Below, one piece after another: positions 1-64,000 of a stretch of 64,000 bases of DNA (position 1 is the stretch's first letter; each line of letters opens with the position of its first letter). Location of the stretch: assembly GCA_964494945.1 (NCBI GenBank), contig CAZBTX010000001.1, positions 67,088-131,087 on the forward strand, given 5' to 3'. The translations under genes were made by a program, and so were the position numbers. The notes under the pieces are model-generated. The model was not told where the DNA came from, did not search any database, and was given only the letters and a program-made list of their open reading frames with translations. The DNA is from an uncultured Candidatus Saccharibacteria bacterium. GTDB taxonomy: Bacteria > Patescibacteriota > Minisyncoccia > Sungbacterales > JACQCQ01.

Positions 1-403
1 ACTGGCGTGAGAATCGCCATCGCCCTTTCCCCATTGGCGGCATTACGTTAAGCCCCTGTTTAATACGCTCAAAAATACGTTCTATTTTAATTTCTTTTTC
101 TAATTTTTTCATCGCCACGCGGAATCCCCTGCCATCTCGCTCAAGGTTCTCCTTGATACTTGAGATGGTGGTTTGACTTACTTTCAGCCAACGGCTAATT
201 TCCGCATAGGAATATCCTCTTTGGAGAAAGAACGCTATCAATAAACGTTTACCCAACATGATTTTTTCTGTCCTGGTTAGGAGATCATTAAAGAAAAGTG
301 CAAGTTCTTCTTTACTTCGCATGAGCGTCACCGTATCAATGATTCTCTGGCTTAGCTCCTCAATTTGCCGTGATGTGAGCGGATATCGTGAAATTCTTGT
401 CAT
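1..403 (-). CDS. TrpR-related YerC/YecD-family DNA-binding protein. ATG start at 403; the 3' end runs past the window start (partial).
   Basis: Minus-strand translation from 403 gives MTRISRYPLTSRQIEELSQRIIDTVTLMRSKEELALFFNDLLTRTEKIMLGKRLLIAFFLQRGYSYAEISRWLKVSQTTISS..., a Trp-repressor-like HTH pattern. Not in the ORF track because it is truncated by the window edge. Confidence 0.55.
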   Translation of the reverse strand, partial: MTRISRYPLTSRQIEELSQRIIDTVTLMRSKEELALFFNDLLTRTEKIMLGKRLLIAFFLQRGYSYAEISRWLKVSQTTISSIKENLERDGRGFRVAMKKLEKEIKIERIFERIKQGLNVMPPMGKGRWRFSRQ

Positions 404-414
404 AAAATTATTAT

Positions 415-440
415 ACTCCAATACTCGCTAGTATTGGAGT
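415..440. promoter_or_regulatory. 11-4-11 perfect palindrome actccaatact-cgct-agtattggagt. It lies between the giant-gene stop and the TrpR-like start and is followed by a TATAAT box. Candidate operator and/or terminator.
   Basis: Seen in sequence. Position is immediately upstream of the regulator ATG. Confidence 0.35.
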
Positions 441-453
441 GGGGAGTAAATGG

Positions 454-3400
454 TTAAATGGAGGGAGTGGTGCTGGCGGTCGCTGTAGAAACCGCCGCGG
501 TAACAGTGGTAGTTGTGGCCATAGACGGGGTGGTAGTGGCCGTGTCAGTTCCGACGCTAGCGGTCGGAGCCCCAACCCCTTCGGGCGTCGGGGTTGTTGC
601 CGACGTCGTACTTGCGGTTAGGCCGGTGATATCAATTATGGGCGTGGCGGTTGATGTTATTGGGATTGGAGCGGCAAGAGACATACCGGAGGCGCAATCT
701 CCGGGTTCGGAATGCAGAACATTATTGTCGCTGAAGACGCAGACCGGATGTTGGGTGGCGCGGTCATAAATGGTTATACCGGTTTGGGTTATGTCCGCGG
801 CTTTAACTTGAATATTCTGCACGATTATTTTTTGTGCATTGATTTCCTCCGCTTCTATATACTTCATCGTCATGCGTCCCGTCTCGTCAATTTTCCATAA
901 GCCGTTTTGCGAGACGATTTGTCCGACTCCCAAGAGGGCATTGCCTCCCAAATTCACGTCCCCATAGAAGTTGACGTTGACCTTGCCGGTGGATTGATCA
1001 ACCGACCAGCCGTTGGTGGCAAGCGAACTCGAATTAGCGGCGGCAAGTTGCGGCACGGCATCGTCCAGTTTCGAGTATCCGAGGTTCACGAAAACCAGGA
1101 TTTTTCCGGTTCTGACCGTCCGGCCGTCGGGAAGTCCGACTTCGGCGGCGTTTGAAGTAGGACTTCCTGTTGTTGATTCGTCAAAGCTCTCCAAAGCAAT
1201 CCCCACGGTCATCCCTGAAGTCGTGGCCTTCATGCCCACTCCGGCAAGAGACGAGGAAGTTATCCTGTTGCCGATGGCAATGGGGCCGGATTCGGTGGAG
1301 ACCTTGACCGGGACGCGGCCGACGAGGGCAACGGAAAAATCCGGGCTTTTGCCATAGTCATCGCCAAGCACCATGCCCGGTTGGGTGGAAATCGCGCCAA
1401 GTAAAGTTTCTCCCGCGGCCGCTTTTTTGATAAAAGGCTTAGCGCTTGTGGCAGTGGCGATGGCGCCGGCGTCAAGCGAAATAATGTCGCCGGATTCAAG
1501 CGCTTCCAAAGATGGATACTTTTCCGCGATGTCGGTCCAGTTGGCGTGGGCGGTGCCGTAGTAGATGTCGCCGGCGGTGCCGACGGCGGTACAGTGGGTG
1601 TCCACGGCGGTATCAAAGCACCCGGCGCCCGCAACTTCTAATTTGGGGTCGGGATTCGTCGTCCCGATGCCGACGTTGCCGGTGTAATCAATGACAAACG
1701 CGGTTGTTGTCGCGCCCGTGCTTGTTGCGCCGGCAAATACCGCAAAAAGCGGGTCGGTGCTGAATGCCGCGCCTACCACGGTTAGCCGCGCGGGCACGCT
1801 GACGCTGGAGGTGGCAGATCCAATGCCTATTCCCACGTTGCCTAAAGAATCTATACGCAATCTTTCTCGGCCGCCGGTGGAGATGTTGAGCATGCTAGAC
1901 GTTAGAGACCATATGCCCGTGCTTATGTCGCCAGAGAACGTGAGCGCTGGAGAATCTTCGGCGCCGCTTGAGGAAAGAGTGAGGTGCGGGGTGGTGGTGG
2001 TTGCCGAGAAAAGTTCTTCTGCAAGCGCGCTGATATTGACGCCCTGCTGAAGGTTCATAAACACTAAAATTGTCTCGCCTATGGAAGCGGCGGTATGCGG
2101 CTCAAGCGCGATTCCGACAGAAGCGTCAAAAAGTCCCGCCTTCATACCCACACCAGGAACAGATGAAAGCGCGATGCGGTCGCCAATGGCAATCTCGCCA
2201 CCTTCCAGATTTACCTTCGTCGGCACCCGTCCGGCGAGAGCCACGGGGCGCTGCCCCGTCGCGTCTGTTTTGTCGGTGAGAAGAAGCCCTGGCTGTGTGG
2301 AGATGATGCCCGCAAGAGGACGGTGGTCTCCCCTCACTGCACGTTTCACAAAAAGCGGTTTTTCAAAATCAAAGGAAACAATCTCTCCGGCGGAAACCGA
2401 CGAGTCCGAGACGGAATAATTTTCCGCCAAGTCGGCTCCGGAGGTGACAGTTTTGTATTCGTAGACAATTATGCTGCCAGCGGTGCCAGCACCGCCGGCG
2501 CCGCTGGTGACACCGTCGCCGCCGCGGCCACCGATGTTGTCGCCAGCGGCGATACCGCCGATGTTGCTACTGCCACCGTTACCTTTCAAATTTACATCAC
2601 CACTAGAGCCACTGCCGCCGGCGCCGGGGGTGCCGGTGCCGCCTTCGCCGTTGCCGGCGCTGCCGCCGGCGCCGCCGGTTGCCTGCAGGAGCGGAGTGGT
2701 ACAGGCGGTAGCGTTTGTTCCGAAGCACAATTTCACGCCGTCTGTGCCGTTATTGCCGCCGCTGCCGCCGGCGCCGCCTCCGCCGGAGGTATATTTGTAT
2801 GTAGCGGCCGGAGTCGCAATAGATTTCATCGAGTACCCTCCCCCTCCCCCTCCCCCTCCGGTGCCGAGGCCGGAACCGCCGCCTTGGCCGCCGGCGCCGC
2901 CTCCGTTGCCCCAAAGCTCAACCACTATGTAGGAGGTGTTTGCTGGCGTGGTGTAGGTAGCGTCTGTCCCACTGGTGAATGTTTGAATCGAAGCGAACCG
3001 CACGACGGTATCGGTGTCCGCCGAACAGGTGACTCCACCCGAAGCGGTTATTGCTGAAACATGCTGACCCGCCGAGCAGGTGGTGCCAGTAATTAGGGTG
3101 TAGTCCGTGCCGTTGGCGGCCGCAGTGAATGCCGACGTGCCGTTTCCTTTAAGTACTCCGGTAAGTGTGGTGGCTCCCGTTCCTCCGTTGGCTACCGCGA
3201 TAGTTGCTCCGGTCCAGGTTCCGGAAGTGATGGTGCCGACTGAAGTGAGTGAAGAGCCGGTAACTCCCGAACCCAGAGTTGTGGCATTCAAAACCGAGGT
3301 TCCGTTAATTTGCAAATCTCCTCCGGAGCCGAGATTAAGGGTATTGGTTGTGAGATAACTCGTGCCGGCGCCTACTTGCAAAGTGCCTAATATTCTTAAG

Positions 3401-6400
3401 TTATTTTCTATAGTGGAGGTGCCGGTGCCTCCGACATAGAGCCGGTTAGCAACTGCGAGTTGTTCCGCCGGACTCGTTGTACCTACGCCGATGTTGCCGT
3501 TTTGATTTACGCCGCCAATAAAGAAAGCCGGTGTGGAACTACCTTGGTTTGAGACAACAAAGGAGGGGTTTGTGGTATTCATTTCTACCGAAAGATTGCC
3601 CCACGGACTCGTTGTACCTACGCCGATGTTGCCCGAGGTCGCGAGGAAGATAGATGAGGTGGCGGTGAGCGTGGCGCCGACGTAGGAGAGCATCTGCCCG
3701 TCCGTGCCGGTAGGCAGGCCACCGACACAAGTGCCATTCACCGCCAAGCATCCGGTCAGAACATTTAATCCGCTGCCGAAGGTGCTGGTGGCGGTGGCGC
3801 TGATATTGATGGTGTTGGCCCCAGTGTTACCAAGAGAGAGCAGTGTCCCCGGACTCGTCGTCCCGATGCCGACGTTGCCGCCAGACAAAATTGTCATGGC
3901 TACGGCATTATTAGTAGCGAATTGGAGAGGGAAAGCGCCGGCTCTATGTATAACCCCGGCACTGGCAGAAGTCCCTAAAGCAAGGGTACCTCCGCTGGTT
4001 GAATCAACGCCCACATAAAGAGGAGTAGTAGGAGCATTATTTATAATGTAGCGTGTTGCCGCCGCCTCAGTGCTTGCGTTTTCAATATACTGGTTTGTTC
4101 CACCACTAGAATTATATAAATGCAATTTTGCTCCAGGCGCCGCCGTCCCAATGCCGACGTTATTGCTCGAAAAATCATACACCAACCCGCTGGTTTCAAT
4201 GGCAAGGCCTCCAGTGATAGTCGAGGTAGCAGTAGTCGAGGTCGCGTTAAAGTTTCCGAAGGTCGGAGTACTGGTTCCCGTAAGAACTCCGGAAGCGTTA
4301 GTTGAAAGCAAACTATTGATGGGAAGCCCCGAAAGCGTCAGGGTTGTGCCGGTGGCGGTGATGTTGGCAACCGTGAGGTTGCCGGAGAACAACGCATTCC
4401 CCTGCACCGAGAGTGTTGTAGCCGGACTCGTCGTCCCGATGCCGACGTTGCCGCTCTGTGTGATAAATACGTCGGGAGAGCCGTAGGTTACCTGGGATGC
4501 AGGAGAATTCTCACTAATACCCCAAAGCCCAAGCCCCCTGTTATTAACAACATCGATGCTGGCATAGCCACCAACTGCACCATATGTGAATCCGTCGTCT
4601 GTTCCCGTGTACGCAGTGACCACTCCGCTTCCGTTTACATTCTGATTGAGGCTTCCTCCAGAGATAATTTGATTGGCACCTACAGTACCAGAAGTGATGT
4701 CCTTTTTAACCTGCAAAGCTGTTTCGGGTCCCGCCGTCCCGATGCCGACGTTGCCGGAGTTTGAAATTGTGAGAGCCGCAGGTGTTGAAGTCGCATACGC
4801 ATCCGTCGAAGTCCCCACATACAAGTTCCCGCCCATTGATGAGAAGAGCCAGTGTTTGAGGTTGGCTGATGCAGAAGTATCCGAGAGCGCGAATGAGGGA
4901 CGTGTTCCCGCGACTTGAAGGAGCCAGTTCGGGGTGGTCGTCCCGATGCCGACGTTGCCGCTCATATCCACAACAAACCGACCAGTCGTACCAGACGCGC
5001 CGCTATAGAGCGCGAGAAGATTAGAACCCGCCCCGTGCGCGGTGTCCGTGATCGCGAGCTTGTACACATCCACGACGCCGGTCGTATTGAGCGTTCCGCT
5101 CAAGCTAGCGAGCGATGAGGCATTGGAGCCGGTGAGGGAGTAGTTCTGAACATCAATTAATGTAAGATTGCCGCTGAAACTACTACTCCCAAGAACTAAT
5201 TTCGTCCAACGATGACCAGTGTCACCGATAGATGTGTTAGCTTCAGGATAAAAGCTCCCACCAGCGAACACAGCAGTTACGGCTCCATTGTAGGCAAATT
5301 GCAACGCTCCAGAACCTCCGACGATCATGTAGTCACTCGCCATAGAGAGCGCGGTCAAGTCCTGGGTGTTCGCTGCGTCACGATACATAATAGAGGAGCC
5401 GGCTGGCAATCGGATCGTCCCCGTCGTAGCAGGGGTCGCTCCAAAACTCAAAGCCCCTGACCCGCCAACGTGAAGAGCAGTCCCCGGCCCCGCCGTTCCG
5501 ATCCCCACATTGCCGCTAGATTTATCAACAAAGAGAAGCGGCGAGGAAGTGCCTACAGATAGGAGTGAGTTGGATGCGGGCGTGGTGGAGCCCACCGAGA
5601 ACACTCCGGCCAGAGTGGAGGTGGCTGTGGTGGAGGTTGAGGTGAAGTATGAAGAAATAAAGTTGTTGCCGAGAATATCCCCCGCAACCGAAAGTTTCTG
5701 CCCGGGCGTTGTCGTCCCGATGCCGACGTTGCCGGAACTCAAAACCGCAAGTTTGCTACTTCCGCCCACTTGGGCGTTTATCAAATAATTACTTCCGCTT
5801 CCGACTGATGTTTGTGTTGAATCTATGTTGAGGACTGTGTATCCTGCCGTGCCTGATTGCGCGATAGTCGGTTCAAGCGACATCCAGTTCTGATTTCCGC
5901 TCGCGGCAGTCAACCTCCCATCAGTATCTTTATCATCAAACAAATAAACAGTAGCTCCAGCAGTCGCTAAATCAGTTCCCTGATAAAGTCTAAGTCCTTG
6001 ATTAGTCCCACCACGAAAGAAATCTATATAAGAGTTAGAATTTGCTCCCTGAAAACGGTAGGAACGGAAACCGGTGCCTTCTTCGGTACGGGTATTGCTA
6101 ACTATTCCGTTGTTTGGCTGAAAGGCAATACCTCCAGCTGAAGTTTTTATCACAAAATCATCGTCTGTGTAGTGATATAAATCCGTATATCTTACTCCGT
6201 TTGCGGCATATATTCTTAGGGCGGGCGTTTGCACAGGACTGCCTGTCGGCGTTTTTAAAGTCAAAAGAACATCAGGTGTTGCCGTCCCGATCCCCACATC
6301 CCCGTTAGCATCCACAATAAAGCTGGTGGCGGTGGAGGAGCCAATGGCGAACGCGGTCTGGGTGGTTCCGGCCGGGGACTGAATGGAGAGCGTGGCAAAG

Positions 6401-8436
6401 GGCGAAGAAGTGCCAATACCCACTCTCCCGAAAGGCGAGGATGAAGTGTCCAAAGAAAGCAGAGGATTGGCGGCTGTGGTGCTTGTCGCCAGAGACCAGG
6501 CATTGACCGTCAGGTTGGGAATGGTGCTTGTCGCCCGATTGTTGTAGACAATGTTCCCGGAGTTGATGGAGAAAAGGTCTCCGATGGCATCACCCACATA
6601 TAAAGAACCCTCCACCAGCAAAGAGGAGGCGGAAGTGGAGGCCACGGTGACTGAACCGGCCGAGGTCAGGGAATTGACATACACATCCCCCTCGGCATCC
6701 ACCAGGAACTTGGTAGAGCCATTGACCGCCAGACCCAGGAGATTGGTATCGGAGACGGCTGATGCGGGATTGATATACAGGGAAGAGTTGGACACCGCCG
6801 CATTGGCCACTCCCGTGGCCCAGGCGGGAAAGGTGTGGGGCGTTACGGGGACATAGGTAGCCACCACCTGGCCGGAACTGGTGGTGGTGGCCGAGACGGA
6901 TAGAGTTCCGTTATTAGCCGAGAACACCCCGCCCACCGAGAGCGCCCCGTGGATCTGGGTGTCTCCCGATACTTCAAAGTTGCCGGAGGTGGTGGTGGAG
7001 ACACCCACCCCCAAGCCCCCGGTGAGATATGTATGGCCGGATACGGAAAGAAGCTGGGAGGGTGAAGAAGTGCCGATGCCCACTTTATTCCCCCCAAAAT
7101 CAACCACCAGAGTATCGGTGTCTATGGTCAGTCCTCCCGCCATGGTGGAAGTGGAGGTGGTATCGGTCAGGGTCAATTTAGAGGCGGTAACTCCTGCTGT
7201 TACCGTGAGCGACCCCGTGCTCACCATAAGATCACCGGTTCTCACGGTGGCGCCGTTATAAATGTCCAGGGAGTCCAGCTTGTCTATTCTCTGCGAGACG
7301 GTCACCATCTGGAGGGAAGAGCCGGCCACGCGGGAAGTATTATTCAAGTCCCCCCGCACGGTGAAGAGGTCATGGGAGAGGGAGGCCAGTTCCACTCTGA
7401 TTTTGTTGTTTTCCTGCTGAAAGAGTTGAGAGAGCTCTTGCTTAAGACCGGCGGTGTCCGTTATGACCAGTTGTCTTTCTATGATGGTGGAGGGTTGCTC
7501 TTGCTTTTCGGCAGATGCGGCTGGTTTCTCCGGCTCTTGGCCGTTTAGCGTAAATTCAACTGTTCCCGATGGCAGGGTCAAGGATTCACGGAATTTTGAA
7601 CCCAAAAGCAAATTGGAAAAGAAGGGCCGGATGTTCTTAAAAAGTCCCGCGATATTGCCTTCGCTTTGAATGATTTTCGCGACATTCCGACCGGTGTCTT
7701 GGGTGGCGGTGAGGCCGGATTGATAGAAATTTACGGACGCACCTAAAGCCGCATTTTTTAAAGCTACAAATGTTTTGCTGAAATCATTAGGATTTGAAAT
7801 GCCACGACTAAGCGCTCCGGCCAATTTTTCTAAAGTCAGGGGAATATTTTTTGTCTTTTCATAAACTTCAGATAACCCGATATCTTTATCAGGAATAATC
7901 TGCTTATGGGACGCCGAGACAAGAATGGGATTGAGGGTTCGACTGCCGTCTTTAACCAATGCCGCCAGATCAGCACGCGCGCTTATTGCCAATATTAGAG
8001 ACAACACAGCTAAGGTGCTTATTCCTAGAGGTTTAAATTTAAAAAAGAAATTTGGAAATTCAGATACTTTCGTTCTTTGATATCCTTTTTCTTTATAAAC
8101 ATTTAGCGTATAGAAAATATTTTCTCTCGGTATGGATGAAGAAACATGGTCGGGCTCCCGCAATTTCACCGTACTTTGTATCGGTTTTATAGGTACGCTC
8201 CGGGAATCGGAACGCGGAATTTTTACGCTTCTTTTCCATGAGCGGTTGTTTAGGTATCTCGTCAATTCCTCGGCGTCAATGAACCATCCATGCCCAATTT
8301 TTTCTCCGGCTATTACCCTCCGATTAATAAGAACTCTCAAAGAGTCCGGTTTGATGCCGGATAGATCCGAGGCCTGTATTAAATTCAAGAGTTTTTGCTC
8401 CATCCCGTTAGAGACAGGAAATGCGGCGCTCCGCAT
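454..8436 (-). CDS. Giant (2660 aa) surface/secreted repeat protein. It contains about 12 copies of an SGNVGIGT(T/A)xP beta-repeat motif (tail-fibre-like), a long Gly-rich tract, and two tandem C-terminal ~150-aa domains carrying a D(L/I)AE(N/K)Y motif. A hydrophobic segment (LGISTLAVLSLILAISARA) at about residue 130 is a signal peptide or TM anchor. The true start may be the second Met at 8403.
   Basis: Uninterrupted 7983-nt ORF. Repeated motifs were read directly. Composition is Thr/Ser/Gly/Asn-rich, typical of beta-helical fibre or adhesin proteins. Confidence 0.8.
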   Translation of the reverse strand: MRSAAFPVSNGMEQKLLNLIQASDLSGIKPDSLRVLINRRVIAGEKIGHGWFIDAEELTRYLNNRSWKRSVKIPRSDSRSVPIKPIQSTVKLREPDHVSSSIPRENIFYTLNVYKEKGYQRTKVSEFPNFFFKFKPLGISTLAVLSLILAISARADLAALVKDGSRTLNPILVSASHKQIIPDKDIGLSEVYEKTKNIPLTLEKLAGALSRGISNPNDFSKTFVALKNAALGASVNFYQSGLTATQDTGRNVAKIIQSEGNIAGLFKNIRPFFSNLLLGSKFRESLTLPSGTVEFTLNGQEPEKPAASAEKQEQPSTIIERQLVITDTAGLKQELSQLFQQENNKIRVELASLSHDLFTVRGDLNNTSRVAGSSLQMVTVSQRIDKLDSLDIYNGATVRTGDLMVSTGSLTVTAGVTASKLTLTDTTSTSTMAGGLTIDTDTLVVDFGGNKVGIGTSSPSQLLSVSGHTYLTGGLGVGVSTTTSGNFEVSGDTQIHGALSVGGVFSANNGTLSVSATTTSSGQVVATYVPVTPHTFPAWATGVANAAVSNSSLYINPASAVSDTNLLGLAVNGSTKFLVDAEGDVYVNSLTSAGSVTVASTSASSLLVEGSLYVGDAIGDLFSINSGNIVYNNRATSTIPNLTVNAWSLATSTTAANPLLSLDTSSSPFGRVGIGTSSPFATLSIQSPAGTTQTAFAIGSSTATSFIVDANGDVGIGTATPDVLLTLKTPTGSPVQTPALRIYAANGVRYTDLYHYTDDDFVIKTSAGGIAFQPNNGIVSNTRTEEGTGFRSYRFQGANSNSYIDFFRGGTNQGLRLYQGTDLATAGATVYLFDDKDTDGRLTAASGNQNWMSLEPTIAQSGTAGYTVLNIDSTQTSVGSGSNYLINAQVGGSSKLAVLSSGNVGIGTTTPGQKLSVAGDILGNNFISSYFTSTSTTATSTLAGVFSVGSTTPASNSLLSVGTSSPLLFVDKSSGNVGIGTAGPGTALHVGGSGALSFGATPATTGTIRLPAGSSIMYRDAANTQDLTALSMASDYMIVGGSGALQFAYNGAVTAVFAGGSFYPEANTSIGDTGHRWTKLVLGSSSFSGNLTLIDVQNYSLTGSNASSLASLSGTLNTTGVVDVYKLAITDTAHGAGSNLLALYSGASGTTGRFVVDMSGNVGIGTTTPNWLLQVAGTRPSFALSDTSASANLKHWLFSSMGGNLYVGTSTDAYATSTPAALTISNSGNVGIGTAGPETALQVKKDITSGTVGANQIISGGSLNQNVNGSGVVTAYTGTDDGFTYGAVGGYASIDVVNNRGLGLWGISENSPASQVTYGSPDVFITQSGNVGIGTTSPATTLSVQGNALFSGNLTVANITATGTTLTLSGLPINSLLSTNASGVLTGTSTPTFGNFNATSTTATSTITGGLAIETSGLVYDFSSNNVGIGTAAPGAKLHLYNSSGGTNQYIENASTEAAATRYIINNAPTTPLYVGVDSTSGGTLALGTSASAGVIHRAGAFPLQFATNNAVAMTILSGGNVGIGTTSPGTLLSLGNTGANTINISATATSTFGSGLNVLTGCLAVNGTCVGGLPTGTDGQMLSYVGATLTATSSIFLATSGNIGVGTTSPWGNLSVEMNTTNPSFVVSNQGSSTPAFFIGGVNQNGNIGVGTTSPAEQLAVANRLYVGGTGTSTIENNLRILGTLQVGAGTSYLTTNTLNLGSGGDLQINGTSVLNATTLGSGVTGSSLTSVGTITSGTWTGATIAVANGGTGATTLTGVLKGNGTSAFTAAANGTDYTLITGTTCSAGQHVSAITASGGVTCSADTDTVVRFASIQTFTSGTDATYTTPANTSYIVVELWGNGGGAGGQGGGSGLGTGGGGGGGGYSMKSIATPAATYKYTSGGGGAGGSGGNNGTDGVKLCFGTNATACTTPLLQATGGAGGSAGNGEGGTGTPGAGGSGSSGDVNLKGNGGSSNIGGIAAGDNIGGRGGDGVTSGAGGAGTAGSIIVYEYKTVTSGADLAENYSVSDSSVSAGEIVSFDFEKPLFVKRAVRGDHRPLAGIISTQPGLLLTDKTDATGQRPVALAGRVPTKVNLEGGEIAIGDRIALSSVPGVGMKAGLFDASVGIALEPHTAASIGETILVFMNLQQGVNISALAEELFSATTTTPHLTLSSSGAEDSPALTFSGDISTGIWSLTSSMLNISTGGRERLRIDSLGNVGIGIGSATSSVSVPARLTVVGAAFSTDPLFAVFAGATSTGATTTAFVIDYTGNVGIGTTNPDPKLEVAGAGCFDTAVDTHCTAVGTAGDIYYGTAHANWTDIAEKYPSLEALESGDIISLDAGAIATATSAKPFIKKAAAGETLLGAISTQPGMVLGDDYGKSPDFSVALVGRVPVKVSTESGPIAIGNRITSSSLAGVGMKATTSGMTVGIALESFDESTTGSPTSNAAEVGLPDGRTVRTGKILVFVNLGYSKLDDAVPQLAAANSSSLATNGWSVDQSTGKVNVNFYGDVNLGGNALLGVGQIVSQNGLWKIDETGRMTMKYIEAEEINAQKIIVQNIQVKAADITQTGITIYDRATQHPVCVFSDNNVLHSEPGDCASGMSLAAPIPITSTATPIIDITGLTASTTSATTPTPEGVGAPTASVGTDTATTTPSMATTTTVTAAVSTATASTTPSI
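1657..5733. repeat. Intragenic near-identical DNA repeats of 20-29 bp with core gtcgtcccgatgccgacgttgcc. Copies lie at about 1657, 3856, 4424, 4746, 4937 and 5711. Diverged copies lie at about 3470, 3606, 4145, 5491, 6283 and 7070.
   Basis: Exact nucleotide matches read in sequence. They encode the GNVGIGT motif on the minus strand and VVPMPTLP in a plus-strand frame. Confidence 0.85.
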
Positions 8437-8527
8437 TTCCGGAAGTTAACTAGTAATCTTGTATAGAGATTTTTATCGTTTCGGTTTCATAAATCATAGA
8501 TAAAGTAAGGGGTGGGTCTCTAACGGG
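8404..8527. repeat. Element bracketed by a 10-bp inverted repeat cccgttagag ... ctctaacggg. It contains a perfect hairpin ggaaatgcggcgctccgcatttcc (8417-8440). It overlaps the first annotated ATG of the giant gene and abuts the second Met (8403).
   Basis: The same two 10-mers flank tRNA-Thr (50566/50645). 9/10 variants sit at 46179/46308. Confidence 0.6.
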
Positions 8528-8963
8528 ATCCATCAGTGTAAGTTACGAATTCGTAACTTGTTCCCGTAACTAAATTATAGAGCCGATCATCAGAATAAAC
8601 CGTGTGGATAAAGTATTTATTCCACAACTTTTTAAAAACTATTCCTTATGTTTTAACGATGTGTTTTAGTGATGAATGAGTTGAGCGGCCAAATAAATAT
8701 CCGGTATTTGATAATTTAAACGGGGATGCCCCATGGTTTTTGATGGAGCGAACTTTTTACTTAAATTTAATCGGATTAGTAGATTATTAAATATAGATTT
8801 CATTTTTCAGCTATAGCGTGGTACTGAAAAAGACCTTTATTTTGTGATCTACACGAATAAATTAGCTTAGCCGATAAGATAGCGGCTTAGAGAAATTGCT
8901 CTGGTTGCGGAAATAGGGTCAATCTGTTAACCTATATTAGCTAATAATTAAGCTGCTGACGGC

Positions 8964-9434
8964 ATGGATTTAGATGTTAGGAAATACGAAATCGCCTACT
9001 TAGTGTCTCCCCGGGTCGCGGAAGACGATGTGGTTAGAATAGCCGGAATCGTTACCGGAGCCATTGAGGAGCAAAAGGGCGTGGTTCGCCACGTTGAAGA
9101 GCCGAAAAAGAGGAAACTGGCTTACCCTGTGGAAAATGACCGCATGGGTTATTTGGGCTATACTAGATTTTCGGCAGATCCTAACGCGGCATCGGGAATA
9201 TCCAAGAAGCTTAAATTCCAGAAAGAGATAATGCGTTTTCTTGTAGTGGAAGAAGAAATTGAGCCGGAAAAGCGCCAGATCACGAGGCGCGCGTGGCGTT
9301 CAACCGAAGGCCTGCCATCCACGGTAACAGTGGGGGCCCCCAAACGTGAGACAGAAATTGTTGCTTCACCGGAAGAACGCGAGGCCAATATAGAGAAGAT
9401 AGATAAGCGGTTAGAGGAAATACTGGGGCAATGA
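8964..9434 (+). CDS. rpsF: 30S ribosomal protein S6
   Basis: N-terminal YEIAYLVSP motif. Sits in the rpsF-ssb-rpsR arrangement. Confidence 0.85.
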   Translation: MDLDVRKYEIAYLVSPRVAEDDVVRIAGIVTGAIEEQKGVVRHVEEPKKRKLAYPVENDRMGYLGYTRFSADPNAASGISKKLKFQKEIMRFLVVEEEIEPEKRQITRRAWRSTEGLPSTVTVGAPKRETEIVASPEEREANIEKIDKRLEEILGQ

Positions 9435-9435
9435 A

Positions 9436-9532
9436 ATGCAAAATGCAAAAATCAAACATCAAAATGAATGTAGCGCTGAAAGCGCCTCCTAAATTTTAAT
9501 TTTTAAATTTTAATTTTTGATTTATCTAGTTT
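9436..9532. repeat. AT-rich imperfect palindromic spacer (aaatcaaacatcaaaat / attttaatttttgattt)
   Basis: Inverted word repeats seen in sequence. Confidence 0.5.
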
Positions 9533-9533
9533 T

Positions 9534-9977
9534 ATGAATCTCAATAAGGCCATGATCATAGGCAATCTGGTGCGCGATCCGGAATTGCGCCAAACACCGA
9601 CGGGGCAGACGGTGTGTTCATTTGATATCGCGACCAATAGGGTGTGGCTTACCCCAAGCGGAGAGAAAAACCAAAAAGTTGAATACCACCGCATTGTGGC
9701 CTGGGGTAAACTTGCGGATATCTGCGGCCAATATCTTTCAAGAGGGCGCCTAGTATTTGTGGAAGGCAGGATTGAGACAAGGTCCTGGCAAGATAAAGAA
9801 AGCGGCACTAAAAGATACCGCACCGAGATCGTGGCCGAATCCATGCAAATGGGGCCGCGTCCCGGAGAGCGCGAGGAACGTCCTAAAGCCGAAACCGCAC
9901 CAGCCGTTGAAGAAGAACCGGCATCCATTCAATACCCCGGCGGCGAAGATATTGAAGTAAAAGATATACCCTTCTGA
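9534..9977 (+). CDS. ssb: Single-stranded DNA-binding protein
   Basis: MIIGNLVRDPELRQTPTGQTVCSFDIA...YHRIVAWGKLADIC is an OB-fold SSB pattern. Acidic C-terminal tail DIPF. Confidence 0.9.
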   Translation: MNLNKAMIIGNLVRDPELRQTPTGQTVCSFDIATNRVWLTPSGEKNQKVEYHRIVAWGKLADICGQYLSRGRLVFVEGRIETRSWQDKESGTKRYRTEIVAESMQMGPRPGEREERPKAETAPAVEEEPASIQYPGGEDIEVKDIPF

Positions 9978-9984
9978 CTAATAC

Positions 9985-10100
9985 TCAATTTCCAATTACT
10001 AATTTCTAATCAATGACTAATGCCCAAATTTTTAAATTGATCAATTAATCATTGGACATTGGGATTTGATTAGAAATTAGGCATTAGGGATTAGACATTT
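9985..10100. repeat. AT-rich palindromic spacer element built from the words aatttctaat / caatgactaat. It shares an exact 21-bp segment (aatttctaatcaatgactaat, 10001-10021) with the reverse complement at 23963-23983.
   Basis: Seen in sequence. Confidence 0.7.
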
Positions 10101-10140
10101 TATAAACTCTACCAAATTAAATGAGAAGAAACAGAAAATT

Positions 10141-10380
10141 ATGATGAATACTGCAAAATTTATCAAAGCTCCACTGAGGCCCACACAGTGTGCTTTTTGC
10201 GCCACCGGTACGGAAGTCATAAACTACAAAGACAGCGAAATGCTTAGGAAATATTTAAATCCCCAAGGCAAAATTCAACCACGACGCCGAACGGGCACTT
10301 GCGCCCTGCACCAACGATTACTCGCACGCGCCATCAAACGTGCCAGATTTTTAGCCATACTCCCCTATACTATTCGCTGA
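10141..10380 (+). CDS. rpsR: 30S ribosomal protein S18
   Basis: CAFC...[26 protein letters not shown] consensus. Confidence 0.9.
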
Positions 10381-10421
10381 TAAGAAACAAGAAGTAAGAA
10401 ACGAGAACCAAGGACTAACGA

Positions 10422-11456
10422 TTACTCGTCCGGTATACTCGCGGCCTCGCCACTGGCGAGTTTTTCTTTTATTATTTTAGTCAGCTCCGATCTTACTTTA
10501 GGGTTTTCTTTCAGGAATAATCTCGCGGCATCAAATCCTTGTCCCAATTTAACGGCACCGTACGATAAAGACGCGCCGGATTTTTTAACTACTCCGTACT
10601 TAATGCCAAGATTTAAAATTTCGCTTTCGGGCGCGATGCCTTGATTGTAGAATATATCAAATTCAGCAGTGCGGAAGGGAGGGGCCACCTTATTTTTTAC
10701 GATCTTGGCTTTCACGCGATTTCCAATGACCTCATCCCCTTTTTTGATCTGGGCTGCCCTACGCACCTCTATTCTCACGGAGGCGTAAAACTTAAGCGCT
10801 TTGCCGCCGGGCGTCGTTTCGGGATTGCCGAAGAAGACGCCGATTTGCATCCTAATTTGATTTATGAAAATTATCGTGGTCTTGCCCTTAGCCACAATGG
10901 CAGTCAATTTTCTTAGTGCGTGCGACATGAGGCGCGCCTGCAGGCCCATGTGCTGCTGGCCCATCTCGCCCTCAATTTCGGCTCTCGGCGTTAAAGCCGC
11001 CACCGAGTCCACCACTATCAGGTCCACCGCGCCGGATTTAACCAAGGATTCAACTATTTCCAACGCTTGCTCGCCGGTGTCCGGCTGTGAAATGAAAAGG
11101 TCGTTAATTTTCACACCTATTTTCTTAGCGTATTCCGGGTCCAGAGCGTGCTCCGCGTCCACGAAAGCCGCGATACCCCCGCGCTTTTGGATTTCAGCGA
11201 CGATATGCAGAGCCAAGGTCGTTTTTCCGGATGATTCCGGACCGTAAAGCTCCACAATCCTGCCCACGGGAACTCCTCCCACGCCGAGGGCCGCGTCAAG
11301 CGCAATGGAGCCGGTGGGGATGGCGTCAACGTCCACCTTGCGGGCCTCACCCAGTTTCATGATGGAACCCTCGCCGTATTTTCCTTGAATCTCCCTTACG
11401 GTGTATTCCAGGGCCTTAGTTTTTGCCGATTTGTTATCTGCCGATGCTTTAGTCAT
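10422..11456 (-). CDS. recA: Recombinase RecA
   Basis: [33 protein letters not shown] Walker A plus canonical RecA core. Confidence 0.95.
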
Positions 11457-11460
11457 AAAA

Positions 11461-12105
11461 TTAATTTATCAAAAGAATATAGCGCGTTTCCTTAGTTATT
11501 TTGCCGCTGACATTGACCGCCTCAAGGTCTATTCTATTGAGTCCCCCGACAAGATACAACCGTTCTTCAAATCCGCCGTCTTCCGCCAGAGTCACGGGTC
11601 TTTGATTAACGCTTAATCGGGCCTCTTCCTTTAATTGGCCTAGTATCATAATTGACGGCTCCCAGGTCGCGAACAATTTGTCTCTTGGTGCTGTAATTAT
11701 CAATTTCGGGGAGGAAATTAAGAACGAAAGCTGATAACCAAAATAAGAAAGTATTCCGAGCCCTATCAGCGCACTAAGTACAAAGACATTATGTCTGGGT
11801 CGGAGATTCGGCGCCATGCGGCGCCACCAAGCCGGTTTTTGGAAGCGAAGGGCGTCTCGAAAAGCGTAGGTCTCCCATTCGCGTATCATGTCATCGCGGA
11901 AATTCTCATCATAAATCCCCAAAAATTCCGCATAAGCCCTGCCATATTTTTCCCAATAAAGCCGTCCGCCGAATTCTCTGAAATTAGTTTTTTCGGCCGC
12001 TAAAATAAAACGTGCCGCCAAGCCGGTCTTAGCGGATACGGTTTCAACGGTATGCCCCAAGGTTTCCCGCGCCTCGCGTAATCTTTGTCCGATTGACGAC
12101 TCCAT
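11461..12105 (-). CDS. RodZ-like membrane protein: N-terminal XRE-type HTH, one TM helix, C-terminal DUF4115-like region
   Basis: HTH ([24 protein letters not shown]), TM ([18 protein letters not shown]), and position between ftsK and recA. Confidence 0.5.
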
Positions 12106-12107
12106 GA

Positions 12108-14270
12108 TCAGATAATTTCGTCCTCATCGATTTCGGCGTCATTTGGACCAGTCGTTCTTTCATGCGGCACTAGAATATCGCGCGGCTTGGCGCCGGAGCC
12201 GGGGCCGATAATTCCATTTTCCTCTAAAATATCCAGGAGCCGCGCGGCTCGGGCGTATCCCACCCTAAGCCGCCGCTGCAGTAAAGAAGCCGAGGCCTTA
12301 CCCGATTCAATAACCGTGCGCTTGGCTTCTTCGTATAGCTCATCCCCGGAATCATCATCGGTTTCCCAGGAACTGCTTTCTTTATCCGGCTTGGGCTCGG
12401 TAATGCCGGTTTCGTATACCGGCGCTTCTTCCTCTTTTTTCAAAAATTCCACGACTTTGCGGACTTCCTGCTCCGTTACAAAAGCGCCCTGGATGCGTCT
12501 GGGTTTGGCCGTATCGCCCGCGAGAAACAGCATATCTCCGTTACCCAGGAGTTTTTCAGCACCCGCCATATCCAGAATGGTGCGGGAATCAACCTGGGAA
12601 CCGGTCTGAAACGCGACACGCGAAGTAATATTGGCCTTTATGAGACCCGTGATTATCTCAACTGACGGGCGCTGGGTGGTCAAGATCAAGTGTATTCCGA
12701 CGGCTCTCGCCATCTGGGCCAATCTCACAACAGAACCCTCAACTTCCCGAGGGAAGGCCATCATGAGGTCCGCTAACTCATCAATGATGACCACAAGATA
12801 AGGCAATGGCTCCTCATCGCCATCTTTTTTAGAAGCCAGGTTCACATTGAAACCTACAAGATCTCTGGCTCCATGCGAGGCCAGCAGTTCGTATCTGCGT
12901 TCCATTTCGCGCACCGCCCATCTAAGGGCGTGAATGGTCTTTTTGGGGTCGGTGATAACGGGCGTTAAAAGATGCGGTATGCCGTTATAAATGGAGAGTT
13001 CAACACGTTTGGGGTCTATCATGACAAAACGCACCACTTCCGGCGGATTGCGGTAAAGATAGGAAGTTATTATGGAATGCATGCAAACCGATTTGCCGGC
13101 GCCCGTAGCGCCCGCGATCAAGACATGCGGCATTCTAGCCAGGTCGGCAAATACGGCCGAACCGGAAACGTCTCTGCCTAAAGTAAACAAAAGGGGGGAG
13201 GCGGACTCTTGATACTGTTTTTCCTGCAATAAACTCCTAAGACCGACAAGCGCTATGGACCGATTTGGCACCTCAATGCCGACAAGCGATTTGCCCGGGA
13301 TAGGGGCTTCCATACGGATAGGATGGGCCGCCAAGGCCAGCGCCAGATCATTTTGCAAAGCTGCGATCCTTGAAAGCTTAACGCCCTCGGCGGGCTTTAG
13401 GGTGTACTGGGTAATGGTTGGGCCTACAGAGACCGTAGACATTTCAACCGGTATGCCGAAATTTTGCAAAGTTCTCTGGATGATATTGGCATTGGCTTTG
13501 ATGTCTCCGGAAGATGGTGTGCCGCGGTCGTCATTCAAGAGATCCAGCGGCGGCCTACGGTAAGCGAATTTATGCGTACGCTTTGGAATAACAAATTCAT
13601 CGGTGTTGGGCATCGCTCGCGGCCGTTCTATGTTTTGCGGCGCGGGGACCAATATCGGTTGAAGTTTTGCTCCCACGGCTTCTTTGGCTTGGCGCAGGGT
13701 ATCGGCTATACCGACCATCACTTCTCCTTCTTCATCAACTTCATCTTCGTCATCTCCATTATCACTTCCGAAATGAAGCAACGGAATATTAAATATGATA
13801 AGGAGTGCCGCGATGTCCAGAGCGCCCAAAATTACCATACTCGCCCAGAAATCAAACACCTTCAGAACGGGATAACTCACAAAGAATCCGATATAACCTC
13901 CGGTTTTATTACCCCAAATAAGTTCCACTATGCCGAGTGATACAGCTAAAGCCAAAAGGAGGCCCACTATGGTTGAAACGTAAAATCGCTCGCGAAGCGA
14001 CATCAAAAATGAAAGCCCGCCTAACACCAATACGGCCGGCGCCAAAAAATACCCCCTGCCCAGAAGAGAGTCCAGAATAAGAAAAAAATATTGTCCGAGA
14101 ACCCCGGCCTTAGCGGTATAGGCCAGGATCGTAAGAATAGCCGCCGTGAAAAATATGACAGCGAGCACGCTCTTTTTGGTCTCTGGCGATAAATCGTCGT
14201 GCCAGGCACGGCCTTTTGCCTTATCTCTGGGTTTTTCAAGAGGTGGTCTTCCTCGTTTTCGTTTGGGCAT
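12108..14270 (-). CDS. ftsK: DNA translocase FtsK/SpoIIIE
   Basis: N-terminal TM helices, Walker A GATGAGKSV, and a C-terminal gamma winged-helix domain (LLQRRLRVGYARAARLLDILEENGIIGP). Confidence 0.9.
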   Translation of the reverse strand: MPKRKRGRPPLEKPRDKAKGRAWHDDLSPETKKSVLAVIFFTAAILTILAYTAKAGVLGQYFFLILDSLLGRGYFLAPAVLVLGGLSFLMSLRERFYVSTIVGLLLALAVSLGIVELIWGNKTGGYIGFFVSYPVLKVFDFWASMVILGALDIAALLIIFNIPLLHFGSDNGDDEDEVDEEGEVMVGIADTLRQAKEAVGAKLQPILVPAPQNIERPRAMPNTDEFVIPKRTHKFAYRRPPLDLLNDDRGTPSSGDIKANANIIQRTLQNFGIPVEMSTVSVGPTITQYTLKPAEGVKLSRIAALQNDLALALAAHPIRMEAPIPGKSLVGIEVPNRSIALVGLRSLLQEKQYQESASPLLFTLGRDVSGSAVFADLARMPHVLIAGATGAGKSVCMHSIITSYLYRNPPEVVRFVMIDPKRVELSIYNGIPHLLTPVITDPKKTIHALRWAVREMERRYELLASHGARDLVGFNVNLASKKDGDEEPLPYLVVIIDELADLMMAFPREVEGSVVRLAQMARAVGIHLILTTQRPSVEIITGLIKANITSRVAFQTGSQVDSRTILDMAGAEKLLGNGDMLFLAGDTAKPRRIQGAFVTEQEVRKVVEFLKKEEEAPVYETGITEPKPDKESSSWETDDDSGDELYEEAKRTVIESGKASASLLQRRLRVGYARAARLLDILEENGIIGPGSGAKPRDILVPHERTTGPNDAEIDEDEII

Positions 14271-14431
14271 ATCCGATAATACTTGCCTATTGTATCATTT
14301 TACCCCCATACCCAAGAAGCTACACCCGGGAGAAGGCGCAAACTTAGTAGGGCGTGAGGGTTTACTCCGCGCCCAGAAAGCCGCGTTTTTTAAAGCGGGG
14401 ACGAGAATAGATACAAATCTACTTGCGGCAA

Positions 14432-14473
14432 AATCATACGTTCAATTTGCGGTCGCAAATTGAACGTATGATT
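14432..14473. repeat. 42-bp perfect palindrome (20-bp arms, aatcatacgttcaatttgcg-gt-cgcaaattgaacgtatgatt) downstream of rpoC
   Basis: Seen in sequence. Confidence 0.8.
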
Positions 14474-14476
14474 TTT

Positions 14477-14506
14477 AAAAGCCCCCGACGTACGTCGGGG
14501 GCTTTT
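14477..14506. terminator. Bidirectional intrinsic terminator aaaagcccccgacgtacgtcgggggctttt after rpoC
   Basis: Perfect GC-rich hairpin flanked by A and T runs. Confidence 0.8.
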
Positions 14507-14518
14507 AAATCAGCAAGA

Positions 14519-17500
14519 TTATTCGATCTTGGGGGCCGCAAGCTCGGTGTTACGTATCTCTTTTCGTTTATACCCGGCGATTGGACGTTTCTTATAACCC
14601 GTACCGGCCGGTATCAGGCGCCCGATGATGACATTTTCTTTGAGACCCCTTAGCCAATCTTTTTTTCCTTCAATGGCCGCACCAATCAGCACACGCGCCG
14701 TTTCCTGAAATGAAGCCGAGGAAAGGAAGCTGTCGGTCGTAAGCGCGACCTTAGTTATTCCCAGGAGTATCTGGACGGCTTTGGGCGGCGTTTTTTTGGC
14801 ATGCTCCATCGTTCTTTTCTCTTCACGGAACCTGGTTTTCTCCGCGATCTCGCCAACCGTGAAAGAGGTATTGCCGGGATCTTTGATGCGAACCCTGGAG
14901 AACATTTGGCGCACAATAACCTCAATGTGCTTGTCGTGAATAGGTGCGCCTTGCAGAGAATATATTTTTTGTATCTCTTTGATGATGTAATTTTGCGTAA
15001 CGCTCGAGCCGGCGTATTTGAAAAGTTCTTTTAGATCGGCATGCCCTTCACTGATAATATCGCCGCGCTTGATGCTATCCCCCTTCTTGACATAGACGCC
15101 GATGTGAGTAGGTAAACGGTATTCTTTTCTGTCTTCAAGCGTCGTAGTTTTAGATTTAGCGGACTTTCTTTTGGCCTTAGGGAATTCTTCGTCTGGCACA
15201 ATGCCCACGCTAATAATACGCTCTCTGCCAATCTCCGTTATTTCCTCGACTATGCCGGAAACGTCCGCTACCAAGGCCTTACCTCTCGGCGGCCGCACCT
15301 CAAATACCTCATCAACGCGCGGCAAACCCAGAGTGATATCGGAAGCCCCGGCCACCCCGCCTACATGGAAGGTGCGCATGGTCAGTTGTGTACCCGGCTC
15401 TCCGATGGCTTGCGCCGCTACAATACCTACCGCCTCGCCTATGCCGATCAAAGCGTTTTTGCCCAAATCGTATCCGTAACATTTTTGACAAATGCCGCGG
15501 AAACCCCGGCAAGTAATGGGAGAACGGACTTCCACATTTTCAACTCCCGCGTCCTCTATCAATTTGCTTAGATCCCTATTGATAAAAGTCCCGGCTTTAG
15601 CAATTACTTTGCCTTTGGCGTCCTTAACGTCTTTTAGAAGAGCCCGGGAAAAAATCCTTAAGGACAGGACTCGCCCGATCTCCGCGGAATCAGACCTTAA
15701 TATCGTAATACCTTTTTCCGTTTTGCAATCCTCTTCCGCCACTACCACATCCTGAGATACGTCAACCAATCGGCGCGTTAAGTAACCGGCCTTGGCGGTG
15801 CGAAGCGCCGTATCGGCCGTGCCTTTTCTGGCGCCATGCGTGGAAATGAAATACTCCAGCACGTTCAGCCCCTCTTTATAGGAAGAGATAACCGGCAACT
15901 CCATAATGCGGCCGGCGGGATTTTTAACCAATCCCTTCATACCCGACATTTGCATGGTTTGGTCAATGGAACCGCGGGCCTTGGATACCATCATTAAGGC
16001 GGGAGGACTTTTGGGGTTAAGCGCCAAAGGAACCGCTGCTTTAACTTTATCCATGGTATCGCGCCAGACCTCTATGACCCGTTCGTATCTCTCGCGTTCC
16101 GTAAGAAGCCCGGTTTGATATTGCGCGGAAATGGTAGCAACTTCTTTTTCTGCCGCAGCTATCAATACTTCCTTCTCCGGCGGCACCCTCAAGTCGTCCA
16201 TACCCCAAGAAATGCCGGACTTAGTCGCAAATTCAAACCCAAAACGTTTTATGCGGTCCAGAATTTCCGGACTTCCCGCCGTTCCGTAGGACTTTATGAT
16301 ATTGGATACCACGGCTTCCAAACTCCTGGAGGTCATCTCGATATTTATATATTCGTGTTCCGGGGGCAACACGCGATTAAAGAGCAAACGTCCAGGGGTT
16401 GTTTCTATAATCTCATCACCCCTATGTGTACGCTTGACGCCATTAGCTCCATAGATCTTTTCTTTAGGCAAACAAATTTTTACCTTGGCTCCTAGGGCTA
16501 CCTGATCAAAATCATACGCTAAAATGACCTCTTCTTCCGAACTAAATATCTTGCCTTCGCCTAAGGCCCCGGTCTCGATGGCTGTCGCCCAATAGCATCC
16601 CAAAACCATATCCTGGCTATGCAGCACTACGGGCGAGCCGGTGGCTGGTTTTAGGAGATTGACGGATGAAAGCATTATCTCGCGAGCTTCTCTTTGGGCC
16701 TCATCGGTCAAAGGCACATGCACCGCCATTTGGTCGCCGTCAAAATCCGCGTTGAAAGCGCTACAAACCAACGGATGAATTTGGATGGCGTCCCCCTCTA
16801 TCAAGATCGGCTGGAAGGCCTGGATACCCAAGCGGTGCAGGGTCGGAGCGCGATTCAGGAGCACATATTTCCCCTGAATGACCTCTTCTAATATTGCCCA
16901 AACCTCCGGCGGCCGCTCTTCTATCAATTTACCAGCGCCACGGATGTTGTGGGCAATTTCCAGTTCCAAAAGACGGCGGATCACAAAGGGTTTGAAAAGC
17001 TCCAAAGCCATTTTTTTGGGCAAGCCGCACTGATGAAGCTTAAGATCGGGGCCTACGACTATAACCGAGCGGCCGGAGTAGTCCACGCGCTTACCCAGTA
17101 AATTCTGCCTGAATCTACCCTGTTTGCCTTTCAGCATATCGGAAAGCGACCTTAAGGGGCGTCGCTGGACTTGAGAAGCCACGGGGTTCTGGCCGCGGCG
17201 GATACTGTTATCAATCAACGCATCCACCGCTTCTTGCAGCATGCGCTTCTCGTTTCTAGTGATGACTTCGGGCGCTTTCAGTTCGTGTAGCCGCTTCAGT
17301 CGATTGTTGCGATTGATGACTCTACGATACAGGTCGTTCAAGTCGGAAGTCGCGAACCTGCCGCCGTCTAACTGCACCATGGGCCGCAAATCAGGGGGTA
17401 TTACCGGAATGACAGTCAAAAACATCCACTCGGGGCGAAGGCCAGCCGCAATCATGCCCCTCGCCACCTTCAAACGTTTGATAAGTTTCTTTTTAGCCAA

Positions 17501-18223
17501 TGGCGTTGCGGTTTCCATTTCGGCGCCGAGCTGATGCTCCAATTTATGAAGGTCGACTCTTTCCGTGATCCTTCTTAGAGCCTCCGATCCTATTTCAGCA
17601 CTGAATACATTGCCGTATTTGAGGGACAAGCGATGATATTCAACTTCGGAGATAACACGGTTCAATTCCAGCGAACGCAATTCGTCTTTAGCCCTGTCCT
17701 TGGCCTCTTTTAGGCGCGCTAATTCTGGCTTGTCGGCTTTTTTGATCTTTACTTTATATTCCCGTTCCACGTTTTCCAGCGCTTCTGCTTTAGCTTTCTC
17801 GTCAATGTAAGTAATGATGTAACCCGCGAAATAAATGACTTTTTCCAGATCCGAAACCGACATGTCTAAAATAAGTCCGATCTTGGAAGGCACGCCCCTT
17901 AAGAACCAAATGTGCGAAACGGGAGATGCCAGTTTAATATGCCCCATGCGTTCCCGGCGCACGATAGAGCGCGTAACTTCCACTCCGCATTTTTCGCAAA
18001 CGATGCCCTTGTAGCGAATGCGGCGGTACTTGCCGCAATAGCATTCCCAGTCCTTGGCGGGTCCGAAAATGCGCTCGTCAAAAAGCCCGTCGCGCTCGGC
18101 CCGATTTGTTCGGTAGTTCACCGTTTCGGGTTTGGTAACTTCTCCGTGCGACCAGCCCAAAATCACGTCGGGAGACGCTAGACGCAGGGTGATGGCTTCA
18201 AAATCGCGTAGTCGTGTTTCCAT
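14519..18223 (-). CDS. rpoC: DNA-directed RNA polymerase subunit beta-prime
   Basis: N-terminal zinc-finger region [35 protein letters not shown] catalytic motif, overall length. Confidence 0.95.
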
Positions 18224-18283
18224 GCCAGTGATGTCTAAATTTGCGAGGCCAAGGCTGAAGCAAATTTAGCTACAGCATTGAGT

Positions 18284-18399
18284 ACCCCCCACCACTCCTG
18301 ACATAAGACCAGTGTATATGGGAGGATGTAAGGCGAAGCCGCCTGGCGGCTCTGTCTTTTGAATAAGTGTGAGTGTGACATAAGGAGTGGCGGGGGGTA
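18284..18399. ncRNA. Structured rpoB-rpoC intercistronic element. A 17-bp inverted repeat (taccccccaccactcct / aggagtggcggggggta, one mismatch) encloses about 85 nt that include the hairpin gccgcctggcggc.
   Basis: Seen in sequence. Lies in a 231-bp non-coding gap inside the rpoBC operon. Confidence 0.4.
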
Positions 18400-18454
18400 A
18401 AGGTTTTGTGGCATAATTTTATTCGCTGATGCTCTAAAATTCTGACAAAATCCT

Positions 18455-21400
18455 TTACTTACTCACCATTCTTTCTTTAACACTTGCGTCTTTGGACCGG
18501 ACACTTTCAATATCCGGAATAATTTCTTCTTTTTTCTCTATCAGATCAACGTCCAGCGCCAAGCCCTTGAGCTCGTTCACTAAAACATTAAATGAAGCCG
18601 GGAGGTTGGGTGCTTGTATCTTCTCTCCGTTGATGATGGCTTCGTAGGTGGCAGACCGGCCTTGTACGTCGTCGGACTTAATGGTCAACATTTCCTGCAG
18701 GGTATAGGCAGCTCCGTATCCTTCCAACGCCCATACTTCCATTTCCCCGAATCTCTGTCCGCCGAATTGCGCCTTGCCGCCCAAGGGCTGCTGGGTAATA
18801 AGCGAATAAGGCCCGATGGAACGCATGTGAATTTTATCCTCAACCAAATGATTGAGTTTCAACATATAAATACAGCCGACAGTAACTTTCTGGCTGAAGG
18901 ATTCACCTGTGCGCCCATCAAAGAGCTTGACCTTGCCGTCTTCCGAAAGTCCGGCCTTTTTTAGTTCTTCTTTGATCTCTAATTCAGCGGCGCCCGCCAA
19001 GGCCGGTGTAATGGCTTGATATCCCAAATGCTTGGCCGCCCACCCCAAATGCGTCTCCAAAATTTGGCCAATATTCATGCGAGAGGCCACCCCCAGGGGG
19101 TTTAAAATAATATCAACGGGCGTGCCATCGGCTAAATGCGGCATATCTTCCTCCGGCAAAATGCGCGAAATCACGCCTTTATTGCCGTGGCGGCCCGCAA
19201 GCTTGTCTCCAACGGCGATTTTGCGAAGTTGCGCCACCTCCACCTGTACTTGCTTGATCACGCCGGATTCCAGCTTGTCACCAAGTTCTCTGGAGAACTC
19301 CTGAATGCCGACTACCCTGCCGCGCTTGCCGTGGGGCAAGCGCAAAGACGTGTCTTTAACATCCTTGGCTTTTTCGCCGAAGATCGCTCGGAGCAATCTT
19401 TCTTCGGGCGTTAGATCCGCTTCGCCCTTGGGCGTAATTTTGCCGACTAGAATATCCTGCGAGCGCACCTCCGAGCCAATTCTCACAACCCCCGATTCAT
19501 CCAAATTACGCAGAGCCGTTTCTCCCACATTGGGGATATCGGCGGATGTCACCTCCGGTCCCAACTTGGTGTCGCGAACCGCAATGGAGTAATCTTCAAT
19601 GTGCACGGAGGTAAAAGTATCCTCGTGAACCAATCTCTCATTGATGATTATGGCGTCTTCGTAATTGAACCCGCCCCAAGAAAGAAATGCTACCACTAAA
19701 TTCTTGCCGAGTGCTAATTCCCCATGGTCGGTTGAAGAGCTATCAGCCAGAACCTCCCCCCCGAAAACCTTATCGCCCCTTTTTACGCGTACTTTCTGGC
19801 GGACCGTAGTACCCTGATTAGAACGCAGGAAAGAATTCAACTGGTGTTTAACTGGTTTTGTGGTTTTGTGGTTTTTTACGACTATATGACTGGCATCCGC
19901 TTCCGTGACCTCTCCTTCTTCTTCTGCTAAAAGCACTCTTCCGGAGTCCTTAGCGGAGCGGGCCTCAACGCCGGTTGAAACGAAGGGTAATTCAGGAACT
20001 ACCAGGGGAACGGCCTGCTTTTGCATGTTAGAGCCCATCATGGCTCGATTGGCGTCGTCATGTTCCAGGAATGGAATTAAGCTGGTTGCGATACTGATGG
20101 ATTGCTGACTGGAAACGTCCATCCACTCAACTTTCTCTTTATCCACAGTCGTGGGTTGCCCGGCAATACGTACCTCCACTCTTGGCTCAACTATCAGCCC
20201 ATCCCTAACTTCGGTGGAAGCATGCGCGATAACATACTGCGCTTCCTGCGAAGCGTTCATGTAAACAATCTTGTCGGTTAGACGCGCGTTCTCAACTTTA
20301 ACGTAAGGCGTTTCAATTAATCCTAGTTCGTTAATGCGAGCATACCCCGCCAAACGCACCACAAGCCCGATATTCGGCCCTTCGGGGGTATGAATGGGGC
20401 AAATACGGCCGTAGTGGGTCGGATGCACATCGCGGACTTCAAAGCCGGCGCGTTCTCTGGCAAGGCCGCCGGGACCTAGGGCCGACAGCAATCTTTCGTG
20501 CTCTAGTTCCGAAAGAGGATTGGTCTGGTCCATGAATTGGGAAAGTTGCGAGGAGGTAAAAAATTCTTTAAGCGAAGCAATGAAGGGTCTTGCGTTTATC
20601 AGTTGCGCCGGAGTCAATGTATAAATATCCAGTGTGGACATGCGATCCCGGATGATGCGGGACATTCTGGCAATACCGATGCGAAGCTTTTGCTGCATAA
20701 GCTCGCCGACGCCTCTCACCCTGCGATTGCCCAGCGCGTCTATGTCGTCCGCCGCCGCTTCTTGTTTGTTGTTCAAATTAATTATCTCGCGGATAACCGC
20801 TATTAGATCTTCCAGCGTTAGAACTCTATACTCTTCCTTGGTGTAATCTTTTTTAGAGAGCCCCAACCGCTGATTGAATTTATATCTTCCGACTTCAGCC
20901 AGGTCATAACGCTCAAAGGAAAACATAGAATCAATAAGTGCGCGGGCGTTGTCCACCGTTGCCAGGTCCCCCGGGCGAATGCGTTTATAAACCTCAATAT
21001 AGGCCTCATCGCGGTTCTTGGTCTGGTCTTTTTCCAACGTCTTTTTTATATGGTTGATCTCTCCGGTGTCTATATCTTTAAAGCTATCTTCAATGAACAC
21101 CGTGTCAGCAGCGCCAAAAACGCGCAAAAGCGAAGTAATGGGTATTTTGCGCCGGCGGTCAATTTTGGCGATGATGGTGCCGTCCGTTTCCGTTTCAAAT
21201 TCAAGCCAAGCGCCGCGATTGGGAATGATTTTGGCGCCGTAAAGCTTTCGCCCTCTTGTTTGATTCATGGTGAAATAAACCCCGGAAGAACGGATGAGCT
21301 GGGATACCACCACCCTTTCAACTCCATTCACGACAAATGTGCCTCTTGGCGTCATAATGGGAAAATCCCCGAGATATATTTCCTGCTCTTTGACTTCGCC

Positions 21401-21691
21401 GGTGCGTTTGTTGGTCAATTTTGCCGTAACGCGCAACGCCGCTTCAAACGAAAGGTTGCGGCTTTTGGCTTCGGCTTCCGCGTATTTCGGCTCGTCCAGA
21501 TAATAGTCCAGAAATTCCAGAGAAAGCTCTTTGGCGGTATAGTCGTGGATCGGCGAGATCTCGTTAAAAAGCTCCCTTAAGCCCTTCTTGAAGAACCAAT
21601 TATACGAATTTAATTGAACTTCCGAGAGTAGCGGAAGCTCTATCAATGGTTTTCTATAACGGGAGAAGTATTTCTTGGGTAATTTTTCCAT
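18455..21691 (-). CDS. rpoB: DNA-directed RNA polymerase subunit beta (compact, 1078 aa)
   Basis: Conserved beta-subunit blocks, e.g. GRHGNKGV and NFPIMTPRGTFVVNGVERVVVSQL-like segments. Confidence 0.95.
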   Translation of the reverse strand: MEKLPKKYFSRYRKPLIELPLLSEVQLNSYNWFFKKGLRELFNEISPIHDYTAKELSLEFLDYYLDEPKYAEAEAKSRNLSFEAALRVTAKLTNKRTGEVKEQEIYLGDFPIMTPRGTFVVNGVERVVVSQLIRSSGVYFTMNQTRGRKLYGAKIIPNRGAWLEFETETDGTIIAKIDRRRKIPITSLLRVFGAADTVFIEDSFKDIDTGEINHIKKTLEKDQTKNRDEAYIEVYKRIRPGDLATVDNARALIDSMFSFERYDLAEVGRYKFNQRLGLSKKDYTKEEYRVLTLEDLIAVIREIINLNNKQEAAADDIDALGNRRVRGVGELMQQKLRIGIARMSRIIRDRMSTLDIYTLTPAQLINARPFIASLKEFFTSSQLSQFMDQTNPLSELEHERLLSALGPGGLARERAGFEVRDVHPTHYGRICPIHTPEGPNIGLVVRLAGYARINELGLIETPYVKVENARLTDKIVYMNASQEAQYVIAHASTEVRDGLIVEPRVEVRIAGQPTTVDKEKVEWMDVSSQQSISIATSLIPFLEHDDANRAMMGSNMQKQAVPLVVPELPFVSTGVEARSAKDSGRVLLAEEEGEVTEADASHIVVKNHKTTKPVKHQLNSFLRSNQGTTVRQKVRVKRGDKVFGGEVLADSSSTDHGELALGKNLVVAFLSWGGFNYEDAIIINERLVHEDTFTSVHIEDYSIAVRDTKLGPEVTSADIPNVGETALRNLDESGVVRIGSEVRSQDILVGKITPKGEADLTPEERLLRAIFGEKAKDVKDTSLRLPHGKRGRVVGIQEFSRELGDKLESGVIKQVQVEVAQLRKIAVGDKLAGRHGNKGVISRILPEEDMPHLADGTPVDIILNPLGVASRMNIGQILETHLGWAAKHLGYQAITPALAGAAELEIKEELKKAGLSEDGKVKLFDGRTGESFSQKVTVGCIYMLKLNHLVEDKIHMRSIGPYSLITQQPLGGKAQFGGQRFGEMEVWALEGYGAAYTLQEMLTIKSDDVQGRSATYEAIINGEKIQAPNLPASFNVLVNELKGLALDVDLIEKKEEIIPDIESVRSKDASVKERMVSK

Positions 21692-22021
21692 CCTTCGCTA
21701 CCTCGCTTCGCTCGGAGCTACGGATGGCACAGCCATTTGGGGACATGATTCGCGGGTATAAACCCTGCGGATGATGTCATCCGAAGCTTTAGCGAAGGAG
21801 GACTATTTACTAATACTTAGTTAAAGCCGCAACTTGAAACACACGCGCAAATAAAACACAAACGAAAAGTCCCTCCGTTAGATTAGGGATTCCGCTAATT
21901 TTTGCGATTGCCTAGTAAGTTCGCAAAATAATTATCTTATAATACTTGTCTACCCCCTCCCTCGCCCTCAACGGGTGAGAAAATTGATATTGGGTTTAGT
22001 ATACTCGTCCTAAAGAGTATG

Positions 22022-23116
22022 TCAAGAGCTACCCTTCTTGGGTAAATTAGAATAGCCCAGTGCGATATCTTGTTCTACTATCTCTCCGGGATGGAAAATG
22101 TATTCTCCTTTTTCTCCGATATCTGTTCTGGTACCAATCGCATGTGCGACATCAGGTGTTGCTGGAGAAAAAAGTACACTGGTTTCGTCTAGGGGGAGTT
22201 CTGTAATCCGAACATTCGGTATACCAACATCAAGAACCCCTTTCTGAATCTTCCCCCACGCTTTAGTCAGACGCGGTCTTCCATAAGTGTCATTTGCTTG
22301 TTCATTGGGAGCGTTCACGATTAAAGTCGCGGAAATTTGTTCTTTTGGGATATTGGGCGGCAGTTGCTCGAGAATTCTCGCCACATTCCCTTTTATCATC
22401 TCGTCGGCATTTCCATAACGGTGGTAATAATAACCAAGAGCGCCGGAAGAAGTCATATGAACTACATATCTAAAACCTGGGCCTTCCAGAAATAGGCATA
22501 CGCACCCGGATAGTCGTTCTGTAACAACTTCTCTATTTTCAGGTACAATCGCTCCCGTACCGGTACGGACAATCATTATTCTTTTGTTCTCAATATCCAT
22601 AAGGGCATTTTTGATGTCACCGCGTTGGCCAGAGGTTTCGTAGTCGCCAACGGCAAGATGCAATTCAATGTTCCCATAACCCTCGCGCATTAGCTCTCTC
22701 GCGGATTTAATTGGCGAATGTTCAATTTCTTCAAACATTACGTAGATGCCGAGCGTGATGCATGCAGTTACGGCAAGCAACACGCCGATCGCGATCGCAA
22801 ATGCCGGCTTCTTGCTGTGAAGCCAGCCAAGAAATGCGACCACTCCGACCACCGCCGCGATCGCAGTGATCCAGCTGACGGCTAGCCAGAAGTTCGGCGA
22901 GTACCAGAGGTAGGTTCCCTGGTATGCCAGCCAGACGAGGCCTGCGGCTGGGATGATCAGTAGGATCGCACCCTTGGTCTCGATGATTCCGATTACCAGG
23001 AACACAATCAACCCGATCGCTAACAGCCCGAGACCGACGACCGGAAACTCCCAAGCTAGTACGAGAAGGAGTAACAGGAAGAAAAGGGTCATCTTGCCCT
23101 CCTGGGCTTTCTGCAC
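22022..23116 (-). CDS. Membrane protein of unknown function: four predicted N-terminal TM helices plus a ~230-aa soluble C-terminal domain. Co-directional and downstream of lemA.
   Basis: Hydrophobic helices in the first ~130 aa. No recognisable catalytic motif. Confidence 0.4.
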   Translation of the reverse strand: MQKAQEGKMTLFFLLLLLVLAWEFPVVGLGLLAIGLIVFLVIGIIETKGAILLIIPAAGLVWLAYQGTYLWYSPNFWLAVSWITAIAAVVGVVAFLGWLHSKKPAFAIAIGVLLAVTACITLGIYVMFEEIEHSPIKSARELMREGYGNIELHLAVGDYETSGQRGDIKNALMDIENKRIMIVRTGTGAIVPENREVVTERLSGCVCLFLEGPGFRYVVHMTSSGALGYYYHRYGNADEMIKGNVARILEQLPPNIPKEQISATLIVNAPNEQANDTYGRPRLTKAWGKIQKGVLDVGIPNVRITELPLDETSVLFSPATPDVAHAIGTRTDIGEKGEYIFHPGEIVEQDIALGYSNLPKKGSS

Positions 23117-23308
23117 CGACTTTGTTCATCAGGCGCGGTGCCGCCTTGTATCGCCAGCGAACTCCGTCATGGAATTCGTCTCGCGACAACAGAAAAAGAG
23201 TCAATTTTCAGTTCCTTTTCTATTGCCGCGAGTATATAAAGGTACAAAAATAAGATAGCACATCAAGTGTTATCTGTCAAGCGCGCCCGGGTGTGAAGTC
23301 CTAGGTCC

Positions 23309-23860
23309 CTAGAATTTTACCTGTGGCAAGGCCTTATCGCCCTCATCCGCGTCAAAGAAGGTTTTCTTTTGAAAACCAAAAGTGCCTGCCATTAAATTCG
23401 TGGGGAATGAGTCAATTTTAGTGTTCAGAACCAGAACGTTGGAATTATAGAACCTGCGAGCGGCTTGGATCTTATTTTCGGCGTCTGCCAGTTCACGCTG
23501 GAGGTCTAAAAAATTGGCATTGGCCTTCAGGTCAGGGTAATTTTCGGCCACGGCAAAAAGTGTCTTTAATGTATTGGAAAGAACGCTCTCTGCCTGCCCT
23601 AGAGATTTTGGGTCTTTCGCCCCCATGGCGCGGGTTCTCGCTTCAGTCACTTTTTGAAAAACACCGGATTCGTGCGCGGCGTATCCTTTGACCGTTTCCA
23701 CCACGTTCGGTATCAGGTCATGCCGACGTTTTAATTGCACCTCAATATCCGACCATGCTTCATCGGCACGATTCCGCGCCAACACTAAACTGTTATAGGC
23801 CCAGATGAGCCATAAAATAATAAAAGCCGCAATCCCGAGAATAATATAGATAATGTTCAT
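23309..23860 (-). CDS. lemA: LemA family protein
   Basis: N-terminal TM plus the LemA core AWSDIEVQLKRRHDLIPNVVETVKGYAAHE...LFAVAENYPDLKANANFLDLQRELADAENKIQAARRFYN. Confidence 0.85.
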   Translation of the reverse strand: MNIIYIILGIAAFIILWLIWAYNSLVLARNRADEAWSDIEVQLKRRHDLIPNVVETVKGYAAHESGVFQKVTEARTRAMGAKDPKSLGQAESVLSNTLKTLFAVAENYPDLKANANFLDLQRELADAENKIQAARRFYNSNVLVLNTKIDSFPTNLMAGTFGFQKKTFFDADEGDKALPQVKF

Positions 23861-23874
23861 ACCAATTCCAGTAT

Positions 23875-24006
23875 ATCAAACCGGCATTAAAATTCCTAAT
23901 TTCTAATGCTCAATTCCTAATCAAATCCAAATACCCAATGACCAATTTAAGAATTTGGACATTAGTCATTGATTAGAAATTATGAATTAGACATTAGAAA
24001 TTCCGC
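23875..24006. repeat. AT-rich palindromic spacer element, same family as 9985-10100
   Basis: attagtcattgattagaaatt (23963-23983) is the exact reverse complement of 10001-10021. Arms aatttctaatg / cattagaaatt. Confidence 0.7.
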
Positions 24007-25761
<1,755 letters not shown>

Positions 25762-25771
25762 TTACTTGTCG

Positions 25772-26080
25772 CTACTCCACTATCGCGACTATGTCGTCTT
25801 CTTTGGCAATTAAGTATTCTTTGCCGTCAATTTTCACTTCTTGCGGGCCATACTTGGTAAAAAGCACGATATCGCCCTTTTTAACGCCGACAGGAATGTG
25901 TTTTCCGCTCTCGTCAATCTTGCCTGAGCCAACGGCAATAACTTTGCCTTTTTCCGGTCGTTCTTTAGAGGCGGTTTCGGGCAGATAAAGTCCGGATTGG
26001 GTCTTGCCGCCCTTATGTTCGCCGAGGGGCTCAATTAATACTCTGTCTCCTAGTGGTCTCACGTTCATAAAAGCTAACAT
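25772..26080 (-). CDS. groS: Co-chaperonin GroES
   Basis: MNVRPLGDRVLIEP...GKIDESGKHIPVGVKKGDIVLF pattern. Confidence 0.95.
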   Translation of the reverse strand: MLAFMNVRPLGDRVLIEPLGEHKGGKTQSGLYLPETASKERPEKGKVIAVGSGKIDESGKHIPVGVKKGDIVLFTKYGPQEVKIDGKEYLIAKEDDIVAIVE

Positions 26081-26152
26081 TTAGCAATTAAATATTCCGA
26101 GTGCTAATTTTAATCAATCTTTATTTCTTAGTCAAGATGGCAAAATAATTGT

Positions 26153-26182
26153 GGACACGGCCCCGCTCTCGGGGCCGTGTCC
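26153..26182. terminator. Perfect 12-bp-stem hairpin ggacacggcccc-gctctc-ggggccgtgtcc downstream of the 26196-26513 ORF (minus strand)
   Basis: Seen in sequence. A T-rich tract follows on the minus strand. Confidence 0.7.
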
Positions 26183-26195
26183 AGTCCAGCTCGCG

Positions 26196-26513
26196 TTAGA
26201 CGCCGACTTCGGCGCGTTTTCTCCGACCCTGGGCGCATATTCCGCAAACTCCAGCCGCGAGTCCGCTACGGAAATCCCGCGTGAACCTCTTAAGACGCTC
26301 CACGACTTTAGGATCCGCTGCCCCCTTCATTCGCGAGTTGTAGCTGTCGCGAAACCAGAAGTTCATGGCGATGACCGCATCGCCGCAACAGAGCACACTG
26401 TTTTCGTCCAGTCCCCGCTGGCGCAGAAAGACGCGGAACTCATCTTCCAGGATCTGCCACAGTTCCGGGAATTCCTTCAGCATTTTTTCCCGAACGTCGC
26501 CGAAAGTCGGCAC
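26196..26513 (-). CDS. Hypothetical 105-aa protein. High-GC (~58%) insert between uvrA and groES.
   Basis: ORF fits exactly between the uvrA stop and the terminator. Composition is atypical for the window. No motif recognised. Confidence 0.45.
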   Translation of the reverse strand: MPTFGDVREKMLKEFPELWQILEDEFRVFLRQRGLDENSVLCCGDAVIAMNFWFRDSYNSRMKGAADPKVVERLKRFTRDFRSGLAAGVCGICAQGRRKRAEVGV

Positions 26514-26524
26514 GCCGCACCCCC

Positions 26525-29416
26525 TTATGAAGCGGTCTTTTTAAGCCACTGGCCGGTGTATGATTTTGTGGAAAGTACTATATCACGAACCGTACCTTCC
26601 GCAACTATCTTGCCGCCACCCGCTCCTCCTTCCGGCCCCAGATCAATTATCCAATCGCTATTTTTTATCACGTCCAAGTTATGCTCTATCACAAGCACCG
26701 TATTGCCTTTTTCTACCAAGGCATGGAGAACCGAAAGCAATTTGCGGATGTCTTCAAAATGAAGGCCCGTTGTCGGCTCATCTAAAATGTAAAATGTTTT
26801 GCCCGTGTCGCGGCGCGATAGTTCGGCGGCTAATTTTATGCGTTGGGCCTCGCCGCCGGAAAGTGTGGTGGCCGCTTGCCCCAGCTTTACGTATGAAAGG
26901 CCGACGTCGGAAAGTGTTCTTAATTTTTGTTTAATGCCGGGAATGGCTTCAAAGAATTTGAAGGCCTCCTCTACCGTTAAATCTAAAACATCCGCGATGG
27001 TCTTATTGTTGTAATGGATCTCCAGCGCTTCGCGGGAATATCGCCTGCCGCGGCATTCTTCGCACTCCACGTAAACATCCGGCAGAAAATACATTTCTAT
27101 TTTTTTAACGCCCTGCCCTTCGCACATCTCGCACCGGCCGCCCTTGACGTTGAATGAGAACCGGCCCGAGGCATACCCCCTGGCTCTGGCCTCCGGGGTT
27201 TTGGCAAATATATCGCGTATCAATCCAAACATGCCCGTATAAGTGGCCGGATTTGACCTCGGAGTTCTGCCTATGGGCGACTGGTCCACCACCACGACCT
27301 TATCCAAGTGTTCCAGGCCGGCAACTATGTCATGCGCTCCGGGAATCACGTGTGTTTTGTAAAGCTTGGCTAAAAGAGCCTTGGCTAAAATGTCGTTGAT
27401 AAGAGTGGACTTACCGGAACCGGATACTCCCGAGACCGCGACGAATTTGCCGAGCGGGATCTTGACATCAATATTTTTTAAGTTGTGCTCGCGAGCGCCC
27501 ACGATTTCCAGGTATTGGCCGCTCCCTTTTCGTTCCGGGTGTTTGATGTGAACTTCTTTACGCCCCGCCAGATAATCGGCCGTCAATGTTTTGGATTTTG
27601 TCAGTGATTTAAAATTCCCGGTGAAAATCACCTCACCCCCATGTTTGCCCGCCCCCGGCCCCATATCAATAATACAGTCGGCCTCACGCATGGTTTCCGC
27701 GTCGTGCTCCACCACGATGACGGTATTCCCCAAGTCGCGAAGTTCTTTTAGGGTTTGGATAAGCATGTGATGGTCTCTCGCGTGAAGTCCTATGGATGGC
27801 TCATCCAGAACATAAATAACCCCCGTGAGACGCGAGCCTATTTGTGTTGCCAAGCGTATGCGCTGGGCCTCGCCGCCGGCCAAAGTCGTGGATTCGCGGC
27901 TGATGGTCAAATAATGCAGTCCCACGTTCATTAAAAATTGGAGTCGCTTGGTTATTTCTCGCGTCAATGGAACGGCAATCTTGTTATCGTTCACGGTCAA
28001 ACTTCCGGCCAAATCGCTAAAAAATTCCAGCGCTTCTTCCACCGTAAACTCCGAGATCTCTGCGATATTCCGCTCGGCTACCGTGATTCCTAGGGCTTCC
28101 GGTTTTAAACGGCGCCCATCGCAGGCCGGGCATCTGGCGATAAGCATGTACTTTTCAATTTCGGCCCGCGTCCATTCCGAATCAGTTTCTTTCCAGCGGC
28201 GTTTTAAGTTCGGCGCCACGCCTTCAAATCTTGATTTGTCGTCATCCGCGTATTTCCTTTCGCCGTTTAATATCAATTCAACTATATTCTTGGATAAATC
28301 TTTTACGGGCGTGTTAAGTGAAAATTTATGCCGAGACGCCAGATCCTCCAGCATCCACCAATACCATGACTGCCTTCCTACGCGGTGCGAAGCGTGCGAC
28401 CAGGGCGCTATAGCGCCTTCGGCAAGCGTCAGGCGCGGATTGGGGAATACCAACTTGGGGTCAACTTCTAAAGTTGAACCAAGCCCCGTACATGACGCGC
28501 AAGCGCCGTAAGGACTGTTAAACGAAAAAGTACGCGGCTCTATTTCCGGCAAGTTGATGCCGCAATCGGGACAAGCGAAGTACTCGCTGAAAAATTTATC
28601 TTCGTGTTCGCCTTTTTTGGGCGCGTTTTTAGACATAACAAGCAGACCCTTCCCAATTTTCAAAGCCGTTTCCACGGAATCCACAATCCTGGAGCGTTCC
28701 AGCCCGCGGCCGATCTCTATGCGATCCACCACGGCTTCAATGGAATGCTTTTTTTGCTTATCAATGGGAAGCTCCATAGCTTCTTCTAGACGATGCACCA
28801 CGCCGTCAATACGCGCTCTTACAAATCCAGCGCGCGTTATTTCTTCCAATATTCCTTTGTGCTCGCCTTTTTTGCCGCGAATTACGGGAGCCAGTATCTG
28901 AATTTCCGTGCCGCGTTTTTCTTTTAAAATATGGTCAACTATTTGCGAGACGGTTTGCTTGCCTATCGGCTTTCCGCAATTAGGGCAATGGGCTTTGCCG
29001 ATGCGCGCGAATATTATTCTTAGATGATCATAAATCTCGGTGATGGTGCCGACCGTGGAGCGCGGATTTCGCGGCACGCTTTTTTGGTCAATGGCGATGG
29101 AGGGCGAAAGCCCTTCCATGGACTCCACGTCGGGTTTGTCGGATACGCCGAGGAACTGGCGCGCGTAAGCCGATAACGACTCCACATATCTTCTTTCGGC
29201 CTCGGCGTAAATAGTATCAAAGGCCAGCGAGGACTTCCCCGAGCCGGAAAGTCCAGTGATGACTACTAATTTATTTTTAGGAATGTCAACGTCAATATTC
29301 TTTAAATTATGAACTCTAGCCCCGCGAATACGAATAAAATCGTGCGAATCTTTTTTATTTAGTTTGTAGCGGAGGCGCGCGGACATACGAGTTTTAAATT
29401 GTACCCCCAGTGTCAA
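26525..29416 (-). CDS. uvrA: Excinuclease ABC subunit A
   Basis: Two ABC ATPase modules ([20 protein letters not shown]), LSGGEAQR signatures, zinc-finger cysteines. Confidence 0.95.
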
Positions 29417-29485
29417 TAAAAATCAAGGTATTGGGGGTCTTTTGTCTGGCGTGTTTAAGACCATATACTAGGCACATATCAAAGT

Positions 29486-30847
29486 ATGCTGAAAAAGCCA
29501 AAAAATACCCCCACTTATCCCGGCGTTTATATTTTCTGGAAAGGACATGCGCCGCTTTACGTCGGCAAAGCCACTAATCTAAAAAAGCGGGTTTCTTCGT
29601 ATTTCAAAAAAAATGCCGGTTGGAAGGTAGCCCAACTTATAGAAGAAGCTACGCAACTTGAATTCATTAAAGCCGAATCAGAAATTGAAGCGCTGGTGAA
29701 AGAAGCCGAACTCATAAAAAAATATTATCCCAAGTTCAACATTTTAATGCGGGATGATAAAAATTATCTTTACGTTTCGCTCACAAGCCCCCAGAACAAA
29801 CGTTCTAATGTTCTTAAGAACCTAAGAACGTTTGTGACGAGCGGAGAAGCGGGATTCCCCAGGTTTTATTTCACTCATCAGCCGGAGCGCGACATTATAA
29901 GCGTGGGGCCGTTCGTGGAGTCGGGAAGCGTCTATCAGGCCATGAGATTGCTCCGGTCCATATTCCCTTATTGCACTTGCAAGTCTCCGCATAATGGGCG
30001 ATGCGTCAACGCTCAAATTGGTAGGTGCCCCGGTTACTGCTGTATCAAAGGAGAAACGCCGACATCGGAACAAAAAGCTGAATATCTGCATAATGTCCGT
30101 TCAATTCTTTCCATTTTTTCCGGCAAACGAAATTCTTTGTTGAAAGAATTCAAACGCGAGATGAAACGCGCCTCCCAAAATCAAGAATATGAGAAGGCCG
30201 CGAAACTCCGTGACCGTATCTACGGCCTGGAATTAATTTGGAAACACCGCGGGGTGGCTTTGCAAAAACGAGCGGAAGTGCCTTACCGAAAAATAGAACG
30301 CGTATTGCAAACGATTTTAAAGACCAGAGAACCCATCCGCCGCATTGAGGGCTATGATATCTCAAATATTTCCGGCACGGATGCTACGGGTTCCATGGTC
30401 GTATTTTACGAGGGACGTCCGGATAAATCCCAATACCGCAAATTCAAAATAAAGACGATCGCAGGCGCCAACGACGTCGGCTCGCATCGTGAAATACTCT
30501 CGCGCCGCCTTGCGCACGAAGAATGGGAATATCCAGACCTAATACTAATTGACGGCGGCAAGCCACAATTAAATGCTGTTCTCCCGATTTTAAATAGAAG
30601 GTCGTTCCAAAAAATAAAAGTAGCGGCGCTTGCCAAACCGCCGCGCCGCTATTTCTCCCGCGCTCCATCCGGTCTAGGATATAATGAAGATATTCTTTGG
30701 GTTGCCGGCCGCGAGAACCCAATTAAATTAAAGTCGCTGCCTTCCGAAGTCATGTATCTCTTACAAAGAATACGGGATGAATCCCACCGATTTGCCAAAT
30801 CGTATCACGGGGTTTTGCGTAAAAAAACATTTTCAAGATCGCGTTAA
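29486..30847 (+). CDS. uvrC: Excinuclease ABC subunit C-like protein. Short form (453 aa): GIY-YIG N-terminus, no C-terminal helix-hairpin-helix region.
   Basis: GVYIFWKGHAPLYVGKATNLKKRVSSYF is a GIY-YIG motif. Placement is divergent from uvrA. Confidence 0.75.
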   Translation: MLKKPKNTPTYPGVYIFWKGHAPLYVGKATNLKKRVSSYFKKNAGWKVAQLIEEATQLEFIKAESEIEALVKEAELIKKYYPKFNILMRDDKNYLYVSLTSPQNKRSNVLKNLRTFVTSGEAGFPRFYFTHQPERDIISVGPFVESGSVYQAMRLLRSIFPYCTCKSPHNGRCVNAQIGRCPGYCCIKGETPTSEQKAEYLHNVRSILSIFSGKRNSLLKEFKREMKRASQNQEYEKAAKLRDRIYGLELIWKHRGVALQKRAEVPYRKIERVLQTILKTREPIRRIEGYDISNISGTDATGSMVVFYEGRPDKSQYRKFKIKTIAGANDVGSHREILSRRLAHEEWEYPDLILIDGGKPQLNAVLPILNRRSFQKIKVAALAKPPRRYFSRAPSGLGYNEDILWVAGRENPIKLKSLPSEVMYLLQRIRDESHRFAKSYHGVLRKKTFSRSR

Positions 30848-31116
30848 CGCCAAATTATATCATACCGTAAAGTATGATATAATTGGGTATAAAGTTTGAG
30901 CTATGAAACGCACCGTAAAATCCGAACGGCGGGAAAAGAAGAAAAAACGTCATTTAAAACGTCAATCCGGCAGGGGCGTTTTCTTGCTGGCTAAAATTAT
31001 ACGCGCTAAGAAATAATTGATCTCGTTAGAGATAGGAAATGACAGTCATTTCCGTCCGGCACTTCTTTAGTTTGAGGATATAACTTTGATTAAGGATGGT
31101 ATGATACAGTTTCAGC

Positions 31117-31527
31117 ATGGCGCCAGCATCTCTAACGGGGTTGACTGGTACCCATCTTTCGGTTATTCTTATAGAGCCAGAACCTACCCCCATGGGGCTA
31201 ATCTCTAAATTGATAGCAAGGGTTGCGCTGAATGCCGCCGTCATATACGGTATTGCGTATTACTTGCCCGGATTCCAAATTTCAGGCGGCACTAAAGGGC
31301 TGATACTCGCCGCTTTAGTGGTGGCACTGGCGCATTTTATCTTGCGCCCCATTTTAAAACTCATTTCCTTCCCGCTTCTAATCTTCACTTTCGGGTTTTT
31401 CAACATAGTCATTAATTTTTTCCTGTTATGGGCGGCCGATGCTTACTCAACCGCGCTAACCATTGCCGACTTGAAAACTCTATTTATTTCATCTATCATC
31501 ATTGGGTTCATAAACTCAATTTTCTAA
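31117..31527 (+). CDS. Small multi-TM membrane protein, DUF360 / phage-holin-4-like. Likely true start about 31192 (MGLISKL).
   Basis: Three or four hydrophobic helices. Resembles the YvlD/DUF360 family. Confidence 0.4.
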   Translation: MAPASLTGLTGTHLSVILIEPEPTPMGLISKLIARVALNAAVIYGIAYYLPGFQISGGTKGLILAALVVALAHFILRPILKLISFPLLIFTFGFFNIVINFFLLWAADAYSTALTIADLKTLFISSIIIGFINSIF

Positions 31528-31533
31528 GTATCC

Positions 31534-31761
31534 ATGCAATTGATAAGATCATTTTTGCCCATATTTCAGATTGTTGTGTCAATCCTTCTTACGGTTTTTA
31601 TTCTTCTGCAGCAGCGCGGCACGGGTCTTTCCGCCACCTTCGGCGGCGACGGAAACGTTTATCGCACCAAGCGCGGTTTGGAAAAGATCATCTTTTACGT
31701 AACCATGGTTTTGGTAGTACTTCTTTTAGCTTCAGCCATGGCCACTACTATTCTTCAATAA
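31534..31761 (+). CDS. secG: Preprotein translocase subunit SecG
   Basis: Two TM helices with the LLQQRGTGLSATFGG loop motif. Confidence 0.8.
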   Translation: MQLIRSFLPIFQIVVSILLTVFILLQQRGTGLSATFGGDGNVYRTKRGLEKIIFYVTMVLVVLLLASAMATTILQ

Positions 31762-31774
31762 ATCTAAAAATATA

Positions 31775-33538
31775 ATGGCGATAGAAGATACAAAACCGAC
31801 ACCCACGCCATCTGCCGAAACCCTGAAAAATCCATTTAAGACGCTCTCACTCCACGATTGGGTCTACATCCCCCATATCCTTTCACGCAAAGAAAGAGCG
31901 ATGTTGGTGTTTTTTACCGCGTTAGCGCTAATTACGGGTGTTGGTGGAGTTACGGTCGGGTTTTACCGAATCACGCACGACTCTCCCAAACTCGGCGGCA
32001 CCTATCGCGAAGGCGTCATCAAAGCGCCAGAACGCGTGAATCCTCTATTCCTTTCTAATAATGATACTGACCGTGATGTCGTATCATTAGTTTTTTCTAA
32101 TCTTCTTTATTACGACTCCGAGGGGAATCTAAAACCAGATCTTGCCGAGAATTATTCAATTTCTCCAGACGGTAAGTCCTATACCGTTAACATAAAAAAT
32201 AACGCCATCTGGCACGATGGGGTTCCCTTAACCGCAGATGACGTGATATTTACCGTAAAAGCCATACAGGACCCGAGTTATAAAAGTTCACTCCGCCCCA
32301 ACTGGCAGGGTGTGACCATTGAGCGGCTAGGCGACTACGAGGTGCGTTTTGTTTTAAAGCAGCCCTATTCTCCGTTTCTGCAAAACCTGGTTCTCCCTAT
32401 AATCCCGCGACATATTTGGGAAAGGGTCCCGCCTGAAGGAGCGTCTTTATCAGAAATAAATTTAAAACCCATTGGTACCGGGCCTTACCGTTTTAAGGAA
32501 CTGGAGCGAAATTCAAAAGAAGAAATGACCAAATATATTTTGGAGGCTAACACAAATTACTATCGCGAAGGCCCTTATCTTGAGAATATTGAATTTACTT
32601 TCTATGAATCTGAAGAAGAGTTACTGCAGGCCTTCCGAGGCGGGTTGATTGATGGGATTTCTATCGTCTCACCCAAAAATGTTGAGGTCTTAAAGGGCTT
32701 GGGGGCTTCCGTTTCCACCATAAGGATGCCCAGGGTATTCGCTATTTTTATAAATGAGGCCAATCCTATATTAAAAGACAAACAGATAAGAACGGCTTTG
32801 GCTCTCGCCATACCCAAGGAAGAACTGATAACTAAGGTTTTAGGCGGTGGTGCCATACCCGTTGATTCACCCATTCCTCCGGGAACTTTTGGGCATGACC
32901 CTGAAATACCTAGAACCGGCTTTGAACCGGAAAGGGCTAAATCCATTTTGGACAAGGCCGGTTGGAAAGAAATTGGCGCTAACGGCATCCGCCAGAAAAA
33001 AGCAGCCAAAAAAGGTGCTTCGCCCGTGCCTCTAAAGATAATTCTAACTACTTCCGATTGGAAAGATCTTTCAAAATCGGCTGAAGTTATAAGGGATTAC
33101 TGGAAAGCCGTGGGTATTGATACCGAAATTAAAATTATGCCTATTTCGGAACTGGAGACAGACGTTATCCGCCCGCGCAAATACGATGCCTTGCTTTTTG
33201 GTGAAATTTTGGGCAGAGACCCGGATCCTTTCGCCTTCTGGCATTCTTCACAATTAAAAGACCCAGGTCTTAATATAGCTCTCTACCATTCGCCTAAAGT
33301 TGACGCGCTTCTGGAGCAAGCTCGCAAGTCAACTGATCGCAATGACATAGAGGCCAAATATCGCGAATTCCAGCGTATTGTGGTCGCCGATTCCCCCACC
33401 ATATTCTTATACTCACCGACTTACTTTTACGCCCACAGGTCCAATGTGAAGAATGTTGAAGTGAAAGCAGTGGTTCTGCCGTCGGAACGGTTCAGCGCGG
33501 CTAATACTTGGTACATTAAAACCAAACGTTCTTTCTAA
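31775..33538 (+). CDS. ABC transporter substrate-binding protein, family 5 (peptide/nickel type), membrane-anchored
   Basis: Length 587 aa, N-terminal TM, family-5 SBP-like sequence blocks. Confidence 0.7.
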   Translation: MAIEDTKPTPTPSAETLKNPFKTLSLHDWVYIPHILSRKERAMLVFFTALALITGVGGVTVGFYRITHDSPKLGGTYREGVIKAPERVNPLFLSNNDTDRDVVSLVFSNLLYYDSEGNLKPDLAENYSISPDGKSYTVNIKNNAIWHDGVPLTADDVIFTVKAIQDPSYKSSLRPNWQGVTIERLGDYEVRFVLKQPYSPFLQNLVLPIIPRHIWERVPPEGASLSEINLKPIGTGPYRFKELERNSKEEMTKYILEANTNYYREGPYLENIEFTFYESEEELLQAFRGGLIDGISIVSPKNVEVLKGLGASVSTIRMPRVFAIFINEANPILKDKQIRTALALAIPKEELITKVLGGGAIPVDSPIPPGTFGHDPEIPRTGFEPERAKSILDKAGWKEIGANGIRQKKAAKKGASPVPLKIILTTSDWKDLSKSAEVIRDYWKAVGIDTEIKIMPISELETDVIRPRKYDALLFGEILGRDPDPFAFWHSSQLKDPGLNIALYHSPKVDALLEQARKSTDRNDIEAKYREFQRIVVADSPTIFLYSPTYFYAHRSNVKNVEVKAVVLPSERFSAANTWYIKTKRSF

Positions 33539-33539
33539 C

Positions 33540-34364
33540 ATGCCAACGGACCTTTCTAAGGTAAGCGGCCTTGCGATATCTTTGGATGACGACCTGATGC
33601 TCAAGTTTCCGCACGACTTGATGGTAAAAAGCGTTTCGGAAAGAACGTTGGACGGCATACGACCGTACCTTATTTTCAAAGATGCCGAAGCTGACATACC
33701 TGTCATTTACCGCGTCTGGCGCAACCTGATGCCGATGCAAGATGAGGCCGAGCTCTCTGGCGTTGGCATCAGATATGACATCACTATTATCCCTCCCGGT
33801 ACTTTTAAATTCAGGAACGGCCAGCGTGAGTTCTTCCATACCGCCGGCCATTACCATGACACGGCAGAAAATGCCCTGGGCTATCCGGAAATTTATGAGG
33901 TGCTGTCGGGTCGTGTTCGCTCACTGATCCAAAAACCATTGGAAACACCCGACCGCATTTCCGAGACCTATTTGATAGAGGCCGGCCCCGGAGAAAAAAT
34001 ACTTATCCCTCCCGGGTTCGGTCATGTCTCCATTAACGCTGAAGATAAAGCGCTGGTACTGGCCAACGTGATTGCTACTAATCCCAAGTACATTTACGGC
34101 GCCTTTGAAGAACTTGGCGGCGGATGCTATCGTTTACTTGCCTCCGATGACAAGAGTATGATAGAAATTGAGCCGAACTCTAAATACCGCGATATTCCCG
34201 AATTGAAGAAACTGACACCTAAAAAAGATTGGTTCAAGGGATACTTCGAACCCCTTTGGAACGCTTATATAAACCATAGAGACCAAATCGCATTCATAAT
34301 AAAACCGGAGTCCTATCGCAAAGAATTCTTCGCAATCGGCAATCTCTACAAAGAAATAAAGTAA
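33540..34364 (+). CDS. Cupin-domain protein, possibly archaeal-type (cupin) glucose-6-phosphate isomerase
   Basis: Cupin metal motifs GHYHDTAENALGYPE and PPGFGHVSIN. Sits next to other sugar-phosphate genes. Confidence 0.4.
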   Translation: MPTDLSKVSGLAISLDDDLMLKFPHDLMVKSVSERTLDGIRPYLIFKDAEADIPVIYRVWRNLMPMQDEAELSGVGIRYDITIIPPGTFKFRNGQREFFHTAGHYHDTAENALGYPEIYEVLSGRVRSLIQKPLETPDRISETYLIEAGPGEKILIPPGFGHVSINAEDKALVLANVIATNPKYIYGAFEELGGGCYRLLASDDKSMIEIEPNSKYRDIPELKKLTPKKDWFKGYFEPLWNAYINHRDQIAFIIKPESYRKEFFAIGNLYKEIK

Positions 34365-34383
34365 ACAATAATCTACTTAACCA

Positions 34384-34467
34384 GGGCGAGTGGTGAAACT
34401 GGTATACACGCTAGCTTCAGGAGCTAGTGGGGGCAACCCCGTGGAGGTTCGAGTCCTCTCTCGCCCA
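34384..34467 (+). tRNA. tRNA-Leu (anticodon CAG), type II with long variable arm
   Basis: Acceptor GGGCGAG/CTCGCCC, anticodon stem CTAGC/GCTAG with loop TTCAGGA, variable stem GGGG/CCCC, T-arm GGAGG-TTCGAGT-CCTCT. Confidence 0.85.
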
Positions 34468-34633
34468 CTGTAGTAAACCCCCCACACCAAATCTAGACGA
34501 CACCAAATGGTGAAATAAACAACTTAAGATTATGGTGTGGTGGTAAACTCACAAATCATTATTCATTAATTATTTACAGAATAGTGCAAAGCTCATCTGG
34601 CTATGTGCATCTGTCTAAAAAGAAAAAGTAAAA

Positions 34634-36427
34634 ATGCAAAGAAAAACATTAGAAAGGCCGAGACGAGATTTTAGGCGTCAGCGCTCTCCTCGCACGGGAG
34701 GGTCTGGGCGCCCGTTTCCGTCAGCCGCGAGATCACCCATACAAACCTTCCACGGCAAAGCAGGAACATTGAGGGTCGTACCTTTGGGGGGATTGGAAGA
34801 GGTCGGCAGGAATTGCATGTTCCTGGAATATAACGACGACATTATCGTGATTGACCTGGGTCTTCAATTCCCAGAAGAAAACATGCCGGGGGTTGATTTC
34901 ATTATTCCCGATTGCACCTATCTAAAGCAAAATAAGCATAAAATTCGGGGCGTAATTATCACCCACGCCCATTACGACCACATCGGCGCTATTCCTTACA
35001 TCGTGCCGCAAATCGGGAATCCAACGGTCTACGCCATGCCTCTAACGCGCGCCATCATCATGAAGCGCCAGGACGACTTCAAGCACATGGGCAACATCAA
35101 GGTGGAGCAGATCAATAAAGAAACGATTCTGGAACTTGGTGTCTTTAAAATTGAATTCTTCCACGTAAACCACAACATTCCCGATACGGTCGGGGTAGCC
35201 ATTCGTACGCCTGTCGGCATAGTGGCTCACACGGCTGACTTCAAGTTTGACAATAACCCGCATGGCGATATGCCGGCTGACTACGCCAAAATCGCCCAGC
35301 TTTCACAGGAAGGTGTCCTTCTCTTAATGTCCGATTCCACGGGAGCGGAAAAGCCCGGCCACTCCATTTCCGAGAGCACCATCTACGAAAACCTGGAAGA
35401 AATTTTCCAGCACGCCAAGGGCCGCATCATTACGGCGACTTTTGCTTCGCTGATATCCAGGATCCAGCAACTGATAACACTAGCCGAGAAATTCGACCGC
35501 AAAGTTGTTATCCAGGGTTACTCCATGAAATCCAACGTCCTGCTCTCGCAAGAACTCGGCTATATCAAGGTGAGAAAAGGCACGCTTGTGGACATCCGCG
35601 ACATTGAGAGTTACCCACCCAATCGCATTCTTGTCATCGGCACGGGTGCCCAGGGAGAATCGGAGGCCATGCTTATGCGTATCGCTCAAAGGGAGCATAA
35701 GTTCATTCGATTCGGCGAGGGAGATATCGTTATCTTCTCTTCTTCGCTCATCGTCGGCAATGAGCGCACCGTCCAATCCCTTAAAGACATCATTTACCGC
35801 CAGGGCGCTCGAGTGTTCCACTACGGCATGATGGATATTCACGCCGGCGGGCATGCCCAGCAGGAGGACCTAAAACTGATGATTAATCTCATGCGGCCGA
35901 AATATTTTATGCCGATTCACGGCAATTATTTCATGCTGCGCCTGCACGCCGATCTGGCCGAATCCGTTGGCATTCCCAAAGAAAACGTGATTATCGGCGG
36001 CAACGGCAAAGTGGTTGAATTAACGCCCCACTCCGTAAAGCTGACGAAAGACGAAGTGCCATCTTCCTATGTTTTCGTGGACGGCCTTGGCGTGGGAGAT
36101 GTGGGCGAGGTGGTATTAAGAGACCGCCAGATGCTGGCCGAAGACGGCATCTTCGTAATTATCACCATCGTGGATTCAAAAACCGGCAAGGTTTATACCT
36201 CGCCCGACATCATCTCGCGCGGGTTCATTTATCTCCGTGAAAATCAGGAATTATTAAAAGAAGTAAGGCATAAGGTAAAAGAGATCGTAGAGCACTCTAC
36301 CACCGCCGGCCAGCATCCGATAAACTACGAATATATCCGAAACCAAGTGCGAGACGAGGTCGGCCAGTTCTTGTACCAAAAAACCCACCGCCGCCCCATG
36401 GTGCTTCCGGTAGTCACAGAGATATAA
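34634..36427 (+). CDS. rnj: Ribonuclease J (metallo-beta-lactamase/beta-CASP). The Arg-rich N-terminal ~50 aa may lie upstream of the true start.
   Basis: VITHAHYDHIGAIPYIV is an HxHxDH motif. Beta-CASP blocks. Confidence 0.85.
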   Translation: MQRKTLERPRRDFRRQRSPRTGGSGRPFPSAARSPIQTFHGKAGTLRVVPLGGLEEVGRNCMFLEYNDDIIVIDLGLQFPEENMPGVDFIIPDCTYLKQNKHKIRGVIITHAHYDHIGAIPYIVPQIGNPTVYAMPLTRAIIMKRQDDFKHMGNIKVEQINKETILELGVFKIEFFHVNHNIPDTVGVAIRTPVGIVAHTADFKFDNNPHGDMPADYAKIAQLSQEGVLLLMSDSTGAEKPGHSISESTIYENLEEIFQHAKGRIITATFASLISRIQQLITLAEKFDRKVVIQGYSMKSNVLLSQELGYIKVRKGTLVDIRDIESYPPNRILVIGTGAQGESEAMLMRIAQREHKFIRFGEGDIVIFSSSLIVGNERTVQSLKDIIYRQGARVFHYGMMDIHAGGHAQQEDLKLMINLMRPKYFMPIHGNYFMLRLHADLAESVGIPKENVIIGGNGKVVELTPHSVKLTKDEVPSSYVFVDGLGVGDVGEVVLRDRQMLAEDGIFVIITIVDSKTGKVYTSPDIISRGFIYLRENQELLKEVRHKVKEIVEHSTTAGQHPINYEYIRNQVRDEVGQFLYQKTHRRPMVLPVVTEI

Positions 36428-36631
36428 AAAGAAGAGGGCCAGGGGCGCGTTAAGCTTCGCGCTCCCTGGCCAATGGGGCCGCATTACCGGCGATGTACAA
36501 GAGGAGGACTTCTCCCCGTGCCGGTTTTAGCGACAGCCAAGCCCTTACCTTTTCGGCGACACGGCGGATGGCCAATCCAATGCACGTGGGGCTACCTAGA
36601 ATATAATACTCTTTCAAGTTAAAGTAAATTA

Positions 36632-37759
36632 ATGAGAATTTTCTCTGGCATCCAGCCCACAGGCAACCTGCACATCGGGAATTACCTCGGGGCAGTTAAG
36701 CAATGGGTGGAATTGCAAAACGAAAATGATGCGATCTACTGTATTGTAGACGAGCACGCCATCACTGTCCCGCAGGAGCCGGAGAAACTCCGCCAAGCCA
36801 CATTGGACGCCGCCATCACCATACTCGCCGCCGGCATTGACCCAGATAAATCCTTAGTATTCATTCAATCACACGTCCCGGCCCACGCCGAGCTTGGGTG
36901 GATATTGAACACACTCGCCCCGCTTGGCGAACTCATGCGAATGACACAATTCAAAGGAAAAGCGCCGATTAAGTTTGAATTTGAAGATATTAAAACCCTT
37001 AAAATAGGTTTGGAGCGAATAAATAAAGATATTCAGGCGATATCGGTTTCAGGAATTCAAGATGCGCTCAAAGCAGTTTCGGGCGATATTGAACCAATTG
37101 TAGACCTTTCTGAAAAACGCAGGGCGACACTTGCCGGTCTTTTCAACTATCCAACCCTTATGGCCGCCGATATCCTTCTCTATCAAACCGAGGGCATCCC
37201 CGTCGGCGAGGACCAGGTACAACATATTGAACTCGCACGCTCGCTGGCCGAAAGATTTAATAATAGATTTGGCGAAACATTCGTTATACCTAAACCGCTT
37301 CTTAAAAAAGAAGTTGCGCGCATCATGTCACTAACCGACCCCGCCGTAAAAATGTCCAAATCGGACGAATCCGACAAATCGCGTGTCAATCTTTTGGACG
37401 CGCCCGATGCCATCAGGCAAAAGATCAAATCGGCCGTCACCGACTCCGGCGCAGAAGTTAAATACGACGAAAAAGAAAAACCGGCCATTTCCAATCTCTT
37501 GAATATTTACTCGGGTTTCTCCGGCAAATCCATCGCCGAAATTGAAAAAGAATTCAATGGCAAATCATACGCGGAATTCAAAGACGCGCTCGCGGAAGTT
37601 ATTGTAGAGGCCTTAACCCCATTCCAACAGCGCTACCAAGAACTCCAAAAAGAAAAAACTCGGGTGATTGACCTCCTAAAACGCGGCAGCCAAAAAGCCG
37701 CATCTCTTGCCGCTCCGATGCTTCAAAAAGTCAAAGAAAAAATTGGGTTTTTGGTGTAA
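36632..37759 (+). CDS. trpS: Tryptophan--tRNA ligase
   Basis: QPTGNLHIGNYLGA (HIGH) and KMSKSD motifs. Confidence 0.9.
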   Translation: MRIFSGIQPTGNLHIGNYLGAVKQWVELQNENDAIYCIVDEHAITVPQEPEKLRQATLDAAITILAAGIDPDKSLVFIQSHVPAHAELGWILNTLAPLGELMRMTQFKGKAPIKFEFEDIKTLKIGLERINKDIQAISVSGIQDALKAVSGDIEPIVDLSEKRRATLAGLFNYPTLMAADILLYQTEGIPVGEDQVQHIELARSLAERFNNRFGETFVIPKPLLKKEVARIMSLTDPAVKMSKSDESDKSRVNLLDAPDAIRQKIKSAVTDSGAEVKYDEKEKPAISNLLNIYSGFSGKSIAEIEKEFNGKSYAEFKDALAEVIVEALTPFQQRYQELQKEKTRVIDLLKRGSQKAASLAAPMLQKVKEKIGFLV

Positions 37760-37820
37760 TTATGAAAATCTGCTAAATTTTTATAATTGACGCAAATTCT
37801 TTAAAAAGTAAAAAGGAAAC

Positions 37821-37840
37821 GGAGCACCTTGGGGTGCTCC
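37821..37840. terminator. Hairpin ggagcacc-ttgg-ggtgctcc followed by a T-tract on the minus strand. Terminator of the high-GC membrane gene.
   Basis: Seen in sequence. Confidence 0.6.
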
Positions 37841-37871
37841 GTCAGAACTGCTGATGTTGCGGCGCGTCGCT

Positions 37872-38462
37872 CTAGGCCTCGACGGCTTTGAGCATCGCCT
37901 GGGGGTCGCGTCTCAGCAACCTCCGGACGATGGCCAGCGCATGGGTCGCGATCACTCCCAGAGTGCTCGGTCTGGCTGGCGTGTCCATGGTCAGGTGCTG
38001 ACCGAATGCGATGCCGAGCATCGCGGCGATGACAGCCGTGATGACATGCGCGACCATCGCCCGCTGGGTCATGAGAATCCTGCTGGTCATGAACGAGAAG
38101 GCCTCCGCGTAGGTCTTGGTGTACTCGTAGCTCTCGAACGCGCCGACGTGAACTGCGCTGAGGAAGAGCGGGATGACCACAGCCCCGGCCGCGCCAGCCA
38201 CGATGAACGAGACGAATGTGCTGAAGCCCCAGCGGTGCCGTAGCGTGACGGCGAAGGCCACCACGAACGCGATGGCGATCGCGTGGGTCACCCAGTCCAC
38301 AGCCGCGATGGGGACCATCGGGTTGTAGAGCTCGAGCAGCCAGTTGCTTCCCGCCGACGTGTTCGGCAGGTGCGAACCGAAGGACTGCCACAGGGTCAGA
38401 CCGACCTGCGCGAGAGCGAGACACACGGAGATGGTGATGACGTACGCAAACTTCTTCCGCAT
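37872..38462 (-). CDS. Hypothetical multi-TM (~5 helices) membrane protein in a ~63% GC segment. Start at ATG 38462 (MRKKFAYV) preceded by AAGGAGG.
   Basis: Strong GC3 codon bias unlike neighbours. Track ORF 37872-38513 trimmed to the SD-supported ATG. Confidence 0.55.
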   Translation of the reverse strand: MRKKFAYVITISVCLALAQVGLTLWQSFGSHLPNTSAGSNWLLELYNPMVPIAAVDWVTHAIAIAFVVAFAVTLRHRWGFSTFVSFIVAGAAGAVVIPLFLSAVHVGAFESYEYTKTYAEAFSFMTSRILMTQRAMVAHVITAVIAAMLGIAFGQHLTMDTPARPSTLGVIATHALAIVRRLLRRDPQAMLKAVEA

Positions 38463-38668
38463 ACGATCCTCCTTATCGTTCCTGCCTGCCTTTCGGTCAG
38501 GCCTCTGGAACATATTGCCGCAACAGAATCTACGGCAACAAAGAAGAAACTAACCCCTTAACTCCCTCTTTGTTACCGTAGAATAGAGCTTATTCTAAGG
38601 TGCTAAGTTTCTAGCTGAATGATAGCATATCCATATAAAAAAGTCAAATTTAAGTTTTTAGCTTAATA

Positions 38669-39196
38669 TTAAGCTAAAACAAATCTCCAAAGTCGCTTTT
38701 GGGCCTTACCATGCCCGCCGACATTAATCCGCCTTGTCTTTTTTATTTTTGTTTCTTGCTTTTTGTTTTTATCTCCTCCTCTATCCTCGATCCAAAGCCC
38801 GCTTCGCTTATTCGCTGGCTTCCCGTAAAGCCGCCTATCAATCTTTAAGTCGCGGCAAATCTTGCCGGGCCCGGAAATGCCATCCACGCCGCGAATAAGC
38901 ACAGCCCCCGCTTGGCCGTCACGCTCCGTCACGATATTCAAACAGTGATACATCCCATAAATGAAATAGACATACCAACGCCCGGGCGGGCCGAACATGA
39001 CTTTGTTGCGGGGCGTCATCCCATTAGCCGCGTGCGACGACATATCGTCTTTCCCCGTATATGCCTCAACCTCTGTTATCATCAACGCCCGTTCTTTATT
39101 CCCAATTTTCCGCACCAAAAACTTACCCAGCATCTCCTTCGCCACCATCGGCGCCTTCCGCTCAAAAAATTTATACCCTAATATTTTTCCAGACAT
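38669..39196 (-). CDS. DNA-3-methyladenine glycosylase (Mpg/AAG family)
   Basis: EVEAYTGKDDMSSHAANGMTPRNKVMFGPPGRWYVYFIYGMYHCLN matches the AAG-family core. Confidence 0.85.
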   Translation of the reverse strand: MSGKILGYKFFERKAPMVAKEMLGKFLVRKIGNKERALMITEVEAYTGKDDMSSHAANGMTPRNKVMFGPPGRWYVYFIYGMYHCLNIVTERDGQAGAVLIRGVDGISGPGKICRDLKIDRRLYGKPANKRSGLWIEDRGGDKNKKQETKIKKTRRINVGGHGKAQKRLWRFVLA

Positions 39197-39497
39197 ACGA
39201 TCAAAACCTCAATTGAGAAAGTAACGAAGAAAATGAGCGTTTAGAAAAGCGGTATTTATTATCTAAACCGAGTAACGCTCTCCAAATGCGCGCTTCAGGA
39301 TATTTGGCCGGAAAAAATGTATCAAGCGCACCTTCGCCAATTTCACCTAATTTCTCCAAGATAAGGGCCTTTAAAGTCATATAGTAATGTTAACAAATAA
39401 CAAGCGACCGCAACAGGGTTGTTAACATAAATTCATTCTAATGTTCTGTAAAACAAAATATATGGGAAATGTATGGAATTGGATAAAATCTAATTGA

Positions 39498-40139
39498 CTA
39501 ATTGTAGTTTTTGAAACCAAATGTGTGTTTAATACCACGGATGATGTGGTGGCGGTGCTCGCGGTCACGGGTGAAGTGGATGATGGCGGGCAAGATGGAA
39601 AGAAAAACTATCAAAGCCACAATGGGAACAATATAGCGGTCAACGCCGGGGATGAGGGTGCCTAAATAATACCCGGTAAGCGGGAGGCCTATGGCCCAAA
39701 GCACGGCGCCAAAGACATTATAGAAAAGAAAAGTTCGGTATTTCATAGTGCCCACACCGGCCAAAATGGGCGCGAAAGTGCGAATGACTGGCATAAAACG
39801 CGCCAGCACCACGGCCTTGCCACCGTGTTTTTCATAGAATCTTTGAGCCCGCAAAAGATTATCCTTATGAAAAAAAAGTGAATCGTCGCGCCTGAATATC
39901 ATAGGCCCTACCCGTCTGCCGAAGGCGTACCCAACAGAGTCCCCCAACACCGCCCCAACAAATGAGAGCAGAATTAAGATACCTATATTAAAAAACCCTT
40001 GTGAAGCCAGAAACCCAGCCGTAAATAAGAGCGAATCGCCCGGCAGAAAAAAACCGATAAAAAGCCCGGATTCGGCAAAAACAATAAAAAAAACCCCAAG
40101 ATACCCAACGGTTTTTAGTAACGAGACAATGTCAAACAT
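39498..40139 (-). CDS. DedA/SNARE-associated family membrane protein
   Basis: Typical DedA N-terminus (YLGVFFIVFAESGLFIGFFLPGDSLLF). Confidence 0.75.
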   Translation of the reverse strand: MFDIVSLLKTVGYLGVFFIVFAESGLFIGFFLPGDSLLFTAGFLASQGFFNIGILILLSFVGAVLGDSVGYAFGRRVGPMIFRRDDSLFFHKDNLLRAQRFYEKHGGKAVVLARFMPVIRTFAPILAGVGTMKYRTFLFYNVFGAVLWAIGLPLTGYYLGTLIPGVDRYIVPIVALIVFLSILPAIIHFTRDREHRHHIIRGIKHTFGFKNYN

Positions 40140-40446
40140 TGGGGTTCACGAACCTATTTCTATCTCGCTTCATTACTTTATCAAAACTTCGGCGGATGGC
40201 TTCGTCCAAATTAATGTTATGCGAATTAGCAAAGCAAATCAGCGTGTAAATAATATCGCCGATCTCTTCTTCCAGTTCCTGCGTCGCTTCATCCTTCTTT
40301 TTCTTTTTATCGCCATATAAGTGATTGACAAGCCGCGCAAACTCACCACACTCCTCAAAAAGCCGCGCCAAAATGGATAAGGGCGACCAATAATCCCACT
40401 TATTTTCTTTAAACCATTTATCTAGATCTTTTTGGTGTTGTTGCAT
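40132..40446 (-). CDS. MazG-like nucleotide pyrophosphohydrolase (small all-alpha NTP-PPase)
   Basis: EECGEFARLV ... EEIGDIIYTLICFAN dual EExxE-type motifs. Confidence 0.65.
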   Translation of the reverse strand: MQQHQKDLDKWFKENKWDYWSPLSILARLFEECGEFARLVNHLYGDKKKKKDEATQELEEEIGDIIYTLICFANSHNINLDEAIRRSFDKVMKRDRNRFVNPNV

Positions 40447-40450
40447 AAAG

Positions 40451-40524
40451 CGGTCCCAGAGGGATTCGAACCCTCGATCTCTTGGATGAGAACCAAGTAT
40501 CCTAGGCCTCTAGACGATGGGACC
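40451..40524 (-). tRNA. tRNA-Glu (anticodon CTC)
   Basis: Minus-strand GGTCCCATCGTCTAGAGGCCTAGGATACTTGGTTCTCATCCAAGAGATCGAGGGTTCGAATCCCTCTGGGACCG. Acceptor, D, anticodon (CTTGG/CCAAG, loop TTCTCAT) and T arms all pair. Confidence 0.85.
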
Positions 40525-40570
40525 GAGATGGAAAGAATATAACAGAAAAATAGACGTCTGAAAATAGCTT

Positions 40571-40596
40571 GCCCCGTCCCGAGCTCGGGACGGGGC
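40571..40596. terminator. Perfect palindromic hairpin gccccgtcccgag-ctcgggacggggc
   Basis: Seen in sequence. Immediately after the stop of the 40597-40884 ORF. Confidence 0.7.
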
Positions 40597-40884
40597 TTAA
40601 CCGCCGTAGCGGTCGTAGTGAGGCGTGGCGGACCCTGCCAGTACGGGGCTTGGACGCTGAAGTTCGGCTATCACCTTCTCGCGCTTATACTCTTCCCCAG
40701 GACTGAAAGCGCGAACGGGAGGAATGACCAGTGTTCCGCACCCGCCTTTCTTGTCATTACAATAGTACCCGCAAAAGAGCTGACCATAACGCTTGCACTT
40801 GGGACATCTGGCGAATACTTGGAGTTTGAACCCGGAACAAATGATGACCGGATGGACCTCCAGGAATCCGTCAGCGTTAACCAT
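40597..40884 (-). CDS. Hypothetical zinc-ribbon protein (CPKC ... CGYYC)
   Basis: ORF with paired Cys motifs. No further similarity recognised. Confidence 0.4.
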   Translation of the reverse strand: MVNADGFLEVHPVIICSGFKLQVFARCPKCKRYGQLFCGYYCNDKKGGCGTLVIPPVRAFSPGEEYKREKVIAELQRPSPVLAGSATPHYDRYGG

Positions 40885-41060
40885 GCCCTATCACCTCCTT
40901 TCTTATTCTTAATTCTACGCCACATACAAGATCAACTTATCAACATCGTAAACTGTCTGGAATTAGTAAAGTTTTACTAACCGGCTTCATCAAAATATAT
41001 CATACTTCAGAGTATGATGTATTTTGATGATTGACGGATAACGGGTACTTGCGGTGATCG

Positions 41061-42389
41061 CTAGTCCATCTGTTTCCAATCCATAGATTGGCGTACAAGT
41101 AAATCCTTGGCTTTTTGCGGTTCGGCCATCAGGTCTTCCACCACGCGCTCCATCCGCATAGATTGCGCGCCTTTTACCAAAATAACATCGCCTTCGCGGA
41201 TAATCGGCAAGATCAATGCCGCTACTTCCCGCGACATTTCCACCCAATGGATATCTAACCCCTCCAAACTTGCTTCGTCACGAATAAGAGCCGCTTTATC
41301 CCCAACCGCGATAAGAATATCAGCTACTTCGGCTACTAATTTGCCGATATCCCTGTGAGCTTCTGCTGTATACTCGCCCAATTCCGCCATATTGCCGAGT
41401 ATGGCGATACGCCGACGCGCGGGAATAATTTTTAATGTAGCGAGAGCCGCTTCTACGGCCGCGGGAGCGGCGTTATAAGTGTCATCTAAGATAATACTGC
41501 CGTTAATACCTTTGATTATTTTGGTACGTCCCGCCGGAGGCCTGTAAGCGTTAAGGGCTGATGAAATTTCAACTGAATTCATTCCCAGTGCTTTTCCCAC
41601 GGCGTATGCCGCGGCGGCCGCCATAGATTGGACTGGATTAATAGCGTCATTTAAATGAATCGGAACTACCGCGCCTTTATCAGAAATTTTAAACGTAAGC
41701 CAGCCGAGGATGGCATTTTCCGGTTCTAAATTAATCCCCACACCTTCCAGAATACCCCGCGGGAAGGTGTGGGGATTAAGATGCGCTTCTATATTTTCTA
41801 CGCGAATATCGGCATTCTGCGACGTTCCGTAAAGCAGGACGCGCGCCCGAGCCATACTCCGCATGGCGAGCACTTGCCTATCATCCGCGTTTAATATCAC
41901 AAAGCCCTTAGGATTCGTGTGTTCCACTAAAACGGCTTTTTCGGCCGCCAGCGCTTCGGGTGAATCAAAAAATTCAACATGCACCGGGATTTTCCCAACA
42001 GCCGTTACCACTCCGATGTTGGGCCTGGCCAGTTTCGTTAAATAATCAATGTCGCCGGGCCTGTCCGCGCCCATTTCCAGTATCAATATCCTTGGGTATC
42101 CCCAAAAACCCATTAAAAGAAAGGGATAGGTAAGAGAAGTCCAGAGCCAGCCAAAAATATTCTTGCGATAGTTGGACCACCCCAAGATCGTTAAGGGCAC
42201 GCCAAATTCATTGTTAAAATTCTTTTCCGGTCCCCTGACCTTGAATTTGGCGGATAGAACTGCCAGAATCGCTTCTTTGGCCGAGGTCTTGCCCACATTA
42301 CCAGTAATGGCGATAATTTTGGGACGGAAACGCCAAAGCGCCAGCTTAGCCAGAATGTATAAATAGCGCTTTAATAATTTTGTCAACAT
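41061..42389 (-). CDS. murF: UDP-N-acetylmuramoyl-tripeptide--D-alanyl-D-alanine ligase
   Basis: Mur ligase P-loop IAITGNVGKTS. Position in the dcw cluster downstream of ftsI. Confidence 0.8.
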   Translation of the reverse strand: MLTKLLKRYLYILAKLALWRFRPKIIAITGNVGKTSAKEAILAVLSAKFKVRGPEKNFNNEFGVPLTILGWSNYRKNIFGWLWTSLTYPFLLMGFWGYPRILILEMGADRPGDIDYLTKLARPNIGVVTAVGKIPVHVEFFDSPEALAAEKAVLVEHTNPKGFVILNADDRQVLAMRSMARARVLLYGTSQNADIRVENIEAHLNPHTFPRGILEGVGINLEPENAILGWLTFKISDKGAVVPIHLNDAINPVQSMAAAAAYAVGKALGMNSVEISSALNAYRPPAGRTKIIKGINGSIILDDTYNAAPAAVEAALATLKIIPARRRIAILGNMAELGEYTAEAHRDIGKLVAEVADILIAVGDKAALIRDEASLEGLDIHWVEMSREVAALILPIIREGDVILVKGAQSMRMERVVEDLMAEPQKAKDLLVRQSMDWKQMD

Positions 42390-42399
42390 TGTTTCTGGA

Positions 42400-42480
42400 A
42401 TCGTGAATTATGAACTAAGAACTATGAATTACGGGATATCACTTGCCATTATTCTTAATTCATTATTAGTAATTCTTATT
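42400..42480. repeat. AT-rich imperfect palindromic spacer (gaattatgaactaagaa ... ttcttaattcattattagtaattc)
   Basis: Seen in sequence. Confidence 0.5.
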
Positions 42481-44203
42481 TTTCGTCTGGGGGAACCTCA
42501 TAATAATTCAAAATATACTCCGCCAGGTCATGAAATGTCGGAGATAAACTGGTGGAAGCAAAATTAACGCCCTTGGGCCGATTCATCTGTATGAATATCA
42601 AAAATTTGGGGCCGAAAGCCGGCGCGTATCCCATAAATGAATGGATCACATCCGCGGAATAGCCGCGGCCGTTAGTATTAGGGACTTGAGCGGTGCCGGT
42701 CTTGCTTGCCACAAAAAATCCCTTGACTCCCGCCCGATTTTCAAACCCCTGCCGCGTTACGGAAACCAGCATCTTAGAAACGGTTTCAGATGTTTCTTTG
42801 GAAATAACTTGGCGCCTGACTTCCGGACCGAAAATTTGTTCAGCGCCGGAATCGTCAACTATCTTTTCAACAATATACGGCTTCATCAAGTTTCCGCCGT
42901 TAGCCACGGCGGATTCGGCCATTATCATCTGTAGGGGCGAGACCGCGATTCCCTGCCCGAAAGAGGCCGTGGCAAACTCAATATCGCGCCCCGTTTTTAA
43001 ATTGGAGATATTACCCATAACTTCGCCCGGCAGTTCAATCCCGGTTTTCTCGCCAAAACCGAAATTCTTTATATAATCCAAGAATTTATCATTGCCCAAT
43101 TTTTGTTCGGCAAATACCGCCCCCGTGTTCAATGACTTTTCCAAAACGCCTGTCATAGTTTGTTTGCCGTGCGCTTTCAAATCATAGTTTTTGATAGTAT
43201 ATCCCTTGATCCTAACCTCGCCGCTGTCTACATACGTTGTGTCTGGTTTTATGGCATTTTCATTGATGGCCGAGGCCATGGTAATCGGCTTCATGACGGA
43301 GCCCAGTTCATAAGTTGATTCAACGACGTGGTTAAGAAAAACGCCGACATCGGCAATTTTCCCGTAGTTATTGGGATCAAACGCGGGGCTCGCGGCCAAA
43401 GCCAAAATCTTTCCTGTCATGGGGTCCACGATCGTAATGCTCCCGTTTTCCGGCTTCCACTTTTCCATCAGAAACTTCAGTTTTTCTTCAGCTTTCCGCT
43501 GGATATTGTAATCAATGGTGAGTACAACACTTTTGCCGTCTTTGGGAGGATTTAGTATGCGCTTACTAACCATCCAGATAGAGCTCAAAGAATTATCAAT
43601 CCCTTCCCAAAGTCCGTCCTCTCCGGCCAGCTCCCGCTGGAAAAACCGCTCAATGCCGTACTGCCCGCTCTCTTTGTCGTTATCAAATTTAACGAACCCC
43701 AAAATGTGTGAAGCCAAATCACCGCCGGGATAAATACGGCGCGACTCTATTTCCAAGTAAATTCCCCTAAGACCCAGAAGACGTATTTTTAACGCCGTCT
43801 CGTCATCAACTTTCCGCGCGATAATTTCATAAGTGTCATTCAAACGCGAGAGTTTTTCTCTTATTATCTTTTCATCTAAAACCATCAGGGGCGCCAACTC
43901 TTGAGCGGCTATGGCGGGATCCTGAATATCCTTAGGAACTGCCGAAAGTGTATAAAGATTTTTATTCAAGGCTGCCGCCTGAAGATTTCCATTTTTATCT
44001 TGGAAATAAATGGCGCCGCGGCGCGGAGTCGCCAGCTCGCCATTTTGGGCTTGGCGCGCGGCGATACCTGAAAATTCGCGGTATTGCATTATCTGCAAAT
44101 AAAAAAGGCGTAAAATAACGCCGAAGCCTAAGAGCGCGAAAAACGCGAACACGAAAAAAAGCCGCCCACTAAGCATCTTGGATGTTCTAGCGCTGGCTAC
44201 CAC
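42476..44203 (-). CDS. ftsI: Penicillin-binding protein 2/3 family transpeptidase (FtsI-like)
   Basis: N-terminal TM, dimerisation and transpeptidase blocks (SxxK, SxN, KTG-like: ASKTGTAQV). Confidence 0.85.
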   Translation of the reverse strand: MVASARTSKMLSGRLFFVFAFFALLGFGVILRLFYLQIMQYREFSGIAARQAQNGELATPRRGAIYFQDKNGNLQAAALNKNLYTLSAVPKDIQDPAIAAQELAPLMVLDEKIIREKLSRLNDTYEIIARKVDDETALKIRLLGLRGIYLEIESRRIYPGGDLASHILGFVKFDNDKESGQYGIERFFQRELAGEDGLWEGIDNSLSSIWMVSKRILNPPKDGKSVVLTIDYNIQRKAEEKLKFLMEKWKPENGSITIVDPMTGKILALAASPAFDPNNYGKIADVGVFLNHVVESTYELGSVMKPITMASAINENAIKPDTTYVDSGEVRIKGYTIKNYDLKAHGKQTMTGVLEKSLNTGAVFAEQKLGNDKFLDYIKNFGFGEKTGIELPGEVMGNISNLKTGRDIEFATASFGQGIAVSPLQMIMAESAVANGGNLMKPYIVEKIVDDSGAEQIFGPEVRRQVISKETSETVSKMLVSVTRQGFENRAGVKGFFVASKTGTAQVPNTNGRGYSADVIHSFMGYAPAFGPKFLIFIQMNRPKGVNFASTSLSPTFHDLAEYILNYYEVPPDEK

Positions 44204-44239
44204 AGCTAAATTCTAATATCTAAATCCTCGGACTCAAAA

Positions 44240-44596
44240 TTAGGGGAGGGGGCGAGAAGCATCGGCAAATACAGAATCCGAGTGAATGTACGAGAGATCG
44301 GAATTTATATTCTGCATAGCTATATTCTCTGCTTTTGCCGTGATACCCGCTTCATTGCTTGGCTGATTGACACCGTTTAAAAGTAGGGCCTGATTACGGG
44401 CGAGTTCTGCTGCCTGGCTTACCACTTCTTTATTTAAACTGCTTATCCTGTATTGAGCGCCGGCTATGGCGTTGATCAGCACGGCGTATATCGCGGAAAG
44501 CACTATAAAAACCGCCAGAATAGTTAAAATAAGGCGACGAGTGTGTTTGGGATTTGCTATTGCCGTATAAGGCAGTAAAAGTGCTTTAGATGACAT
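44240..44596 (-). CDS. Cell-division protein FtsL-like (single TM plus coiled coil)
   Basis: Size, topology and position between rsmH and ftsI. Confidence 0.5.
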   Translation of the reverse strand: MSSKALLLPYTAIANPKHTRRLILTILAVFIVLSAIYAVLINAIAGAQYRISSLNKEVVSQAAELARNQALLLNGVNQPSNEAGITAKAENIAMQNINSDLSYIHSDSVFADASRPLP

Positions 44597-44601
44597 TTTA
44601 T

Positions 44602-45471
44602 TTAATTCTTTTTAAATGCTCTTAATTTAGCTGACCGGGAACGCGGATTCTCCGTTATTTCGCTGCGTGTGGCTGTTATTGGTTTAGGAGTAAGTATCTC
44701 ACCTTCTGATTTTTTCTGACTCTCTTTAAATATTTGCTTGACTACTCTGTCCTCCCCGGAATGGAAGCTGATGACCGCCAACTTGCCTCCGGGTTTCAAA
44801 GTTTTTATGGCCTCTAAGATACCTTTCTCCGCGTTACCCAGTTCGTCATTCACCGCGATACGCAGGGCCTGGAATATCCTCGTTGCCGGATGAATGCGCC
44901 CTCGCGGTAATATTTTTTCTATCAACGCCGCCAGTTCTTTTGTGGTTTTGATAGCACGATGTCTGCGCTCTTTAACAACTGCTTCGGCAACTCTTCTAGC
45001 TTTCCGTTCTTCGCCGTATGTTTTGAAGATTCGTTCAAGCTCACTTAGCGGCGCGTGATTTATGATGGCTTCGGCTGTTAGTTCTTCATCCTCGGGGTTA
45101 TACCGCATATCCAGCGGCTCATCTCTTTGAAATGAAAATCCTCTGTCGGAAGCCAGATGATAGGAGCTCGTGCCGAGGTCGAAAAGGATTGATGAGGGAT
45201 GGAGCACCCCATTCTCCTTTGCAAGAATCGCTATGTTCGCAAAATTGCCACGAGCCACCATCATCCGGTCTCCGAATTTTTTTAAACGTTCTTTGGTGCC
45301 AGCTAAAATTGATGGGTCTCTATCAATGCCGAGAAGTCGTCCCTTGGGAGCAATACGCTCCAGTAGGACTTCGGCGTGCCCACCGCCGTTGACTGTCGCG
45401 TCAATTACGTCCTCATTTGCTTCTGGGTTCAGATAATGCAGTACTTCTTGTAAAAGAACGGGAGTGTGCAC
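44602..45471 (-). CDS. rsmH: 16S rRNA (cytosine1402-N4)-methyltransferase RsmH (MraW)
   Basis: MHTPVLLQEVLHYLNP ... DATVNGGGHA SAM-methyltransferase N-terminus typical of MraW. Confidence 0.9.
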   Translation of the reverse strand: MHTPVLLQEVLHYLNPEANEDVIDATVNGGGHAEVLLERIAPKGRLLGIDRDPSILAGTKERLKKFGDRMMVARGNFANIAILAKENGVLHPSSILFDLGTSSYHLASDRGFSFQRDEPLDMRYNPEDEELTAEAIINHAPLSELERIFKTYGEERKARRVAEAVVKERRHRAIKTTKELAALIEKILPRGRIHPATRIFQALRIAVNDELGNAEKGILEAIKTLKPGGKLAVISFHSGEDRVVKQIFKESQKKSEGEILTPKPITATRSEITENPRSRSAKLRAFKKN

Positions 45472-45474
45472 AGT

Positions 45475-45558
45475 TTAATCAGTTACGCTTCGCTACAGTT
45501 TAATCAGTTAATCAGTTTCTAATCTAACTCGTTAAACTCATTAAACTGATTAAACTCA
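45475..45558. repeat. AT-rich palindromic spacer (tttaatcagtt ... aactgattaaa words)
   Basis: Seen in sequence. Confidence 0.5.
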
Positions 45559-45993
45559 TTAACTACTCCCCAGCTCGCCTAATCGCTCCGCGATTTCTTG
45601 TGTGTTCTCACCTATTTTGGCTTTGTGCTCCTGCCATCTCTGGTCACTCCATATCTCAACCCGGTCATAGAGCCCCACGACGACCGCCTGATTTTTAATA
45701 TCCGCGTGACCCCTAAGGTATTCGGGAATTAAGATACGGCCCTGCGAATCAATCTCGGCATCCGAGGCCCCGCCCAGCATATGCCGTGAGAAAGCCCGTG
45801 AATCGGCTTGGGTGATCGGCAGCTTTGCGATTTTTTCCGCGAGTTTCGCCCACTCTTCGGCCGGGAAAAGATAGAGGTGCGGGTCAATACCACGCGTTAC
45901 CACCACCCCTTCTTGAAGCAATTTGCGAAATTTGGCCGGGATTGCCATTCGCCCTTTGTTATCTACCGAATGTGCGTATTCGCCAATAAACAT
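45559..45993 (-). CDS. mraZ: Transcriptional regulator MraZ
   Basis: Duplicated DxxxR-type halves (HSVDNKGRMAIPAKFR ... DSQGRILIPEYLR). Confidence 0.9.
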   Translation of the reverse strand: MFIGEYAHSVDNKGRMAIPAKFRKLLQEGVVVTRGIDPHLYLFPAEEWAKLAEKIAKLPITQADSRAFSRHMLGGASDAEIDSQGRILIPEYLRGHADIKNQAVVVGLYDRVEIWSDQRWQEHKAKIGENTQEIAERLGELGSS

Positions 45994-45999
45994 AAGGGC

Positions 46000-46058
46000 T
46001 TATCCACAGATTTACTTATTTATCCCCACCTTTATCCACAATTCACCACTTATTCCCA
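46000..46058 (+). promoter_or_regulatory. Cluster of DnaA-box-like 9-mers. Two are perfect (TTATCCACA at 46000 and 46032). The others are TTATCCCCA at 46020 and TTATTCCCA at 46050. All are direct, in the mraZ upstream region.
   Basis: Seen in sequence. Consensus DnaA box TTATNCACA is established knowledge. Confidence 0.5.
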
Positions 46059-46177
46059 GTATTATGTTTCACTCCCCCATTGTCAAACATTTCACGCTGA
46101 ATTCTGATAAAAACAAAAAATGGCTTAATTGAGCCAATTTTTATAAAAACTCTATTGACTAATTCACAGGTTTTCCA

Positions 46178-46317
46178 CCCCGTTAGAAGTCCGCTTTCAC
46201 TATAGGAATAACTTTCTAGTGATGAAGCCAATATTGTGCTAGGACATCTTTTTTGATTTTAAGACGCAAAAGAAAGCGGCAGCCCCGACGTGACGTGGGG
46301 GCTTACTTCTAACGGGG
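46178..46317. repeat. Element bracketed by a 13-bp inverted repeat ccccgttagaagt / acttctaacgggg. It contains the hairpin agccccgacgtgacgtgggggct (46281-46303). It is a 9/10 variant of the cccgttagag / ctctaacggg elements at 8404-8527 and around tRNA-Thr.
   Basis: Seen in sequence. Sits at the left edge of the compositional island. Confidence 0.6.
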
Positions 46318-46364
46318 TCCACTCTACTAAAACTAGCTAAGTTCAATTGACAATCTTTTATCCT

Positions 46365-46451
46365 ATGCTTAGCTATAGCCAGTTCATTTCACAACCCTCC
46401 TTCTTAGCTGGAAGTGCCGTTAGAACAACGACCTTTCCACCCTGAGGAGGA
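46365..46451 (+). promoter_or_regulatory. Leader/promoter repeat A, copy 1 (~87 bp). Contains a TTCACA/TTGACA-like hexamer, the anti-SD-like stretch ccctcct, and the SD gaggagg.
   Basis: About 85% identical to 47322-47410. Its RBS portion is also repeated at 46912-46934. Confidence 0.6.
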
Positions 46452-46459
46452 ACTCAATA

Positions 46460-46645
46460 ATGCCAATCAGTAAGAACCGTCAACAGATGATCGGCCTCCG
46501 CCGGCTGAACGCACTGCTGAGAGTTCTCAGCTCGGCTCGCAAGGCAATTCGCCACTTCCAGCAGGGCCGTGAGGCGTGGGGGCGAGCCGCTCTCGCAGAG
46601 CTGGAACGGAATCTCCAGAGCCCGAACCTACCGAAACAGAAGTGA
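46460..46645 (+). CDS. Hypothetical 61-aa basic helical protein (island ORF1, high GC)
   Basis: ORF with strong SD, preceded by repeat A. Confidence 0.4.
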   Translation: MPISKNRQQMIGLRRLNALLRVLSSARKAIRHFQQGREAWGRAALAELERNLQSPNLPKQK

Positions 46646-46658
46646 GAGGAAACCTCTA

Positions 46659-46904
46659 ATGCCCAACTTCAATGCCGGATACCGGAGAATTGCCGAGTGC
46701 ATCTTTTTCTCGGGCATCGACGAACGCCGTTTGCTTACCCTCGCGACTTATCGCAAGAGCAAGACCTTCGCTGACGTTCGAATCGCAGTCGAAAAAGCAA
46801 AAGCAAGCTGGCACCGGAGACCGTTCAGAGATGTAGAGACACGCATCAGCGATGCGATTCGCGAAGTGGTGATCCCGAACGCCGCCGCATGCAAGGAAGA
46901 TTAG
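46659..46904 (+). CDS. Hypothetical 81-aa protein (island ORF2). Start at ATG 46659 with SD gagagg; the track ORF 46569-46904 overlaps ORF1.
   Basis: Frame-consistent ATG 13 nt after the ORF1 stop. Confidence 0.4.
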   Translation: MPNFNAGYRRIAECIFFSGIDERRLLTLATYRKSKTFADVRIAVEKAKASWHRRPFRDVETRISDAIREVVIPNAAACKED

Positions 46905-46939
46905 CAACCGCACGACCTTTCCACCCTGAGGAGGATTAA

Positions 46940-47257
46940 ATGAGATTGAGAATTGAAACCGGAGGTATACCCGTCACCGGATACGAAGTTCACGCACGGC
47001 TTCGGGGAGGACGCATTGTCTTCCGTATCTGGGATGGACAGAGGAACTCCTACGCGACAGATGAGATCACGGGGGCCGACGCGTGTGGCCGCTTGATCCG
47101 GTTTGAAGGCCGGCGAAATAAGCGGCTAACTCCCGCCGAAGCATCGCGGCGCGTGCAGAATGCAAAGGAGGACGGCTTCGAGTCGCCCTTCGTGACGTCT
47201 GGTGAGCTTCGTGATCCTTGGAAACAAGAAGGTCGACAAATAAGGCGCGGCATCTAG
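46940..47257 (+). CDS. Hypothetical 105-aa protein (island ORF3)
   Basis: Preceded by the repeated RBS module gacctttccaccctgaggagga. Confidence 0.4.
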   Translation: MRLRIETGGIPVTGYEVHARLRGGRIVFRIWDGQRNSYATDEITGADACGRLIRFEGRRNKRLTPAEASRRVQNAKEDGFESPFVTSGELRDPWKQEGRQIRRGI

Positions 47258-47276
47258 AGCCGCCCACTGCAAACGG

Positions 47277-47315
47277 GAAGCCGCCCATGCAGTACGGGCG
47301 GCTTCTTCTTTTTTC
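47277..47315 (+). terminator. Intrinsic terminator, repeat B copy 1: gaagccgccc-atgcagtac-gggcggcttc plus T-tract
   Basis: 10-bp perfect stem followed by ttcttctttttt. Confidence 0.8.
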
Positions 47316-47321
47316 TAAAAT

Positions 47322-47410
47322 ATGCTTAGCTATAGCCAGTTCGTTTGACAAACCCTCCTTCTTAGTTGGAAGCGCCTCTAACCAAGAGACCTTTCCACCC
47401 TGAGAAGGAG
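47322..47410 (+). promoter_or_regulatory. Leader/promoter repeat A, copy 2 (tttgacaaaccctccttcttagttggaag ... cctgagaaggag)
   Basis: Near-identical to 46365-46451. Confidence 0.6.
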
Positions 47411-47420
47411 AAGCTGGCAG

Positions 47421-47735
47421 ATGTCATTCAATGCCCTCCAGGAGATCCGCAAGCGGCGAGCAAGACATTCATTTTTCAGGGCATCCAGAGAAGCAAGAAA
47501 GGACAGAGCGAAGGGTTATAGGGTCATCTCAATTAGTCTCTATAACCAGCAAGCCGAAGCCGTTGACTGGGCAATGAACGTCCTACGCCGCGCCGGATAC
47601 CTCAACGCGAGCCGTTCGTTCGTCATACAGACCCTCATTGAACAGTGTCTTGAGGGTAAGAGCCCGAGAGAAATAGAGCGGTTCTTCGAGGGGCGCAGGA
47701 TGAATTTGCTAAAGCCGCGCTCACGCAAGAAATAA
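47421..47735 (+). CDS. Ribbon-helix-helix (CopG/Arc-like) DNA-binding protein, 104 aa (island ORF4)
   Basis: Beta-strand YRVISISL followed by two helices (YNQQAEAVDWAMNVLRRAGY; SRSFVIQTLIEQCL). Basic flanks. Confidence 0.45.
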   Translation: MSFNALQEIRKRRARHSFFRASREARKDRAKGYRVISISLYNQQAEAVDWAMNVLRRAGYLNASRSFVIQTLIEQCLEGKSPREIERFFEGRRMNLLKPRSRKK

Positions 47736-47746
47736 AGGAGGTAGCC

Positions 47747-48055
47747 GTGAGTGAGATTGTATCGCCGTGTAACGGTCTAGCGCGATGCTTCCGCCACCAA
47801 ACTAGATGCTCACGAATCGTGCTGACATCGCGGGAAGAGTATGCCGCACGCCAGCGCCGCAAAACGAGGCGCCGTCGTCTCTGGCGCATAATCCGTGAGC
47901 ATTATCGGGTCGGCGTAAAGTGGGGGCTAGACCCCATCCCGCACCGATACCACCTACAGGCGGTTCTCCTGATGGAGCGGGTGCGTGGTGAAGAGGAGCT
48001 ACGACAGCGTTTAGTAGCCAGCGGGCACATGGCACCCGAAAAAGAAGTAAGCTAA
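47747..48055 (+). CDS. Hypothetical 102-aa Arg-rich protein (island ORF5), GTG start after AGGAGG
   Basis: ORF plus SD spacing. Confidence 0.35.
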   Translation: MSEIVSPCNGLARCFRHQTRCSRIVLTSREEYAARQRRKTRRRRLWRIIREHYRVGVKWGLDPIPHRYHLQAVLLMERVRGEEELRQRLVASGHMAPEKEVS

Positions 48056-48109
48056 TAAGACCAATCCCGCAACGAGGAGAAGTTCTTCCGCCATGAGGAG
48101 GACAAGACA

Positions 48110-48499
48110 ATGAAGGCCACGTTGATAGAGTTCCCGTACAGCGTTGATACCGGTGATGAGTGCAAGGGGCCCCGGCGCCATACAGTGAAGTGCGGTGCCA
48201 TTCTCTTCGAGGATGGCGAACATAAGGTGCTCTTCCTCCAAGGCACTTACGACAGGCAGGGTGCGTTCTTCCATGTCACTGAGATGGAAGATGGCCGCCC
48301 CAAACTTGAGGGACACCTCTGGGATTATCGTGCGCCAGACGGTCCGGTGACCTCAATCAGGGAGCTCCCCTTCACTGAGGACCAGATACGTGCAGCGCTC
48401 GCGATGCCCGAGAAGCAGGAGTTGCTCCAGAACATTGCTCGGTCAATCAAGGAGATTGCCAAGCTCTGTGGCGAAACGGTACCAAGAATGAGTTACTAG
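48110..48499 (+). CDS. Hypothetical 129-aa protein (island ORF6)
   Basis: ORF preceded by gaggagga. Confidence 0.4.
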   Translation: MKATLIEFPYSVDTGDECKGPRRHTVKCGAILFEDGEHKVLFLQGTYDRQGAFFHVTEMEDGRPKLEGHLWDYRAPDGPVTSIRELPFTEDQIRAALAMPEKQELLQNIARSIKEIAKLCGETVPRMSY

Positions 48500-48584
48500 A
48501 CCTCGGCATCTCCGAGCTCCGAATGGTCACACACGAGAACTTTCGGCGCAAGAATGCGTTAACAAGCCGCCACACTGCAAACGG

Positions 48585-48623
48585 AAGACCGCCCAGCAGT
48601 ACGGGCGGCTTCTTCATTCTCAA
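48585..48623 (+). terminator. Intrinsic terminator, repeat B copy 2: gaagaccgccc-agcagtac-gggcggcttc
   Basis: About 50 bp near-identical to 47264-47315, including the upstream cactgcaaacgg segment. Confidence 0.65.
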
Positions 48624-48666
48624 CACGTTTTCTAAAGAAATTGTTTAAGTTATTCTGGGGTTATAT

Positions 48667-49131
48667 CTATAACAAAAGATTATCAATAGTATTTATTACA
48701 TACATAGCGTCAGAATGATACTTATATACTTCCGCCAAGGTAACCGTGATTGGTTGTCCATGAGCTAAAGCATTTTTATTTTCTACGATACTATTTAATG
48801 CATCTCGATTTTGTCTTGGAATACTGCGGACAGCGGCTTTCCAGGTCGGATTAAATCTACCCAAGAGTTCCCCAATCTTTTCCGTATCTGGATTACGGAA
48901 ATTATTCCCTAAGGAACTTTTGACAAAATTACTGATTCCATTGTTTCTAATCATGGAAACCATCTCATTTACAATTGTTTCAACAACCTCTTCATAAATT
49001 CCACAAATATAAACCACTAAAAATTTAGCTAAATATGCTTGCTCTAAATGAGAGGCTGAGGTAAAACTTTTAATATCCTTAATAGCATCATCGATCTGGA
49101 GAAGAAGATTACTAGCATTAAGACTTTTCAT
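48667..49131 (-). CDS. Hypothetical 154-aa alpha-helical partner protein, overlapping the DUF262 gene by 14 nt. The C-terminal segment ENKNALAHG weakly resembles a HEPN R/KNxxxH motif.
   Basis: Translational coupling with the upstream gene. Low GC (~33%). Confidence 0.5.
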   Translation of the reverse strand: MKSLNASNLLLQIDDAIKDIKSFTSASHLEQAYLAKFLVVYICGIYEEVVETIVNEMVSMIRNNGISNFVKSSLGNNFRNPDTEKIGELLGRFNPTWKAAVRSIPRQNRDALNSIVENKNALAHGQPITVTLAEVYKYHSDAMYVINTIDNLLL

Positions 49132-50236
49132 AGCCTAGATATTTGATAGCCATCCTAATTCTCCCCTGAACCTTATCTATATCCGTTGTTCCAGTAGAAA
49201 TATAGGATTTAAAACTCTCATTAGTCTTTAGTTTATTGTATTTCTTCTTGAGATCCTGGTCATTTTTATTAAGTAATATAGATGCAACTCCTACAGAAAC
49301 TGCGTCAAAAAGAGCTACATTAATTCCGGCTTTTATTCGGAAAGCATCTTTACCAATTTTCTTATACACAGTATTCATCACTTTAATGAAAATATTTTTA
49401 TATTTTTCTTGATCACCCTCAGATATATTACTTTTACTTTTCATGAAATCGGTTATAAAATCCTTCATAGGTTTTTTATAAGTCCTCCAACCATAATAGA
49501 GTGCAAAAAAACGAAGGATCATCTCTATGTCCTTCATACGTGTGTCTGATGTTGGCCTCTTGAGCAATTTCCTCCAGCTATCACATTGATTTAATGTGTG
49601 AAGAAATGAATTTATTTCTCCCTGAATAACTGCATTCCTTATTTCCTGTTGATTCAAAGGCATACCTCCCGTATTAAGGCGATAAAAAATTTCATAAATA
49701 CTTCTCTTATCTTGTGGATCAATCTGCTCAAAGACTGTGGCACGCAAAACTGTATTATTTAATTTACGTTTATCGGCGTCTGAAAGTTCTGCAAATAGCT
49801 TATTATTCCAAGGAGAATGCACTTCTTTTAGACGAAATGGGGCTCCATTTTCAAATGAACCCCTCAAATAGTACAGAATTGTCTTTAATCTCTGCTGTCC
49901 GTCAACTACAATTAGCTTTTCATCACCTTCTTTATACAGAAATACTTGAGGAACTGGGAGCCCAAGAAGAAATGATTCAATTAATTTACTAGCTTTTCGT
50001 TCGGGCCAAACATATTTTCTCTGAATAGTAGGCACATAGATATCCCCGTTAGAAAGCTGTTTAACCAAAACTTCAAGAGTATAGTCGGCCCCATAGGTCC
50101 TAATCTTATAAGAAGCTACATCTTCTTCTGAATCACGTTCTTCCGATTGGAGTTTCTCCAATACTAAATCCGATGCGGTTTGTTCATCCTCTATAGTATG
50201 CTCTGTTACAATAATTTTAACTCTTTTCTTCTTCAT
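49118..50236 (-). CDS. DUF262 (ParB-like, DGQQR-motif) domain protein, 372 aa, with no fused DUF1524/HNH nuclease
   Basis: Motifs LIVVDGQQRLKT and FYRLNTGGMPLNQQEIRNA are characteristic of the DUF262 N-domain of GmrSD-type enzymes. Confidence 0.7.
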   Translation of the reverse strand: MKKKRVKIIVTEHTIEDEQTASDLVLEKLQSEERDSEEDVASYKIRTYGADYTLEVLVKQLSNGDIYVPTIQRKYVWPERKASKLIESFLLGLPVPQVFLYKEGDEKLIVVDGQQRLKTILYYLRGSFENGAPFRLKEVHSPWNNKLFAELSDADKRKLNNTVLRATVFEQIDPQDKRSIYEIFYRLNTGGMPLNQQEIRNAVIQGEINSFLHTLNQCDSWRKLLKRPTSDTRMKDIEMILRFFALYYGWRTYKKPMKDFITDFMKSKSNISEGDQEKYKNIFIKVMNTVYKKIGKDAFRIKAGINVALFDAVSVGVASILLNKNDQDLKKKYNKLKTNESFKSYISTGTTDIDKVQGRIRMAIKYLGYEKS

Positions 50237-50276
50237 ACTTGTGGGCAGTGCAGGATTCTCACGATGACTATCGGGA

Positions 50277-50314
50277 TCCCGACTTCTTTATTTTATATCT
50301 GAATGTGCGTCGGG
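50277..50314. promoter_or_regulatory. Promoter-like element tcccgacttc-(AT-rich with TATAAAA on minus)-gtgcgtcggg upstream of the DUF262 operon. Direct repeat of 50720-50760.
   Basis: Shared 10-bp ends that are inverted repeats of each other (cccgac/gtcggg) flank an AT-rich -10-like box. Confidence 0.45.
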
Positions 50315-50348
50315 AGAACTTTTACGTAGGCACAGGGCCGCCTGATTT

Positions 50349-50433
50349 TAATTCTGATGGGCAGGGTGAGAGTCGAACTCACAGGGCCATTTAAGACAGC
50401 GGATTTACAGTCCGCCCCCGCCCCCTACGGGTC
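50349..50433 (-). tRNA. tRNA-Tyr (anticodon GTA), long variable arm
   Basis: Minus strand: acceptor GGGCAGG/CCTGCCC, anticodon stem GCGGA/TCCGC with loop containing GTA, T-arm GTGAG-TTCGACT-CTCAC. The D-arm assignment is less clean. Confidence 0.75.
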
Positions 50434-50573
50434 TACCTGCCCATATATTATCTAGATTTTTAAGAGCTTCCATAGCCCATACCTTTTGCCAAGAGCCGAG
50501 GGCGAGATTCACCTAGACCGCTGACTGCGTCAGCAGTCGGCCAAGGGAACTCGCGACCTGTTTATCCCGTTAG

Positions 50574-50645
50574 AGCCGACCCCGAGATTCGAACTCGGAA
50601 CCTACGGTTTACAAAACCGTTGCTCTACCATTGAGCTAGGTCGGC
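50574..50645 (-). tRNA. tRNA-Thr (anticodon TGT)
   Basis: Minus strand GCCGACCTAGCTCAATGGTAGAGCAACGGTTTTGTAAACCGTAGGTTCCGAGTTCGAATCTCGGGGTCGGCT. All four stems pair. Flanked by the 10-bp inverted repeat cccgttagag / ctctaacggg. Confidence 0.9.
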
Positions 50646-50719
50646 TCTAACGGGACTGGCGCAAAACAGTTGCACTGCCTACCGGCGGGCAGGTCTACCG
50701 CTCCGACGTTTAGTCAGAG

Positions 50720-50760
50720 TCCCGACTTCACTTCTTAAAATTATACAATAGTGCGTCGGG
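50720..50760. promoter_or_regulatory. Promoter-like element upstream of the tRNA-Thr/Tyr operon (minus strand, extended -10 TTGTATAAT). Direct repeat of 50277-50314.
   Basis: Minus-strand reading is cccgacgcactattgtataattttaagaagtgaagtcggg. Confidence 0.5.
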
Positions 50761-50777
50761 GCTGAGCTAAGGTGGCG

Positions 50778-51188
50778 CTAATTTTTATGAGGAGCTTCGT
50801 CTTTGGCTTTTAATTCATCCCAGTATTCTGGACCGGGAGTTTGTTCGGCAACGGCTTCGTGCTCATGTGTAACGCCATTTTTGTGCGCTTCGTACCTAAT
50901 GTTCAGAAACTGTATCAGATTGAACAAAACTCTTTCAAGCCGCAAGAGACCAATACGTACCCACCGAAGCGCCCGAAGCGAAACGCAAAATATTGGGTCC
51001 CAATATTCCCCTTCTTTTATCCAGGCCTTAATGCGAAGTACTCTGATATGCAACCTGGCCGACCCCTGGTCAAAGTAATCGTCTATCACTTGCCGGGGTG
51101 TCGCCAACACCATCGGAATTTTCCGCGTAATTACCAACGACGCCCCAACCACTCCAATGATAAATAGTATAAGTAAGAACCAGAGCAT
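50778..51188 (-). CDS. Hypothetical membrane-anchored protein (136 aa)
   Basis: N-terminal TM helix. No motif recognised. Confidence 0.35.
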   Translation of the reverse strand: MLWFLLILFIIGVVGASLVITRKIPMVLATPRQVIDDYFDQGSARLHIRVLRIKAWIKEGEYWDPIFCVSLRALRWVRIGLLRLERVLFNLIQFLNIRYEAHKNGVTHEHEAVAEQTPGPEYWDELKAKDEAPHKN

Positions 51189-51192
51189 CCCG

Positions 51193-51690
51193 TTAAATAG
51201 AATAGCGAATAAATTTGCCTACTTTGATATTTTCTCCGAATTTTCCGATAGCCCCCTCGATTAGGTCCGCGATTTTTTTACTGGGGTCTTTAACGAAGGG
51301 CTGGGACAAAAGCGAAACTTCGTCTTTTTCTGAAGCCGGCATGTCGGCAGGCGCTTCTTCCGGTAAGCGATACAAAGGATTCATAGCCGCGATATGCAAG
51401 GCAATGTCGTGAGCTAGCGCTTTGAACTCAGGATTCCTGGCGACAAAATCCGTCTCGCAATTCAATTCCAGCATTACGCCGACTTTGGCGTTCGGGTGGA
51501 GATAAACGTCTATCAAACCGGCTTTGGTGTCACGGCCAGCTTTTTTCTCCGCCATACTGCCAAAGCGCTTCAATAAAACCTTCTCGGCTTTGGCCATATC
51601 ACCTTCGGCTTCTTCCAGGGCCTTTTTGCACTCCATCACCGAAACGCCCGTGCGTTCGCGGAGTTCTTTTATGACGTCGCTTGATGCCAT
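51193..51690 (-). CDS. tsf: Elongation factor Ts (short form). Start placed at MASSDVIKELRE (51690); the track ORF extends to 51768 and overlaps rpsB.
   Basis: IKELRERTGVSVMECKKALEEAEGDMAKA is the EF-Ts N-terminal UBA-like signature. Confidence 0.85.
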   Translation of the reverse strand: MASSDVIKELRERTGVSVMECKKALEEAEGDMAKAEKVLLKRFGSMAEKKAGRDTKAGLIDVYLHPNAKVGVMLELNCETDFVARNPEFKALAHDIALHIAAMNPLYRLPEEAPADMPASEKDEVSLLSQPFVKDPSKKIADLIEGAIGKFGENIKVGKFIRYSI

Positions 51691-51700
51691 TGTATTCAGC

Positions 51701-52537
51701 TTATTTGGCTTCTTCTTTGAGTGCCTCCTTGGCGGCGGCCGCGACTTCTGCTTCTCTTTCTTTAGCAATTACTTCGGCTCGCTTATATTCAGCTTGCCCG
51801 TTTATTGCGGCCTCGGCAAATCTTTCTGCCATATATTGAACCGCTAAACGTGCGTCGTCATTAGACGGAACGGGATACTGAATTGAATTCGGGTCGCAGT
51901 TGGTATCGCAAAGCGCCACTATGGGAATTCGCATGCGCCTGGCTTCTGATACGGCCAGTTTGTCTTGGGTTGTATCAATCACAATCACGGCATCCGGCAT
52001 TTTCTTTAATAGCCGAAGGCCGTTATATGTTTTCAAGAGCGATTGGTATTCGTCGTTGATGCGGGCGCGTTCTTGCTTGGTGTATTTTTCCAGGTCGCCG
52101 GAAGCAGTGCGTTTTTCAATATCTTCCATATCGGCTATGCGTTTGGCGATTACCTTGAAATTGGTAAGCAATCCGCCAACCCAGCGTGAAGATATCCAGG
52201 GCATATTTGTCTTACCGGCTGCCTCGTCAACGGCGGCGCGAGCCGAAGCCCGAGTACCAACCCAAAGTATGAGTCCGCCGCGGGCGGTAATACTTTGGAG
52301 AAATGCTTCGGCTTTGGCCAGATATTCGCGCGTTTTTACCACATCAATTATCTGGACATTGCTTCTGGTGGTAAAGATAAAAGGCCTCATGGCGGGATGG
52401 GTCTTGGATTTGACGTGGCCTACGTGAACCCCCGCCTTCATCAAGGTCTGGAGCTCGTCGTCCGCCAGTAGGTCGTGCTTAAATTCTTGGCCCAAAATGC
52501 TATCCATATGAATTATGCCGCCTTTCGGCGCACCCAA
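51701..52537 (-). CDS. rpsB: 30S ribosomal protein S2 (start possibly at internal Met 52507)
   Basis: LMKAGVHVGH ... IFTTRSNVQIIDVVKT consensus. Confidence 0.9.
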   Translation of the reverse strand: MGAPKGGIIHMDSILGQEFKHDLLADDELQTLMKAGVHVGHVKSKTHPAMRPFIFTTRSNVQIIDVVKTREYLAKAEAFLQSITARGGLILWVGTRASARAAVDEAAGKTNMPWISSRWVGGLLTNFKVIAKRIADMEDIEKRTASGDLEKYTKQERARINDEYQSLLKTYNGLRLLKKMPDAVIVIDTTQDKLAVSEARRMRIPIVALCDTNCDPNSIQYPVPSNDDARLAVQYMAERFAEAAINGQAEYKRAEVIAKEREAEVAAAAKEALKEEAK

Positions 52538-52676
52538 GTATGGTAGCCGAAAATGGGTTTTAAGGCAAGATAGAGCCAGATAATGGCGGGAGCGGCTTTA
52601 CCCCTACACCGTGCGGGCTTAGACCCACGGTGTGGGGATTTACAGATACGTTAATTTTGGGTAGAATATCCGAGTT

Positions 52677-52883
52677 ATGAAAAGGGGAATCCATCCGACA
52701 TATTCAAATAAGGCCGTAATTCAGTGCGCCTGCGGGAATGTCATAAAGACCGGCTCCACTAAAGAAAAACAGGAAATTGAGATCTGCTGGCATTGCCATC
52801 CATTTTACACCGGTAAATCAAAATTGATTGACGCCGCCGGCCGCGTGGAGCGCTTCAGGGAACGCCTCAAGAAGCGTAAATAA
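52677..52883 (+). CDS. rpmE: 50S ribosomal protein L31
   Basis: MKRGIHPTY ... CACGN ... CWHCHPFYTGK zinc-ribbon form. Confidence 0.9.
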   Translation: MKRGIHPTYSNKAVIQCACGNVIKTGSTKEKQEIEICWHCHPFYTGKSKLIDAAGRVERFRERLKKRK

Positions 52884-52884
52884 C

Positions 52885-52990
52885 AAAATTTCTAATCCAT
52901 AATTTCTAGTCAAATCCTAATGACTAATTTTTATGTGTTGGGTTTTCCGGCATTCATTAGAAATTAGTGATTAGATATTAGATATTGAAG
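52885..52990. repeat. AT-rich palindromic spacer element of the aatttctaat / aatgactaat family
   Basis: aatttctaat (52888) pairs with attagaaatt (52956). tcctaatgactaat is shared with the 10003 copy. Confidence 0.65.
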
Positions 52991-53013
52991 GATCTATTCC
53001 GAATATAACAGAG

Positions 53014-54039
53014 ATGAATCTCTCCGAAATCTCGCAGGAAATTGAGGAACTCACCAAAAGGCTCTCTGACCCTGGGTTTCTTTCAAATTCGGCGGATGCC
53101 AAAGCTGCCGGGCAGAAACTCCAGAAGCTTCAGAAAAAGCTGGAACTTTTAGAGTTACTGGAGAAAACCAGAAAAAATCTGGCGGAAACCAGGGCCATGC
53201 TAAAAGAGAAGCTTGACCCATCTTTATTGGATGTAGCCAAACAAGATGAAGCCGATCTGATATACGAAGAAAATAAGCTAAGACAAGAGTTGGAAGGCCT
53301 GGAGAAAGAACCGGAAAAAGAACTGCCGTCTGACGTTATCATGGAAATCCGCGCGGGAGCCGGTGGAGAAGAAGCGTCGCTATTCGCTATGGAACTTTTT
53401 AATATGTACTCCAAGTTTGCCGAGTCAAAAAAATGGGATACTAATCTTATTTCCAGCTCCGCCTCAGAAATTGGTGGATACAAAGAAGTTATTTTCGAAA
53501 TAAACGGGCCGGATGCCTATAAAATGTTGCGCCAGGAATCAGGCGTGCATAGGGTTCAGCGCATTCCGGCAACGGAAAAACAAGGCAGAATCCATACTTC
53601 CACCGCATCCATAGCGGTATTGCCCAAGGTCAAAGATATTGACGTGGAAATCAGGCCAGCCGACATTAAGGTTGAGTTTTATCGCTCTTCCGGCCCCGGC
53701 GGACAAAATGTAAATAAGGTGGAAACGGCGGTGCGCATCACGCACTTGCCAACGGGATTTGTCATCACTTCTCAAGAAGGCCGTTCGCAATTAAAGAACC
53801 GCGAACGCGCCATGTCGTTGTTGCGTGCCCGCATTTACGACATACAGCGCGAAGCCGAAGAAAAGAAATTATCCGCCGAGCGGAGATCTCAAATTGGCAC
53901 AGCCGATAGGTCAGAAAAAATCCGCACTTATAATTTCCCACAAGACCGCGTCACCGACCACCGCGTTAACCAAAGTTGGCATAATATTGAGTCCATTATG
54001 CAAGGTAAACTGGACGACATCATCTCGGCTTTCCAATAA
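53014..54039 (+). CDS. prfA: Peptide chain release factor 1
   Basis: RVQRIPATEKQGRIHTS (PxT motif) and GGQNVNKVETAVRITHLPTG (GGQ motif). Confidence 0.95.
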   Translation: MNLSEISQEIEELTKRLSDPGFLSNSADAKAAGQKLQKLQKKLELLELLEKTRKNLAETRAMLKEKLDPSLLDVAKQDEADLIYEENKLRQELEGLEKEPEKELPSDVIMEIRAGAGGEEASLFAMELFNMYSKFAESKKWDTNLISSSASEIGGYKEVIFEINGPDAYKMLRQESGVHRVQRIPATEKQGRIHTSTASIAVLPKVKDIDVEIRPADIKVEFYRSSGPGGQNVNKVETAVRITHLPTGFVITSQEGRSQLKNRERAMSLLRARIYDIQREAEEKKLSAERRSQIGTADRSEKIRTYNFPQDRVTDHRVNQSWHNIESIMQGKLDDIISAFQ

Positions 54040-54137
54040 CAACTTACCGATACTATATTTCCCCCATACCATATATGTTTCCCATAGGAAACATATATGG
54101 TATGGGGGTTCGGTAATTCAGAGGTTTGAAGCTCGTC

Positions 54138-55490
54138 TTAGAGGGCGCGTTCAATCTCTTGTGATAAGGAATAAACGCGATTAGCGTATGAGATACACGC
54201 GTATCTGGCACTGCCCGCCGCCGGACAGTTGGGCCTGCCGCTGATATAGGTGCGGGCGGCGGCTATTTCACCGGATTTTGTTTGCGATTTAGCGCCGGCA
54301 TCCGCCAGAAAAAGTGCCGAAGCCGTAAATGAGTCCTCCACGTTCCAGGGATTAGCGATGCTTTTCCCCAGTATTGAAGCTACGCGATTAGAAAACAAAA
54401 GCCAGGTGGTGGGTATGAATTGCGCGGGTCCCATGGCTCCGCCACAGCCATAATTAGGACGCCTGGATACCGGCATTTTATCGGGGTCCAAACCGAGAGC
54501 CGTCGTTATCTTAAAAAATGCCGCCTTTTGATTTTCTGCCGTAGAGCGCTTTCCCAAATTGATGTAGCACTGATACATGTCAGTGGACCAATTCCCCTTA
54601 CCAACATTATGCCCCACCGTGATTTGACCGTTCTCAAATTGCTTGCCTGTTTCAACCTCTAATAATCCCAAAAGAAACGCTTGTCTTATGCCGGTACGGT
54701 CCGCAGCCAGTTTTGAGTATTTCAGTGCGTCTTCGGCGGAAATACCCGTGCTTTCAAGATAAAAAAGTTTGCCGCGGATGGTGGCGATGTCCGTTTTTTT
54801 CTTTTTCAGCAATTCTTGAAAAAGCGACTCTTTACCCTGGGTCAGTTTTAACAGCTGGTCGCGCTCTAAACGCTTTTGTGAAAGCGAGCGCTTGTCCACT
54901 TCCTGGATGGCCTTAGCCGCTTCCTGCCCTTCGCGGAAATCCTCAAGTTCGATTTTCTCCTGCTCCAATGACTTTTTGTAGTCGCGCAATTCCGCTATCT
55001 TATTCTGTATCGTCTCCTGCAGTTTTTCGTTATTGTTCAGAACTAAAAAGAATTCTGATAAGCTTTGATTTTTAAGCATTAATTCCAAAAGGTTTTCACC
55101 TCCTCTTTGCGCCAATTCCTTAACGGCAGCACCTAGTTCTCTTTGCGTGACACCAATTTTTAGTGTTGTCTGTTTTATATTTGATATTTTACGTGCGATA
55201 TCGGTTTCGGTTTGTTTAATAACCAGCGTTAAGCGGCGGATCTCCAATTCCCGGCGCTTTATCTCGTTATCTAAAAGCGCGATCTCGTTTTTTAGGGTGC
55301 GGGCCTGTCCTTGGATCTCCTGAATGTTCTGGTCCAAACCCGCGGCTTCTTTTTCCAGCTGATCCAGTTGTTTGGTAAGAGAGCTGCGCTCTTCCGGCGA
55401 AAGATTATCTTGGGCGCGTATAAAAACTGGCACTGAAAGCACCAGCGTTATAAAGAGATATGGAGTAATCTTTTTAAATAATGCCCACAT
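54138..55490 (-). CDS. Secreted coiled-coil protein with a C-terminal lytic transglycosylase (MltB/SLT_2-like) domain
   Basis: Signal/TM N-terminus, long heptad-like coiled coil, C-terminal GGAMGPAQFIPTTW motif. Confidence 0.65.
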   Translation of the reverse strand: MWALFKKITPYLFITLVLSVPVFIRAQDNLSPEERSSLTKQLDQLEKEAAGLDQNIQEIQGQARTLKNEIALLDNEIKRRELEIRRLTLVIKQTETDIARKISNIKQTTLKIGVTQRELGAAVKELAQRGGENLLELMLKNQSLSEFFLVLNNNEKLQETIQNKIAELRDYKKSLEQEKIELEDFREGQEAAKAIQEVDKRSLSQKRLERDQLLKLTQGKESLFQELLKKKKTDIATIRGKLFYLESTGISAEDALKYSKLAADRTGIRQAFLLGLLEVETGKQFENGQITVGHNVGKGNWSTDMYQCYINLGKRSTAENQKAAFFKITTALGLDPDKMPVSRRPNYGCGGAMGPAQFIPTTWLLFSNRVASILGKSIANPWNVEDSFTASALFLADAGAKSQTKSGEIAAARTYISGRPNCPAAGSARYACISYANRVYSLSQEIERAL

Positions 55491-55574
55491 AAAAAACAGC
55501 TTGCTACCAGCGGCTGCTTTAGATTATATCACAGAAAAACCCCCGACCTAGGTCGGGGGTTTTTCTGATTCAAA

Positions 55575-56270
55575 TCATTTTTTCTTTTCTTCTTCTACAA
55601 CTTCACCAGCCGCAGCTTTGGTCTCTTCATCGGCCTTTTTCTTGGCTTCCTGCTCGGTCATAACTTCAACAATCGCGGCTGGCTCGGCGGTTTCCAGCGC
55701 TTTTAATTCTTCTTCGGTCCTCGGCGGCTCCACAAGCACTATTACCTCTTCCGGATCAACAAGAAATTTAACACCGGGCGGGGCTTCTATGTCACGTAAA
55801 GTCAAACGGTCGTTAAGTTTTTCCAATCTGGAAAGGTCTACGTTAATTTGATGCGGCAGGTCTTTAGGAAGTGCTGCGATCTCAACTTCATGCATAACTT
55901 TTACCAGAACACCTGCCTCATTTTTGACTGCCGGCGACTCGCCTATAAATTCAAGTAGCACTTTGGTACGAAGCTCTTTGTCCATTTGCACGGCCAAAAA
56001 GTCGGCATGCAAGGGAGCTTCAGTAAGCGGGTCTATTGATACGTCATGTATTAAAACATTCAAAGATTTACCGTTTACCACTAAAGATACTAGCGTAGAT
56101 TCACCCGCTTCCTTAAAAACTTTTTTGAATGATTTGGTGGGTACCGCGATGGACTCGGTTTTTACCTTCCCGCCATAAACTACCGCGGGTAAAAGGCCGC
56201 GGCGGCGAAGCGCTTTAACGGATTTGCCCAATAGGGTTCTTTTTTCGGCTTCTAATGTGATCATGCCCAC
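55575..56270 (-). CDS. rplY: 50S ribosomal protein L25 / general stress protein Ctc
   Basis: MITLEAEKRTLLGKSVKALRRRGLLPAVVYGG consensus. Confidence 0.85.
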   Translation of the reverse strand: MGMITLEAEKRTLLGKSVKALRRRGLLPAVVYGGKVKTESIAVPTKSFKKVFKEAGESTLVSLVVNGKSLNVLIHDVSIDPLTEAPLHADFLAVQMDKELRTKVLLEFIGESPAVKNEAGVLVKVMHEVEIAALPKDLPHQINVDLSRLEKLNDRLTLRDIEAPPGVKFLVDPEEVIVLVEPPRTEEELKALETAEPAAIVEVMTEQEAKKKADEETKAAAGEVVEEEKKK

Positions 56271-56367
56271 TTAAGTTCTTGCCATTCAGTTTTATGGGCC
56301 CGCCCCGGCAAAAACTTAGGCGGGCATAGGCGCGAGAATTATGTTATCACATAAAATTAAAAAAGAG

Positions 56368-56396
56368 AAGGTCAGGGCGCGAAGCGCCCTGACCTT
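56368..56396. terminator. Perfect hairpin aaggtcagggcgc-gaa-gcgccctgacctt with a T-tract on the minus strand. Terminator of the 56425-56805 gene.
   Basis: Seen in sequence. Confidence 0.75.
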
Positions 56397-56424
56397 GGAC
56401 AGAAGTCGGCGACTTAATGTCGCT

Positions 56425-56805
56425 CTATGGCACCATCGGAAATAGGAGCGAACGCGCACTTAGCTGTTTAGGCGCGAGGCCCTCAATGATGGCGGCTAGG
56501 ACCCGCGGGGTGATATGCAGGGTGTGTAGAACTTGCACTTGGCTATAGATAGCACTGGGAGCGCAGCCGACGTGGCAGTCCGTGTAGACGATAACGCGAT
56601 CGCGAGGTAATGCGTTGAGAACCTCAATGATGGCCGCTACGTCCGTCTGGTCGGTAATGACGATATCAGGTTTCTCCTTCGCGATTACCTCACGAACGCG
56701 CCCGGCGGCACCTGGCGGCGCCATAACTTCAACACCGTCGAGACCGCTAAGGGCTTCCACCACTGGTCTGACCTCACCCGGCGAAAAGATCACAAGTACC
56801 TTCAA
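56425..56805 (-). CDS. Hypothetical 126-aa protein with an alternating beta-alpha (receiver/flavodoxin-like) pattern. High GC (~58%).
   Basis: ORF plus dedicated terminator. Composition is atypical. Confidence 0.45.
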   Translation of the reverse strand: MKVLVIFSPGEVRPVVEALSGLDGVEVMAPPGAAGRVREVIAKEKPDIVITDQTDVAAIIEVLNALPRDRVIVYTDCHVGCAPSAIYSQVQVLHTLHITPRVLAAIIEGLAPKQLSARSLLFPMVP

Positions 56806-56869
56806 GGGTCACCTCCCCACTGAATCTTTTACGGCTTGTAAGGTTTATATCAATAATTATCAAGGCCTG

Positions 56870-57868
56870 TCAAATATGAATGGCGTTGGGCGCGGGATTT
56901 CCTGCCAAAACTTCTAAAATATTCTTTGCCGCGACCTCACCCATTTTTTGCCGAGTTTCTTCCGTGGCCGAGGCAATATGCGGAGTAACGATAATGTTAT
57001 CTAAATCTTTCAACATCGGCTCCATGGCGGGCTCGTTCTCAAAAACATCAATGGCCGCACCCCTAATTATTTTGTCGCGCAGAGCTTCGGCCAGCGCTTT
57101 CTCGTCTACGATCGGCCCACGGGAAGTGTTCACTAAATAAGCCGTGGGTTTCATCAAGCGAAGCCGCTCGGCATTTACCAGATGATGCGTTGTCGGCAAA
57201 AGCGGCACGTGAATGGAAACAAAATCAGCTTCCTTAAAAATATCTTCAGGCGCGGCTCTAAACTCCGCCCCAACTTCTTTCTCAAAATCCCCGTTCCTTT
57301 TTACGTCGTAATACAAAACACGCATATCAAAGCCCTTAGCGCCGTGGTGTGCCACGCGGGAGCCAATCCTGCCGAGACCCACAATGCCCAGCGTTTTATG
57401 CGATAAATCAGTACCTAAAAGCAATTCCGGCTCCCAGCCGATATATTTCCCCGCGCGCATGAATTTGTCAGCTTCAGCCACCCTGTGCGCTATAGCAAGC
57501 ATTAGCGCGAAAGTATGTTCCGCTACAGTTTCTGTTAGAACATCCGGCGTATTTGATATGGTAATCCCTAATTCTTTAGCGGCTGCGACGTCAACGTTGT
57601 CATAACCCACAGCGTAATTGGCAACGATCTTGACGCTTCCCTTCCACGCCTCAAGCACTTCGAGGGTAACTTTATCCGTTAATTGCGTCAAAACCGCGTC
57701 CTGGTCTTTTCCGCCGTCAATTAATTCTGGCGGCGTTAACACGCGGTCATGCGGGCTAATTGTTATCTCATGCCCCGCTGACGTCAACATGTCTATGCCA
57801 TGATTTAGAATTTTTCTGGTGATGAAGATTCTCATGTTTGAACTCAAAACCCAAAGGGCAAAAATCAA
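56870..57868 (-). CDS. D-isomer-specific 2-hydroxyacid dehydrogenase (glyoxylate/hydroxypyruvate reductase-like)
   Basis: NAD-binding GLGRIGSRVA, catalytic-domain blocks. Confidence 0.8.
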   Translation of the reverse strand: MIFALWVLSSNMRIFITRKILNHGIDMLTSAGHEITISPHDRVLTPPELIDGGKDQDAVLTQLTDKVTLEVLEAWKGSVKIVANYAVGYDNVDVAAAKELGITISNTPDVLTETVAEHTFALMLAIAHRVAEADKFMRAGKYIGWEPELLLGTDLSHKTLGIVGLGRIGSRVAHHGAKGFDMRVLYYDVKRNGDFEKEVGAEFRAAPEDIFKEADFVSIHVPLLPTTHHLVNAERLRLMKPTAYLVNTSRGPIVDEKALAEALRDKIIRGAAIDVFENEPAMEPMLKDLDNIIVTPHIASATEETRQKMGEVAAKNILEVLAGNPAPNAIHI

Positions 57869-57950
57869 AAATTCAAGTTAGAAGTCAAAACTGAACGGGA
57901 ACTTTTGGATTTTGACTTGCACTTTTGTATTTTGATTTTTGACTTTTGAT
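57855..57950. repeat. AT-rich palindromic spacer (aaaatcaaaaattcaagttagaagtcaaaa ... ttttgacttttgatt)
   Basis: Seen in sequence. Confidence 0.5.
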
Positions 57951-58832
57951 TTATAATTTATCAACTGCTCCAAATAATCTTAGTTTTTCTTCAACGACTT
58001 GCTTCAGTATATCACGTGCGGCGGTATCGTATTTATACGGCGTCGTTTCGTCGGGTTTCTTCGCTAATTCCTCTCTTAGCGCCTTAGAATAAGCTACGCG
58101 GATGTCGGTATTTATGTGAATATTGGCGATACCGGCGGCGATTGCGGCTTTGATTTGTTCATCGGGGATGCCGGAACCGGCATGCAATACCAGCGCTACT
58201 GATTCGGGAACAGACCCACGTATTTTTCGTATCAATTCAATATCCAACGCCGGCTCATCCAGCGAAATGCCATGAATATTGCCTACGGCAATAGCCAGAC
58301 GATCCACTCCGGTTTTAGCGACAAACTCGGCGGCTTCTTCCGGTTTCGTATAACTTTCGGGGCTAATCTCAATTTTCTCTTTATGAATTTTTGACTCCCC
58401 CGCCAAGTAACCCAATTCCCCTTCCACATTAATGCTTGTCCCTTGTCCCTTGTCGCTTGTTACTCTGCTTGCGTATTCCACAATTTCTTTTGTCCCCGCA
58501 ACGTTGTTTTCATACGTTTCCGCGGAGAGATCAATATGGATTGAATCATATCCCGCATCAACTGCGGTTTTGGCTGCTTCAACGCTCTTATGATGATCAG
58601 CATTAAGAAAAACGGGTATGCCGAATTCTTTTCTGAAAGCGTCCCGGAGAGCTGCGGCCTCAAGATAACCTAGGTGTTTGGCTTCACTCTCCGAAGTACC
58701 GATAATGGCAACCGTATTAAGTTCTTTAGCCGCTTCAACTACAGCGCGCATTTGGTCGGACTCGGACGCGTTAAAATGGCCGGTTGCCCAACTCCCCCTT
58801 GTTGCCTTCATTAAAATTTCTTTCAGCGTCAT
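57951..58832 (-). CDS. fba: Fructose-bisphosphate aldolase class II. ATG at 58832 (MTLKEILMK) preferred over the track's TTG at 58850.
   Basis: HFNASESDQM ... LNADHHKS ... IHIDLS class II FBA blocks. Confidence 0.85.
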   Translation of the reverse strand: MTLKEILMKATRGSWATGHFNASESDQMRAVVEAAKELNTVAIIGTSESEAKHLGYLEAAALRDAFRKEFGIPVFLNADHHKSVEAAKTAVDAGYDSIHIDLSAETYENNVAGTKEIVEYASRVTSDKGQGTSINVEGELGYLAGESKIHKEKIEISPESYTKPEEAAEFVAKTGVDRLAIAVGNIHGISLDEPALDIELIRKIRGSVPESVALVLHAGSGIPDEQIKAAIAAGIANIHINTDIRVAYSKALREELAKKPDETTPYKYDTAARDILKQVVEEKLRLFGAVDKL

Positions 58833-58834
58833 GT

Positions 58835-58948
58835 AATTTCTAATTTCCAATTTTCAATTTCTAATTTTCAATCAAATCCCAATGTTTCAATGCTCTAAAC
58901 GTTTGAAAATTAAATCATTGAAAATTCATTGAAAATTGAAAATTGAGA
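58835..58948. repeat. AT-rich palindromic spacer element (aatttctaat / ttttcaatt / caatcaaatcccaatg words)
   Basis: Arms pair. Shares caaatcccaatg with the 10050 region (reverse-complement orientation). Confidence 0.6.
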
Positions 58949-58950
58949 AT

Positions 58951-59943
58951 TTACAGAAGCTTCGGCTCATAATCCGCCGGGGCTTCGGCCAAATATTTTT
59001 CCAATTGAGAACGCGACAAAAGTCCCGCCCGAGCGCCAATTTGCTGTACCACCGACATGGAATTCACCGGACCCCAAGTAAGGGCAGTTTTTAGATCGTT
59101 CCCCAGCGCTAAAGCCGCGGTAATGGTTGACGAAAAAGCATCTCCCGCACCGGTGCGCGATAGCGGCGGCTTAGGGTCGGGATAGATCGGCATCTGCCAT
59201 ATTGTACTGCCATCCGAAGCGTAGGCCCCAGCCGGGCCATCGGTGATGCAGACCATTTTGGGTCCCAAAGCGTGAATACTGAAAATAAGTTTTTTTATGT
59301 CGTCTTCTTTGGTATTTAGAATTCTTTGGGCCTCATCGCGATTACAGAAGAATATTTCAGTATGTTTGTATATTCTAGATAATGCTTCGGCACCGAACTT
59401 AATTTGATAGGTACCGGGCTGAAACGCCAGTTTTATATTCTTATGGGACTCCAAATAATCGGCGATGGTATTATGCATGGGCAGTGAATTTTCTCCGGCC
59501 GAAGAAAGGTATAACCACTTGGGCGAGCCCACATCCGGCATTTCGTAATCAAATTTTTCGTGTTTTATTAATATGGTCCTGTCGTCATGGAACCAAAGCA
59601 CGTAATGGTAATTGGTTTTCTTGCCGGGATTTACTTTAATGAAGCGCGTGTCCATGCCTTCGGCTGAAAGCGCCCCAATTATCTCCTTCCCATCATCATC
59701 ATCTCCAACGTTGGAAACAAACGCTGTTTTTAAGCCAAGACGCGCCGCGGCCGAGGCGGCATTAGCGCTATTTCCCACCCCCGGGACGACGGTAACGCTC
59801 TCGTACGGCACCTTGTCGCCGAAGTGGAAACAAATCTCTTTGGCCCCGTGGTCAATATCCACATGAGCCGTAACGTCCGATAAGCGAATAAACGCGTCCG
59901 TCACCGTGTCACCAATAGCTATAAAATCATATCGTGCTGACAT
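58951..59943 (-). CDS. PfkB-family carbohydrate kinase
   Basis: C-terminal GAGDAF motif. N-terminal GG-type sugar-binding pattern. Confidence 0.8.
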   Translation of the reverse strand: MSARYDFIAIGDTVTDAFIRLSDVTAHVDIDHGAKEICFHFGDKVPYESVTVVPGVGNSANAASAAARLGLKTAFVSNVGDDDDGKEIIGALSAEGMDTRFIKVNPGKKTNYHYVLWFHDDRTILIKHEKFDYEMPDVGSPKWLYLSSAGENSLPMHNTIADYLESHKNIKLAFQPGTYQIKFGAEALSRIYKHTEIFFCNRDEAQRILNTKEDDIKKLIFSIHALGPKMVCITDGPAGAYASDGSTIWQMPIYPDPKPPLSRTGAGDAFSSTITAALALGNDLKTALTWGPVNSMSVVQQIGARAGLLSRSQLEKYLAEAPADYEPKLL

Positions 59944-59945
59944 AA

Positions 59946-60953
59946 TTATTTCTTCCTTGATTTTACCCTATTGACCGCTTCAATAATATGCGAAACTCCC
60001 ATTCCGAATGCCTCCAAAAGTTGAGCTGGTTCTCCGGATTCACCAAATCTATTTTGTACTCCTATGAATTCAATCGGCACTGGGAAATTTTTTGCAAGAA
60101 ATTCGGCCACAGCTGACCCCATACCGCCGGCGACTTGGTGTTCTTCCACCGTAACTACCGCACCCGCGGCATTGGCGGCATCAAGAATGATCGCTTCATC
60201 AAGGGGTTTAACACTGGGGTTATTAATTACGCGAACTCCTATACCTTCTTTTTCAAGCTCCGCGGCCGCTAGAATGGCGTTATGCGTTAAGGGACCGCAA
60301 GCGATAATCGCGACATCCGGCTTGCCGGTCTTCAACTCGTTCCAAAAAATCTGTGCTTTGTTTATCTCAAACGGAGTTTCGTTGGTGGTAAATACCGGCG
60401 TCTTTTCTCTAGCGAAACGCATATAAACGGGACCAACATATCGCGCCGCGGAAATTGTGACCTTGCGCGCCTCTTCCACATCACAGGGCGAGAGCACTAC
60501 CATATTCGCGATTGGCCGCATCACCGCCATATCTTCAATGGCTTGGTGCGTAGCGCCATCCGGGCCGACCGAGACCCCGGCGTGGGCTCCCGCAATTTTT
60601 ACGTTCCGCTCGTTATAACATATAGTCGTACGAATTTGCTCCCAGTTCCTGCCGGGAGAGAACATGGCGTAAGAAGATATAAATGGGATTTTCCCAACAG
60701 CCGCAAGTCCTGATGCCACGGATGCTAAATTTTGCTCGGCCACGCCAATCTCGATGAATCGTTTGGGAAATTTTTCCTTAAATAGAATTGTCCGTGTGGA
60801 CTCGGTAAGGTCCGCGCAAAGCGCCACTACGTTCTGATTTTCCTCTCCGGCTTTAGCAAGCCCCTCGCCGTAACCGTTTCTGGTCGGCTTTTGCTCAATT
60901 GATTTCAAATCAAGCAAATTGGGAACTAATTTCATTTGCGGATTAACCGGCAT
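59946..60953 (-). CDS. Transketolase, C-terminal (pyrimidine-binding) subunit
   Basis: Pyr-binding and C-terminal domain blocks. Paired with an N-terminal subunit gene 400 bp upstream. Confidence 0.85.
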   Translation of the reverse strand: MPVNPQMKLVPNLLDLKSIEQKPTRNGYGEGLAKAGEENQNVVALCADLTESTRTILFKEKFPKRFIEIGVAEQNLASVASGLAAVGKIPFISSYAMFSPGRNWEQIRTTICYNERNVKIAGAHAGVSVGPDGATHQAIEDMAVMRPIANMVVLSPCDVEEARKVTISAARYVGPVYMRFAREKTPVFTTNETPFEINKAQIFWNELKTGKPDVAIIACGPLTHNAILAAAELEKEGIGVRVINNPSVKPLDEAIILDAANAAGAVVTVEEHQVAGGMGSAVAEFLAKNFPVPIEFIGVQNRFGESGEPAQLLEAFGMGVSHIIEAVNRVKSRKK

Positions 60954-60977
60954 ATTATATATATTCGCGATTATTTA

Positions 60978-61205
60978 TCACTCCCCTAACGAATCTGAAG
61001 GCAACTGCTCCGGCCCAGCGCTATCTTGATTGTGCGGTTTAAAAATACCAGCGTTTTTGGAACTCTGTACGCTGTCAGCATTGGTTGTAGCGTTGGTATC
61101 CAAAAACGAGCGATAGATCATCAATGTTATTAACGCCGCAAACAACAAAAAAACTACGAAATACAACTTGGTCTCTATGGACTGGGTGTAGGGATTGGAG
61201 GTCAT
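60978..61205 (-). CDS. Hypothetical small single-TM protein (75 aa) between the two transketolase subunit genes
   Basis: ORF with a hydrophobic helix. Weak support. Confidence 0.3.
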   Translation of the reverse strand: MTSNPYTQSIETKLYFVVFLLFAALITLMIYRSFLDTNATTNADSVQSSKNAGIFKPHNQDSAGPEQLPSDSLGE

Positions 61206-61315
61206 AATTAGTTCTTGGTTTTCAGTTCTTGTTTTGATTTTTAGTTAATAGTTTGAATTAACCAGAACTGACAACCAGTAACTGTAACTAAGAACTAATA
61301 ATTAAGAACTTTATA
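61205..61315. repeat. AT-rich imperfect palindromic spacer (agttcttggttttcagttcttg ... ccagaactgacaaccagtaactg)
   Basis: Seen in sequence. Confidence 0.5.
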
Positions 61316-61325
61316 TTAATTGATG

Positions 61326-62186
61326 TCACTGGTGCTCGCTTACTATTTTACCACCAAGCGTGCGCAATTCTTCCAGCGCCAAACGGGCTTCTTCTTTATT
61401 GGGCGGGATGCCATGCCATTTGTAATCGCGCTCCATAAAATCTACGCCCTTGCCGGGAATGGTATGGGCGATTATCATTTTAGGCTTTTCATAGATGGCC
61501 TTGGCCTCGTCAATAGCCGCTGTAATTTCTTCAAAATTATGTCCGTCAATTTCTAAAACATGCCAATTGAATGCTTCATATTTTGCGCGCAGGGGTTCTA
61601 ACGGCATAATATCTTCAGTATTACCGTCAATCTGTATGTTATTTCTGTCCATAATAGCGACGAGATTCCAGAGTTTTTCTTTGCCAGCCAGCATGGCCGC
61701 TTCCCAGGTCTGCCCGCAATCCTCTTCTCCATCCGACATCATACAAAACACCCAGTTCTTTTTTGCATCCATGCGAAAGCCCAGAGCCATACCCACGGCT
61801 TGAGAAAGGCCAGAACCCAAGGGACCAGAAGTTATCTCAAGACCGGGGAGTGAGGTACGATGTGGATGTCCCTGGAGCCGAGTGCCGAATTTGCGCAATG
61901 TCTTTAATTCTTCAATCGGGAAATACCCCACATGAGCCATGGTCGCATATTGCACCGGGCAAATGTGGCCGTTAGATAGAACCAACCGGTCTCTGCCTTC
62001 CCAGCCGGGGTTTTTAGGATCATGCGCCAAAATATGAAAATACATGGCGGTAAAAATATCTGCCATGTCCAACGGTCCCGCCGAGTGCCCGCTTCCCGCC
62101 TCCACCAGCATCTCAATGACTGATTGGCGGATTTGGTTGGCTTTTTCTTCCAGGAACTTCAGTTTTTCTTCGTGTAAATGATTCAT
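61326..62186 (-). CDS. Transketolase, N-terminal (thiamine-diphosphate-binding) subunit
   Basis: GHSAGPLDMADIF, GPLGSGLSQAVGMALG ThDP motifs. Confidence 0.85.
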   Translation of the reverse strand: MNHLHEEKLKFLEEKANQIRQSVIEMLVEAGSGHSAGPLDMADIFTAMYFHILAHDPKNPGWEGRDRLVLSNGHICPVQYATMAHVGYFPIEELKTLRKFGTRLQGHPHRTSLPGLEITSGPLGSGLSQAVGMALGFRMDAKKNWVFCMMSDGEEDCGQTWEAAMLAGKEKLWNLVAIMDRNNIQIDGNTEDIMPLEPLRAKYEAFNWHVLEIDGHNFEEITAAIDEAKAIYEKPKMIIAHTIPGKGVDFMERDYKWHGIPPNKEEARLALEELRTLGGKIVSEHQ

Positions 62187-62289
62187 AGAATTTATTTTTC
62201 CTGCCCGCCTAAGTTTTTCATTAGAAAAATTTTAGCGTGTCTTCGTGTAAATGTGGCATGAAATCTCATTCCAAAAATTTAAATGGCTA

Positions 62290-62964
62290 TCAAGCAATGT
62301 CGTCTTTTAGGGCTTTAATAGCAGCCTCCGTATCGGGCGCAGAAAATATGGCCCAGCCGACAGCGAAAAGATTAGCCCCGGCTTCGCGGCATTTTTTGGC
62401 GATCCCAACCTTAATGCCACCGTCAACTTCAATATCACAAGTCGGGCAATGGTCTCTTAAATGACGAATTTTTTCATAACTAGATTCCACGTATTCTCCG
62501 CCAGCGGGGTTACCTTCAATAAATTGCTGGCCCGTGGCGCCCGGATGCACGGAGAGAACCTGGAATGATCTGTGGCCGTTTTCAATATAGGGAAGGAGCC
62601 ACTTCCATGAAACTTCGGGAGTGATGGCAAGCATGAGATCTACGCCCGCCTTATCGCACTTTTCTTTGATCAGCTTGTAATTCTCCATGGCTTCCACATG
62701 CACGATGATACGCTTGACTCCGGCCTCAATCCAAGCGTCAATCGCCGCCTCGGGGTTTTTAATCATCAAATGCACCTCTATCGCAGATTTTACTTTTAAG
62801 CCTTTCAGATCCGCGGGATTGTGCCACAGGATGTTGGGGGTAAATGTGCCGTCGGCAATATCTAATTTGATTCTGCGAGTGTATGGCTCAACTTTTTTTA
62901 TTCGCTCCCGGGCTTCACTCCAGTCCGTAACATTAACTACGGGAATAACTTCCATTTTCCGCAT
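62290..62964 (-). CDS. rpe: Ribulose-phosphate 3-epimerase
   Basis: LDIADGTFTPN ... HLMI ... VHPGATGQQF blocks. Confidence 0.8.
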   Translation of the reverse strand: MRKMEVIPVVNVTDWSEARERIKKVEPYTRRIKLDIADGTFTPNILWHNPADLKGLKVKSAIEVHLMIKNPEAAIDAWIEAGVKRIIVHVEAMENYKLIKEKCDKAGVDLMLAITPEVSWKWLLPYIENGHRSFQVLSVHPGATGQQFIEGNPAGGEYVESSYEKIRHLRDHCPTCDIEVDGGIKVGIAKKCREAGANLFAVGWAIFSAPDTEAAIKALKDDIA

Positions 62965-62972
62965 AAAATAAG

Positions 62973-63428
62973 TTATTTAAAATTTCTATCCTCTTGTTGC
63001 TTTATTTTCGCAAGGCGCCTTATGTTCCTGTCGGCACCATCAAACTCGGTCTCCAGCCAAATTTTTGCGATCTCAAAGGCCTCGCTCTCTTTAACCCAAT
63101 CCGAGGCCAGCACAAGCACATTGGCATCCTCGTGTTCGCGTGACTGCTTGGCTACGCTGGTGTTAAAACAAAGAGCCGCGCGGAGGCCCTTATATTTATT
63201 AGCCGCCATATCCATGCCATGCCCCGAGCCGCAAACTAGGATAACCTTGCTGTGCGCCGGGTCATGCAACGCCGCTTCGCACGCCGCCTCAACAAAATCC
63301 GGATAGTCGTCGGCAATGTCCAAATTTAGAGCGCCCATATCCTTGACTTCATAGCCAACTTCCAAAAGCGCCGTTTTTAACGCTTCTTTAAGCGAATATC
63401 CACGATGGTCAGCGGCGATATAAATCAT
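62973..63428 (-). CDS. rpiB: Ribose-5-phosphate isomerase B
   Basis: IAADHRGYSLKE ... VCGSGHGMDMAANKYKGLRAALC RpiB/LacAB pattern. Confidence 0.85.
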   Translation of the reverse strand: MIYIAADHRGYSLKEALKTALLEVGYEVKDMGALNLDIADDYPDFVEAACEAALHDPAHSKVILVCGSGHGMDMAANKYKGLRAALCFNTSVAKQSREHEDANVLVLASDWVKESEAFEIAKIWLETEFDGADRNIRRLAKIKQQEDRNFK

Positions 63429-63478
63429 TGAGCTAATTATAAACTAGTGCCTAGCCACTAGCCACTAGCCGCTAGTTG

Positions 63479-64000
63479 CTATTCGCTTATCTGTCCGCCG
63501 CTTTTTAGCGAGCGGATGGAAATGCTTTCCGCAAGCCCCGCCAATATCATAACCGTCAGAATGCTAGAGCCGCCGTAAGACACAAACGGCAAAGTAACGC
63601 CGGTAATCGGCAAAATGCCTATATTCATGCCGACATGAATGACCAAGTGAGTAAAAATAACCGTGCTTATTCCAAGCAGTGTCAATCGGGCAAAATTATC
63701 GCTCGCTCGCATACCGATACGAAACAGACGCCAAAATAGAACACCGTAAACGCCTAAAATAAAAACAACCCCCAGAAACCCCCATTCTTCGGCAAAAGCC
63801 GCAAAAATAAAATCGGTTGACGGCTCCGGCAGAAAATTAAGATGGGTTTGCGAACCGTAACTTAGCCCCTTACCCCAAAGCTCTCCCGAGCCAACTGCGA
63901 TCATAGATTGTATGGCGTTATAGCCCGAGCCCAAGGGATCGTTCCAGGGATTTAAAAAAGAGAAAATCCTGTCTTTTTGATAAGGCGCCAAGATCAAGAA
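63479..64000 (-). CDS. FtsW/RodA/SpoVE-family cell-cycle membrane protein, C-terminal part (N-terminus beyond the window end)
   Basis: Conserved C-terminal segment ... GVTLPFVSYGGSSIL. Confidence 0.8.
   Translation of the reverse strand, partial: FLILAPYQKDRIFSFLNPWNDPLGSGYNAIQSMIAVGSGELWGKGLSYGSQTHLNFLPEPSTDFIFAAFAEEWGFLGVVFILGVYGVLFWRLFRIGMRASDNFARLTLLGISTVIFTHLVIHVGMNIGILPITGVTLPFVSYGGSSILTVMILAGLAESISIRSLKSGGQISE

Follow-up and report, generated by a model that had tools for sequence, protein, structure and literature searches.

The window, as the whole 64-kb stretch of DNA analysed here is called, contains four paired-arm elements, termed copies A, B, C and D. Their arms are 13-14 bp long and the exact 10-mer is present in five of the eight. 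Ordered by coordinates, the elements and the features belonging to them are the following:

8399-8402: left target-site duplication of copy A, TCCA (TGGA on the gene strand)
8403-8528, minus strand: copy A, cargo-less; arms 8403-8416 and 8515-8528, including the flanking Y/R base
8417-8440: sub-terminal hairpin of copy A, GGAAATGCGG / CCGCATTTCC, beside the arm in contact with the start of the gene
8529-8532: right target-site duplication of copy A, TCCA; extended by 8533, the minus-strand sequence is ATGGA, the original start codon in its displaced position
31017-31020: left target-site duplication of copy D, TTGA; overlaps the stop of an ORF of 37 codons
31021-31140, plus strand: copy D, cargo-less; hairpin 31035-31053; arm and hairpin sequence in common with A
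31141-31144: right target-site duplication of copy D, TTGA, the TTG of which shares the frame of a holin-like ORF
46174-46177: left target-site duplication of copy B, TCCA
46178-46317, plus strand: copy B, cargo-less, with the variant arms ACCCCGTTAGAAGT / ACTTCTAACGGGGT; hairpin 46281-46303
46318-46321: right target-site duplication of copy B, TCCA
50492-50564, minus strand: 3' remnants of the host tRNA-Thr, TAAACAGGTCGCGAGTTC (50564-50547) and GAATCTCGCCCTCGGCTCT (50510-50492)
50565-50655, minus strand: copy C, the cargo version, with a complete tRNA-Thr(UGU), 50573/4-50645, between its arms
50656-50776, minus strand: 5' remnants of the host tRNA-Thr(UGU), GCCACCTTAGCTCAGC (50776-50761) and GCAACTGTTTTG (50673-50662)

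The arms of copies A and C contain CCCGTTAGAG (at 8404 and 50566, respectively) and CTCTAACGGG (at 8518 and 50645), exactly where an earlier sequence-only reading of this DNA had placed two inverted 10-mer pairs. The third locus of that reading, a 9/10 variant pair given as 46178/46305, also exists and corresponds to copy B, with CCCGTTAGAA at 46179 and TTCTAACGGG at 46307, but a fourth pair, copy D (CTCGTTAGAG at 31022 and CTCTAACGGG at 31130), had been missed. The single mismatch in the left arm of D corresponds, on the plus strand, to a G-U pair, and the likeness between A and D goes beyond the arms (CGTTAGAGAYAGGAAATG..CATTTCCG). The proposed excess over chance was confirmed, as the 8-mer CCGTTAGA occurs 12 times compared to 1.55 expected occurrences, and 12 or more were reached in 0 of 100 shuffles. 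The paired 10-mer pattern is absent from all shuffles. Of the layout described as common to the loci, the hairpin is present, but it adjoins a single arm only (8417-8440, 31035-31053 and 46281-46303), and the orientation with the downstream gene applies to A and B but not to D. Folding, which had been proposed as a check, gave a z-score of -6.4 for the hairpin of A (minus strand). In Rfam 15, only tRNAs reach the gathering threshold. The best matches to other Rfam families, MIR1886 (14 bits) and the Deinococcus Y RNA (22.5 bits, with the threshold at 80), are at chance level.

An exact 4-bp target duplication is found around A, B and D. Copy A abuts the start of the giant gene, the ATG of which occupies positions 8403-8401 on the minus strand, and base 8403 serves both as the element's final base and as the A of this ATG. 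The NCBI gene call on the identical sequence begins at 8403, too. Copies B and D are plain insertions into intergenic DNA, B being located in a divergent region with mraZ on one side and the island genes on the other. The suggestion that two of the elements bound the genomic island finds no support in functional terms: B carries its own intact TCCA duplication on both sides and is therefore a self-contained insertion, and the other edge of the island is marked by a copy of the tRNA-Tyr 3' end (50241-50260) rather than by C.

Copy C is not surrounded by a target duplication, its flanking 4-mers being different (TTTA and CTGG). The bracketing of tRNA-Thr, already noticed earlier, is exact, and the repeat prolongs the acceptor stem of this tRNA to a perfect 17-bp helix (50565-50581 with 50639-50655). 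Pairing of both arms in the pre-tRNA may well have a role in processing. The 5' remnants of the host tRNA-Thr are kept apart by further small inverted-repeat insertions and the 3' remnants are divided in the T-loop by a 36-nt insertion; in L147, the corresponding host halves are free of interruptions. Near-identical bracketed tRNA-Thr genes with the same flanks occur in L147, L149, L154, L181 and L205. Copy C is inserted in the anticodon loop of an older, degraded resident tRNA-Thr, where GTAAA is the preferred target.

The search of a genome collection that the sequence-only reading had recommended was carried out on species-representative genomes and resulted in at least 120 loci, with about 30 expected by chance in the whole collection. 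The matches belong mostly to Patescibacteria/CPR and Omnitrophota, but also to MAGs labelled as other phyla; the viral contigs searched contained none. The density of copies amounts to four in the 64 kb of the window and to at most three per 8-kb locus elsewhere. Elements are 90-140 bp long, are bounded by Y-CCCGTTAGAG-NN ... NN-CTCTAACGGG-R, and possess terminal inverted repeats of 12-13 bp across the family. Since arm positions 1-10 were set by the search pattern in the collection matches, invariance at these positions is no evidence of conservation. However, the arms must match each other and the inner three pairs co-vary: positions 10, 11 and 12 form Watson-Crick pairs in 142, 126 and 130 of 143 elements, as opposed to 120, 81 and 54 when the partners are shuffled, and three alternative pairs occur at position 12. 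An exact 4-bp duplication (4-mer at -5..-2 identical to that at +2..+5) is present in 93 of 144 elements and missing in 51, while shifted registers yield only 0-2 cases. The bases at -1 and +1 are complementary in 140 of the 144, and the target logo is R|T(G/A)AA, i.e. R|TRAA. Coding capacity is nil, the frames being closed in most copies, and a comparison of neighbour proteins across the loci revealed no recurrent one.

The 4-bp duplication at R|TRAA, the co-varying terminal repeats, the lack of coding capacity and the lack of a constant neighbour point to a MITE family with end signatures like those of piggyBac and IS1380. All four loci thus probably belong to a single family of non-autonomous DNA transposons (MITEs), which exists in start-rebuilding and tRNA-cargo versions. 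Among the roles considered in the sequence-only reading, the MITE-like one is thus supported by the terminal inverted repeats, the duplications at A, B and D and the many dispersed copies in many genomes. The idea of processing signals derived from tRNA flanks reverses the descent, as most family members are tRNA-free.

A similar size, a high copy number and hairpin-forming ends are also expected of REP/REPIN-type elements moved by a RAYT, an IS200/IS605-like single-strand transposase, and the Omnitrophota subtype of the family indeed has short terminal palindromes. However, HUH single-strand transposition makes no target duplication, the GTAG head is absent and no RAYT-like gene recurs nearby, which renders this explanation extremely improbable. 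Integron attC sites were rejected as well: the order of their motifs (RYYYAAC at the 5' and GTTRRRY at the 3' side of the folded strand) is reversed here on both strands (GTTAGAG ... CTCTAAC).

The piggyBac superfamily is characterized by 4-bp duplications of the TTAA type, with the variants TAAA, TCAA and GTAA, and by repeats beginning with CCC; IS1380 is its prokaryotic relative (PMC10813416). The elements described here share the 4-bp T..A duplication and the ends that begin with CCC and finish with GGG (PMC10813416), but they depart from piggyBac in the extra Y/R base that separates the duplication from CCC and in the target, which is R|TRAA instead of TTAA. Moreover, neither an autonomous element or transposase with the ends of the family nor long arm pairs enclosing a transposase were found in about 1.5 Mb of loci. 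Since these loci represent DNA beside MITEs and not whole genomes, this is a weak negative with regard to an autonomous element; nevertheless, it means that the link to piggyBac and IS1380 is drawn from the end signatures only. Judging from the CCC...GGG ends and the 4-bp T..A duplication, a DDE transposase of the piggyBac/IS1380 kind would mobilise the elements in trans. The ends of ISEcp1 and piggyBac also contain CC(C)..TAGA, which may serve as a lead only.

In a close relative (L124, EF-Ts 92% identical) and in L125 the gene order is as in the window, and the tRNA-Thr is a different, unbracketed one. In more distant relatives, a bracketed tRNA-Thr is located downstream of tsf. The comparison with related genomes, another of the proposed checks, therefore revealed the absence of the bracketed tRNA-Thr from L124 and L125, but for none of A, B and D did it yield a clean empty site that could be aligned on both sides. 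In the syntenic L125, copy B is absent and homology starts exactly at its edge, with a single flank that can be aligned. Separately, contigs were observed to break within the element.

Inverted repeats around an AT-rich segment directly upstream of genes could also belong to invertons, in which a recombinase flips the approximately 100-bp segment and thereby switches the downstream gene, for instance that of the giant surface protein. Both orientations are seen across the loci, and A contains a weak promoter-like match directed at the giant gene. However, this match is no better than those in shuffled sequences, target duplications flank the elements, no recombinase is present among the neighbours, and a tRNA makes no sense as a flipped segment. 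Furthermore, independent assemblies of the population agree in the orientation over A, and those covering A, B and the left edge of D contained no inverted variant. Invertons are thus highly unlikely, and the earlier proposal of recombinase target sites is left without support by two of these results, the missing recombinase nearby and the missing inverted variants.

Nearly half of the elements (67 of 144) lie at zero spacing from an ORF of at least 80 aa. The genes abutted in this way are housekeeping genes, and the element sits exactly on the start codon. When an element ending in a purine enters a target like ATGAA or GTGAA, the old ATG is left upstream and a new ATG or GTG is rebuilt from the last purine of the element and the duplicated TG; in 49 of the 67 cases, ATG is what remains as the upstream copy. 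Pfam domains begin at residues 2-5 in topA, murG (two cases), typA, ruvC, ackA, gmd and a GATase, all of which start at the junction. The hairpin lies on the gene-proximal side in 32 of the 41 start-codon copies with a one-sided hairpin. Among the elements with an exact duplication, 48 insertions at start codons are opposed to 11 of the TG type elsewhere, whereas 124 RTGRA sites are available at starts and 479 in intergenic DNA elsewhere. This enrichment is far above the prediction from the target sequence alone and hence indicates targeting or selection that is absent from the model. Real coding sequences are essentially free of elements, with L010, where the reading frame is kept, as the single case; the "restored ORFs" at other sites are not real genes. 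In being short, mobile and tolerated at unusual places in essential genes, the elements resemble the Rickettsia palindromic elements (RPE). However, RPEs lie in frame within coding sequences and are translated, whereas the elements described here avoid coding sequences (except for L010) and sit at the first codon.

The matches in metagenomes comprise 79 loci, with 70 true bracketed tRNAs (54 distinct loci) for Thr, Leu, Arg and Pro. These are usually nested in a tRNA of the same isotype, so that halves of the host tRNA flank the element, and after in silico excision, 10 of the 54 loci yield a call for an intact host tRNA of that isotype. Every element within a tRNA brings along a replacement tRNA of matching isotype. 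L131/L198 show a clean TAAA duplication in an anticodon loop, and L153 shows a three-deep nesting. The tRNA versions look like cargo-bearing family members that are lodged in an older tRNA of matching isotype. A destructive insertion into a tRNA gene would survive only with such a replacement aboard, which would account for the nesting. Many cargo elements have constant mismatched flanks, CTTG on one side and TGAA or TAAA on the other, irrespective of the direction of the tRNA, and this is not predicted by simple cut-and-paste.

Archaeal non-canonical tRNA introns and split or permuted tRNA genes also show insertions in the D-loop or anticodon loop and a helix that joins the halves, and they may spread in the manner of mobile elements. 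An archaeal-type tRNA intron was nevertheless rejected. Reading the junctions revealed no bulge-helix-bulge but a continuing helix or a symmetric internal loop, the insert contains an entire second tRNA with the isotype of the host, and decay is seen in many of the host tRNAs. In addition, since the host is a bacterium, an EndA-type endonuclease is not expected.

The arms prolong the acceptor stems of many different tRNAs in register. This would also be in agreement with a fixed, non-mobile RNA processing signal, i.e. a conserved helix that is recognized by a sequence-specific RNA enzyme and punctuates transcripts, the elements being no transposons at all. The exact 10-mer in five of the eight window arms fits the recognition of a sequence by a protein, pairing is kept at the next three, co-varying positions, and the bracket of the tsf-linked tRNA-Thr persists in L154 although the stems of the tRNA have changed. 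At flank position 2 of the cargo elements, G-U is more frequent than A-C on the tRNA sense strand (32 versus 9, in copies related by descent), while mRNA-associated copies show no asymmetry (7 versus 5); the asymmetry is thus suggestive at this single cargo flank position only. However, an RNA signal does not create exact duplications of variable local 4-mers, as found in 93 of 144 elements and in 0-2 for shifted registers. The interiors are unrelated from subfamily to subfamily, tandem copies occupy a single site in L066 and L117, and no Rfam family corresponds to the elements. Finally, the same isoacceptors occur unbracketed in the window (Leu-CAG and Glu) as well as in close relatives. We therefore regard a non-mobile signal as very doubtful.

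It is also conceivable, that the elements are transposons that are additionally removed from RNA like introns, with the paired ends triggering a cut and re-ligation that restore the original RBS and start or the interrupted tRNA. The elements coincide precisely with start codons of essential genes, removal of the element together with one 4-mer would lead back to the original mRNA, ten host tRNAs are intact after removal of the insert in silico, and the arms must pair. In "SOS splicing" of animal mRNAs, the paired inverted repeats of a transposon within the transcript are likewise the recognized pattern, and bacteria are named as an open test in the corresponding paper (PMC12779559). However, SOS splicing has been shown only in animals, where it requires AKAP17A, CAAP1 and RTCB (PMC12779559). 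Efficient excision would make insertions in coding sequences tolerable, yet these are avoided (with L010 alone, in frame), and splicing would render the replacement tRNA of the same isotype needless that accompanies every tRNA insertion. Moreover, the junctions read as lacking a bulge-helix-bulge, and no enzyme for such a reaction emerged. Intron-like removal is thus quite unlikely. That the paired, sequence-conserved ends are recognized in RNA by a host endonuclease, perhaps together with a ligase such as RtcB, and that the element is cut out of or off the transcript, which would make it tolerable at essential starts and in tRNA genes as a bacterial counterpart of SOS splicing, is an unlikely extension of the transposon interpretation, too.

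For a MITE family with start-rebuilding and tRNA-cargo versions, the following course of events can be envisaged. In the transcript, the arms would pair to a helix of at least 13 bp that stacks on either the sub-terminal hairpin or the acceptor stem of the tRNA, and a double-strand-specific RNase might cut this helix. The cut would make the cargo tRNA accessible to RNase P and to trimming at the 3' end, and it would give downstream mRNAs a short leader. The Correia elements of Neisseria (CREE/NEMIS) are comparable in being small, non-coding, multi-copy MITEs beside genes, which are co-transcribed and the terminal inverted repeats of which fold as a long hairpin in the mRNA. Cleavage of the folded repeats by RNase III is established for them. 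They differ from the elements described here in the length of the arms (26 bp versus 12-13 bp), in the duplication (TA versus 4 bp, TRAA) and in their restriction to one genus instead of several phyla. In contrast to the Correia elements, copies of the present family lie at zero distance from start codons, which they rebuild, and some carry tRNA genes.

The insertions have practical consequences for annotation. The longest ORFs run into the element, so that recurring N-terminal extensions of the type "..FPISNG-M" appear and starts are mis-set, and tRNA finders are confused by the nested tRNA halves. That topA, murG, typA, ruvC and rplQ are functional despite a structured insert of 120 nt at the first codon poses a puzzle of translation initiation in organisms that have not yet been grown alone. 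The tRNA-carrying members are in effect mobile tRNA genes by which the resident copy is overwritten, and they represent a route to horizontal tRNA replacement in very small genomes, of which we found no description in the searchable literature. Furthermore, the family offers a concrete bacterial substrate for testing RNA excision triggered by inverted repeats outside of animals. If the elements were indeed excised from RNA, they would constitute a defined, sequence-specific substrate in many uncultured lineages.

The inverted 10-mers described from the sequence alone are in place, with CCCGTTAGAG at 8404 and 50566 and CTCTAACGGG at 8518 and 50645, and their variant pair CCCGTTAGAA / TTCTAACGGG was found at 46179 and 46307. 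A fourth pair, which the sequence-only reading had missed, consists of CTCGTTAGAG at 31022 and CTCTAACGGG at 31130. The copies are:

8403-8528, minus strand: copy A, without cargo, abutting the start codon of the giant gene
31021-31140, plus strand: copy D, without cargo
46178-46317, plus strand: copy B, without cargo
50565-50655, minus strand: copy C, with its arms (the terminal inverted repeats) bracketing a complete tRNA-Thr(UGU)

The over-representation claimed for these sequences exceeds chance, as the 8-mer core occurs 12 times with 1.55 occurrences expected, a count that 100 shuffles never attain; the paired arrangement, being absent from all shuffles, is not random either. Folding of the RNA, proposed earlier as a check, yields a long terminal helix at all four loci (fold z-scores of -3.7 to -8.5). 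Copies A, B and D each have a strong hairpin stacked beside one arm, and in C the acceptor stem of the tRNA and the arms form a perfect helix of 17 bp. Since A and D have both arm and hairpin sequence in common, they are homologous beyond the 10-mer.

The gene content of the window (a short EF-Ts, MraZ-RsmH-PBP, S6-SSB-S18 and a gene of 2,649 aa with GNVGIGT repeats) points to a Patescibacteria/CPR genome, and the closest named proteins to its EF-Ts are those of Candidatus Sungbacteria. By exact protein identity the window belongs to MAG GCA_016181625.1. A cyanobacterial repeat, suggested at first by AT-rich heptamer repeats, was dropped in view of this gene content and of the source MAG. The heptamer-like repeats (AATTTCTAAT..) are imperfect inverted repeats present in several intergenic regions, and several of the palindromes listed below contain a core, CCCCGAC, that also occurs in the hairpin of copy B. 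Directly before D lies a short ORF that may be a small ribosomal-protein-like gene.

9987-10092, 23891-24002, 52887-52979, 57841-57959 and 58831-58951: heptamer-like inverted repeats
14430-14509, 54061-54108 and 55532-55567: perfect palindromes of 18-22 bp between convergent or tandem genes
30904-31017: Lys/Arg-rich ORF of 37 codons (MKRTVKSERREKKKKRHLKRQSG...), its stop codon overlapping the target duplication of D

The bases flanking the elements carry the signature of transposition. Bases -5 to -2 are identical to bases +2 to +5 in 93 of 144 elements, and in registers offset by 1-3 bases only 0-2 match. Base -1 is Y and base +1 is R; the two are complementary in 140 of the 144 and therefore both belong to the element. 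With the duplication used for orientation, the target is R|T(G/A)AA, and exact 4-bp duplications in the window are TCCA (A), TCCA (B) and TTGA (D). A tyrosine-recombinase core site with a 6-bp overlap was rejected, since the duplication is limited to the central 4 bp and bases -6 and +1 agree in only 70 of 144 elements; an attC-like site was rejected because its core motifs would stand in reversed order. From its sequence features the family can be filed as MITEs, with the exception of the autonomous partner: a search for autonomous copies within long arm pairs, in about 1.5 Mb of DNA around the elements, revealed no transposase and only enclosed housekeeping genes, and the neighbouring genes include no recurrent protein. 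The piggyBac superfamily, with the IS1380 elements as its relatives in prokaryotes, is recognised by a 4-bp duplication of the T..A type and by CCC...GGG ends (PMC10813416). The elements described here have both features in common with this superfamily, which provides a lead towards a mobilising enzyme of the piggyBac/IS1380 type.

Within the source population, A and D are not polymorphic, all contigs being 100% identical. The NCBI MAG contig lacks 52 nt of D, comprising the left arm and half of the hairpin (window 30995-31046; position 4509 of locus L212), and two independent assemblies (L213, L214) stop at 31044, within D. The 52-nt gap is probably an assembly failure at the repeat or hairpin and not an excision.

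The proposal that two of the copies bound a genomic island was not borne out: B has its own intact duplication and is therefore a self-contained insertion, and the island ends at a copy of a tRNA-Tyr 3' end. The region between B and the tRNAs, with hypothetical genes, GmrSD and a HEPN protein, is missing from the syntenic locus L125, which has a different gene of 193 aa at this position.

48667-49131, minus strand: HEPN RiboL-PSP gene
49118-50236, minus strand: GmrSD
50241-50260: copy of a tRNA-Tyr 3' end (20 nt, of the type found in the related loci L124 and L125), at the island end beside GmrSD

Judged from its sequence, 50241-50260 looks like an ordinary tRNA-targeted integration scar of a small defence island (46322-50240), and no sign was seen that the elements mobilise this island.

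Of the 144 elements, 67 are followed, with no base in between, by an ORF of 80 codons or more. The terminal purine of the element combines with the duplicated TG to rebuild the start codon, and the original ATG stays on the far side. Elements ending in G accordingly leave a gene starting with GTG and a displaced ATG (L021, gmd; L083, ackA; L094). Pfam domains, matched from profile positions 1-2, begin at residues 2-5 of the proteins checked (topoisomerase I, MurG in two cases, TypA/BipA, RuvC, acetate kinase, GDP-mannose dehydratase and glutamine amidotransferase), so that the starts at the junctions are the true N-termini of housekeeping genes; the exception is ribosomal protein L17, with a match from residue 20. 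Its gene rplQ has its start codon exactly occupied in three lineages (L040, L028, L122), by either repeated targeting of the same site or an old insertion. At copy A the order is ATGGAT, element, ATGGAGCAA..., and the NCBI gene call begins the giant gene at that ATG.

The preference for start codons exceeds what the target sequence alone explains. With the elements removed in silico, the 50 loci in question offer 124 RTGRA sites at called start codons and 479 at other intergenic positions. Of the insertions with exact duplications, 48 are at start codons, and 11 of the TG type are at other places. Among 41 informative cases, 32 have the hairpin on the side of the gene. Non-genic copies obey the identical orientation rule relative to the duplicated 4-mer, so this bias may be mechanistic and not selected. 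A leader peptide read through the element, with its translation coupled to that of the downstream gene, was rejected, as the upstream frame is open to the end in only 18 of the 67 cases. An internal promoter was rejected as well: the elements have no consistent sigma-70-like site, and the match seen in A does not rise above that of shuffled sequence.

Another version of the element carries a tRNA. A single scan of metagenomes for an arm, 46-76 nt, the T-loop consensus, 9-14 nt and an arm gave 79 loci; a genuine tRNA is present in 70 brackets (54 distinct loci), namely Thr(CGU, UGU, GGU), Leu(CAG, UAG), Arg(UCU) and Pro(CGG), and in every one the arms extend the acceptor stem. The cargo elements lie between the halves of a resident host tRNA that matches the cargo in isotype and is broken in the D-loop or in the anticodon loop (...NGT|AAA), the latter holding the preferred target GTAAA. 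Once the insert is removed in silico, ARAGORN recognises an intact host tRNA, again of matching isotype, at 10 of the 54 loci, and at many others the halves are decayed yet recognisable. Clean TAAA duplications in the anticodon loop occur at L131 and L198. At L153 (~9480-9800, minus-strand orientation) tRNA-Arg(UCU) is triply nested, each inner gene being bracketed by arms and placed at one constant D-loop position in the tRNA that surrounds it. Every element inserted in a tRNA carries a replacement tRNA, and no cargo-less element was found to interrupt one. The simplest reading is a survival filter, by which an insertion in a tRNA gene is kept only when the element supplies a working replacement. 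Many cargo elements have constant non-matching flanks, CTTG on one side and TGAA or TAAA on the other, regardless of tRNA direction; the cargo unit could spread by transposition or by recombination via the conserved tRNA halves.

Copy C belongs to this version and has no target duplication. It is flanked by remnants of a host tRNA-Thr (GCCACCTTAGCTCAGC ... GCAACTGTTTTG on one side, TAAACAGGTCGCGAGTTC ... GAATCTCGCCCTCGGCTCT on the other), which match the uninterrupted halves at L147 and are split further by other small insertions. The bracketed tRNA-Thr is missing from L124 (EF-Ts 92% identical) and L125 (62%), where the gene order is that of the window (tsf, small ORF, tRNA-Thr(UGU), tRNA-Tyr) and the tRNA sequences differ from those of the window and have no arms. 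It is present downstream of tsf in more distant relatives (EF-Ts 41-51% identical), in some of which the tRNA and its flanks are nearly those of the window. The resident tRNA-Tyr (50356-50443, minus strand) is strongly unlike its counterpart in L124, the relative with 92% identity; its score with the Rfam tRNA model is only 38.5 bits, and default filters miss it. We also observed a second small inverted-repeat module, CCCGACGCAC..(TATAAT-like box)..GAAGTCGGGA, which may be a mobile promoter-like unit:

~50268-50312: upstream of the tRNA-Tyr remnant
~50690-50745: in the D-loop of the host tRNA-Thr remnant
L124, 1549-1600: further copy

Arm positions 1-9, and position 10 in most loci, were set by the search pattern and are therefore uninformative on conservation. 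Positions 10, 11 and 12, on which the pattern placed at most a partial constraint, show complementary bases in 142, 126 and 130 of 143 elements, compared with 120, 81 and 54 after shuffling of partners, and T-A, C-G and A-T all occur at position 12. This co-variation could result from selection for pairing, in RNA or single-stranded DNA, or from transposase lineages each requiring the identical variant at both ends. Copies associated with mRNAs show no asymmetry between G-U and A-C (7 versus 5); in the tRNA copies the 32 versus 9 at one flank position only is suggestive, and these copies are related by descent.

Paired arms on the hairpin or acceptor stem would form a helix long enough for a double-strand-specific RNase, and we infer that the elements might be processed by such an enzyme. 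The cut would free the cargo tRNA, in which CCA is not encoded, for RNase P and 3' trimming, and would leave downstream mRNAs with a very short leader. In Neisseria, the hairpins of Correia elements are cleaved by RNase III, which is the nearest documented parallel to the proposed cut. A bolder reading is that the elements are excised from RNA and the ends re-ligated, as in animal SOS splicing of transposons (PMC12779559); at copy A the transcript would then join ...ATGGA directly to GCAAAAACTC. Excision is made less likely by the near absence of elements within real coding sequence and by the replacement tRNA brought by every tRNA-inserted element. Interruption of coding genes that excision could restore was rejected, as the 'restored' upstream frames are not real genes. 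The sole coding-sequence insertion seen (L010, 5741-5863) is in frame and without stops in an fpg/mutM-like ORF.

Scanning one genome per species for the two 10-mers 69-129 nt apart matched at least 120 loci, with about 30 expected by chance in the whole collection. The matches listed are overwhelmingly from Patescibacteria (Saccharibacteria and many Parcubacteria lineages) and Omnitrophota, with further ones in MAGs labelled Planctomycetota, Elusimicrobia, WOR-3, Nitrospirota, Geobacteraceae and Syntrophaceae. A phage origin was rejected, as viral contigs gave no matches for the element or the tRNA. The main type of about 115 bp consists of CCCGTTAGAGAYAGG, a hairpin with a co-varying stem, CCGT, about 75 nt of AT-rich variable sequence and RTCTCTAACGGG; a second type with several internal hairpins occurs chiefly in Omnitrophota. 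Several loci have two or three copies, some in tandem at a single site. Rfam holds no family matching the element, the arm sequence led to nothing but unrelated primers in the literature, and the searchable, incomplete literature on MITEs in CPR or at start codons, on tRNA introns of Patescibacteria and on nested tRNAs does not describe the family. Its unusual features are the occurrence of the same arms over a very wide range of uncultured lineages, a precise insertion at start codons that regenerates the codon, and, in some members, a tRNA cargo that nests in cognate tRNA genes.

Follow-up and report, generated by a model that had tools for sequence, protein, structure and literature searches.

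A variable slot between a tRNA pair and mraZ

In a stretch of 64,000 nt from an uncultured groundwater bacterium (the window, to which all unlabelled coordinates refer), about 4.5 kb of mixed composition separates a tRNA pair from the cell-division genes. Is this one mobile element, ordinary resident content, or a site at which unrelated pieces have accumulated? We examined the borders, and found that the left one is formed by mraZ (45559-45993, minus strand; Pfam 4.6e-37) and its conserved promoter region (45994..46176, minus strand), which contains MraZ-box-like GTGG repeats, a promoter-like site (TTGACA-17-AATACT) and an upstream terminator hairpin at 46121-46136. This upstream region aligned with 11750-11996 of contig L098 and 4440-4636 of contig L006, and the homology ended at the arm of a palindromic element. 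On the other side lie tRNA-Tyr (GTA, long variable arm; 50356-50443, minus strand, 38.5 bits) and tRNA-Thr (TGT; 50573-50645, minus strand).

In related Sungbacteria the gene order S2, EF-Ts, p136, tRNA-Thr, tRNA-Tyr, variable segment, mraZ is kept. L098, with a p136 62% identical to the one here, carries rpsB, tsf, p136, tRNA-Thr, tRNA-Tyr, a gene of 193 aa, mraZ and rsmH. In the closer relative L100 (p136 88% identical), tsf, p136, tRNA-Thr and tRNA-Tyr are followed by two att repeats and again a different gene. Conserved flanks with differing content between them suggest that the slot is a hypervariable integration site, a hot spot for imported DNA. This agrees with a preliminary description of the sequence, which had proposed foreign, variable DNA beside the tRNA genes; the ancestral block that it had considered as the alternative is not what L098 and L100 carry. 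It had also raised the possibility of an empty site in relatives. At strain level none was found, the closest relatives being short contigs with p136 88-90% identical, but in L098 mraZ does lie within about 1.2 kb of the tRNA pair, with the different 193-aa gene between.

The compositional mosaic described earlier was real. GC was 0.545 across 46319-48640 and 0.343 across 48641-50240 (the minimum among same-size windows), against 0.485 for the whole window, so that the earlier figures of 58% for the high-GC block and 50% for its surroundings were slightly high (measured 54.5% and 48.5%). The GC3 profile agreed, with 0.58-0.69 in six plus-strand ORFs, 0.27-0.29 in the DUF262 and HEPN genes and 0.45-0.57 in neighbouring core genes (mraZ and tsf, 0.56-0.57). 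The high-GC block exceeds the background by 6 points only, its Arg-rich proteins push GC up, and its value was reached by 4.5% of same-size windows, all located between 1 and 8 kb in the giant-gene region. The argument for a foreign origin of this block comes from the variable slot more than from base composition. The preliminary description had placed the ORFs, tRNAs and both inverted repeats correctly, and its statement on mobility genes was confirmed: the island has no integrase, relaxase or phage structural gene, and no integrase or recombinase lies beside it.

A dispersed family of palindromic elements

Inverted repeats of the type cccgttaga...tctaacggg at the two edges had been read as possible integration scars. 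Our results argue against this and indicate a dispersed family of palindromic, MITE-like elements that occurs in several genomes of the CPR (Candidate Phyla Radiation, Patescibacteria). No 9-mer of the window is more strongly over-represented than CCCGTTAGA (8 copies versus 0.38 expected), and the 13-nt arms YCCCGTTAGARRY also delimit short elements at 8403-8528 and 31021-31140. Such arms bound further elements in L006, L098/L099, L100, L101 and the Minisyncoccia contig L086, and five copies have a perfect 4-bp flanking duplication.

The mraZ-proximal copy, 'E2' (46178-46317; 46174..46321 including duplications; unstranded), is 140 bp long with 13-nt arms, CCCCGTTAGAAGT and ACTTCTAACGGGG, and has the 4-bp direct repeat TCCA on either side (46174-46177 and 46318-46321). 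A perfect 14-nt inverted repeat (46177-46190/46305-46318) lies at its ends; the element folds at -58 kcal/mol (z = -5.1) and had no Rfam match. It is missing from the homologous mraZ upstream region in L098 and L006, and is a clean, separate and self-contained insertion. At the other edge the arms TCCCGTTAGA and TCTAACGGGA enclose tRNA-Thr (50565..50655) as a perfect 17-nt inverted repeat (50565-50581/50639-50655), extending the acceptor stem by cccgttaga/tctaacggg, with no flanking duplication. The orthologous tRNA-Thr genes of L098 and L100 have no such arms and are only 71-74% identical.

In common with MITEs and REP-like repeats, members of the family are non-coding, only 29-140 bp long and bounded by conserved terminal inverted repeats of 10-13 nt; 4-bp direct repeats flank about half of them, and the copies occupy non-orthologous intergenic sites in several genomes, with an empty site for one copy. 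They differ from MITEs in lacking an identified partner transposase with matching ends. In addition, one copy has a complete tRNA-Thr gene between its arms, another consists only of a 13-bp stem and a 3-nt loop, and three end exactly on a downstream start codon (GGGA|TG). A full-text literature search turned up no description of such a family from CPR genomes.

Two small operons of orphan genes

The six plus-strand ORFs form two tandem operons. Operon A (46460..47257) comprises ORF1 (46460-46645, 61 aa), ORF2 (46659-46904, 81 aa) and ORF3 (46940-47257, 105 aa), and operon B (47421..48499) comprises ORF4 (47421-47735, 104 aa), ORF5 (47747-48055, 102 aa) and ORF6 (48110-48499, 129 aa). Each is preceded by a leader (A, 46364..46459; B, 47321..47420; both plus strand), and the two share roughly 95 nt at 81-91% identity. 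In the leader A hairpin (46398-46451, fold z = -2.9), CCUCCUUC pairs with GAGGAGG, the Shine-Dalgarno (SD) sequence of ORF1, and leader B also has an SD-sequestering hairpin (47355-47410, z = -4.5). As an anti-SD pairs with the first gene's SD, opening of the hairpin may gate translation of each operon. Between leader A and leader B the inner stem has changed in a compensatory manner, from CGUU/AACG to CUCU/AGAG, in a comparison of two sequences only. Operon A ends in a GC-rich hairpin with a T-run (terminator A, 47257..47311, plus strand; -30.8 kcal/mol, z = -5.1), which is repeated with 83% identity at 48583-48618 within terminator B (48565..48618, plus strand). The strong SD sites noted previously were borne out, as the near-identical context TTCCACCCTGAGGAGGA precedes four of the six ORFs, compared with 0.1 matches expected.

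ORF1-3 had no Pfam, PADLOC, PHROG or NCBIfam matches. AF2 models of the operon B proteins gave a possibly ribbon-helix-helix-like fold for ORF4, a Cys/His knuckle with a helical hairpin for ORF5 and a beta domain with a long helix for ORF6; structural searches with these models returned no matches. The families are real and rare, with 68 representatives at E<=1e-3 among 1.84 billion, and ORF5 fell into 38 clusters among 5.8 billion. All detectable homologues with a source-named organism came from Patescibacteria, which lends no support to an 'actinobacterial' flavour of this block, whose terminators had earlier been called actinobacterial-style. None of the families was present in the related contigs L006, L007 and L098-L102. 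ORF1-6 thus appear to be orphan families restricted to Patescibacteria, organized in two operons with a common leader and terminator.

Furthermore, six other contigs have a tRNA or tmRNA gene at a distance of 44-403 nt from their ORF5 homologue. Next to the L086 homologue is a tRNA-Val whose terminal sequence, GATTCCTACACTGCCCAC, matches the L100 tRNA-Tyr att sequence at 17 of 18 bases. This recurrence beside tRNA and tmRNA genes in CPR suggests that the family is cargo of elements that either target these genes or settle next to them. For two of the three tmRNA genes concerned, the homologue is upstream of the 5' end of the gene, and simple 3'-end integration is therefore a poor fit.

A predicted defence pair beside a tRNA-derived scar

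The low-GC block encodes, on the minus strand, a ParB-like DUF262/GmrSD_N protein of 372 aa with a DGQQR motif (49118-50236; Pfam GmrSD_N, 3.6e-30) and a RiboL-PSP HEPN protein of 154 aa (48667-49131; PF18735, 6.5e-16), which substantiates the two-gene module proposed earlier. In PADLOC the DUF262 protein matched NsnA best (2e-78), followed by PD-T4-2_A (2e-53). It aligns over 96% of its length, at 37% identity, with a plasmid DUF262 protein whose gene is followed by a HEPN gene, and this DUF262-then-HEPN arrangement occurs on plasmids of E. coli and Salmonella. The composition listed for PD-T4-2 is a DUF262 protein with a PF18735 HEPN protein (PMC10952713), and protection against T4 has been demonstrated for this system (PMC9519451).

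The pair is thus predicted to be a defence system of the PD-T4-2 type, in which the DUF262 protein would be the sensor or NTPase and the HEPN protein the RNase effector. It shares with PD-T4-2 (Vassallo et al. 2022) the order DUF262/GmrSD_N then RiboL-PSP HEPN, here with a 14-nt overlap. It differs in its CPR host, in the higher score of DUF262 against the Menshen NsnA model, and in a HEPN protein that is shorter and matches PD-T4-2_B weakly (9e-4). In addition, where the E. coli plasmid partner reads RHAFAH the aligned motif here is KNALAH, so that Lys replaces the conserved catalytic Arg of the Rx4H motif. Menshen (NsnABC; PMC12065111) is resembled through the NsnA match and differs in that no NsnB ABC-ATPase or NsnC effector gene is adjacent here, the HEPN partner taking their place.

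Between this pair and tRNA-Tyr lies a conserved spacer with a scar (50241..50355, minus strand). The scar itself, GAGAATCCTGCACTGCCCAC (50260->50241), copies the 3' end of a tRNA-Tyr of the L100 type, occurs once in the window and stops 4 nt before the DUF262 ATG. Positions 50241-50340, covering spacer and first repeat, are 92% identical over 100 nt to 1529-1627 of L100; the tRNA-Tyr genes themselves are only 65% identical. In L100 the att repeats are direct repeats of its own tRNA-Tyr 3' end, the 18 nt being repeated once exactly and once with 3 mismatches. We consider the copy at 50241-50260 to be the actual att-like scar of the island. A search for a second copy at the distal end of either module found none; with no integrase and no second copy, the integration mechanism rests on one scar and the analogy with L100. 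A further scar-like repeat, GAATCTCGCCCTCGGCTC (50493..50510, minus strand), lies in the spacer between the tRNAs and is a partial copy of the tRNA-Thr 3' end (15/18 bases match).

Origin of the locus

Taken together, these data make it probable that, in this Sungbacteria-like (CPR/Patescibacteria) lineage, the slot from the 3' side of tRNA-Tyr to the mraZ promoter has accumulated at least three unrelated imported pieces. One would be the low-GC PD-T4-2-type module beside the tRNA, beginning 4 nt past the displaced tRNA-Tyr 3'-end copy; it may have arrived by site-specific recombination at that sequence, with an integrase that acted in trans or was lost, and its DUF262 ParB-like NTPase would sense invading DNA, with the HEPN protein as RNase effector. 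Another would be the two tandem operons of moderately high GC, and the third the palindromic element at the mraZ-proximal edge, inserted independently with its TCCA duplication.

A single degraded integrative element or composite transposon ending in the two cccgttaga/tctaacggg repeats would account for the presence, at the region's two edges, of structures sharing arms of 9-10 nt. We regard it as highly improbable, since these arms also delimit at least eight additional short elements, at unrelated sites of the window and of other CPR contigs, the left copy is a clean insertion with a duplication of its own, and the outer flanks (TCCA ... CTGG) form no duplication. Moreover, the right copy, with tRNA-Thr inside it, lies beyond tRNA-Tyr and the conserved scar, which puts it outside the variable segment.

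A prophage or plasmid remnant at tRNA-Tyr, with ORF1-6 as its regulatory or early region, its integrase and structural genes later lost and DUF262/HEPN as a moron or later arrival, would fit the location and the small, tightly packed, co-oriented orphan genes with their strong SDs, common promoter-leader modules and terminators. It would also fit weak PHROG matches of ORF4 to a transcriptional regulator and an anti-repressor (E = 0.026), and the match of DUF262 to phrog_2598 (3.8e-81). This origin appears unlikely to us. The comparison of the six ORFs with phages and plasmids that the preliminary description had suggested, made by tblastn, gave no match among 50,697 phage records and 72,556 plasmids, and an IMG/VR scan for the ORF5 family was empty; ORF3 and ORF5 homologues elsewhere are solitary chromosomal genes outside phage-like blocks (for ORF3, in L103 and L104), and structural, replication and recombination genes are all absent. 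Less likely again is ordinary lineage-specific content, that is, resident accessory ORFs, a compositional contrast due to Arg-rich small proteins and one imported defence pair, and no 'island' beyond DUF262/HEPN. The modest GC deviation of the high-GC block, core genes whose GC3 reaches 0.57, identical copies of the block in several samples, and ORF3/ORF5 homologues that mostly track host GC (for example, in L089 and L096) are in its favour; the wholly different slot content of L098 and L100 between conserved flanks, the absence of the six families from the related contigs and their extreme sparseness across Patescibacteria speak against it.

The preferred reading, separate imports into one slot, has parallels in tRNA-targeted islands of the tyrosine-integrase type, whose attL and attR are repeats of a tRNA 3' end. 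As in those islands, the islet is located 3' of a tRNA gene, a displaced tRNA 3'-end copy marks the cargo boundary, composition is atypical and relatives carry different cargo at the same site. It differs in having no integrase and a single att-like copy in this window. Its cargo is also tiny (1.6 kb plus 2.3 kb), and the first cargo gene starts so close to the scar, 4 nt past it, that there is no room for a promoter of its own.

Composition of the islet

The GC content of the region was followed in sliding windows. We found values of 0.52–0.58 at 46.3–48.5 kb and of 0.30–0.38 at 48.7–50.2 kb, between flanks of about 0.45–0.50. Taken as blocks, the two parts have a GC content of 0.545 and 0.343 against 0.485 for the whole window, bearing out the discontinuity claimed in the preliminary description. 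The low-GC block is the lowest among all same-size stretches of the window, and the higher-GC block is within the top 4.5%, exceeded only inside the gene for a 2,649-aa protein at 0.5–8.4 kb. The genes, both tRNAs and both inverted repeats were all found where that description had placed them, and its claim that an integrase is absent also held, with a recombinase domain in none of the eight islet ORFs. Collectively, these data and those below indicate that the feature is real. It is a small islet that swaps cargo at a tRNA hot spot, composed of one known defence type and of orphan small genes that share a putative regulatory leader, and the inverted repeats are unrelated to it.

The proteins of the region have identical copies on JACOYZ010000017.1 (GCA_016181625.1) and in several Logan assemblies of SRR121134xx runs. 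Outside the islet, high GC is confined to the 2,649-aa ORF (454–8403, minus strand; 54% GC overall and 55–61% across 1–7 kb), whose product weakly matches HTH_17 at its N terminus and Peptidase_G2.

The slot between tRNA-Tyr and mraZ differs among relatives

Bacteria of the CPR (Patescibacteria) have very small genomes, which by the usual account carry little mobile DNA or defence. Judged by RsmH and by p136, a 136-aa protein encoded next to tsf (50778–51188, minus strand), the nearest relatives were MAGs labelled Candidatus Sungbacteria or Sungiibacteriota, and from these labels the source organism is taken to belong to the CPR. By the RsmH route to synteny, the closest species in the genome collection were only 67–68% identical, and one contig compared (L006) carries a pilin operon upstream of mraZ and is hence uninformative for the tRNA side. 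The informative relatives for the slot, L098 and L100, came from the p136 search. In L098, whose p136 is 62% identical, the gene order is L25, SLT, RF-1, L31, S2, EF-Ts, p136, tRNA-Thr and tRNA-Tyr, followed by a 193-aa minus-strand gene, mraZ, rsmH and the dcw genes. From this order, the tRNA pair and mraZ are ancestral neighbours, with the filling alone differing. Furthermore, the mraZ promoter, its GTGG repeats and the upstream terminator hairpin can be aligned across the window, L098 and L006.

The preliminary description had suggested checking in related genomes whether mraZ is directly followed by tRNA-Thr (an empty site). The shared flanks were recovered, with L098 and L100 carrying other slot content between the flanks seen in the window, and no strain-level empty site of the islet was found among the relatives available for comparison. 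The locus is thus a tRNA-linked hot spot that exchanges cargo between close relatives. The L098 slot (10820–11700) holds the 193-aa ORF, which is GC-rich and has an N-terminal hydrophobic segment, with GC-rich hairpins on either side. Neither this gene nor the gene fragment in the L100 slot gave a Pfam or PADLOC match.

A tRNA 3′-end copy at the cargo boundary

In L100, whose p136 is 88% identical to that of the window, tRNA-Tyr is followed by a spacer of about 120 nt and then by 18 nt that duplicate the 3′ end of this tRNA exactly (GAATCCTACACTGCCCAC); the repeat recurs after that, with three mismatches, ahead of an unrelated gene. We found that the spacer and the first repeat are also present in the window, where 50241–50340 is 92% identical to L100 over 100 nt. 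The repeat copy in the window (50260 to 50241, reading away from the tRNA) lies 95 nt past the tRNA-Tyr 3′ end and stops 4 nt short of the ATG of the DUF262 gene (50236), and the homology between the window and L100 ends at the DUF262-side end of this scar. Its sequence is that of the L100-type tRNA-Tyr and does not match the window's own divergent tRNA-Tyr. As in tRNA-targeted islands, the islet thus lies on the 3′ side of a tRNA, next to a directly repeated tRNA 3′ end. The pattern is the signature of putative site-specific integration into a tRNA 3′ end, with the cargo differing by strain. No second, distal att copy was found in the whole window with up to 3 mismatches allowed. Since integrase and distal repeat are both absent, we can only infer the recombination step.

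The sequence GAATCCTRCACTGCCCAC is a candidate attP. In addition to the tRNA-Tyr copy, part of the tRNA-Thr 3′ end is repeated at 50493–50510. The spacer between the tRNAs (50444–50564), in which nothing was called by ARAGORN or Rfam, holds this 3′-end-like copy and a GC-rich hairpin (gaccgctgactgcgtcagcagtcggcc). The cargo-gene ATG context AAGTATG is common to the window (50233–50240) and L100 (1735–1745), 4–8 nt past the att-like repeat, leaving no room for a Shine-Dalgarno (SD) site or promoter, so that the cargo may be expressed by read-through of the tRNA transcript.

A predicted defence pair in the low-GC block

The 372-aa protein encoded beside the scar (49118–50236, minus strand) is a DUF262/GmrSD_N (ParB-like NTPase) protein with a DGQQR motif (PF03235, 3.6e-30). 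It matched the PADLOC models NsnA (2e-78) and PD-T4-2_A (2e-53, over residues 30–366) as well as phrog_2598 (3.8e-81). The 154-aa gene on the same strand (48667–49131), which overlaps it by 14 nt, encodes a RiboL-PSP HEPN protein (PF18735, 6.5e-16) that reached only 9e-4 with the PADLOC PD-T4-2_B model. We found the same pair on E. coli and Salmonella plasmids, where the DUF262 protein shares 37% identity with that of the window across 96% of its length and a PF18735 HEPN gene comes directly after.

PD-T4-2 is listed as a system of DUF262 and PF18735 proteins (PMC10952713), and its E. coli prototype protects against T4, deletion in the native strain restoring T4 plaquing (PMC9519451). The window pair resembles it in having a DUF262 protein and an adjacent PF18735 HEPN in the same operon. 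It differs in that the HEPN motif reads KNALAH where the plasmid homologue has RHAFAH, so that the His of the Rx4-6H motif is retained and the Arg is replaced by Lys. The stronger NsnA match would point to Menshen, which requires the NsnB ABC-ATPase and the NsnC effector (PMC12065111); here only the HEPN gene lies downstream of the NsnA-like gene, NsnB and NsnC are absent, and there is no ATPase ORF within 46–50.3 kb. Based on the likeness to the plasmid pair, the published definition and the absence of NsnB and NsnC, we filed the module as a predicted defence pair of PD-T4-2 type, with the caveat of the HEPN Arg-to-Lys change. The islet would then carry a type otherwise known from enterobacteria.

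Two operons of orphan genes with a common leader

The higher-GC block consists of two tandem transcription units on the plus strand, comprising ORF1–3 and ORF4–6 (46460–48499). A leader of about 95 nt (46364–46459 and 47321–47420) is 81–91% identical between the two units and the terminator (47276–47311 and 48583–48618) is 83% identical, while the ORFs that they enclose are unrelated. The SD context TTCCACCCTGAGGAGGA has four occurrences in the window, all of them within the block. The two leaders fold alike, into a hairpin that pairs CCUCCUUC with the SD (z = −2.9 and −4.5), and the inner stem shows a compensatory change from CGUU/AACG to CUCU/AGAG. This comparison, of two sequences only, suggests that the hairpin gates translation.

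None of the six proteins gave a significant match in Pfam, NCBIfam, PADLOC or PHROGs. Among 1.84 billion representatives, searched exhaustively, there were 68 relatives: only its own cluster for ORF1, one for ORF2, about 6–7 each for ORF3, ORF5 and ORF6, and about 40 for ORF4. The ORF5 family comprises 38 clusters, its few organism-named members being Patescibacteria or Minisyncoccia and one just 'bacterium', and is characterized by a basic helical hairpin and by the motif SPCNGLxRCxRHxxGC, which is nearly invariant. The ORF6 model has a beta domain and a long helix. No structural neighbour was found for either the ORF5 or the ORF6 model, including a Foldseek search of the PDB with the ORF5 AF2 model (pLDDT 85.5), and profiles of the ORF3, ORF4, ORF5 and ORF6 families had no significant match in the PDB. 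A ribbon-helix-helix reading of ORF4 came from a sequence pattern only, and Pfam scans of 27 family members gave no confirmation. A prophage, phage or plasmid origin of the six ORFs, for which the preliminary description had proposed database comparison, found no support: there are no hallmark genes and no significant PHROG matches, tblastn against phage and plasmid collections gave no match, and a scan of IMG/VR for the ORF5 family gave nothing.

The inverted repeats belong to a dispersed family

The 9-mer CCCGTTAGA is the most over-represented in the window (8 copies against 0.38 expected, 21-fold). It is part of palindromic elements with 13-nt arms, YCCCGTTAGARRY, of which the window has four copies (8403–8528, 31021–31140, 46178–46317 and 50565–50655). 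Further copies were found in L006 (2757–2867, and a bare stem with a 3-nt loop at 11094–11122), in the Minisyncoccia contig L086 (1805–1873), and in L098/L099 (9876–10001 of L098), L100 (679–792) and L101 (1010–1123). The family is therefore dispersed and common to distant CPR lineages. The element folds strongly on either strand (z of about −5) and matches no known RNA family, Rfam finding only the two tRNAs in 45.5–51.3 kb at E ≤ 1.

Perfect 4-bp flanking repeats were found on five copies (TCCA, TCCA, TTGA, TGAA and TCAA), and one further copy has 3 of 4 bases. The tRNA-Thr copy and the tsf–p136 copies of L100 and L101 have no flanking duplication, and the L098 one has only a 3-nt TGA. Compared with L098 and L006, the copy at 46178–46317 has inserted cleanly: both contigs read straight through the site, with a single TGGA there in L098. 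In addition, the window copy at 8403–8528 and the L098 copy at 9876–10001 are of one subfamily at non-orthologous sites. The arms, the five duplications, the empty site and the non-orthologous sites of one subfamily fit a MITE-like repeat; no transposase-encoding partner bounded by these ends turned up in the sequences examined.

The preliminary description had read the cccgttaga repeats at the islet edges as possible integration scars. They do mark both edges, but the features above fit a MITE-like repeat of an unrelated family, not scars of this islet. A composite transposon, which would account for a copy at each edge, was rejected: the outer flanks of the pair are not duplicated, and a separate duplication flanks the left copy. 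An integron attC reading was also rejected: in attC the order is R″ (RYYYAAC) then R′ (GTTRRRY), the reverse of the GTTAGA...TCTAAC order found here, IntI is absent and the elements do not follow each ORF. The over-representation and inverted pairs led us to consider CCCGTTAGA as a DNA-uptake sequence, which is disfavoured by a density of about 1 per 8 kb, the flanking duplications and the fixed 13-nt arms. A MITE-like repeat is thus the reading that we retain. A point for annotation is that showy inverted repeats at the borders of an island may have nothing to do with it, and the true att scar here is an inconspicuous tRNA 3′-end copy. Four matches to the palindrome pattern in viral contigs, with arms ending at the 9-mers and no duplications, were treated as chance. 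An 11-mer of the arm sequence, CCCCGTTAGAA, lies within the DUF262 coding region (50044–50054, encoding LSNGD on the minus strand) and could be chance or a half-site.

Several copies adjoin genes closely. The copy at 8403–8528 has arms TCCCGTTAGAGAC/GTCTCTAACGGGA and TCCA/TCCA flanks and abuts the ATG (8403–8401, minus strand) of the 2,649-aa ORF, the last base of the arm being the A of the start codon. It shares an internal hairpin, AGGAAATG...CATTTCC, with the copy at 31021–31140, which has a 37-aa basic ORF on one side and a membrane-protein gene on the other, a TTGA/TTGA duplication and two mismatches in its left arm. In L098, L100 and L101 an element occupies exactly the gap from the tsf stop to the p136 start codon, those of L098 and L100 differing in subfamily or orientation, and the gap in the window holds just a 3′ remnant, TAACGGGATG (51195–51186, minus strand), with TAA the tsf stop and ATG the p136 start. 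The 3′ arm ends on a start codon (GGGA/TG, the slash marking the end of the arm) in three cases, the giant gene of the window and p136 in L098 and L100.

Divergent tRNAs and ORF5 homologues beside RNA genes

In the tRNA-Thr copy the CCCGUUAGA/UCUAACGGG stem surrounds exactly the tRNA, lengthening the acceptor stem to 17 bp. The window and L100 are 74% identical in tRNA-Thr and 65% in tRNA-Tyr, lower than their 88% in the neighbouring p136 predicts, whereas L100 and the more distant L098 are 86% and 83% identical. These identities suggest that the tRNA pair (50356–50443 and 50573–50645) was replaced in the lineage of the window. The window tRNA-Tyr scores low in Rfam (38.5 bits) and is unusual in its G-rich D-arm region.

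The YCCCGTTAGA palindromes may be a CPR-wide family of mobile hairpins with a loop able to carry cargo. At 50565–50655 that cargo may be a whole tRNA-Thr gene, divergent in sequence and substituted for the resident one, so that this stretch would be a transposable tRNA cassette. The conserved 9–13-bp stem may instead, or as well, be an RNA-processing signal punctuating transcripts, since it lies immediately beside a tRNA and three times ends exactly at a start codon; the GGGA/UG cases would then yield leaderless mRNAs. The Cys/His-knuckle family of ORF5 could provide a factor for a still undescribed class of integrase-less cassettes that insert beside Patescibacteria tRNA and tmRNA genes. We regard the joint reading, with the palindromes as cargo-bearing mobile hairpins and/or RNA-processing stems and ORF5 in integrase-less cassettes, as improbable. 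The repeat family, the arm-enclosed tRNA and the linkage of ORF5 to tRNA and tmRNA genes are worth following, and the last two, with the SD-sequestering leader, are leads that could open questions of gene flow and RNA processing in the CPR.

As for this linkage, an ORF5 homologue lies 44–403 nt from a tRNA or tmRNA gene in six different contigs, the other five families being absent alongside. It stands between rluD and tRNA-Val/Ile in L086, between ddl and tRNA-Val/Ala in L089, next to tRNA-Val in L096 and beside tmRNA in L094, L095 and L097. With an estimated one such RNA gene per 20 kb or so in a CPR genome, this proximity is far beyond chance. No DNA motif common to the flanks of the ORF5 homologues was found, and ORF3 homologues (L103 and L104) are solitary with no adjacent tRNA. 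In L095 and L097 the gene is upstream of the tmRNA, so simple 3′-end integration cannot explain all cases. The L086 tRNA-Val(tac) (8362–8434), 44 nt from the ORF5 homologue, has the 3′ end GATTCCTACACTGCCCAC, which agrees in 17 of 18 bases with the att sequence of the L100 tRNA-Tyr (1405–1489; GA[T/A]TCCTACACTGCCCAC), and the two 3′ ends may represent a common att sequence.

Follow-up and report, generated by a model that had tools for sequence, protein, structure and literature searches.

Background

The PeSL (promoter-early stem-loop) is a mobile regulatory cassette of T4-like phages. It combines a sigma-70-like promoter with a terminator stem-loop, and at its end are the SD and start codon of the gene that follows (Arbiol et al. 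2010, PMC2839356; Comeau et al. 2014, PMC4122927). PeSL motifs stand on either side of non-essential ORFans, in a hyperplastic region. Where close relatives differ by an indel or a replacement, the motifs mark its ends; circular recombination products between neighbouring motifs are also found (PMC2839356, PMC4122927).

The DNA described here is a stretch of 64 kb from a Candidatus Sungbacteria chromosome, called the window below. It holds a GC-rich insert of 2.3 kb which consists of two operons of small genes, both with the same leader (A) and the same terminator (B). As with PeSLs, short conserved composite motifs (terminator stem-loop, promoter, SD) surround unrelated small ORFans in a plastic region. 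Insertions and replacements between the window and a relative, contig L018, are bounded by these motifs, and the cargo differs in contigs L013, L019, L020 and L002. The junction of the first terminator and the second leader (B1-A2, 47258-47410) resembles such a composite in part, with a strong terminator-like hairpin and T-run, then TGcTTAGCT, then an SD, but it lacks a -35 element and no promoter is called there.

There are differences too. The window cassettes sit in a Patescibacteria chromosome and not in a T4-like phage, they have no phage matches, and their motifs have no sequence similarity to PeSLs. They also have a long SD-sequestering leader, which is absent from PeSLs.

5' leaders that sequester the SD and need processing or a trans factor are known from RNase III-activated mRNAs, and from type I toxin mRNAs with closed 5' structures. 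Leader A is similar in that an upstream anti-SD lies on the SD in a stable hairpin, so that initiation at the first cistron is predicted to be blocked. It differs in having no sequence or Rfam relationship to these leaders, and its first genes are varied and not toxin-like. Integron attC cassettes are likewise small same-strand ORFs of unknown function between repeats that form imperfect hairpins and vary in their terminal part. Integron cassettes however are promoterless and depend on a common Pc promoter, whereas the window cassettes have their own promoter-like element and terminator, a hairpin over the RBS, no integrase and no core-site consensus.

The genomes of Patescibacteria (CPR) are tiny, and the ways in which accessory genes enter them and are regulated are hardly known. 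The locus is a compact, recognisable expression frame that is reused with different ORFans, at different sites and in different lineages. The reading favoured here, judged a little more likely than not, is that the region holds a modular expression cassette twice in tandem, and that Patescibacteria genomes share and reshuffle this cassette. If true, this would add an uncatalogued cis-regulatory RNA motif for the phylum, a searchable marker for hot spots of small-gene entry into CPR genomes, and a bacterial-chromosome counterpart of the modular gene shuffling of phage PeSLs. The cargo families, six here and at least six more in related cassettes, form a candidate set for host-interaction or conflict functions. 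What is new here is leader A as a conserved SD-burying hairpin with no Rfam match.

The island and its setting

The order is leader A, ORF1-ORF2-ORF3, terminator B, followed by leader A, ORF4-ORF5-ORF6, terminator B. The original prediction of two units with the same leader and terminator is borne out, and both repeats are confirmed. It also spoke of duplicated units; this holds for the regulatory frame, and not for the cargo, as the six proteins are unrelated to each other in an all-against-all BLASTP. The features are:

46347-46352, + strand: -35-like hexamer TTGACA of unit 1, from sequence conservation
46364-46451, + strand: leader repeat A, copy 1, from a repeat search (none elsewhere in the window)
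46366-46374, + strand: extended -10-like TGcTTAGCT of unit 1, 16 nt after the -35, putative, from the alignment pattern
46398-46451, + strand: leader hairpin 1, from the MFE fold, the consensus fold of 7 leaders and pair counts
46460-46645, + strand: ORF1, 61 aa, basic, helical-looking
46659-46904, + strand: ORF2, 81 aa, ATG behind an RBS
46912-46935, + strand: RBS submodule ACGACCTTTCCACCCTGAGGAGGA before ORF3, exact 24-nt copy
46940-47257, + strand: ORF3, 105 aa
47258-47319, + strand: terminator repeat B, copy 1 (-30.8 kcal/mol, z -4.4)
47321-47409, + strand: leader repeat A, copy 2, with TGcTTAGCT and without a -35 element
47323-47331, + strand: extended -10-like TGcTTAGCT of unit 2, directly behind the T-run of terminator B1
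47355-47410, + strand: leader hairpin 2 (predicted -35.5 kcal/mol, z -3.3)
47421-47735, + strand: ORF4, 104 aa, basic N-terminal helix, then a core of RHH-like topology
47747-48055, + strand: ORF5, 102 aa, GTG start
48086-48102, + strand: degenerate fourth RBS submodule TTCCGCCATGAGGAGGA before ORF6 (88%)
48110-48499, + strand: ORF6, 129 aa
48565-48637, + strand: terminator repeat B, copy 2, with trailing TTTTCTAAA (-24.4 kcal/mol, z -4.6)

For ORF2, the mechanical list of open reading frames begins earlier, at a GTG.

GC content per ORF is 52-60%, against 48.5% for the whole window and 34% in the two genes to the right. The flanks of the island carry mraZ-rsmH-PBP-murE, and also tsf-rpsB, prfA, recA, ftsK and groEL. 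The island adjoins a low-GC PD-T4-2/NsnA-like defence pair and two tRNA genes, and this is a variable spot. No integrase is found among the called genes some 8-10 kb either side, nor among ten further, larger window ORFs, which are housekeeping genes. The island ends show no att-like direct repeats, and GenBank phages and PLSDB plasmids contain no match to the island DNA or to the ORF4 protein. Just upstream of the island is a structured conserved element (46172-46318) that has the TTTCCACCC core in common with the 3' arm of the leader.

An assembly artefact is ruled out. Four independent Logan assemblies agree with the NCBI record on the sequence across both island junctions.

Leader A, terminator B and the RBS submodule are genuine repeats, and their window copies are confined to this locus. 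None of the three has a further copy in the window at up to 3 mismatches, where chance would supply 0.00-0.02.

Leader, promoter-like elements and terminator

The two copies of leader A agree at 91% of the first 34 nt and at 81% of the 59 nt that follow. Aligned over 90 columns, they are 86.7% identical, close to the predicted 85% or so. The left edge of each independent cassette (W1, L018, L013, L020, L019 and L002) is marked by TTGAC, and similarity to the flanks ends there. At the -10 position, the leaders W1, W2, L018 and L002 have TTAGCT or TTGACT with an upstream TG, and L013, L020 and L019 have TTTAAT or TTAAAT without one. The TTAGCT of the window copies is a poor hexamer. The transcript of unit 1 is predicted to start near 46381.

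The original prediction spoke of modular repeats with cognate promoter and terminator. Terminator B is there in both units, but unit 2 has no -35 element, and a consensus promoter scan calls no promoter at the B1-A2 junction. From the sequence, two discrete transcripts are plausible.

Leader A is more than a promoter and an RBS: it folds as a conserved hairpin in which the SD is buried, and this hairpin is backed by covariation. In leader hairpin 1, the stem P1 pairs the anti-SD UCCUUCUUAG with CUGAGGAGGA, and in P2 UGGAAG pairs with CUUUCCA, while the apical P3 is variable. Hairpin 2 has an additional outer stem (47335-47341 with 47412-47418). Its apical stem CUCU/AGAG takes the place of CGUU/AACG in copy 1, which amounts to two compensatory pairs. 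All seven leaders (7/7) fold into one common SD-occluding hairpin, with predicted energies of -23 to -39 kcal/mol. The consensus fold has 20 pairs, 6 of them with changes on both sides, and 95.7% of cells are paired, compared to 41-59% in slid-partner controls. The covariation score is reached by 0 of 500 shuffles, a thin statistic given that the set represents about four independent lineages (W1/W2/L018, L013/L020, L019 and L002; effective sequence number 2.57).

The predicted probability that the SD is unpaired is 0.013-0.069 for hairpin 1 and 0.000-0.029 for hairpin 2 over 10-65 C. Across the leaders it is 0.00-0.20 at 10, 25, 37, 50 and 65 C. Neither leader A nor terminator B has an Rfam match at gathering thresholds; at E <= 10 there are chance-level matches to terminator B alone.

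Terminator B is built from a GCCGCCCA box, a 10-bp stem GAAGCCGCCC/GGGCGGCUUC (47277-47305 in copy 1), a T-run and TTTTCTAAA. As TTTTCTAAA follows each copy, the module extends to about 47319 and 48637. The copies had been called near-identical. They are a true repeat, but the description is slightly generous: 47258-47311 and 48565-48618 are 89% identical over 55 columns, and 83% over the 36-nt core. The stem is kept in six cassettes.

The RBS submodule before ORF3, predicted as a third copy, is exact. It corresponds to the 3' half of leader A and lacks the half with the anti-SD, and no stable hairpin is predicted for it at 46912-46935. The degenerate copy before ORF6 comes on top of this.

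The six cargo genes

The six ORFs represent small protein families, and all have homologues of similar length. None has a match in Pfam, PHROGs, PADLOC, NCBIfam or PDB. ORF1 has a single homologue (P0009, 89% identical) at the same position in L018. The ORF2 homologue P0030 (46% identical, E 1.8e-8) lies inside a cassette with the same frame in L019. ORF3 has seven homologous clusters, 36-56% identical, which occur within an array of small ORFs in L017 and singly between proS and mreB. ORF6 homologues are 29-53% identical, and in L002 an ORF6' is the sole gene after a leader that has diverged but keeps the same architecture.

ORF5 has an N-terminal Cys/His cluster (SPCNGL.RC.RH..GC), an Arg-rich helical hairpin and a KWGLDPIP motif. 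Members of its family sit in the cassettes of L018, L013 and L020. Its AlphaFold model gives no fold match, and no toxin-like fold is found.

The ORFs are real genes under purifying selection. The pN/pS is 0.17 for ORF1 and 0.14 for ORF5, next to 0.15 for mraZ. The pS of the cassette genes (0.27-0.29) is lower than that of mraZ (0.46), which fits a more recent exchange of the cassette genes.

The same frame with other cargo

The frame (-35 TTGAC, leader, terminator B) is found at other chromosomal sites on other Patescibacteria contigs, with different cargo. It is conserved while the cargo differs. The original prediction of a modular arrangement stands.

One case is L018, a close, 84%-identical relative with other cargo at the same mraZ-proximal site, and with breakpoints at gene boundaries. 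Its cassette has ORF1', a novel 65-aa ORF, ORF5' and a B that is 98% identical to B1. Homology between the window and L018 stops at the start codon of ORF2, restarts at the start of ORF5 and ends in B. The right flank differs.

The cassette of L013-L016, L025 and L026 has a 210-aa protein with two TM segments and ORF5'. That of L020 and L021 has a 10-codon remnant and ORF5', at a different chromosomal site; L013 and L020 were located via ORF5 homologues, so this sample of cargo is biased. In L019 there are genes of 160 and 90 aa, ORF2' and a gene of 70 aa. The flanks on these other contigs are AT-rich. As a side observation, the L020/L021 cassette adjoins a tRNA-like stretch on the minus strand, as read by eye.

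The frame is rare. Scans with exact patterns find it in 2 of 185,579 GTDB species genomes, and the same patterns find none in IMG/VR contigs or JGI metagenome contigs. IMG/VR also holds no relatives of the ORF5 family or of the leader.

ORF5 homologues occur without ORF4 in L018, L013, L020 and L011, and ORF4 homologues also occur alone. One of the latter, P0088, is found among TrwB-like, DUF932, PDDEXK and DUF87 genes, an ICE-like context.

Interpretation

In the modular cassette proposed here, the frame would consist of a sigma-70-like -35 TTGAC with an (extended) -10, a leader of about 75-110 nt, and a conserved intrinsic terminator B. The leader would fold as a single long hairpin that pairs the SD of the first gene with a CCUCCUU anti-SD upstream of it. 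Leader and terminator would enclose between one and four small ORFans that are unrelated to one another and have an RBS each. Cargo may be swapped by homologous recombination at leader A, the 24-nt RBS submodule and terminator B, as proposed for PeSL cassettes. The hairpin, predicted to be too stable to melt spontaneously, would hold the first gene translationally silent until it is opened or cut. This could be done by RNase III, cleaving the 20-30-bp stem, by a helicase, or by an RNA or protein that acts in trans.

A stronger version, which is quite a long shot, is that this is a novel Patescibacteria gene-cassette system, in which hairpin leader and terminator modules swap small genes without a linked integrase, and where the lock is opened in trans. 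The element at 46172-46318 could then be the opener: with its TTTCCACCC core in common with the SD arm, it could compete for the anti-SD arm.

The units might instead be leftover moron-like accessory operons of a decayed integrated mobile element: the early region of a prophage, or else an ICE or plasmid leading region. This is unlikely, although the GC content above that of the host, the variable spot next to the defence pair and tRNA genes, the different right flank of L018 and the ICE-like surroundings of P0088 are what one might expect of such an element. Neither the 8-10 kb or so either side nor the other ORFs checked contain an integrase, structural, replication or transfer gene, the ends show no att-like repeats, and IMG/VR (ORF5 family, leader), GenBank phages and PLSDB (island DNA, ORF4 protein) offer no relatives. 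Also, the compact unit from -35 to terminator occurs elsewhere without any further element around it. It is a somewhat weaker proposition that leader A marks a regulon rather than a mobile module. It would then be a translational operator, riboswitch-like or responsive to a protein or sRNA, retained before functionally related small genes that answer one signal, with the cargo differences down to ordinary operon evolution. Shared regulation alone, without mobility, could conserve leader and terminator. A hairpin with conserved P1, P2 and bulges and a freely varying apical stem is typical of a recognition element, its predicted failure to open thermally would call for a trans factor, and the upstream element with the TTTCCACCC core points the same way. 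Yet a single irregular hairpin leaves little space for a ligand pocket, and Rfam has no match. Terminator B is conserved along with the leader without an obvious regulatory need, the unit is GC-rich relative to each host flank at unrelated loci, and synonymous divergence is lower in the cassette genes than in the core gene next to them. A regulon is in any case compatible with mobility, and not exclusive of it.

The original prediction leaned towards anti-defence, toxin-antitoxin or plasmid-maintenance genes, and this finds no support here. An RHH antitoxin or repressor (ORF4) with ORF5 or ORF6 as its partner would suit the RHH-like topology of ORF4, the gap of only 11 nt to ORF5 and the adjoining defence genes. 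ORF4 and ORF5 are however not conserved as an adjacent pair, since homologues of each occur without the other; no ORF matches PADLOC, Pfam or PHROGs, and ORF5 shows no toxin-like fold. Such operons are very improbable. Still less credence goes to integron-like gene cassettes with the hairpins as attC-type recombination sites, folded from single-stranded DNA. The layout of basal stem, small extrahelical bulges, second stem and variable terminal structure does recall a folded attC, and the ORFs are small and all on one strand. But there is no tyrosine recombinase or IntI with attI in the 8-10 kb or so either side or among the ten further window ORFs, and no RYYYAAC/GTTRRRY core sites: the stem base reads CCTCCTTCTTAG ... 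CTGAGGAGGA. The gene has the hairpin on its 5' side, with its SD inside the hairpin, and each independent cassette has its own TTGAC -35 and its own terminator, as single cassettes at scattered loci. It is equally hard to believe that leader A is an RNA thermometer. That idea is invited by the imperfect stem, with its G-U pairs and bulges, that sequesters the SD, but the predicted unpaired probability of the SD stays low (0.00-0.20) from 10 to 65 C, in hairpins of -23 to -39 kcal/mol.

ORF4

ORF4 had been put forward as a ribbon-helix-helix (RHH) protein. The order of elements in its AlphaFold model fits this, but there is no significant sequence or fold match. Pfam has no match for ORF4, and RHH_1 is reached at E 0.068 in one of 45 family members. 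The best small-protein match in a PDB profile search has E 0.23. All Foldseek matches in PDB and BFVD have E > 1, with AtaR, TraM, TCP-domain and HicB-family entries among the weak ones, and hhalign against a hand-made RHH alignment gives a probability of 0.4%.

Its family has some 44 homologous clusters with the motif YRVVAVSLY..QAE.VD...L..AG..KANRSLV.Q.AI. The model has a mean pLDDT of 84.7, and 95-98 over residues 41-90. It runs from an extended segment to two helices (42-57 and 65-77), with a G-x3-N-R-S turn between them. In the monomer, residues 33-40 are extended and not called as strand; the RHH ribbon forms in dimers only. Similar to the CopG/Arc/MetJ proteins are the short hydrophobic or basic extended segment, the helix, the turn that starts at a conserved Gly and ends in N-R-S, and the second helix. 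What sets ORF4 apart from them is a long basic helix at its N-terminus and two more elements at the C-terminus. Judged by the model, RHH identity is plausible, and ORF4 is probably a small dimeric DNA-binding protein.

A repeated frame around unrelated genes

The evidence best supports reading the island (about 46340-48640) as a modular expression cassette. The frame consists of a -35 TTGAC, a leader (A) that buries the Shine-Dalgarno sequence (SD), and a terminator (B); the cargo is a set of small ORFan genes in between. The original prediction spoke of two duplicated units, and this holds for the regulatory frame. Leader A is present at 46364-46451 and 47321-47409, with 86.7% identity over 90 columns, and terminator B at 47258-47311 and 48565-48618, with 89% identity over 55 columns. 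The RBS submodule, which is the 24-nt 3' half of leader A, does occur a third time as an exact copy before ORF3, and in degenerate form before ORF6 too. TTTTCTAAA trails both B copies, which extends the module a little beyond its first description. The genes, however, are not duplicated: all-against-all BLASTP finds no similarity among the six proteins. Elsewhere in the 64 kb, neither leader A, terminator B nor the RBS submodule is found at up to 3 mismatches (chance expectation 0.00-0.02).

Features flanking the island
Left flank, minus strand: rsmH and mraZ, head of the PBP-murE cell-wall cluster
48667-50236, minus strand: defence-like two-gene pair, 34% GC
Right flank, beyond this pair: tRNA-Tyr and tRNA-Thr, then tsf-rpsB

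The window is part of a metagenome-assembled genome of Candidatus Sungbacteria (Patescibacteria/CPR). GC content is 52-60% in the island, versus 48.5% window-wide. The locus is 100% identical to contig JACOYZ010000017.1 of GCA_016181625.1 and to four independent Logan assemblies, and ORF6 is identical to NCBI protein HYT39_03205. An assembly chimera is ruled out by the five concordant assemblies and by L018, a contig of a relative that is 84% identical and shares the mraZ flank. The genes called within roughly 8-10 kb on either side of the island include no integrase or transposase. Ten larger ORFs elsewhere in the window are housekeeping genes (recA, ftsK, groEL, uvrC, RNase J and similar).

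The first gene of the defence-like pair matches HEPN RiboL-PSP (Pfam 6.5e-16; PADLOC PD-T4-2_B 9e-4), and the second DUF262/GmrSD_N (PADLOC NsnA 2e-78, PD-T4-2_A 2e-53). The pair sits between the cassettes and the two tRNAs. L018 lacks it at the equivalent place, which suggests that the region between mraZ and the tRNAs is a variable hot spot.

The leader

Both window leaders fold as one long hairpin. In this hairpin, CCUCCUUCUUAG pairs with the first gene's SD, CUGAGGAGGA; next come another stem (UGGAAG/CUUUCCA) and then an apical one. The apical stem is CGUU/AACG in copy 1 and CUCU/AGAG in copy 2, which amounts to two compensatory pairs. Contigs carrying ORF homologues supplied more leaders of the same architecture (L018, L013-L016, L020, L021, L019, and the more diverged L002). 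The L013-L016 leader is also present, identically, in two GTDB genomes (L025, L026).

Seven leaders fold alike, with z-scores of -2.0 to -6.2. Their consensus fold has 20 pairs, six of which have changed on both sides. With this structure 95.7% of cells are paired, versus 41-59% when the partners are slid by 1-3 columns, and the covariation score was reached by none of 500 shuffles. The apical part varies in length from 5 to about 45 nt. Given that the set represents only some four independent lineages (effective sequence number 2.57), the comparative support for a conserved structure is good but not overwhelming.

The predicted probability of an unpaired SD is 0.00-0.20 from 10 to 65 C, which speaks against an RNA thermometer. 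The hairpin is not an attenuator either, since no U-run follows it. A conserved leader peptide was also rejected: only one ORF runs in frame through the leader, and it begins at the -35 TTG, before the predicted start of the transcript. Leader copy 1 also has a 19-codon frame with a GTG start, which is missing from copy 2. Rfam has no match to the leader, at the gathering threshold or at E ≤ 10.

A metagenome search for repeat A ahead of other genes had been proposed. On the homologue-bearing contigs, leaders of this architecture stand before other cargo. A pattern scan of JGI metagenomes gave three chance matches (one terminator-like, two within coding sequence). The scan of IMG/VR returned 0 matches, as did a first pattern on GTDB genomes. 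A relaxed pattern on the latter gave five, of which three are chance matches in coding sequence and two are the L013-type cassette. A covariance model of the leader (R1) found no further copies in 153 kb of collected sequence. The frame appears to be rare in current databases.

Promoter-like start and terminator

Every independent cassette has a conserved TTGAC(A/C) at its start and terminator B at its end. At 16-17 nt after the -35, the two window units, L018 and L002 have TTAGCT or TTGACT with a preceding TG, while L013, L020 and L019 have TTTAAT or TTAAAT without it. In a real promoter one would expect the extended -10 TG to go with a weak hexamer and to be dispensable where the hexamer is better; the putative promoter is assigned from this alignment. 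Unit 2 is without any -35, and a consensus promoter scan does not call the putative promoter.

Terminator B is made up of a GCCGCC-CA box, a 10-bp stem GAAGCCGCCC/GGGCGGCUUC, a T-run and, usually, TTTT(C/A)TAAAG. In each B copy (47258-47286 and 48565-48595), two copies of GCCGCCCA lie upstream of one GGGCGGC arm. Because both face this single arm, two alternative hairpins are possible: with the first box a long hairpin forms, with the second the 10-bp terminator stem.

The GCCGCC of the first box is invariant in 6 of 6 cassettes. Judged by sequence, this is more conservation than a plain terminator would need.

Cassettes in other genomes

Cargo of the cassettes
Window unit 1: ORF1, ORF2, ORF3
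Window unit 2: ORF4, ORF5, ORF6
L018: ORF1 homologue, novel 65-aa ORF, ORF5 homologue
L013-type: 210-aa two-TM protein, ORF5 homologue
L020: 10-codon remnant, ORF5 homologue
L019: 160-aa, 90-aa, ORF2 homologue, 70-aa
L002: ORF6 homologue alone

The related cassettes were found through protein homologues, so this sample of cargo is biased. Pfam has no match for the extra cargo proteins. The cassettes of the window, L013 and L020 are at unrelated chromosomal sites; that of L013 is beside a pyridine-nucleotide oxidoreductase gene and a GIY-YIG gene plus tRNA-Ala, and that of L020 lies between a DedA/VTT gene and a tRNA-like stretch, the latter read by eye.

Of these comparisons, that with L018 is the most informative. 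Homology between L018 and the window extends over leader A and ORF1 up to the start codon of ORF2. It resumes at the start of ORF5 (90.6% identity) and ends in a B copy that is 98% identical to the first B copy of the window. The flank downstream is unrelated to that of the window. Recombination at short regulatory modules that are shared would yield just such gene-precise replacement, with the frame left constant.

In L020 and L021 (L020:7955-7987), the 210-aa first gene of the L013 type is cut to a 10-codon mini-ORF directly behind an intact leader. The ORF5 homologue and terminator B beside it are unchanged. It is a natural deletion variant: the frame persists despite the loss of cargo.

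The six genes

None of the six ORFs has a significant match in Pfam, PHROGs, PADLOC or NCBIfam, and PDB sequence or profile searches with the families of ORF3 to ORF6 also give none. Homologues come from an exhaustive HMMER search with the six ORFs concatenated, against 1.84 billion representatives. At E ≤ 1e-3 this yielded 68 matches, cleanly split by ORF. Word-indexed searches with the concatenated ORFs were nearly blind, and missed the self sequences.

Homologues of the window ORFs
ORF1: one, close, 89% identical
ORF2: one, 46% identical
ORF3: seven clusters
ORF4: about 44 clusters
ORF5: eight (counting P0004, from a separate search)
ORF6: eight (counting P0002 and P0003, from a separate search)

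All these homologues are small, length-matched, and share conserved motifs. Against L018, pN/pS is 0.17 for ORF1 and 0.14 for ORF5, compared to 0.15 for neighbouring mraZ; synonymous divergence is 0.27-0.29 for the two ORFs and thus below the 0.46 of mraZ. Given the matching lengths and motifs, and pN/pS values like that of mraZ, all six ORFs are real coding genes, of unassigned function.

In ORF5 a KWGLDPIP motif and, near the N-terminus, a Cys/His cluster are conserved. AlphaFold models the protein as a helical hairpin, for which no fold match is informative. Homologues of ORF5 and ORF6 also exist as single genes behind ordinary leaders (L011, L001), and one ORF3 homologue stands alone between proS and mreB.

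ORF4 had been described as resembling a ribbon-helix-helix (RHH) protein. Its AlphaFold model (pLDDT 84.7) opens with a basic N-terminal helix, continues with the extended segment YRVISISL and two helices, and adds a further helix. The turn joining the two helices has a conserved Gly at its start and N-R-S at its end. This predicted order of elements fits an RHH monomer, but profile and structure searches fall short of significance. Pfam RHH_1 reaches E 0.068 in one of 45 family members, PDB profiles match at E 0.23 at best, and hhalign against a hand-made RHH alignment gives a probability of 0.4%. In Foldseek every match has E > 1, with AtaR, TraM, TCP-domain and HicB-family proteins among the weak ones. 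On the model, an RHH protein is plausible, not demonstrated.

A perfect 8-bp palindrome, GCTATAGC, is shared by both leader copies (at 46372-46379 and 47329-47336) and L018, where it overlaps the -10-like region. Around the -10 of the other cassette types, the short inverted repeats are different ones. A dimeric regulator such as ORF4 may use the palindrome as its operator.

ORF4 homologues are mostly on high-GC contigs. One of them, P0088 (113 aa), is encoded on a soil-metagenome contig (L027/L028/L029:6001-6342) between a DUF3892 gene and a TrwB-like ATPase gene. Genes for DUF932, PDDEXK_1, DUF87 and a caspase-DEAD helicase are nearby, and the organism is far more GC-rich than the window. 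By gene content the neighbourhood resembles an ICE or conjugative element.

How the cassette may work

The frame would start transcription, lock translation of the first cistron, and terminate the transcript. ORFan cargo would be exchanged by homologous recombination at the repeated frame modules. How the lock opens is conjecture: RNase III may cut the interrupted duplex of 20-30 bp, which is a natural substrate, and so free the SD. Alternatively, a trans-acting RNA or protein may open it.

Of the rival readings, a toxin-antitoxin or anti-defence pair, an integron-like attC and the RNA thermometer fail direct tests. A leader shared by the members of a regulon is a rival explanation. So is a decayed mobile element, but the island has no relatives in IMG/VR, GenBank phages or PLSDB plasmids: the ORF5 family is absent from the viral contigs of IMG/VR, and neither the island DNA nor the ORF4 protein has a match in the other two collections.

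The closest described system to the modular cassette is that of the promoter-early stem-loop (PeSL) cassettes of T4-like phages. These promoter-terminator cassettes flank ORFans, and mediate indels and replacements between close relatives (PMC2839356, PMC4122927). The window cassette differs in that it resides in a bacterial chromosome, shares no sequence with PeSL, and has an added SD-sequestering leader. It is therefore the PeSL idea in a new form, and not a member of the PeSL family.

Another ORF3 homologue is part of a 12-kb array of some 15 small same-strand ORFs downstream of leuS (L017:3100-15141; JGI 3300028610, Ga0309788_101280). Its spacers hold 11 copies of AAACAGGTTCTAACATCGTCC..., unlike the window modules, a terminator GCCCGAGATTGTTTCTCGGGTTTTTGGTTTGACAAA running directly into a -35, and 84-nt repeats with a tRNA T-arm-like GGTTCGAGTC. 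ARAGORN finds no tRNA in the array. The genome is CPR-like, and the array is a second PeSL-like one, unrelated to that of the window.

Upstream of the cassettes

At 46172-46318, a perfect 14-nt inverted repeat, ACCCCGTTAGAAGT/ACTTCTAACGGGGT, closes a multi-branched fold of 142 nt. On the minus strand the fold has -78.3 kcal/mol and z -6.35, and is followed by a hairpin and T-run (terminator-like hairpin 46121-46136); on the plus strand z is -3.9. In L018 conservation of the core is about 93%; the sequence around it has diverged or has indels. Rfam, searched up to E ≤ 10, has no match for the element. The core of the RBS submodule, TTTCCACCC, lies in the 5' arm region of the element; the window has six copies of TTTCCACCC versus 0.72 expected, four of them within 46172-47400. 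Candidate identities for the element are an unannotated ncRNA, a decayed leader and a partner of leader A.

At 45995-46060, between a promoter-like site (46086-46058) and the start of mraZ, the sense strand of mraZ has GTGG motifs repeated in a phase of 10 nt (plus-strand reading: ttatccacag / tttatccccac / tttatccacaa / ttcaccac). MraZ is known to bind such repeats, and we take these to be probable MraZ operator boxes. They are nearly fully conserved in L018.
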